From positions 3,266,624 to 3,290,623 of the forward strand of contig NZ_CP160404.1 in NCBI RefSeq assembly GCF_045348655.1: a stretch of 24,000 bases of DNA, written 5' to 3'. The notes beneath the pieces were generated by a model. That model was not told where the DNA came from, ran no database searches, and worked only from the letters and a program-made list of their open reading frames with translations. The stretch comes from Streptomyces solicamelliae (GTDB lineage Bacteria > Actinomycetota > Actinomycetes > Streptomycetales > Streptomycetaceae). Positions within the stretch are counted from its first letter, which is position 1; each line of letters begins with the position of its first letter. This document shows positions 1-24,000 of this stretch, piece by piece. Position numbers and translations under genes: made by a program.

Positions 1-236
1 GCGACGGAGACCCGCTGGTTCTCCTTCTCGGCGGCGTCGAGCGCGGCCTGCGCGGCCTCGGTCGCGGCCTCGATCGTCAGGTGCGTGCTCTGCACGAGGT
101 TGTCGTTGGCGACGTCGGCCTTCATCGCGACGGCGGGGGCGGCAGCCGGGGCGGAGGCGTTCGCGGAGACGGCGCCGAAGGTACCGGCGGCGACGACGGC
201 GGCGGTGGCGGCACCGATCCAGAGCTTCTTCTTCAT
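1..236 (-). CDS. Secreted GlcG/HbpS-like (DUF336) putative haem-binding protein. N-terminal part only; the gene runs off the window start.
   Basis: ATG at 234-236 (minus) is preceded by GAAGGAGA (rc of 241-248). The translation MKKKLWIGAATAAVVAAGTFGAVSANASAPAAAP is a Sec-type signal peptide. It is followed by LVQSTHLTIEAATEAAQAALDAAEKENQRVSV, the N-terminal helix pattern of GlcG/DUF336 proteins. The gene is divergent from a sensor kinase, as in hbpS-senS-senR. It is absent from the ORF track because it is truncated by the window edge. Confidence 0.6.
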   Translation of the reverse strand, partial: MKKKLWIGAATAAVVAAGTFGAVSANASAPAAAPAVAMKADVANDNLVQSTHLTIEAATEAAQAALDAAEKENQRVSV

Positions 237-482
237 GGTGGGTCTCCTTCGAGTCCTCAGGACCTCGGGTCCTCGGCTTCTCAGCGGCGGGATGTCGTTC
301 GCTTCGTCCTCCATGCTGGTGCCGCAGACCGCCCCGTACGGTCCTCGGACCGGCTGCCGTCGGCGCGCGGGACGGCTGACACCGGGGTCAACCGATCGGC
401 TGATGCCGCACTGGTCCCCCGGGGCCACCATGGACCTGTACCACCAGGTCAGAGGTGGTCCCGTGGCAACGGAAGGTGGACG

Positions 483-1631
483 ATGGAGCACGACCCGGAC
501 GCCCGTTGGCTGGCGCGCGTCATGCACCTCGCGTTCTTCCTGCTGCTCGGCGCCTCGCTCGTCCGCTTCCTGCTGCGGCACCCGTGGGAGGACCGCAGCG
601 CGTGGATCATCGCGCTGAGCGGGGTGCTGGCCTCGCTGTACCTGCTGGGCCCGGTGCTCGGCACCCGCGCGACGCCGCGGCGGATCGCCTGGCTGGTGAC
701 GGTGGTCGCGGTGTGGGTGGTGCTCGTGGTGCTCGCGCCGAGCTTCGCGTGGTGCGCCGTGCCGCTCTTCTACACCGGGCTGCGCACGCTGCCGCCGCGC
801 GCCGCGCTCGTCCTGGTCACCCTGCTCACCGTGTTCGTGGTCGCCGCGCAGGTCGACCTCGGCGGCTGGGACCCGAACCTGCTGGTCGCGCCGCCCGCCG
901 TGGCGGCCATCGCCACGGCGGTGTTCGTGCACGCCCAGCGGCAGGCGGACCGGCAGCGGGCCCTGATCAACGACCTGATCCGCACCCGCCGCGAACTCGC
1001 CGCGATCGAACGCCGCGAGGGCACGCTCGCGGAGCGCCAGCGCCTGTCGATGGAGATCCACGACACCCTCGCGCAGGGCCTGTCCAGCCAGCAGATGCTG
1101 CTCCAGGCCGCGGACCGCACCTGGGACAGCGACCCGGACACCGCGCGCCGGCACGTCCGTACCGCCGAGTCGATCGCCGAACACAACCTCGCCGAGGCCC
1201 GCCGCTTCGTGCACGACCTCGCGCCCGCCGACCTCGCGGAGGGCGGCGGCCTGGAGGAGGCGCTGCGGCTGCTCGCCGCCCGCGAGTCGGCCGGCTTCCG
1301 GGTGGACGGGGCGCCCGTCCCCGTACCGGAGCGGGTGCAGTCGGCGCTGCTGCGGATCGCGCAGGGCGCCCTGGCGAACGTCCGCGAGCACGCCGCGGCC
1401 ACCTCGGCCGCGCTGACCCTCACGTACCTCGACGACCAGGTCGTCCTCGACATCGCCGACGACGGCCGCGGCTTCGAACCGTCCCGCACCGGCACGGCGG
1501 GCGTGCGCGGGCACGGCCTGCCCGCGATGCGGGCGCGGGTGCGCCAGCTCGGCGGCGCGCTCACCATTGAGTCGGCCCCCGGCGAGGGCACCGTCCTGTC
1601 CGCCGCGATCCCCTTGGAGACGCAAGAGTGA
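483..1631 (+). CDS. Membrane sensor histidine kinase, HisKA_3/NarL-partner class (SenS-like)
   Basis: This is the in-frame part of ORF 81..1631. ATG 483 follows GGAAGGTGGA. The N-terminus has 5-6 hydrophobic helices (LARVMHLAFFLLLGASLVRFLL etc.). The H-box is RQRLSMEIHDTLAQGLSS. The HATPase_c motifs are ANVREHA, DDGRGF and GHGLPAMRARV..GG.L.IES.PGEGT. The upstream 134 codons are Gly/Arg-rich junk. Confidence 0.85.
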   Translation: MEHDPDARWLARVMHLAFFLLLGASLVRFLLRHPWEDRSAWIIALSGVLASLYLLGPVLGTRATPRRIAWLVTVVAVWVVLVVLAPSFAWCAVPLFYTGLRTLPPRAALVLVTLLTVFVVAAQVDLGGWDPNLLVAPPAVAAIATAVFVHAQRQADRQRALINDLIRTRRELAAIERREGTLAERQRLSMEIHDTLAQGLSSQQMLLQAADRTWDSDPDTARRHVRTAESIAEHNLAEARRFVHDLAPADLAEGGGLEEALRLLAARESAGFRVDGAPVPVPERVQSALLRIAQGALANVREHAAATSAALTLTYLDDQVVLDIADDGRGFEPSRTGTAGVRGHGLPAMRARVRQLGGALTIESAPGEGTVLSAAIPLETQE

Positions 1632-2257
1632 CTTCGGATTCCGTACGCATTCTGCTCTGCGACGACCACGTCGTGGTCCGCGCCGGCCTGCTCGCGCTGC
1701 TCGGCAGCGCCGACGGCATCGAGGTCGTCGGCGAGGCCGGCAGCGGCGAGGAGGCGGTCGCGATGGCCGCGAAGCTGAAGCCGGACGTGGTGCTGATGGA
1801 CCTGCAGCTGGGCGCGGGCATCGACGGCGTGGAGGCGACACGGCGGATCGCCTCGCCGGAGGTGCACGTCCTCGTCCTGACGACGTACGACACGGACGCC
1901 GACATCACGCGGGCGATCGAGGCGGGCGCGACCGGCTACCTGCTGAAGGCGGAGCGCCCCGAGGAGCTGTTCTCCGCGATCCGCTCGGCGGCACAGGGCC
2001 GTACGACCCTGTCGGCGCCGGTGGCCAGCAGGGTCATGGACCGGATGCGCGGCGCGGCCGGCCCCTCGCTGACGGACCGCGAGCGAGACATCCTGGCGCA
2101 GCTCGCCCAGGGCCTCGGCAACCGGGAGATCGCCCGCGCCCTGTTCATCAGCGAGGCCACGGTGAAGACCCACCTGGGCCGCATCTACGCCAAGCTCGGC
2201 GTGGACACCCGCGCCGGCGCGGTGGCGGTGGCGAAGGAGAAGCGGCTGCTGCCGTAG
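1628..2257 (+). CDS. NarL/LuxR-family response regulator (SenR-like)
   Basis: The GTG start overlaps the kinase stop (GTGA at 1628-1631). The receiver domain reads VRILLCDDHVVVRAGL...VVLMDLQL. The C-terminal LuxR HTH reads LTDRERDILAQLAQGLGNREIARALFISEATVKTHLGRIYAKLGV. Confidence 0.9.
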   Translation: MTSDSVRILLCDDHVVVRAGLLALLGSADGIEVVGEAGSGEEAVAMAAKLKPDVVLMDLQLGAGIDGVEATRRIASPEVHVLVLTTYDTDADITRAIEAGATGYLLKAERPEELFSAIRSAAQGRTTLSAPVASRVMDRMRGAAGPSLTDRERDILAQLAQGLGNREIARALFISEATVKTHLGRIYAKLGVDTRAGAVAVAKEKRLLP

Positions 2258-2349
2258 CGCGGCGGCAGGAGGGCCCCTCCGCCGCACGGCGGAGGAGGTC
2301 CGCCGCGCAGGCCGAGGACCGGGGCATCGGGGGCGGCCAGTCTGATGGC

Positions 2350-2859
2350 ATGCCGACGACACCGCAGCTCACCCTCGCCCCGGACCACCTGCGCACCGCC
2401 CGCCGGGCCGCCCGCCTGCTCGCCCTGTGCAGCGTGCCGTCCGGGCTGTGGCGCCTGGCGATGGCGGCGCAACTGCCCGTCGGGTACAGCACGGAGGTGC
2501 TGCGCGACGTGTACGCGATCCCCGGCTGGGGCGTCGCGTACGTCGCCGGCCTCACCGTCCTGCAGGAGTGCGCGGCGCTGCTCCCGCTGCTGGTGGCCAC
2601 CGGCCGGCTCCGCGTCCGGGCCCCCCGCACGGCGGTGCGTACCGGGCGGGTCCTGGCCGCGCTGGTCACCCTGTTCTGCCTGAGCCAGGTGCTGCTGTTC
2701 TTCTTCGTCGCCCCCGACCCGCACCTGTCCTCCTCGGGACGCCCCCTTCTCCTCGCCACGTACGCCCCGCTGGCCGCCACCGGCCCGCTGCTGGCCGTGG
2801 CGACGGCCGCCTACGCCCGCCACCACGGCGTCGCCGCCCGGCGCCGGCGACGGCCGTGA
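2350..2859 (+). CDS. Hypothetical integral membrane protein (about 4 TM helices, 169 aa)
   Basis: This is the first ATG in the frame after the regulator gene. Four hydrophobic segments are visible: LLALCSVPSGLWRLAMAA, GWGVAYVAGLTVLQECAALLPLLVA, VLAALVTLFCLSQVLLFFFVA and LLLATYAPLAATGPLLAVATAAYA. The tail is basic. No family assignment is possible by eye. Confidence 0.55.
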   Translation: MPTTPQLTLAPDHLRTARRAARLLALCSVPSGLWRLAMAAQLPVGYSTEVLRDVYAIPGWGVAYVAGLTVLQECAALLPLLVATGRLRVRAPRTAVRTGRVLAALVTLFCLSQVLLFFFVAPDPHLSSSGRPLLLATYAPLAATGPLLAVATAAYARHHGVAARRRRRP

Positions 2860-3395
2860 CACACCCCCGTCCCGGCCGTGACACCATCGACTACGTGCTC
2901 GACATCGGCTACTCCCTCTCCCGCCGCTTCCCGGACCCGCCGCAGACGGACTACCGCCGCGCGGACGTCCACGCCCTGCGCCACGACCTGTTCTGCGGCG
3001 ACGTGTACCTCGCCGACACGAAGGCGGACCGCGAGGTGTCCACAGCCTGGGGATGGGTCCCGGTGCTGGACTTCGCCTGGGCGCTGTGCGACATCGTCGA
3101 GCAGCTCGACCGCGACCCGCGCGGCAGCCGCGCCTCCCAGCCCCAGTACGCCGAGATCGACTTCACCGAGTCCACCGACCGGATGCTCTTCGAGCGCCGC
3201 TTCGGCTGGGTCGACGTCGAGGCCGACTGGATGCCCGGCGACGAGGCCCCGCTCACCTTCAACCACGCCGCACTGCGCCGCGAGTCCCGCGACTTCCTCC
3301 ACGACCTCCTCGCCGACCTCACCGACATGCACGAGGGCCTCGCCGACAACCCCGCGATCTGGACCCTCCAGTCCCGCTTCCCCCGCCTCCCCTGA
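2856..3395 (+). CDS. Hypothetical acidic cytoplasmic protein (179 aa), translationally coupled to the preceding membrane protein
   Basis: GTG 2856 overlaps the upstream stop (GTGA at 2856-2859). The coding-looking sequence is DTIDYVLDIGYSLSRRFPDPPQTDYRRADVHALRHDLFCGDVYLAD...WGWVPVLDFAWALCDIVEQL...FERRFGWVDVEADW. An alternative start is GTG 2895. The first 143 codons of track ORF 2427..3395 overlap the membrane gene out of frame and are rejected. Confidence 0.55.
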   Translation: MTHPRPGRDTIDYVLDIGYSLSRRFPDPPQTDYRRADVHALRHDLFCGDVYLADTKADREVSTAWGWVPVLDFAWALCDIVEQLDRDPRGSRASQPQYAEIDFTESTDRMLFERRFGWVDVEADWMPGDEAPLTFNHAALRRESRDFLHDLLADLTDMHEGLADNPAIWTLQSRFPRLP

Positions 3396-3799
3396 CGGGC
3401 TGCGCCTCCTCCTTCCCCGAACCGCCCCTGCCGTGCCCGGCACCCCCGCGCCGTACGCCTTCCCTCCCGGCAGCCCCCGCCGAGGGCCCGCCGCCCCGAT
3501 CACCGCGCAGGGCCCCCGGCCCGACGCGCCACCCGGCCTCGCGGCGGGTACCGCACCGCGCCGCGAGCGGATGCACCCCGAGCGTCCCGGACCACCCCGG
3601 CCGTCCCGGAACCCCCCGCCCCGACGCCGGCCGACCGCCCCGCTTCGCCGCGGGCCCCGGCCACGTCCTCCCGGTCGTCACTTCACCCAGCACCACTCAG
3701 TGTGACGTGCACCACTGACAACGCCCCCGATGTCACGAACCGCGCCGCCTCGGCCGTCGTATGCGTGACACCTCAGGGATCCGTGAAGGGACAGCAGCC

Positions 3800-4957
3800 A
3801 TGCAGCAGAACCTCACCGTCGTCGGCGGCGGCTTCGCCGGACTCACCGCCGCCATCACCGCCGCCGAGGCCGGCGCCCGCGTCACCCTGCACGAGGCGCA
3901 CGACACGCTCGGCGGGCGGGCGCGGACGGCCGAAGGCCCGTACAAGACCAACGAAGGCCCCCACGCCATCTACAACGGCGGACCCCACTGGACCTGGCTC
4001 AAGCAGCGCGACCTGCTCGGACCGCTCGCCACGCTGCCCCCGCTCGAAGCCGCCCGCTTCCGGTTCCACCGCAACGGCGCCCTGCGCCGCACGCCGCCGC
4101 TCGGCTTCCTCCGGCAGACCCTCCGGACCCCCGAACAGGCACCCGTCGACGTCGACTTCCTCACCTGGGCCGGCCGCGTCGCCGGCCCCGACACCGCCCG
4201 CGTCGCCGCCCACTACAGCGGCGTCGCGCTCTTCCACCACGACCCCGGCGCGCTCTCCGCCCGCTTCGTCCAGGAGCGGCTGCACCGCGCCGCCTCCCTG
4301 CCGCCCGAGGCGCACTACATCCGCGGCGGCTGGGGACAGCTCATCGAGCGGATGGCCGCCCGCGCCTGGAACCTCGGCGTCCACATCGAGGTCGGCTCCC
4401 GCGTCGACTCCCTGCCCGACGGCCCCGTCGTCCTCGCCACCTCCCTCCCCGCGGCCGCCCGCCTCCTCGGCGAACCCGGCCTGACCTGGGAGAGCGGCCG
4501 TACCGTCCTCCTCGACCTGGCGCTGCGCACCCGCAAGGGCGACCCGTTCGTGATCTCCGACCTCGACGCGCCCGGCTGGGTGGAACGCTTCACCGCCCAG
4601 GACCCCGGCCTCGCCCCGGCCGGCCAACAGCTCATCCAGGCCCAGCTGCCGATCGGCCCCAAGGGCTCCAAGGCCGACGGCGTCGCCCACGCCGAACGCC
4701 TCCTCGACCTCGGCTTCCCCGGCTGGCGCGAGCGCACCGTCTGGCGCCGCGAGGCCGTCGCGTCCGGCCGTACCGGCGCGGTCGACCGCCCCGGCACCAC
4801 CTGGCGCGACCGGCCCGCCATCGACCGCGGCGAGGGCGTCTACCTCGTCGGCGACCAGGTCGCGGCGCCCGGTGTGCTCTCCGAGGTCTCCTTCAACAGC
4901 GCCATCGAGGCCGTCTCGCTCGCCCTCAAGCACGCCGGCACCCCTCTGGCAGCGTGA
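3800..4957 (+). CDS. NAD(P)/FAD-dependent oxidoreductase (amine-oxidase / phytoene-desaturase-like fold)
   Basis: ATG 3800 follows GAAGGGA (3784-3790). The N-terminal Rossmann dinucleotide motif is LTVVGGGFAGLTAAITAAEAGARVTLHEAHDTLGGRA. Third-position GC is high throughout. Confidence 0.8.
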   Translation: MQQNLTVVGGGFAGLTAAITAAEAGARVTLHEAHDTLGGRARTAEGPYKTNEGPHAIYNGGPHWTWLKQRDLLGPLATLPPLEAARFRFHRNGALRRTPPLGFLRQTLRTPEQAPVDVDFLTWAGRVAGPDTARVAAHYSGVALFHHDPGALSARFVQERLHRAASLPPEAHYIRGGWGQLIERMAARAWNLGVHIEVGSRVDSLPDGPVVLATSLPAAARLLGEPGLTWESGRTVLLDLALRTRKGDPFVISDLDAPGWVERFTAQDPGLAPAGQQLIQAQLPIGPKGSKADGVAHAERLLDLGFPGWRERTVWRREAVASGRTGAVDRPGTTWRDRPAIDRGEGVYLVGDQVAAPGVLSEVSFNSAIEAVSLALKHAGTPLAA

Positions 4958-4960
4958 GGC

Positions 4961-4991
4961 TTGACCTCAACTTTGCTTGAGGGTGAAGGCT
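4961..4991 (+). promoter_or_regulatory. SoxR-box (MerR-type) promoter: -35 TTGACC, 19-bp spacer containing the dyad CCTCAA-N6-TTGAGG, -10 AAGGCT
   Basis: The sequence is TTGACCTCAACTTTGCTTGAGGGTGAAGGCT. The dyad at 4965-4982 matches the E. coli soxS operator CCTCAAGTTAACTTGAGG in both 6-bp arms. It has the same overlap with the -35 element and the same 19-bp spacer. It lies about 45 nt upstream of the quinone oxidoreductase ATG. Confidence 0.65.
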
Positions 4992-5037
4992 GGGCTCACC
5001 GACAAGAAGCGCCCCGTCCACGCAGGGAGAGCCCACC

Positions 5038-6021
5038 ATGCACGCCATCCGCCTCCACGCCTTCGGCCCCGCCGAGAACCTCACCTACGAGGAGACCGAC
5101 ACCCCCACCCCCGGCCCCGGCCAGGTCCGCATCGCCGTCGCCGCGGCCGGGGTCCACGTCGTCGACACCTCCCTGCGCCGCGGCGACACCGGCGGCCCCT
5201 TCCCCGCCCCCGAACTCCCCACCGTCCCCGGCCGCGAGGTCGCCGGCACCGTCGACGCCCTCGGCGAAGGCACCGACCCCACCTGGCTCGGCCGCCGCGT
5301 CGTCGCCCACCTCGGCTACGCCCCCGGCGGCTACGCCGAGGCCGCCGTCACCGACGCCGACCGCCTCCACCCGCTCCCCGACGACCTCGGCCCCGCAGAG
5401 GCCGTCGCCATGATCGGCACCGGCCGTACCACCCTCGGCGTCCTCCAGTTCGCCGAACCCGGCCCCGACACCGTCGCGATCGTCACCGCCGCCGCCGGCG
5501 GCATCGGCACCCTCCTCGTCCAGTACGCCAAGAACGCCGGCGCCACCGTCATCGGCCTCGCCGGCGGCCCCGCCAAGACCGCCCGCGTCCGCGACAACGG
5601 CGCCGACCTCGCCGTCGACTACACCCTCCCCGACTGGCCCGCCCGCGTACGGGAGTTCCTCGGCGACCGCACCGCCACCACCGTCTTCGACGCCGTCGCC
5701 GGCGACACCGCCCGCGCCGCCGTCGACCTCCTCGGCCCCGGCGGCACCCACCTCGCCTACGGCTGGGCCCCCGACGCCGCCCCCCTCACCTTCACCGACG
5801 AGGAACTCGCCACCCACGGCATCACCTCCGTCACCCCCCTCGGCCCGCAGATGCTCGACAAGGCCGGCGGCCTCCGCGCCCTCGAGACCCGCTCCCTCGC
5901 CGAAGCCGCCACCGGCCGCCTCCGCCCCGCCGTCCACCCCTTCCCCCTCGCCGAGGCTGCCGCCGCCCACCGAGCCCTGGAGACCCGCGGCACCACGGGA
6001 AAGGTCGTCCTGATCCCGTAG
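5038..6021 (+). CDS. Zinc-type alcohol dehydrogenase / NADPH:quinone oxidoreductase (MDR superfamily)
   Basis: The 327-aa translation reads MHAIRLHAFGPAENLTYEETDTPTPGPGQVRIAVAAAGVHVVDTSLRRG...PGREVAGTV. The nucleotide-binding stretch is AIVTAAAGGIGTLLVQYAKNAGATVIGLAG and the C-terminus is GKVVLIP. RBS GGGAGAG lies at 5025-5031. Confidence 0.9.
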   Translation: MHAIRLHAFGPAENLTYEETDTPTPGPGQVRIAVAAAGVHVVDTSLRRGDTGGPFPAPELPTVPGREVAGTVDALGEGTDPTWLGRRVVAHLGYAPGGYAEAAVTDADRLHPLPDDLGPAEAVAMIGTGRTTLGVLQFAEPGPDTVAIVTAAAGGIGTLLVQYAKNAGATVIGLAGGPAKTARVRDNGADLAVDYTLPDWPARVREFLGDRTATTVFDAVAGDTARAAVDLLGPGGTHLAYGWAPDAAPLTFTDEELATHGITSVTPLGPQMLDKAGGLRALETRSLAEAATGRLRPAVHPFPLAEAAAAHRALETRGTTGKVVLIP

Positions 6022-6039
6022 GGGCAGCAGGAGAAACGA

Positions 6040-6074
6040 GAGCGGCCCGGTCCGCCGACGGAACCGGGCCGCTC
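6040..6074. terminator. Hairpin between convergent genes (12-bp stem GAGCGGCCCGGT / ACCGGGCCGCTC, 11-nt loop)
   Basis: A perfect inverted repeat is seen directly. It sits between the stop at 6021 (+) and the stop at 6105 (-). Confidence 0.6.
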
Positions 6075-6104
6075 CCGACCACCACGAACAGAGGACTCGA
6101 GGAC

Positions 6105-6584
6105 CTACTCTCCCCCCGCCCCCAAAGCCCCCAACGCCCCGTCCGTCAGCCGGTACACCGTCCACTCGTCCTGCGGCCGCGCGCCCAGCGACTCGTAGAA
6201 CGCGATCGACGGCGCGTTCCAGTCGAGGACCGACCACTCCAGCCGCTCGTACCCGCGCTCCACGCAGATCCGCGCCAACTGCGTCAGCAACGCCTTCCCG
6301 TACCCGCCGCCCCGGTGCTCCGGACGCACGTACAGGTCCTCGAGATAGATCCCGTGCACCCCCCGCCACGTCGAGAAGTTGAGGAACCACAGACAGAACC
6401 CCGCGACCTCCCCCTCCGCGGTCTCCGCGATGTGCGCGAACGCCGCCGGCCGCTCCCCGAACAGCGCCTCGTGAAGCTGCGCCTCCGTCGCCCGCGCCTC
6501 GTCGAGCGCCTTCTCGTACTCCGCGAGCTCACGGACCATCGCGTGAATGACAGGAACATCTGCAGGTGTAGCCGTACGAATCAT
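6105..6584 (-). CDS. GNAT-family N-acetyltransferase (diamine/spermidine acetyltransferase-like)
   Basis: The start is ATG at 6582-6584 (MIRTATPADVPVIHAMVRELAEYEKAL...). The acetyl-CoA motif is YVRPEHRGGGYGKALLTQL. The 87 codons upstream in track ORF 6105..6845 are Arg/Gly/Pro-rich and contain the 9-bp repeat; they are rejected. Confidence 0.85.
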   Translation of the reverse strand: MIRTATPADVPVIHAMVRELAEYEKALDEARATEAQLHEALFGERPAAFAHIAETAEGEVAGFCLWFLNFSTWRGVHGIYLEDLYVRPEHRGGGYGKALLTQLARICVERGYERLEWSVLDWNAPSIAFYESLGARPQDEWTVYRLTDGALGALGAGGE

Positions 6585-6678
6585 GGGATCAGCATGAGTC
6601 CCCGACCGCCTACCGTGCCAGCAGCGTCCGCGCGATGGACACCTGTACCGCGTCCAGCACGGCCTCCCCGTTCTCCCC

Positions 6679-6719
6679 GTCCTCGGCGTCCTCGGCGTCC
6701 TCGGCGTCCTCGGCGTCCC
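6679..6719. repeat. 9-bp tandem repeat (GTCCTCGGC) x4 plus a partial fifth unit
   Basis: Read directly as gtcctcggc gtcctcggc gtcctcggc gtcctcggc gtccc. It lies in the 315-bp gap between the divergent GNAT and FAD-oxidoreductase genes. Confidence 0.9.
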
Positions 6720-6899
6720 ACAACGCGTTCTGCAGCACCCGCCCGAGCGTCCACGCCCGCCCCGCTCACGGTCGACAAAAGCCCGCCCCGCAGCCCCCTT
6801 GAACCCAACCTGCGTCTCCACCGGCTCTTCCGGAATCCGGATCACACCAGAATGCTAGGCACCAGCAACTCCACCCTCCCCCGGCTCACGAGGAACACC

Positions 6900-8297
6900 A
6901 TGAGCACCACGGCCACGGTCAACGGCGGCATCTCCTTCTGGTACGCACAGGAAGGCACCCCCGCACCCCGCGAACCGCTGCCCGGGGACACCACGGCCGA
7001 CGTCTGCATCGTCGGCGGCGGCTACACCGGCCTGTGGACCGCGTACTACCTCAAGAAGGCCGTCCCCTTCCTCAACATCACCGTCCTCGAAGCCAAGTTC
7101 TGCGGATACGGCGCCTCCGGCCGCAACGGCGGCTGGCTCTACAACGGCATCGCCGGCCGCGACCGCCACGCCCGGGTCCACGGCCACGAACCCGCCGCCC
7201 GCCTCCAGCAGGCCATGAACCACACCGTCACCGAGGTCATCGACGTCTGCGCCACCGAAGGCATCGACGCCGACATCCACCGCGGCGGCGTCCTCGAAGT
7301 CGCCCTCACCCCCGCCCAACTGACCCGCCTCAAGGAGTTCCACGCCCGCGAACTCGCCTTCGGCGAGAAGGAACGCGAACTCCTCGGCGCCCGCGAAACC
7401 GCCGAACGCATCCGCGTCTTCGGCGCCGTCGGCTCCAGCTGGACCCCCCACGGCGCCCGCCTCCACCCGGCGAAACTGGCGAAGGGCCTGGCGGCAGCAG
7501 TAGAAGCCCTCGGCGTGACGATCCACGAATCCACCCCGGTCACCGAGATCAAGCCCAAACACGCCGTCACCCCCTACGGCACCGTCCGCGCCCCCTACGT
7601 ACTGCGCTGCACCGAAGGCTTCACCGCCTCCCTCACCGGCCAGCGCCGCACCTGGCTCCCCATGAACTCCTCCATGATCGCCACCGACCCCCTCCCCGAC
7701 GCCCTCTGGGACGAGATCGGCTGGACCGGCCTGGAAACCCTCGGCGACATGGCCCACGCCTACATGTACGCCCAGCGCACCGCCGACGGCCGCATCGCCC
7801 TCGGCGGCCGAGGCGTCCCCTACCGCTACGGCTCGAAGACCGACAACGACGGCCGCACGCAAGAGAAGACGATCGACGCCCTCCGGGACATCCTCACCAC
7901 CCTCTTCCCCCAACTCGCCGGCATCGGCATCGCCCACGCCTGGTCCGGCGTCCTCGGCGTCCCCCGCGACTGGTGCGCCACCGTCACCCTCGACCGCTCC
8001 ACCGGCCTCGGCTGGGCCGGCGGCTACGTCGGCTCCGGCGTCGCCACCGCCAACCTCGCCGCCCGCACCCTCCGCGACCTCATCCAGCAGGACTCCGGCC
8101 AGGGCGGCCCCACCGACCTCACGACCCTCCCCTGGGTCGACCACAAGGTCCGCAAATGGGAACCCGAACCCCTCCGCTGGCTCGGCGTCCAGGCCATGTA
8201 CGCCGCCTACCGCACCGCCGACCGCCAGGAATCCACTACCCACACCCCCACCACCGCCCCCCTCGCCCGCCTCGCCGACCACCTCAACGGCCGCTGA
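6900..8297 (+). CDS. FAD-dependent oxidoreductase, DAO family (gamma-glutamylputrescine oxidase / PuuB-OrdL-like)
   Basis: ATG 6900 follows GAGGA (6889-6893). An alternative start is ATG 6852. The FAD motif is DVCIVGGGYTGLWTAYYL, followed by EAKFCGYGASGRNGGW. Only the last 465 codons of the 1106-aa track ORF look like protein. Confidence 0.85.
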   Translation: MSTTATVNGGISFWYAQEGTPAPREPLPGDTTADVCIVGGGYTGLWTAYYLKKAVPFLNITVLEAKFCGYGASGRNGGWLYNGIAGRDRHARVHGHEPAARLQQAMNHTVTEVIDVCATEGIDADIHRGGVLEVALTPAQLTRLKEFHARELAFGEKERELLGARETAERIRVFGAVGSSWTPHGARLHPAKLAKGLAAAVEALGVTIHESTPVTEIKPKHAVTPYGTVRAPYVLRCTEGFTASLTGQRRTWLPMNSSMIATDPLPDALWDEIGWTGLETLGDMAHAYMYAQRTADGRIALGGRGVPYRYGSKTDNDGRTQEKTIDALRDILTTLFPQLAGIGIAHAWSGVLGVPRDWCATVTLDRSTGLGWAGGYVGSGVATANLAARTLRDLIQQDSGQGGPTDLTTLPWVDHKVRKWEPEPLRWLGVQAMYAAYRTADRQESTTHTPTTAPLARLADHLNGR

Positions 8298-8313
8298 CCC
8301 CGGAAACGCAAAA

Positions 8314-8338
8314 GGCCCGGGTTCCAGAAACCCGGGCC
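8314..8338. terminator. Bidirectional intrinsic terminator (GGCCCGGGTT ccaga AACCCGGGCC), flanked by AAAA on the plus strand, which is a U-tract for the minus-strand gene
   Basis: A perfect 10-bp stem lies between convergent stops at 8297 (+) and 8368 (-). The rc reads GGCCCGGGTTTCTGGAACCCGGGCCTTTTGC. Confidence 0.7.
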
Positions 8339-8367
8339 CCTCACCCCACCCACCTCACCAGCCGGGA

Positions 8368-10509
8368 CTACTCCACCTCGATCCCGAAGTCCCCCACCAA
8401 CTCCCCCAACCCACCCCGATACCCCTTACCGCCCAGCACGAAATCCCAGTCCCCACTCGCCCGCCGCCGGAACGACCCCAACACCAACGCCGTCTCCCCA
8501 GGACGCCCGTCCGACACCACCAACTGATCCAACTCCACGCCCGAATCGTCCCGAAGCCTGATCCCCGCATCCACGAACCCCGACAGATCCGCATCAGGAT
8601 TCACCTCGGGATCCACGGCCGCCACCAGCACCAACCGATCCGCCCGCGCCGGCAGCGCGTCGAAACCCACCCGCACCGCCGCCCGATCCCCCGACACCGC
8701 CGGCACCATCCTCACCGCGCCATCAGGCGTCCCCGGATTGTTGAAGAAGACGAAGAACTCGTCCCCCAACACCCGGTCCCCCTCACACACCAGCGCACAC
8801 ACGTCCAAGGCCACCGGCCCCGACCACACCATCCCCAGCACACTGAAGTCGTCCTCAGCCTCCGGAGGAGCCACAGGCCCACGCCCCGACGCCTGAGCAG
8901 GAACCCCCACACCCGCACCCGCACCGCCGCCGAGCCGCCCCCGCAGCCCATGCTGATGCAGCAGATCCACCAACTCCGCACCCGAGATCAACGTCAGCGG
9001 CTTGCCATTGGCGAACGTGTACGACCCCGGACCAAAACCCGACGTCGTCACCAACACCCCCTTGTTCGCCCCCGCCCCCTGCACCGTCCCGTACAGATCC
9101 CGCACCGCACTCGGCGGCACCGTGTTCCGATACCGCTTCGCCTGCACGATGATCGAACCACCACTGATCGGATCCGGATCCAACGCCTCCACGTCAACCC
9201 CGCCGTCATTCGACCGACGCGTCGTCACCGCCTGCAGCCCCCGCGCCCGGAACAACTCAGCAACCAACCCCTCGAACGCAATCGGATCCATCGACAACAA
9301 GTCCGGCTCCGCACCCTCACCATGCGACACCACACCCGACCCCACCTGCTCCGGCGTCAGCAACGGCACCACCGCCACCCGCTCATCAGGCTTCGCCGAC
9401 AACCGCCCCGACAAGGCGCCCGTCACACACTCCACGGCGCTGACCAACTCCAGGTTCAGCCCGTCGAAAACCCCACGCTCCACCATCACCGACGCCACAC
9501 ACACCCGCGACGCCACCCCCGTCGCCGGATCCACACCGCCGACGAAACCGTTCAACGCCACACCCTGCAGAACACCGAACGGATCCGCGGCAAACAACTC
9601 ACGCACCGCCAACAACACACTCTGCGCCAGCACATCCCGATACAGCGCCCGCCGCTGCGTCACCGGCCGCGCCACTTCCCGCTCCTGATCCGTACTGGGC
9701 AGATACTTGATCCCCTTGGCCGCCGGCACCACCTCGTACCCCGGCAAATCCCAGTCCAGCACCAACCCCCGAGCCGACCGGTCGTACGCCGCCGACACCT
9801 CCCGCGGAAACCCCTCAGGCCACGCGGTCGACGCGTACAACACCGCCGAGAAGAACTCCACCACCGTCTCGGCATCCCCAGACCGCAGCGACTCCACCAT
9901 CCCGGCAATACCACTGTTGTGCGCCCGCACCTCCGCAAGCCGCCCTGCAGCCCACGCCTCGTACTGTGCCCGATACGCCGCCAACTGCTCCTGCCGCTGC
10001 GCCTCAGCCGCCTGCGCCGCATACCAGTCCTGCTCAAAACGCGCCCGCGCCTGCTGCTCCGCCTGCGCCCGCCCAGCCGGCGTCCAACCCCCCTGCGCCT
10101 GATACGACCGCTGATCCGGCATCGGCACCGGCACCGCCAACCGCCCAGGCGCAAACGGCTCCAACTCCTCCGACCGCCGCAACGAATCCACCGAGAACAC
10201 CGGCGCCGCACACCCCGACGCCAACAACCCCTCCAGCAACGCCACCCGCTCGTCCAGCTCCCGCGTCCGCCGCAACGCATCCGCATCCCGATGCTGCCGA
10301 TACGCCGCCCGCTGCTCCCGCTGCATCCGCGCCACATCACGCTCATGCGCCCGCTGCGCACGCTCCGCATCCCGCTGCTGCCGCAACACCGCCTGCAGCT
10401 GCCCCTCCCGCTCCCGCTGCGCCACCCGCTGCGCCTCGGCCCATGCACCGATCAACCCACTGGAACGCCGACTCACCGGCCGCACCCCTCCCCAGAACAC
10501 CCCACACAT
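8368..10509 (-). CDS. Multidomain protein: N-terminal Q/R/A/E-rich coiled coil, unassigned middle domain, Mrr-type (PD-(D/E)xK) restriction-endonuclease domain, C-terminal TerD domain
   Basis: Track ORF 8368..10566. I place the start at ATG 10507-10509 (MCGVFWGG...) because the first 19 codons overlap the tRNA terminator hairpin. Nuclease motifs are DPIAFEGLVAELF, GGVDVEA and IIVQAKRY (about nt 8947-9294). TerD motifs are DEFFVFFNNPGTPDGAV, LVLVAAV and WDFVLGGKGYRGGLGELVGDFGIEV (about nt 8371-8853). Confidence 0.8.
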   Translation of the reverse strand: MCGVFWGGVRPVSRRSSGLIGAWAEAQRVAQREREGQLQAVLRQQRDAERAQRAHERDVARMQREQRAAYRQHRDADALRRTRELDERVALLEGLLASGCAAPVFSVDSLRRSEELEPFAPGRLAVPVPMPDQRSYQAQGGWTPAGRAQAEQQARARFEQDWYAAQAAEAQRQEQLAAYRAQYEAWAAGRLAEVRAHNSGIAGMVESLRSGDAETVVEFFSAVLYASTAWPEGFPREVSAAYDRSARGLVLDWDLPGYEVVPAAKGIKYLPSTDQEREVARPVTQRRALYRDVLAQSVLLAVRELFAADPFGVLQGVALNGFVGGVDPATGVASRVCVASVMVERGVFDGLNLELVSAVECVTGALSGRLSAKPDERVAVVPLLTPEQVGSGVVSHGEGAEPDLLSMDPIAFEGLVAELFRARGLQAVTTRRSNDGGVDVEALDPDPISGGSIIVQAKRYRNTVPPSAVRDLYGTVQGAGANKGVLVTTSGFGPGSYTFANGKPLTLISGAELVDLLHQHGLRGRLGGGAGAGVGVPAQASGRGPVAPPEAEDDFSVLGMVWSGPVALDVCALVCEGDRVLGDEFFVFFNNPGTPDGAVRMVPAVSGDRAAVRVGFDALPARADRLVLVAAVDPEVNPDADLSGFVDAGIRLRDDSGVELDQLVVSDGRPGETALVLGSFRRRASGDWDFVLGGKGYRGGLGELVGDFGIEVE

Positions 10510-10528
10510 ACGCCCCCGTAACGCACAA

Positions 10529-10557
10529 GTGTCCCGGATCAGAGTGATCCGGGACAC
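10529..10557 (-). terminator. Hairpin immediately 3' of tRNA-Thr (13-bp perfect stem GTGTCCCGGATCA / TGATCCGGGACAC, 3-nt loop)
   Basis: The perfect inverted repeat is read directly. It lies 12 nt downstream of the tRNA 3' end on the minus strand. The following sequence, TTGTGCGTT, is only weakly U-rich. Confidence 0.55.
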
Positions 10558-10568
10558 ACGTTTCACAG

Positions 10569-10644
10569 AGCCCCCTGTCGGATTCGAACCGACGACCTAT
10601 GTATTACAAGTACATCGCTCTGGGCCGGACTGAGCTAAGGAGGC
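10569..10644 (-). tRNA. tRNA-Thr (anticodon UGU)
   Basis: Hand-folded cloverleaf from the rc. Acceptor GCCTCCT/AGGGGGC (one G-U pair). D arm GCTC-AGTCCGGCCCA-GAGC. Anticodon arm ATGTA-CTTGTAA-TACAT, with the anticodon at plus-strand 10606-10608. Variable loop AGGTC. T arm GTCGG-TTCGAAT-CCGAC. Discriminator T. No CCA is encoded. Confidence 0.85.
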
Positions 10645-10804
10645 ACGCCTCAGCCGCGCTCGCACGCAGGAAGCTCTCCCACTGTACACAGCCCCGTGAG
10701 TCGCCAGCGAAGAATTCACGACCCCCCGTAACCACCTGCCCACACGTTCGTTGACCGGACTGAAGTGCAGGTCCGGATATCGGACAGCAGGGCGGGGAGG
10801 GGCC

Positions 10805-12208
10805 ATGGCGGAGCCGTCGGAGGAGATACCGCGGCGTGTGATCGGCGCTGAGGCGAAGCGGGTGAAGCGCGTGACGCTGGGCATCGCCGACCGGCATGAG
10901 CGACACGGCCGCGCCTCCGGAGCCATGAAGCAGCGGCGCCAGGACCCGGGAACCCAGCAACGGACCTACCGCTACCGCTTCTACCCCACCCCCGACCAGG
11001 CCGAGCAGCTGACCAAGACCTTCGGGGCCTGCCGCTGGGTCTACAACGAGGGGCTGGCCCTCCGTGCCGGCGCGTGGGAGCAGCACAGAGTGTCCGTCGG
11101 ATTCGCGGAGACCTGTCGGGCTCTCACGGGGTGGAAGCGGGAGGAGGGACGGGAGTGGCTGCGTGAGGTCTCGTCGACGGTGCTGCAGCAGGCGCTGCGG
11201 CATCTGGACGGTGCGTTCTCACGCTTCTTCAGGAAGTCCGCGAAGTACCCGAAGCGGAAGAAGAAGGGGCGGTCGCGGGACTCTGCGATCTACGTCCGGA
11301 CAGGCTTCAAGTGGGTGGAGGATCCGGAGCGGCCGGGGACGGGTCTGGTGACGCTGGCGAAGCAGACTGTGCCGCTCGACATCCGCTGGTCCCGCCCTCT
11401 GCCGGCCGGGCAGGTACCGGTACGTCTGAATGTCACGCGGGACAGAGCGGGGCGGTTCTTCCTCTCCGTACTGGTCGAGGAACGCATCGAGCCACTGCAG
11501 CCGGTGTTCCTCCCCGGCACGTACGCGCCGAAGGCCGTGGGTCTTGATCTCGGTCTGGCGGCCTTGGTCACGATGGACGACGGGTCGGTGCTGGAACATC
11601 CGCGGCTGCTGAGAAAACACGGAGAGGAACTGGCTCGTCGGCAGCGGCAGCTGCACCGCAAACAGAAGGGGTCGAAGAACCGGGGGAAGGCGCGCAAGCG
11701 CATCGCCCGCCTGTACGCGCTCATCGGTGACGTACGGAGAGATCTCCTGGATCAGTTCACCACCCGCCTCGTGCGCGAGAACCAAGTGCTCGTGGTGGAG
11801 GATCTTCCGATCGCAAATCTCATGCGCCCGGCTCGAGGCAAAGGGCGCCGGCGGAAGGCAAAGCTGAACCAGGCCATCAGGGATGCGGCCTGGGGTGAGC
11901 TGCTGCGTCAGCTGCGCTACAAGTGTGAGTGGTACGGGCGGACCCTGGTGATCGTGGACCGGTGGTTTCCGTCGACCCGCCGCTGCTCGGCCTGCCACGC
12001 GAAGGGACCGCGCCTGGATGTGTCGGTCCGGGAGTGGGTCTGCGCGGAGTGCGGCGCGATTCACGGCCGGGACCACAACGCGGCCGTGAACCTGCGAGAC
12101 GAGGGGATGCGGCTGTACTGGCTGGTGGCAGCGGCGCTGCCGCCAGGCAGGGCCGTGCCTGCTCTGATCAAGGCGTCAGAACTGCCGGACGTCTTGATCG
12201 CCGCCTAG
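10805..12208 (+). CDS. tnpB: TnpB (IS605 OrfB-family RNA-guided endonuclease)
   Basis: Hallmarks are the N-terminal RTYRYRFYPTPDQ motif, the RuvC triad D (AVGLDLG, GAT 11546-11548), E (LVVEDL) and D (GRDHNAAVNL), and the zinc ribbon CSACH...CAECG. I chose ATG 10805 because of a strong SD (GGAGG 10796-10800) and high third-position GC in the 40 codons before ATG 10925, which is the alternative and more canonical-length start. Confidence 0.85.
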   Translation: MAEPSEEIPRRVIGAEAKRVKRVTLGIADRHERHGRASGAMKQRRQDPGTQQRTYRYRFYPTPDQAEQLTKTFGACRWVYNEGLALRAGAWEQHRVSVGFAETCRALTGWKREEGREWLREVSSTVLQQALRHLDGAFSRFFRKSAKYPKRKKKGRSRDSAIYVRTGFKWVEDPERPGTGLVTLAKQTVPLDIRWSRPLPAGQVPVRLNVTRDRAGRFFLSVLVEERIEPLQPVFLPGTYAPKAVGLDLGLAALVTMDDGSVLEHPRLLRKHGEELARRQRQLHRKQKGSKNRGKARKRIARLYALIGDVRRDLLDQFTTRLVRENQVLVVEDLPIANLMRPARGKGRRRKAKLNQAIRDAAWGELLRQLRYKCEWYGRTLVIVDRWFPSTRRCSACHAKGPRLDVSVREWVCAECGAIHGRDHNAAVNLRDEGMRLYWLVAAALPPGRAVPALIKASELPDVLIAA

Positions 12209-12440
12209 GGAGCAGCACCACGGACCGACGGGCCGTCGGCCGGAATGCCTGTGGAGCCCGCGTAAGACCTGTTCCTTGTGCCCCTCAGCGGTGCTCTGGA
12301 CAGGCGATGGGTGTTGAAGCAGGAAGCTTGCGCAAGGTCAAAAAACGTGGCTCTGACCGTGCAGGCAGAAGCCACAAGTGGAGTGCTCTGGCTCCTCCGC
12401 CGAGCCGGCTCCCGACGAATTTCACGCCCCTCCCCTACTG
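12090..12440 (+). ncRNA. Predicted TnpB omega-RNA (reRNA) scaffold overlapping the tnpB 3' end and right end. Extent is uncertain.
   Basis: This is inferred from established TnpB biology, in which the omega-RNA is transcribed from the tnpB 3' end through the IS right end. Local stem-loops are seen at CCGAC-GGGCC-GTCGG (about 12226-12240), GTGGCT...AGCCAC (about 12349-12377) and GGCTC-CTCCGCC-GAGCC (about 12391-12407). There is no direct evidence of transcription. Confidence 0.3.
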
Positions 12441-12555
12441 ACAGATCGGACACCGGCCAGGTACCGTCACCGAGAGTTCACTGCGGTGGACTAGACCCAT
12501 CTTCCTTTACAACGGATCGTCCGGCACGTTCCTGCCGGTGAAGGGACGCATCACC

Positions 12556-13653
<1,098 letters not shown>

Positions 13654-13677
13654 CCCGCCCGAGCGACAGCCGCACCC

Positions 13678-13706
13678 GGCCCCGTACCTGTTGCAGGTGC
13701 GGGGCC
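13678..13706 (+). terminator. msiK terminator hairpin (12-bp stem GGCCCCGTACCT / AGGTGCGGGGCC with one G-U pair, 5-nt loop)
   Basis: The inverted repeat lies 25 nt after the msiK stop and is followed by GCCGTGCGTTTCC. Confidence 0.6.
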
Positions 13707-13849
13707 GCCGTGCGTTTCCGCCCGAGTCGACGAATACCGGGCGATCCCGCCGCCGCGCGTCAACACGGGATTCGAAAAACCACCTCGAACCGTCCCCCGC
13801 GAGAGTGACTAAATGTCGCCATATCACTACCGGCCGCTACGCTCGCTCC

Positions 13850-14263
13850 GTGACCCACACAGCCCGCCGCATCGGCCGCTCTCTCGCACTCGTCCTGCCC
13901 GTCGTCCTGGTGCTCTCCGGAACGCTCGCGGTGTCCGCCGTTCCGTGGGCCGGACAGGCCCAGGGGACCCAGATGCTGAGCGCGTCCTCCGCGGACGTCT
14001 CGACGCCCGCCAAGTCCCGTGCGCCGCAGGATATTCTGCGCGACCGGCTGCTCGCAGAGCTTCAGCAGAAGGACCCCGGGACGGCGCTGACCCACTTGCA
14101 GCGCGAGGTCGAGGCGCGTCCGTCGCTCGCCAGGCACTGCATGGACATCGCCCGCGCCCTCGGCCGCGCCGCCGTGAAGCAGTACGGCCCCACGCGCGCC
14201 CAGTCCTTCTCGCGCCCGGTCTGCGACACGTCCTTCGCGACCGGCGTCATGGCCGCCTCCTGA
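13850..14263 (+). CDS. Small secreted hypothetical protein (signal peptide; about 137 aa)
   Basis: The frame is that of track ORF 13511..14263. GTG 13850 gives (M)THTARRIGRSLALVLPVVLVLSGTLAVSAVPWAGQAQG, with a positive n-region, an h-region and an AQA-type cleavage site. An alternative start is GTG 13805. No clear SD is present. Confidence 0.55.
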   Translation: MTHTARRIGRSLALVLPVVLVLSGTLAVSAVPWAGQAQGTQMLSASSADVSTPAKSRAPQDILRDRLLAELQQKDPGTALTHLQREVEARPSLARHCMDIARALGRAAVKQYGPTRAQSFSRPVCDTSFATGVMAAS

Positions 14264-14356
14264 GCCGCCCCGCAGGCCGGCTCCCGAGCGGCCTCCCGCG
14301 GCGCCCCCTGAGCGCCGTCCCCGTCCCTCCGCGAGGGGGCGCATATCGTTCGCCGT

Positions 14357-15073
14357 ATGCATACCTCTCCGACGCAGGCGGTGGTCCTGGCGGGTGGCCA
14401 GGGCTCGCGTCTGCGCCCCTACACCGACGACCGCCCCAAGCCGATGGTCGAGATCCCGGGCACCGGGACCCCGATCATCGGCCATCAGCTTTCCTGGCTG
14501 GCCTCCGAGGGCGTCACCGACGCCGTCGTGTCCTGCGGCCATCTCGCCGAGGTGCTCCAGGACTGGCTGGAGAGCGCCGAGCTGCCGCTCCGGGTGACCA
14601 CGGTCGTCGAGTCGGAGCCGCTGGGCCGCGGCGGCGGCCTCAAGTACGCCGCCGCGCATCTCCCCGAGCCGGGGCAGCCCTGGTACGCCACCAACGGCGA
14701 CATCTGGACCCGCTTCTCGCTGCGTGACATGGCCGAGTTCCACGCCGAGCGGGACGCCACCGCCACCCTGGCCCTGGCCCGCCCCCGCATCCCGTGGGGC
14801 GCCGTCGAGACCGACGCCTTCGGTCACATCACGGACTTCATCGAGGCACCGCCCTCCCCGTACCTCATCAACGCGGGCGTGTACGTCTTCTCCGCGGACT
14901 TCACCGACCAGCTCCCGGAGCGCGGGGACCACGAACGCACCACGTTCCCCCGGCTGGCCCGGGAGCGGCGGCTCGCCGGCTATCCGCTGCCGCAGGGCGC
15001 GTACTGGCGGGCGATCGACACCGCCAAGGACCTCACGGAGGCGGCGAAGGAGCTGGCGGGGACGCGTACCTGA
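14357..15073 (+). CDS. Sugar-phosphate nucleotidyltransferase (NDP-sugar pyrophosphorylase, ManC/RmlA-like)
   Basis: The N-terminal motif AVVLAGGQGSRLRPYTDDRPKPMVEI is the G-x-G-T/S-R-L signature of NTP_transferase enzymes. The product is 238 aa. Confidence 0.85.
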   Translation: MHTSPTQAVVLAGGQGSRLRPYTDDRPKPMVEIPGTGTPIIGHQLSWLASEGVTDAVVSCGHLAEVLQDWLESAELPLRVTTVVESEPLGRGGGLKYAAAHLPEPGQPWYATNGDIWTRFSLRDMAEFHAERDATATLALARPRIPWGAVETDAFGHITDFIEAPPSPYLINAGVYVFSADFTDQLPERGDHERTTFPRLARERRLAGYPLPQGAYWRAIDTAKDLTEAAKELAGTRT

Positions 15074-15230
15074 GGCACGTACGGAGACGCGTACCTGAGG
15101 CACGTACGGAGACGCGTACCTGAGGCACGTACGGGGACGGGTACCTGAGGCACGTACGGGACGGGAGGCAGGTACGGAGACGGGGTGCCTTTGAGTCCCG
15201 TACCTGCGTCCCGTACCCGAGTCCCGTACG
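15064..15230. repeat. 25-bp tandem repeat (GCGTACCTGAGGCACGTACGGAGAC) x4, followed by degenerate and inverted GTACG-containing copies
   Basis: Units lie at 15064-15088, 15089-15113 (identical), 15114-15138 (1 mismatch) and 15139-15162 (24 bp, 2 mismatches plus the 1-nt deletion). The region 15163-15230 contains GGTACGGAGAC and the reverse-oriented GTCCCGTACC x3. The first unit contains the stop codon of the nucleotidyltransferase. Confidence 0.9.
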
Positions 15231-15235
15231 TACGA

Positions 15236-15270
15236 GAGGGGCGGCGCACCCGGCAGGTGCGCCGCCCCTC
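15236..15270. terminator. Bidirectional terminator hairpin (15-bp perfect stem GAGGGGCGGCGCACC / GGTGCGCCGCCCCTC, 5-nt loop)
   Basis: The perfect inverted repeat lies between convergent stops at 15073 (+) and 15283 (-) and is followed by TTCGTG. Confidence 0.75.
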
Positions 15271-15282
15271 TTCGTGCCGGGC

Positions 15283-16827
15283 TCAGCCCAGGAGCCCGCC
15301 GATCGGGTTCCTGTTGCCCGCGCCGGAGGACGAGCCGCCCTCCTCGTTGCCGCCGCCGTCGGAGGAGCCGCCGTCGCCGGCGCCGCCGGTGCCGGTGGGG
15401 CCGGGCGGGGGCGGCGGGGGGTCGGCCGGGCCGGACTGGCCGGGCGCGTCGTCGCCGGAGCCCTGGGTGGCGGTGGGGCGCTGCTCGACGGAGCCGGACT
15501 CGCGGACGGTCTCGGAGGGGGAGGACTCGCCCTTCGGCTCGTCGTCGTCCTCGGTGCCCTCGCCGCCCGTGCGGGAGGGCGAGGGGCGGGACTCGGCGGT
15601 CCGGGAGGGGCTGCGCTCGCCGGGCTCGGGCGGGAGCGGCTGGCCGGGGAGGTGGTTGATGGGGTCGTCGTCGCGCCCGGGGACGGTGACCATCTCGGTG
15701 GAGCGGACGGCGCCGCCGAGCATGGAGCCGATGAGGAGGGTCAGGCCGATGACGACGGCGGTGACGACGGCGCCGCGGCGCAGGACGCGACGGCGGAGGT
15801 CCCAGAGTTCGGAGCGGGGTCCGAGGGTGCGCCAGGCTTCGCCGGCGAGGCGGCCGTCGATGGAGTAGACGGGGGCGCCGGCGATGATCAGGGGGGACCA
15901 GGCGGCGAGGTAGATGATGTCGGGCGCGTCGTAGACGGGGACGGTCTTCCAGCTGACGGTGAGGATCAGCGCGGCGGAGAGCAGGGCGCCGACGACGGCG
16001 GCGACGCGCTGCCAGAGGCCGAGGACGGTGAGGACGCCGACGACGACCTGGAGGAAGGCGACGGTGAGGCCGGCGCCGACGGGGTGGGCGAGGGCGAAGT
16101 CGCGCAGGGGTTCGGCGAGGCCCCAGGGGTGGAGCGAGTTGAGCCACTTGACCATGGAGCCGCGTTCGCCGCCGTCGAAGTAGACGGGGTCGCAGAGTTT
16201 GCCCATGCCGGCGTAGATGGAGATGAAGCCGAGGAAGACGCGGAGCGGGAGGAGCACCACGCCGAGGTTCATGCGGCGGCCGGGGTAGTAGGCGTGCCGG
16301 AGGGGATCGGCGGCGTGGCGGCGGGCGCGTTCGTCGGTGCCGTCGCCGTGGTTGTCGTGGTTGCCGTAGTCGCTGTAGTCGCTGTAGTCGCCGTCGCCGT
16401 ATCCGCCGCGGGCCGGTTCCGTCTCGTAGACCTCGTCGTACGCGCCTTCCGCGCGCCGCATGGGGGGCAGCAGCGGGGCGGCGGGGACGATGGGGGTGGG
16501 CATCGTCTGGTCGATGCGCGGGATGGTCTGGGTGGCGCCGGTGTCCGGGGGTTCGAGCGTGGAGACGGAGGATTCCCGTACGGCCTGGAGGAGTCCGGTG
16601 GCGCCCGGGGAGGATTTGCCGGTCCATACGACGGGGGTGCGTCGTCGTGCGGCGCCGGCCGCGGCGGCGCGGGGGACGGCGAACCGGGGCTGCTGGGCGG
16701 GGCCGAGCCGGACGCGGAAGCTGGCGTGGTTCACGATGACCTGCGCGGGGTCGGAATCCACTTTGATCATGCTCAGCGCGGGCTGATCGTCGAATCCCGG
16801 CCGGGGAGTTCTTGTGTCCACACTCAT
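15283..16827 (-). CDS. DoxX-family integral membrane protein with long disordered N- and C-terminal extensions
   Basis: The central block is LGVVLLPLRVFLGFISIYAGMGKLCDP...LTVAFLQVVVGVLTVLGLWQRVAAVVGALLSAALILTVSW, which is DoxX-like with about 4 TM helices plus one more TM. The C-terminal tail is P/G/S/D-rich. The N-terminus contains DYSDYSDY encoded by a short tandem repeat. The start is ATG 16825-16827; in-frame alternatives lie downstream. Confidence 0.75.
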   Translation of the reverse strand: MSVDTRTPRPGFDDQPALSMIKVDSDPAQVIVNHASFRVRLGPAQQPRFAVPRAAAAGAARRRTPVVWTGKSSPGATGLLQAVRESSVSTLEPPDTGATQTIPRIDQTMPTPIVPAAPLLPPMRRAEGAYDEVYETEPARGGYGDGDYSDYSDYGNHDNHGDGTDERARRHAADPLRHAYYPGRRMNLGVVLLPLRVFLGFISIYAGMGKLCDPVYFDGGERGSMVKWLNSLHPWGLAEPLRDFALAHPVGAGLTVAFLQVVVGVLTVLGLWQRVAAVVGALLSAALILTVSWKTVPVYDAPDIIYLAAWSPLIIAGAPVYSIDGRLAGEAWRTLGPRSELWDLRRRVLRRGAVVTAVVIGLTLLIGSMLGGAVRSTEMVTVPGRDDDPINHLPGQPLPPEPGERSPSRTAESRPSPSRTGGEGTEDDDEPKGESSPSETVRESGSVEQRPTATQGSGDDAPGQSGPADPPPPPPGPTGTGGAGDGGSSDGGGNEEGGSSSGAGNRNPIGGLLG

Positions 16828-16922
16828 CTAACCGAGTGATGTGGGTTTAGGACACTGCCTTGACGGCCGATGAATGTCCGAGACCCGTCAAGATCGGCGG
16901 GTATGGGCGGGAAGTACGGAAA

Positions 16923-16947
16923 GGGCCCAGCTCAGAGAGCCGGGCCC
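16923..16947 (-). terminator. Probable rlmB terminator hairpin (GGGCCCAGCTC aga GAGCCGGGCCC, one mismatch)
   Basis: It lies about 50 nt downstream of the rlmB stop. On the minus strand the hairpin is followed by TTTCCGT. Confidence 0.5.
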
Positions 16948-16997
16948 GGTCCGGGGTGTGCGGTGTGACGCCGTGCGGTGCGGTGCGATGCGCTGCG

Positions 16998-17960
16998 TCA
17001 GCGGGTGTTGCGGCGGCGCGCGACCTCGTAGAGGACGATGCCGGCGGCGACGCCGGCGTTGAGGGACTCGGCTCCGCCGGGCATGGAGATGCGGACGCGG
17101 TAGTCGCAGGTCTCGCCGACGAGGCGGCCGAGGCCCTTGCCCTCGCTGCCGATGACGATGACGACGGGGCCGTCCAGGGCCTCGAGGTCCTCGACGGTGT
17201 GCTCGCCGTCGGCGGCGAGGCCGACGACGGTCAGGCCGTCCTTCTGGAAGCCCTCCAGGGCGCGGGTCAGGTTGGTGACCTTGGCGACGGGAGTGCGGGC
17301 GGCGGTGCCGGCGGAGGACTTCCAGGCGCCGGCGGTCATGCCGGCGGCGCGGCGCTCGGGGATGACCACGCCGTGGCCGCCGAAGGCGGAGGTGGAGCGG
17401 ACGATCGCGCCGAGGTTGCGCGGGTCGGTGACGCCGTCGAGGGCGACGATCAGGGGGTCCTCGCCGTTGTCGTACGCGGCCTCGGTGAGGTCCTCGGGGT
17501 GCGCGTACTCGTAGGGCGGGACCTGCAGGACGAGGCCCTGGTGGTTGAGGCCGCCGGTCATCCGGTCGAGCTCGGGGCGGGGGGCCTCCATCAGGTTGAT
17601 GTTGCCGCGCTCGCCGGCGAGCTTGAGGACGTCACGGACGCGCTCGTCGTTGTCGATGAACTGCTGGACGTACAGGGTGACCGCGGGGACGCCGTCACGC
17701 AGGGCCTCGTAGACGGGGTTGCGGCCGACGACCATCTCGCTGCTGCCCTTGGGGCCGCCGCGGCGCGGGGCGGGGCGGCGGTGGGCGGCCTGCTTGGCCT
17801 GGGCGTTGGCGATGCGGTTCTTCTTGTGTCCCTTGCGGGCGGAGGCGGGCGGCGTGGGGCCCTTGCCCTCCAGGCCCTTGCGCCGCTGGCCACCGCTGCC
17901 GACCGTCGCGCCCTTCTTGTTGGACGTGCGGCGGTTCCTGCGCTGGCTGTTCCCGGCCAT
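16998..17960 (-). CDS. rlmB: 23S rRNA (guanosine-2'-O-)-methyltransferase RlmB (SpoU/TrmH family)
   Basis: The basic N-terminal tail is followed by VVGRNPVYEAL, the SpoU substrate-binding region. The C-terminal SpoU_methylase motifs are LGAIVRSTSAFG, VIGSEGKGL and IPMPGGAESLNAGVAAGIVLYE. The position immediately downstream of cysS is conserved. Confidence 0.85.
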   Translation of the reverse strand: MAGNSQRRNRRTSNKKGATVGSGGQRRKGLEGKGPTPPASARKGHKKNRIANAQAKQAAHRRPAPRRGGPKGSSEMVVGRNPVYEALRDGVPAVTLYVQQFIDNDERVRDVLKLAGERGNINLMEAPRPELDRMTGGLNHQGLVLQVPPYEYAHPEDLTEAAYDNGEDPLIVALDGVTDPRNLGAIVRSTSAFGGHGVVIPERRAAGMTAGAWKSSAGTAARTPVAKVTNLTRALEGFQKDGLTVVGLAADGEHTVEDLEALDGPVVIVIGSEGKGLGRLVGETCDYRVRISMPGGAESLNAGVAAGIVLYEVARRRNTR

Positions 17961-18037
17961 GACTACCTGTTTCCTCTACTGCGTACTGCTGCGGGCGTAC
18001 GGCGCGTGGCGCGCGCGTACGAAGTCTGCAATTGAAG

Positions 18038-18065
18038 TGTGCCGCCCGGGGACCCGGGCGGCACA
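18038..18065 (-). terminator. cysS terminator hairpin (TGTGCCGCCCGGG ga CCCGGGCGGCACA)
   Basis: The 13-bp perfect inverted repeat lies 4 nt after the cysS stop on the minus strand and is followed by CTTCAATTGC. Confidence 0.65.
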
Positions 18066-18068
18066 TCA

Positions 18069-19475
18069 TCAGCGGTGGGCGATCGACCAGCGAGGGCCGT
18101 CGGGGCTGTCCTCGATGGCGAGCCCGGACTGGTTGAGCTGGTCGCGGATGGCGTCCGCGGTGGCCCAGTCCTTGCGCTCGCGGGCGGATTCGCGCTGCTG
18201 GAGCACGAGGCGTACGAGGCTGTCGACGACGCCGTGGAGTTCGGCGCCGGCGCCGCGGTCGGCCTCGCCGGCCCAGTGCGGGTCGAGCGGGTCGAGGCCG
18301 AGGACGCCGAGCATGGCGCGGACCTCGGCGAGCCGGGCGACTGCGGCTTCCTTGTCGTCGGCGGCCAGGGCGCTGTTGCCCTGGCGGACGGTGGTGTGCA
18401 GGACGGCGAGGGCCTGGGGGACGCCGAGGTCGTCGTCCATGGCCTCGGCGAAGGCGGTCGGGACCTCGTCGGCGGGGGCGACCTCGCCGGCCTTCTCGAC
18501 GACGCGCTGGATGAAGCCCTCGATGCGGGCGTACGCCGCCTCGGCCTCCTGCAGCGCCTCCTCGCTGTACTCGATCATGGAGCGGTAGTGCGGGGTGCCG
18601 AGGTAGTAGCGCAGGACGACGGGGCGCCAGCGCTTGACCATCTCCTCGATGAGCACGGAGTTGCCGAGCGACTTGGACATCTTCTCGCCGCTCATGGTGA
18701 CCCAGGCGTTGTGCACCCAGTACTGGGCGAAGTCGTCGCCGAAGGCCTTGGCCTGGGCGATCTCGTTCTCGTGGTGCGGGAAGATCAGGTCGAGGCCGCC
18801 GCCGTGGATGTCGAAGGCGGAGCCGAGGTACTTGTGCGCCATGGCGGAGCACTCGAGGTGCCAGCCGGGGCGGCCGCGGCCCCAGGGGGTCTCCCAGTCG
18901 GGCTCGCCGGGCTTGGTGGCCTTCCACATGGCGAAGTCGCGGGGGTCGCGCTTGCCGGTGATGCCTTCCTCGGTGGGCTGGCGCAGGTCGTCGATGTCCT
19001 GGTTGGACAGCGACAGGTAGTCGGGGAACGAGCGGACGTCGAAGTAGACGCTGCCGTCGGCCTCGTAGGCGTGGCCGCGCTCGATGAGGCCGCGCATCAT
19101 CTCGACCATCTCGGTGACATGGCCGGTGGCCCGCGGCTCGTAGGTGGGCGGCAGGCAGCCGAGGGCGTCGTAGCCGGTGTTGAAGGCCCGCTCGTTCTCG
19201 TAGCCGATGGACCACCAGGGGCGGCCCTGGTCGACGGACTTGGTGATGATCTTGTCGTCGATGTCGGTGACGTTGCGGACGAAGGTGACGTCGTAGCCGC
19301 GGTAGGCGAACCAGCGGCGCATGATGTCGAAGTTCAGGCCCGAACGGATGTGGCCGATGTGCGGGGCGCTCTGCACGGTGGCGCCACAGAGGTAGATCGA
19401 GACATGGCCCGGCTTGAGCGGGGTGAAGTCGCGGATCTGCCGGGCGCTGGTGTCGTACAGGCGAATGGTCACCAC
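18069..19475 (-). CDS. cysS: Cysteine--tRNA ligase
   Basis: The class I signature reads [15 protein letters not shown] (HIGH). The KMSKS motif is present ([10 protein letters not shown]). The product is 468 aa. The true start may be the second GTG, at 19470-19472. Confidence 0.93.
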
Positions 19476-19566
19476 TCCAGGGTAGTGGGCGCGTGTGAGT
19501 GCCCCGCGCCCGATTCCCGGTTCGCGGGGCGACTTTTTCGGAACGTGTCAGGTTGGCTACCCGATG

Positions 19567-19658
19567 CGCGTACGGGCACACCGCCCTTACGCGTACGAGC
19601 CGACCGCCCTTACGTGTACGGGCAGGCTGCTCGTACGTGTACGAGCCGGCTGCCCGTA
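19567..19658. repeat. 23-bp tandem repeat x4 (CGYGTACGRGC...CSYTA), with a degenerate fifth unit running into the ispF stop
   Basis: The units are CGCGTACGGGCACACCGCCCTTA (19567-19589), CGCGTACGAGCCGACCGCCCTTA (19590-19612), CGTGTACGGGCAGGCTGCTCGTA (19613-19635) and CGTGTACGAGCCGGCTGCCCGTA (19636-19658). They lie in the ispF-cysS intergenic gap. Confidence 0.9.
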
Positions 19659-19671
19659 CACGCACGGCCCG

Positions 19672-20178
19672 CTACCGCGGGGCGGTGTACACCAGTGCGG
19701 TGGCGATGGCGGCCAGGCCCTCGGCGCGGCCGGTGAGGCCGAGCCCGTCGGTGGTGGTGCCGGAGACGGAGACGGGCGCGCCGGCGGCCTCGCTGAGCAC
19801 CTTCTGGGCCTCGTCGCGGCGCTTGCCGATCTTGGGGCGGACGCCGATGACCTGGACGGCGATGTTGCCGATCTCGTAGCCCTCGGCGCGGACGATGCGG
19901 GCGGCCTCGGCGAGCAGGGTGACGCCGGCGGCGCCGGACCACTCGGGGCGGGAGGTGCCGAAGTGGGCGCCGAGGTCGCCGACGCCGGCGGCGGAGAAGA
20001 GCGCGTCGCAGGCGGCGTGGGCGGCGACGTCGCCGTCGGAGTGCCCAGCGAGCCCGTACTCCTCACCGTCCCAGAGCAGCCCCGCGCACCACAGTTCGCG
20101 GCCCCGCTCGAAGGCGTGGACGTCGGTGCCGATGCCGGTACGGGGGATCAGCGGCAGCGCGTGGTTCTCAGAAGCCAT
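19672..20178 (-). CDS. ispF: 2-C-methyl-D-erythritol 2,4-cyclodiphosphate synthase
   Basis: Family signatures are [38 protein letters not shown] and [17 protein letters not shown]. Confidence 0.93.
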
Positions 20179-20914
20179 CGTTGGCCCTCCTGCGGGCGAG
20201 TACGGCCTCGGCGAGGACGAGGTCGAGGGGGCGGGTCACCTTGAAGGCCTCTTCGTGGCCGGGCACGACGACGACGGGCGCGCCGAGGCGTTCGACCATG
20301 CCGGCGTCGTCGGTGGCGCCGTCGCCGGCGAGGGCGATGGTGGCGTGGGCGTTGACCAGCGTGTCGTGGTCGAAGCCCTGGGGGGTCTGGACGGCGCGCA
20401 GCCGGGCGCGCTCGGGGGTGGCGACGACGGGCTCGGGTTCGCCGGGCGCGGTCGGCTCGACCTCCTTGACGGTGTCGGCCAGCGGCAGCGCGGGGACGAC
20501 GGCGACGGCGCCGTCACGGACCGCCTCGACGACGGCGTCGACCGTGTCGACCGGGACGAGGGGGCGGGCGGCGTCGTGGACGAGGACGATGTCGATGCCC
20601 TCGGGCAGCGCCTCGAGCCCGAGCCGTACGGACTCCTGGCGGGCGTCGCCGCCGGGGACGACCAGGTAGTCGGTGCGGGAGGGCAGGGCGTGCTCGTCGA
20701 GGAGGCGCTTGACCTCGCCGACGCCGTCGGCGGGGGCGACCACGACGACCAGCGAGACGGCGCGGGAGGCGGCCATGGCGCGGACGGCGTGGACGAGCAT
20801 GGGGGTGCCGTTCAGCGCGCGGAGCGCCTTGGGGGCCCCGGGGCCGAGCCTGACGCCCCGGCCGGCCGCGGGAATCACGGCGGCGGTGCGGAGAGGACGC
20901 GTTTCGTCTGACAT
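20168..20914 (-). CDS. ispD: 2-C-methyl-D-erythritol 4-phosphate cytidylyltransferase
   Basis: The start is ATG 20912-20914 ([28 protein letters not shown]), which is the IspD P-loop-like motif. There is an 11-nt overlap with the ispF start. The 54 upstream codons in track ORF 20168..21076 are rejected. Confidence 0.9.
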
Positions 20915-21196
20915 CGGTTGCACTCCGGCAGGTTTGTTTCCTCGGCCCTTGTGGGTATGGCCTCCATCGTGCCGGGCGCGACGCCTTGACCGGGCCCTTT
21001 CCGTGACGACTTGGTCAGGTGAGGTCGCGCCGGCGCCGTGCGTACGCATGCGCTCCACGGGACGAGTGGGCGGCATGAGGCCGAGTGTGGTGGGGGTGTT
21101 TCAGGAGACGAACATGCCGCAGTGCCCGGCGACGGCACTGTGAGTCACAGCTCACAGAGCGTCAGCGGGCACCGCGGCATTGATATCGCGATCGCG

Positions 21197-21679
21197 TCAG
21201 GACGCGAGGACCTCGTCGAGGAGAGCCTCGGCCTTGTCCTCGTTCGTGTTCTCCGCGAGGGCCAGCTCGCTCACCAGGATCTGGCGAGCCTTGGCGAGCA
21301 TGCGCTTCTCGCCTGCGGAAAGACCGCGCTCGCGCTCCCGGCGCCACAGGTCGCGCACTACTTCGGCGACCTTGATGACATCGCCGGAGGCGAGCTTCTC
21401 GAGATTTGCCTTGTAGCGACGGGACCAGTTGGTCGGCTCCTCGGCGTACGGTGCACGCAGCACCTCGAAGACCCGGTCCAGCCCGTCCTGACCGACTACG
21501 TCACGCACACCGACGAACTCCGCATTGTCCGCCGGCACACGAACCGTCAGGTCGCCCTGAGCGACCTTGAGCACCAAGTAGGTCTTGTCCACGCCTTTGA
21601 TCTGGCGAGTTTCGATGGCCTCGATCAGCGCGGCCCCGTGATGGGGATAGACCACGGTGTCGCCAACCTTGAACGTCAT
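21197..21679 (-). CDS. carD: CarD-family RNA-polymerase-binding transcriptional regulator
   Basis: The sequence [25 protein letters not shown]...YLVLKV is the Tudor-like RID. The C-terminal part reads [15 protein letters not shown]. The product is 160 aa, and carD-ispD-ispF-cysS synteny is conserved. Confidence 0.93.
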
Positions 21680-22243
21680 GTGACAGGTACCCCTTCCGTG
21701 GCTATCCAGGGTAACACGGATACGGCTTCTTCTGAATGGCGTTTTCGCAGGTCAGGGCATATCTCGGGGCTTGACAACAGCGACGCGAACGTGCTGCGGC
21801 GGGCTTCCGGAGGGCGGTATTCGCAGGTCGGACGGGCTGTGTGAACGGAGAGAAACGCGCGTGTCACAGCTGCCCGGAAGCCCGGAAGAGGCGAGGGATG
21901 CCCAGGTTTGTCCGGTTCAGTGTACCGATCTCCGCGCGCTCCGTTCGAGGATCGCTCACTCGTACGGGGGTGCCCGTGACACTTTCCTGAATTGATCACG
22001 GGGGCTTCCGGGATTTCCTGCGGAAATGGCGAATTGATCAAGGCGGATATGTGAACGGGAGGCGAATCCCGAACGCGGCCGGGCGGGCCGGGGCGCCGGT
22101 CCGAAGGGGTCCCCCGTGGGACGTCGGGGGCGGAAGGGGCGGGTCGGGTGCGGGACCGAGAGTGAGGCTCGGTAACCTAAGCGCGCTGACACACCCTTAG
22201 CTGTTCCTTAGCCCGTCCGTACGTCCTAGGAGTTGCCGCCGCC

Positions 22244-22870
22244 GTGAGCCGCAGCCTTCGACGCGGCGCCCTCGCCGCCACCGCCATCGTGATCTCGATC
22301 GCCTCGCTGACCGCCTGCGGCGCTGGCAACAACGCGCAGACCCTCGGCGTCAAGCCGGACAACGCGGCCGTCACGGTCGAGGACGTCCAGATCCAGAACG
22401 TGCTGGTGATCACCCAGCCCGAGTCCGGCCGACGGGGTCCCGCGGTCGTCTCGGCGACGATCTTCAACAACGGTCAGGGGCAGCAGACCCTCGAGTCGAT
22501 CACCCTGCCGGGCACCGCGGCCACGGTGAAGCTGACCCCCGCCAAGGGCGCGGGCCCGGTCGTCGTACCGGCCGGCGGCTCGGTCGTCATCGGCGGCGAG
22601 GGCAACGCGACCGCCGTGATCCAGAAGGGCGTGCCGGAGCGCAAGAACGGCGACGTGCAGGAGGTCGTCTTCAAGCTCAGCAAGACCGGCGACGTCGGCC
22701 TGCAGGCGTTCGTCGTCCCGGCGACGAGCTACTTCGAGGGCTACGGCCCGACGGAGATCCCGGCCCCGCCGGCGAAGCCGGGCAAGCCCACGCAGAAGCC
22801 CACCGGCGAGCCGACGGCCCCCGAGACCGGCGAGCCCACGGGCGACGCCGGCCACGGCGCGGGTCACTGA
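22244..22870 (+). CDS. Lipoprotein, LpqE-like (DUF461/PCuAC-like fold without obvious Cu ligands)
   Basis: GTG 22244 lies 11 nt after AGGAG. The signal peptide and lipobox read MSRSLRRGALAATAIVISIASLTAC. The body is beta-rich and the tail is Pro/Thr/Gly-rich. The position divergent from carD matches lpqE in M. tuberculosis. Confidence 0.75.
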   Translation: MSRSLRRGALAATAIVISIASLTACGAGNNAQTLGVKPDNAAVTVEDVQIQNVLVITQPESGRRGPAVVSATIFNNGQGQQTLESITLPGTAATVKLTPAKGAGPVVVPAGGSVVIGGEGNATAVIQKGVPERKNGDVQEVVFKLSKTGDVGLQAFVVPATSYFEGYGPTEIPAPPAKPGKPTQKPTGEPTAPETGEPTGDAGHGAGH

Positions 22871-22876
22871 CACACG

Positions 22877-22920
22877 CGAAAGGGCGCCCCGCCGGAGCAA
22901 TCCGGCAGGGCGCCCTTTCG
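22877..22920 (+). terminator. Long hairpin after the lipoprotein gene (CGAAAGGGCGCCC ... GGGCGCCCTTTCG, with inner GCCGGA-gcaa-TCCGGC)
   Basis: The 13-bp outer stem and 6-bp inner stem are read directly, starting 7 nt after the stop. Confidence 0.7.
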
Positions 22921-22960
22921 CATACGCACGAGCCGCATACGCACGAGCCTCGCGCCCGAT

Positions 22961-23056
22961 CCGCCGACCGGGGCGAGCCGCTCCTCACCGCTCGAACGTG
23001 TAGCCCAGGCCCCGCACCGTCACCAGGCAGCGCGGCGCGCCCGGGTCCGGTTCGAG
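22961..23056 (-). pseudogene. Degenerate partial duplicate of the phoP 3' end (last ~23 codons plus ~25 bp of downstream flank)
   Basis: 22961-23056 aligns by eye at roughly 80-85% identity with 23135-23232. The rc translation ...GLEPDPGAPRCLVTVRGLGYTFER* compares with the PhoP C-terminus KIEPDPGAPRYLVTVRGLGYKFEP*. No upstream ORF continuation exists. Confidence 0.55.
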
Positions 23057-23160
23057 CCCGGTCCCGCGTGCGCCCCTCGCACCGCTCGGCCCCGAGGGGC
23101 CTCCCAGGCATCGGGACGCTGCGCCGGACTCCGTCCGCCGACCGGGGCGCTCCCCGCTCT

Positions 23161-23841
23161 TTACGGCTCGAACTTGTAGCCGAGACCCCGCACCGTCACC
23201 AGGTACCGGGGCGCGCCCGGGTCCGGCTCGATCTTGGCGCGGAGGCGCTTGACGTGGACGTCGAGGGTCTTGGTGTCGCCGACGTAGTCGGCGCCCCAGA
23301 CGCGGTCGATGAGCTGCATGCGGGTGAGGACGCGGCCCGCGTTGCGCAGCAGCATCTCCAGGAGGTCGAACTCCTTCAGCGGCAGGTCGACCTTGCCGCC
23401 GGCGACCGTCACCACATGGCGGTCGACGTCCATGCGGACCGGGCCGGCCTCCAGGGCGGCGGGGGTGACCTCCTCCGGCTCCCCGCGGCGGCGCAGCACC
23501 GCGCGGATGCGGGCGACCAGCTCCCGCGAGGAGAAGGGCTTGGTCACGTAGTCGTCGGCTCCTATCTCCAGGCCGACGACCTTGTCGATCTCGCTGTCCT
23601 TGGCCGTCACCATGATGACCGGGACGTTGGAGCGCCCGCGCAGCTGGCGGCAGACCTCCGTACCGGGCAGACCCGGCAGCATCAGGTCGAGGAGGACGAG
23701 GTCGGCCCCGTTGCGCTCGAACTCGTCGAGTCCGTCGGGCCCGGTGGTCGCCACGGCGACCTCGAAGCCCTCTTTGCGGAGCATGTACGACAGGGCGTCG
23801 CTGAAGGATTCCTCATCCTCGACGACAAGCACTCGGGTCAC
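23161..23841 (-). CDS. phoP: OmpR-family response regulator PhoP (phosphate regulon)
   Basis: The 226-aa sequence reads MTRVLVVEDEESFSDALSYMLRKEGFEVAVATTGPDGLDEFERNGADLVLLDLMLPGLPGTEVCRQLR... with a winged-helix C-terminus LVTVRGLGYKF. It matches Streptomyces PhoP as I remember it. The GTG start overlaps the stop of the upstream kinase (GTGA). Confidence 0.88.
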   Translation of the reverse strand: MTRVLVVEDEESFSDALSYMLRKEGFEVAVATTGPDGLDEFERNGADLVLLDLMLPGLPGTEVCRQLRGRSNVPVIMVTAKDSEIDKVVGLEIGADDYVTKPFSSRELVARIRAVLRRRGEPEEVTPAALEAGPVRMDVDRHVVTVAGGKVDLPLKEFDLLEMLLRNAGRVLTRMQLIDRVWGADYVGDTKTLDVHVKRLRAKIEPDPGAPRYLVTVRGLGYKFEP

Positions 23842-24000
23842 GGAAGGACCTCCGGGGCAGGGAGTGGTTCGGTGGTGGTGTCGGGGGCGTGGTCGACGTC
23901 GCCGGCGCTGTCCGCGTCGGAGTCGTCGCGGTTCCGTACGGAACCCGCCTCGGGCAGTCGCAGGGTGAAGGTGGAGCCCTGACCCTCGGTGCTCCAGACC
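23838..24000 (-). CDS. phoR: Sensor histidine kinase PhoR, C-terminal end only (the gene continues beyond the window)
   Basis: The rc translation VWSTEGQGSTFTLRLPEAGSVRNRDDSDADSAGDVDHAPDTTTEPLPAPEVLP* is the end of an HATPase_c domain plus a tail. The stop TGA lies at 23838-23840 and overlaps the phoP GTG. It is absent from the ORF track because it is truncated by the window edge. Confidence 0.75.
   Translation of the reverse strand, partial: VWSTEGQGSTFTLRLPEAGSVRNRDDSDADSAGDVDHAPDTTTEPLPAPEVLP

Follow-up and report, generated by a model that had tools for sequence, protein, structure and literature searches.

For decades, resistance to tellurite, inhibition of phages and the development of Streptomyces have all been associated with TerD proteins. 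Studies of tdd8 and SCO2368 are said to connect TerD paralogues to Streptomyces differentiation, and we know of no agreed molecular function for the TerD domain. It has been predicted to be a ligand-binding sensor domain, and Ter systems have been tied to a McrBC-like restriction system (PMC7159879, PMC3710099, PMC7824862). In this report we focused on a gene in a 24,000-nucleotide stretch of DNA from Streptomyces solicamelliae (hereafter the window), which an earlier note had described as a fusion of a coiled-coil-like region, an Mrr-type nuclease and a TerD domain and had proposed as an uncharacterised stress- or phage-sensing nuclease. The locus raises two questions: whether such a fusion is a genuine, conserved protein and, if so, what its TerD domain might do for its nuclease.

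Gene and domain architecture

The gene lies on the minus strand and its product comprises, from N to C terminus, a helical hairpin, an α/β domain, an Mrr_cat domain, a linker and a TerD domain.

8368..10476, minus strand: coding sequence of the 702-residue protein, GTG start at 10476, TAG stop at 8368-8370 (open reading frame, identical database protein, start and ribosome-binding site of orthologues)
9883..10455, minus strand: long helical hairpin, residues 8-198 (AlphaFold2 model, pLDDT >90 in both helices)
9292..9882, minus strand: middle α/β domain, residues 199-395 (domain-only model, pLDDT 89.1, pTM 0.82)
8959..9297, minus strand: Mrr_cat PD-(D/E)xK nuclease domain, residues 394-506 (Pfam PF04471)
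9136..9195, minus strand: predicted catalytic residues D428 (GGVD), Q445 and K447 (VQAKRY) (conserved alignment columns)
8845..8940, minus strand: low-complexity Gly/Ala/Pro linker, residues 513-544 (pLDDT <50 for 517-541)
8371..8844, minus strand: C-terminal TerD-type β-sandwich, residues 545-702 (Pfam PF02342, PDB and Foldseek)

The three-part architecture read in the earlier note holds by Pfam profiles and translation, and all the peptide strings quoted there are present in the translation of the minus-strand open reading frame 8368..10566. That longer frame is the 732-residue track used for the first description; the actual protein has 702 residues. Its start, previously placed at 10509, is corrected to the GTG at 10476 by an identical protein and by the orthologue alignment. 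The database protein P0001, a "restriction endonuclease" of Streptomyces sp. HUAS MG47, is 100% identical and begins at the same GTG, while 25 of 28 aligned orthologues have an ATG at the matching position, with a conserved GGGGAGGGG just before it. Long plus-strand open reading frames over the gene (e.g., 8950..10521, 523 residues, Pro/Arg/His-rich) were set aside: all profile matches fall in the minus-strand frame, and the plus-strand frames are regarded as its mirror-frame by-products in DNA of high G+C.

The gene also has extreme G/T-ending codon usage, which is part of a strand-asymmetric C→T/G→T tract starting at the upstream tRNA-Thr. This bias is lineage specific among orthologues and mirrored in a neighbouring housekeeping gene, and is for these reasons best regarded as mutational. 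Three other sources were considered and rejected: foreign origin, because the bias varies among orthologues and the neighbour mirrors it; double-strand-break resection, which predicts the opposite strand polarity; and proximity to the tRNA as an established cause, since that association is clustered in the phylogeny.

An intact Mrr-type nuclease core

The nuclease domain is the most conserved part of the protein among orthologues (91% mean identity). A Pfam search recovered Mrr_cat (PF04471) over almost its entire length (profile positions 2-115 of 115; 104.9 bits, cut-off 21; E 3.5e-30), at residues 424-536 in the numbering of the 732-residue track (nucleotides 8959-9297), in agreement with the position first proposed. 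E402, D424, Q445 and K447 are invariant in 131 homologues, and D428 is at least 90% conserved (alignments A1 and A2). Established knowledge of Mrr-type enzymes assigns D428, Q445 and K447 to the D...(Q/E)xK motif. The catalytic D/QxK columns are thus kept and the nuclease core is intact. By Foldseek, the domain matches those of MspJI, AspBHI and AF1548. From these features, the protein is predicted to have Mg2+-dependent DNA endonuclease activity.

A weaker Pfam match to PF22722 on the same residues (31.4 bits against a cut-off of 27), which is listed for all homologues, could be taken to mean that the domain has lost catalysis and is instead a scaffold like NA-iREase1, a NACHT-associated inactive restriction endonuclease. 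We consider this very improbable: Mrr_cat scores 104.9 bits on that stretch, the four invariant residues and the highly conserved D428 argue against decay of the active site, and the protein contains no NACHT or STAND domain.

A widespread family with an unusual middle domain

Residues 1-515 belong to a large family, with 821 clusters at 50% identity recovered at E<1e-30, that spans Actinomycetota, Chloroflexota and Alphaproteobacteria and whose members are mostly ~520-600 residues long and end near residue 515. The PADLOC mREase_IV model PDLC03663 covers the same region (E 6.7e-59, residues 43-539 of the 732-residue track, profile positions 21-526 of 544), its "Type IV" label being a homology-based classification. 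Homologues bear only generic source names ("restriction endonuclease" or "restriction system protein"), the NCBIfam profile search of the protein returned no match, and a PHROGs search matched only unnamed or generic families. The description of the protein as uncharacterised is half right: our look-up of literature and databases found no experimental characterisation of any family member, but the protein is already annotated and covered by a PADLOC model. In short, the Mrr-TerD fusion is real and conserved, and it is not a new kind of system.

The Q/R/A/E-rich N-terminal region is modelled by AlphaFold2 (whole-protein pLDDT 86.9) as one long helical hairpin, with helices at residues 8-82 and 133-198 separated by a proline-rich connector in which P120 is conserved. 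The hairpin can be aligned across the whole family and may be an oligomerisation or spacer module. The middle region, for which the earlier note had asked for an AlphaFold model, gives a confident α/β fold, but one to which no family or fold could be assigned. Pfam and PDB sequence searches found nothing significant even at E <=10, the best Foldseek match in the PDB has an E of 0.014 and a TM score <0.3, and none of these searches revealed any resemblance to known modified-base readers. Family-conserved motifs in this domain include PxxFP, LVVEYELP, YxYVK, FNG and DPATG, and the domain might take part in DNA recognition.

Forms fused to TerD are a minority of the family. In a simple neighbour-joining, midpoint-rooted tree of the nuclease, they fall into two clades at opposite ends, one in Streptomycetaceae and the other in Actinomadura and metagenomes. 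This separation suggests recurrent fusion, although one ancient fusion followed by many losses may also account for it. As for genomic context, a Micromonospora relative lies in a defence island beside DarT/Macro, a PLD-helicase-DUF3427 gene and a STAND NTPase; further relatives are carried by plasmids of 16-52 kb or by 52 IMG/VR viral contigs, or adjoin an integrase. GenBank phage records gave only short Mrr-domain matches. A defence role for the gene studied here is plausible because the wider, TerD-less family occurs in such defence and mobile contexts.

A TerD domain without its Ca2+ loop

Every folded domain is strongly conserved among orthologues, and TerD (82% mean identity) ranks second to the nuclease domain, whereas the linker in front of it averages only 34%. 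The Pfam search found TerD at the position given in the earlier note (PF02342; 68.6 bits, cut-off 25.3; E 6.3e-19; residues 584-727 in 732-residue numbering, nucleotides 8386-8817). That note had called the fold complete. The β-sandwich is indeed there, with sequence matches to PDB entries 3ibz and 2kxt (E about 1e-12) and structural matches to the same two (for 3ibz, Foldseek E 7e-11 and TM 0.69). However, the profile is matched only from position 38 to its end at 187; the first strands are thus absent or have been substituted, and strictly the domain is not complete. The proposed loss of the TerD Ca2+ loop is borne out by alignment with these solved structures, in which HTGDNxTGEGxGDDE aligns to M-----VPAVSGDRA, five residues shorter. 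The canonical loop GDN(R/L)TG(E/A)GxGDDE is also missing in the second TerD-fused clade. The C-terminal motifs ETA...G.YR...W.F...G.GY..GL are kept.

This combination of retained C-terminal motifs and lost metal loop, together with a flexible linker that parts TerD from the enzyme, would suit a docking module rather than a ligand sensor. Streptomyces is rich in TerD-family proteins that stand alone, and by hetero-oligomerising with these TerD would tether or sequester the nuclease, for instance close to the envelope, the point of entry of foreign DNA. We regard this as rather improbable: there is no co-localised TerD gene, and the scan of 10 neighbouring genes in the window found no Ter operon genes (TerZ/A/B/C/E, TelA and similar). 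It also differs from our preferred explanation, set out below, only in what TerD binds.

A chromosomally fixed locus

The gene adjoins a tRNA, a TnpB, an ABC ATPase and an FAD oxidoreductase. It is bracketed, as first described, by a tRNA-Thr(TGT) and a putative terminator.

10568..10644, minus strand: tRNA-Thr(TGT), co-oriented, 92 nt upstream of the start codon (ARAGORN)
10529..10557, minus strand: conserved 12-bp hairpin in the tRNA-to-gene spacer, GTGTCCCGGATC-ACTCT-GATCCGGGACAC
about 8304..8338, minus strand: terminator-like hairpin after the stop codon, GGCCCGGG...CCCGGGCC followed by a T-run (sequence)

The terminator-like hairpin is common to the gene and the convergent FAD-oxidoreductase gene; its function as a terminator is only putative because a consensus scan, with a match at 8328-8316, did no better than shuffles (2 found, 2.1 expected). 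In 28 related loci the tRNA-Thr likewise precedes the gene by <400 bp, mostly by 87-102 nt. The spacer hairpin is conserved across about 24 loci, and its stem shows a compensatory change from T:A to C:G; it may be a tRNA terminator, a processing site or an attachment site.

Among the 10 scanned neighbours in the window there is no DNA methyltransferase, the sole methylase being a SpoU RNA methylase about 6.5 kb away, and no signal-making enzyme or other defence gene was seen. The view that this is a typical setting for defence cargo does not hold here. Of 80 Streptomyces species, 66 keep the convergent DAO-type FAD oxidoreductase beside the gene and 57 keep the upstream MsiK-like ATPase, whereas TnpB is present in only 11 of the 80 loci. 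The protein evolves at about the same pace as its neighbours (median identity 78%, against 72-90%), and its position is chromosomally fixed in one large Streptomyces clade. It is nevertheless not a universal occupant of this locus with an assigned housekeeping role, the outcome that the earlier note had named as counting against its own proposal: more distant Streptomyces carry the gene at other loci, and no role has been assigned. The gene order resembles that of the cysS-msiK region of S. coelicolor (SCO4235-4240). In that species SCO4241 is listed as a proteinase and is followed by a contractile-injection-system cluster (SCO4242-4260); an S. coelicolor orthologue, or a link to this cluster, was sought and not identified.

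These data bear on two further explanations. The first is that the gene is recent defence cargo that arrived with the neighbouring TnpB/IS or with a tRNA-integrated element. The TnpB (OrfB_IS605, Cas12f1-like TNB) does adjoin the tRNA in the window, the tRNA-Thr flank is variable, with inserts of 0.3 to >10 kb between tRNA and gene in other species, and the codon usage of the gene is atypical. Synteny largely refutes this idea, which is barely credible when the same flanks are found in species lacking TnpB (57-66 of 80 loci) and the codon anomaly is mutational and shared with a housekeeping neighbour.

The second is that the protein is a host-domesticated developmental or stress nuclease, which would degrade the cell's own DNA in stress-induced or developmental hyphal death, or process DNA under stress, with TerD coupling it to the network of TerD paralogues. 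Its fixed chromosomal position and purifying selection across many species speak for this, as do its distance from mobile-element hallmarks, with TnpB at so few loci, and the reported link of TerD paralogues (tdd8, SCO2368) to Streptomyces development. We nonetheless judge it unlikely: the gene occupies different loci in more distant Streptomyces, its closest TerD-less relatives are on plasmids and viral contigs and in a defence island, and the Ca2+ site underlying known TerD physiology is missing.

Proposed function

On balance, we think it somewhat more likely than not, from its sequence, models and gene context, that the protein is a solitary nuclease akin to Type IV enzymes, which TerD gates or localises. 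The gene would specify a stand-alone DNA endonuclease of the Mrr (PD-QxK) type that depends on Mg2+. With no methyltransferase next to it, the enzyme would have to spare self-DNA in one of two ways: by confining cleavage to DNA that is modified or foreign, or by being kept inactive. Members of the Streptomycetaceae branch have gained, through a disordered linker, a TerD β-sandwich devoid of the Ca2+ loop. A small ligand or a TerD-family protein may bind this domain, which would thereby gate the nuclease or set its location. Dependence on DNA modification, a role in defence and a sensor role for TerD are all conditional parts of this scheme, and two sets of findings weigh on them. The N-terminal region is not the Mrr_N winged-helix and the middle domain is unlike known modified-base readers, which counts against a Type IV enzyme, while conserved synteny and ordinary divergence within the Streptomyces clade are unusual for defence genes.

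A bolder proposal, which we advance tentatively as a possibility, is that TerD without its Ca2+ site serves as an allosteric receptor, sensing either a small signal that resembles a nucleotide or nucleoside or a partner from the TerD network, and switches on an otherwise silent Mrr nuclease. If this were true, the protein would unite sensor and effector on a single chain, by analogy with CARF- or SAVED-nucleases, it would offer the first direct, assayable output for what TerD senses, and the TerD fusion in two clades would reflect selection for TerD-nuclease coupling.

Whichever reading is favoured, the fusion is of interest on several counts. TerD is here wired to an enzyme with a predicted activity that is easily measured, and it has lost the site for Ca2+ binding, the sole well-established property of TerD. 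The pairing of TerD and nuclease is found in two well-separated clades, and the fusion makes it practicable to ask what TerD binds and whether it regulates a partner. The analysis also flags a large and widespread restriction-like family that is Type IV by homology alone and has a 200-residue central domain without detectable relatives. In practical terms, a conserved solitary nuclease could be a barrier to the introduction of foreign or methylated DNA in Streptomyces.

Comparison with known systems

The closest parallel is the PDLC03663 family itself, whose members, ~520-550 residues long, can be aligned with the protein along the full length of hairpin, middle α/β domain and Mrr_cat (30-47% identity). 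Most of them finish near residue 515, where the present protein continues into a linker and TerD. The relatives are found on plasmids, on viral contigs and in a defence island, unlike the gene studied here, whose chromosomal position is fixed within one clade of Streptomyces. E. coli Mrr and other Mrr_cat Type IV enzymes belong to the same catalytic family, with D...QxK and a solitary gene lacking a cognate methyltransferase. However, the Mrr_N winged-helix is absent here (no Pfam match at E <=1) and the first 395 residues are instead the hairpin and the middle α/β domain.

MspJI and AspBHI, in which a reader domain precedes a C-terminal Mrr-like nuclease, are the best solved structural matches outside TerD (PDB 4f0p and 4oc8, E 4e-7 to 3e-6), with a high rmsd of 16-22 Å over >300 columns. 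The likeness probably lies mainly in the nuclease domain because the middle domain alone has no match to their SRA-like reader. With TerD proteins (Klebsiella TerD, 2kxt; S. coelicolor 3ibz and SCO6318, 2qz7), the protein has in common the β-sandwich and C-terminal motifs. It lacks the first ~37 profile positions and the Ca2+ loop, and its TerD is fused to an enzyme whereas those proteins are free-standing. The S. coelicolor Type IV enzyme SCO2863 (ScoA3IV), considered as a member of the same family, falls outside it because it is of the PUA/DUF3427 type (PMC6765204).

Two further comparisons concern the coupling of domains. CARF-nucleases such as Can2 and Cdn1, and the SAVED-nuclease Cap4, combine a putative ligand-binding domain and a PD-(D/E)xK nuclease on one chain, and the nuclease domains of Cdn1 and Can2 are among the weak structural matches found by Foldseek. 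The sensor here would be TerD, and no homology of the sensors is implied; neither the protein nor its 10 scanned neighbours contain a CARF or SAVED domain or a signal synthase, and the parallel is an analogy only, a functional speculation. Finally, Anantharaman, Iyer and Aravind predicted in 2012 Ter-linked McrBC-like DNA-processing systems in an anti-phage context, as summarised in PMC3710099. In that summary, TerD-type components are likewise paired with a restriction-type nuclease, but they are spread over multi-gene operons, whereas in Streptomyces solicamelliae the two are joined in a single-chain fusion of the Mrr type.

Results

An Mrr-type nuclease and a TerD domain in one chain

The minus-strand gene at 8368..10476 encodes, in one chain of 702 aa, an intact Mrr-type nuclease, a long helical hairpin, an unassigned α/β domain, and a constrained TerD domain devoid of its Ca2+ loop. 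The peptide strings from which an earlier note had read a nuclease/TerD fusion all lie within the translation of the minus-strand ORF 8368..10566, and Pfam identifies both expected domains, Mrr_cat (E 3.5e-30, nt 8959-9297) and TerD (E 6.3e-19, nt 8386-8817). We place the true start at the GTG at 10476 because P0001, an identical database protein ('restriction endonuclease', Streptomyces sp. HUAS MG47), begins there; this position is ATG in 25 of 28 aligned orthologues, with a conserved GGGGAGGGG ahead. We obtained a confident AlphaFold2 model (mean pLDDT 86.9) from 131 homologues.

Parts of the 702-aa protein in the AlphaFold2 model
Residues 8-82 and 133-198: helical hairpin of two ~70-residue helices
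Residues about 199-395: α/β domain
Residues about 396-512: Mrr domain
Residues 517-541: disordered Gly/Ala/Pro linker
Residues 545-702: β-sandwich

In a Foldseek search with this model, the nuclease part matches MspJI, AspBHI, and other restriction-fold proteins. Five residues (E402, D424, G426, Q445, and K447) do not vary among the 131 homologues, and D428 is conserved in at least 90% of them. D...QxK is the typical catalytic form of Mrr-type enzymes, and the nuclease core is intact. An inactive scaffold is a much less likely reading: the NA-iREase1 hit on the same residues is weak, at 31.4 bits vs 104.9 bits for Mrr_cat, and does not point to an inactive domain. Mean identity among 52 orthologues is 91% in the Mrr domain, 70-76% in the helices and middle domain, and 34% in the linker.

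The TerD match spans positions 38-187 of the 187-position profile, the first ~37 being missing, and the β-sandwich matches the solved TerD proteins 3ibz (E 7e-11) and 2kxt (Foldseek). In alignment to these structures, their HTGDNxTGEGxGDDE becomes M-----VPAVSGDRA, five residues shorter with a single Asp kept, so that the suspected loss of the Ca2+ site is borne out at the sequence level. With a mean identity of 82% in the same 52 orthologues, the domain is under strong constraint despite the missing loop.

Distribution of the family and origin of the fusion

The PADLOC model PDLC03663, 'Type IV methyl-directed restriction enzyme', matches residues 43-539 of the 732-aa ORF track, a longer reading of the same ORF (E 6.7e-59). 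An exhaustive search returned 821 clusters (50%-identity representatives, E<1e-30), the majority of 520-600 aa and aligned to residues 1-515 only; those with a name belong to Actinomycetota, Chloroflexota, and Alphaproteobacteria, and the name is always 'restriction endonuclease' or 'restriction system protein'. A minority of the family carries TerD, 7 among the 120 best profile hits; such forms are found in Streptomyces, Kitasatospora, Actinomadura, and metagenomes. In a neighbour-joining tree built on the region common to TerD-bearing and TerD-less members, the Streptomycetaceae and the Actinomadura/metagenome TerD forms lie at opposite ends with about 100 TerD-less members between them, which points to recurrent fusion; the nearest relative of the Streptomyces TerD group is a TerD-less protein, P0129. 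The Ca2+ loop is absent from both TerD-bearing groups, and a single old fusion followed by many losses is also compatible with so simple a tree. Precomputed Pfam annotations already show the Mrr/TerD fusion in hundreds of database entries, and we found no characterisation of it.

Beyond Streptomyces, TerD-less relatives occur in mobile or defence settings. On a metagenomic scaffold (L137, 6172-10124), two paralogues stand back to back in divergent orientation, one of 528 aa lacking TerD and one of 707 aa fused to it; they may form a two-gene arrangement, and only a few genes separate them from a phage-type integrase and an SSB gene. In a defence island of Micromonospora polyrhachis (L082/L083, 3646-14691), DarT and a gene with a Macro domain (DarG-like) come immediately after a TerD-less member, and the flanks hold a STAND-type NTPase, an AAA_30 helicase-like gene, and a PLD/helicase/DUF3427 gene. 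Further TerD-less relatives are found on 16-52 kb plasmids in Methylobacterium, Clostridium, and Methylocystis and on 52 IMG/VR viral contigs. Still other relatives are lone genes amid ordinary metabolic genes.

A stable chromosomal locus

A scan by exact peptide words, which gives a lower bound, found relatives in at least 249 species genomes, of which the 80 best loci were fetched. A DAO-type FAD-oxidoreductase gene lies downstream in 66 of these, and 50-57 have genes for an MsiK-like ABC ATPase, a nucleotidyl transferase, and a DoxX protein on the upstream side. A TnpB-only IS605-family element (10925-12208, +; HTH_OrfB_IS605, OrfB_IS605, and Cas12f1-like TNB domains) separates tRNA-Thr from the MsiK-like gene. 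The earlier note took this as a setting for defence cargo. Of the 80 species, 11 have TnpB at this site (among them L001-L003, L005, L006, L039, L046, L047, L059, and the distant L078, where TnpB is 75% and the nuclease 66% identical). Because the neighbours are conserved, TnpB is confined to these 11, and the target protein's median identity (78%) falls within the neighbours' range (72-90%), in this clade the gene has a stable place in the chromosome and is not cargo of the TnpB element; recent IS-borne cargo is much less likely. Universal conservation at the locus, which the earlier note had set against its own proposal, was not found, orthologues at 62-68% identity sitting at other loci; what did emerge is stable residency within one clade. 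Among the rival explanations, we rank a domesticated stress or developmental nuclease first in plausibility.

The gene order at 12538-17960 (MsiK-like ABC ATPase, nucleotidyl transferase, DoxX-domain protein, SpoU methylase) resembles the S. coelicolor SCO4236-SCO4240 region, in which msiK is followed by a proteinase and a contractile-injection-system cluster (SCO4242-4260).

A tRNA-Thr(TGT) on the same strand ends 92 nt upstream of the gene, and a GC-rich hairpin with a T-run lies 3' of the stop codon, facing the convergent FAD-oxidoreductase gene. The spacer (10476-10568) seems too short to accommodate an obvious promoter of the gene's own, which suggests co-transcription with the tRNA. A 12-bp hairpin is conserved in this spacer in tRNA-adjacent loci; its stem shows a compensatory T:A to C:G replacement, and a conserved TTGTGCGTTACGGGGG comes after it. 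This hairpin is a candidate terminator, processing site, or attachment site. The sequence 3' of the tRNA is variable: many species (L007-L080) carry inserts there, from 0.3 to over 10 kb long, which separate tRNA from nuclease gene in a derived clade. At locus L015 a degenerate tRNA-like remnant lies beside the gene while the full tRNA is 3.5 kb distant, the pattern that an integrating element would leave. ARAGORN calls a 103-nt 'tRNA-Gly(GCC)' at 5436-5538 (-), probably falsely, since this stretch is coding sequence of a Zn-dependent alcohol dehydrogenase (5038-6021 +). Long Pro/Arg-rich ORFs overlapping real genes in other frames or strands, such as 4977-8297 (+; 1106 aa) and 8950-10521 (+; 523 aa), we regard as by-products of about 70% G+C and not as genes.

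A strand-asymmetric codon tract

Third codon positions of the gene are 70% G, 17% T, and 12% C, vs 49-85% C in the other genes scanned, with TnpB intermediate (G 51%, C 33%) and the convergent FAD-oxidoreductase and Zn-ADH genes unusually C3-rich. Leu is encoded by TTG at 38 of 65 positions and Gly by GGG at 49 of 79, and GAT exceeds GAC. Among orthologues G3 ranges from 0.24 (ordinary) to 0.74 (extreme), and across species the bias co-varies, in mirror image, with that of the convergent FAD-oxidoreductase gene (Spearman -0.71, L001-L080). The tract (about 2500-10650, strongest at 7500-10500) is anchored at tRNA-Thr, with an abrupt onset there and decay over about 5 kb. On the coding strand of the gene, C>T and G>T dominate among polarised synonymous changes, with complementary G>A and C>A dominating in the opposite-strand neighbour and C>T on the coding strand of divergent msiK on the other side. 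C>T and G>T fall on the tRNA-sense strand independently of gene orientation. The pattern resembles damage to DNA exposed as a single strand. Its polarity fits two candidates, tRNA read-through transcription with R-loops or an origin-like process; break resection, whose polarity does not fit, was rejected. Mutagenesis through exposure of the non-template strand in R-loops is known (PMC4691750, PMC4083084).

Median skew is 0.40 with the tRNA directly upstream vs -0.075 otherwise (Mann-Whitney p 1e-11), and all 11 TnpB-bearing loci fall in the high-skew group. Since loci with and without the adjacent tRNA cluster by phylogeny, and the skew of some tRNA-adjacent loci is only modest, this is an association and not a demonstrated cause.

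Discussion

We propose that the enzyme would restrict foreign or modified DNA, with the hairpin mediating oligomerisation, the middle α/β domain recognising DNA or a modification, and TerD gating or localising the nuclease. No DNA methyltransferase gene turned up among the 10 neighbouring genes scanned. The idea of TerD as a sensor draws on published predictions: passages of PMC7159879, PMC3710099, and PMC7824862 treat it as a ligand-binding domain, possibly for nucleotide derivatives, and predict coupling of Ter systems to a McrBC-like restriction system. The rival second in plausibility makes the domain a docking module for TerD paralogues. The fusion is valuable mainly for the access that it gives to TerD function.

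Compared with known systems, the TerD domain differs from the TerD family, in which the Ca2+ motif is present, in failing to match that motif. Judged by its profile matches, the protein belongs to the Mrr_cat superfamily and the PADLOC mREase_IV sequence family; unlike E. coli Mrr, which has an Mrr_N domain, it is without one and is therefore not a canonical E. coli Mrr-type enzyme.
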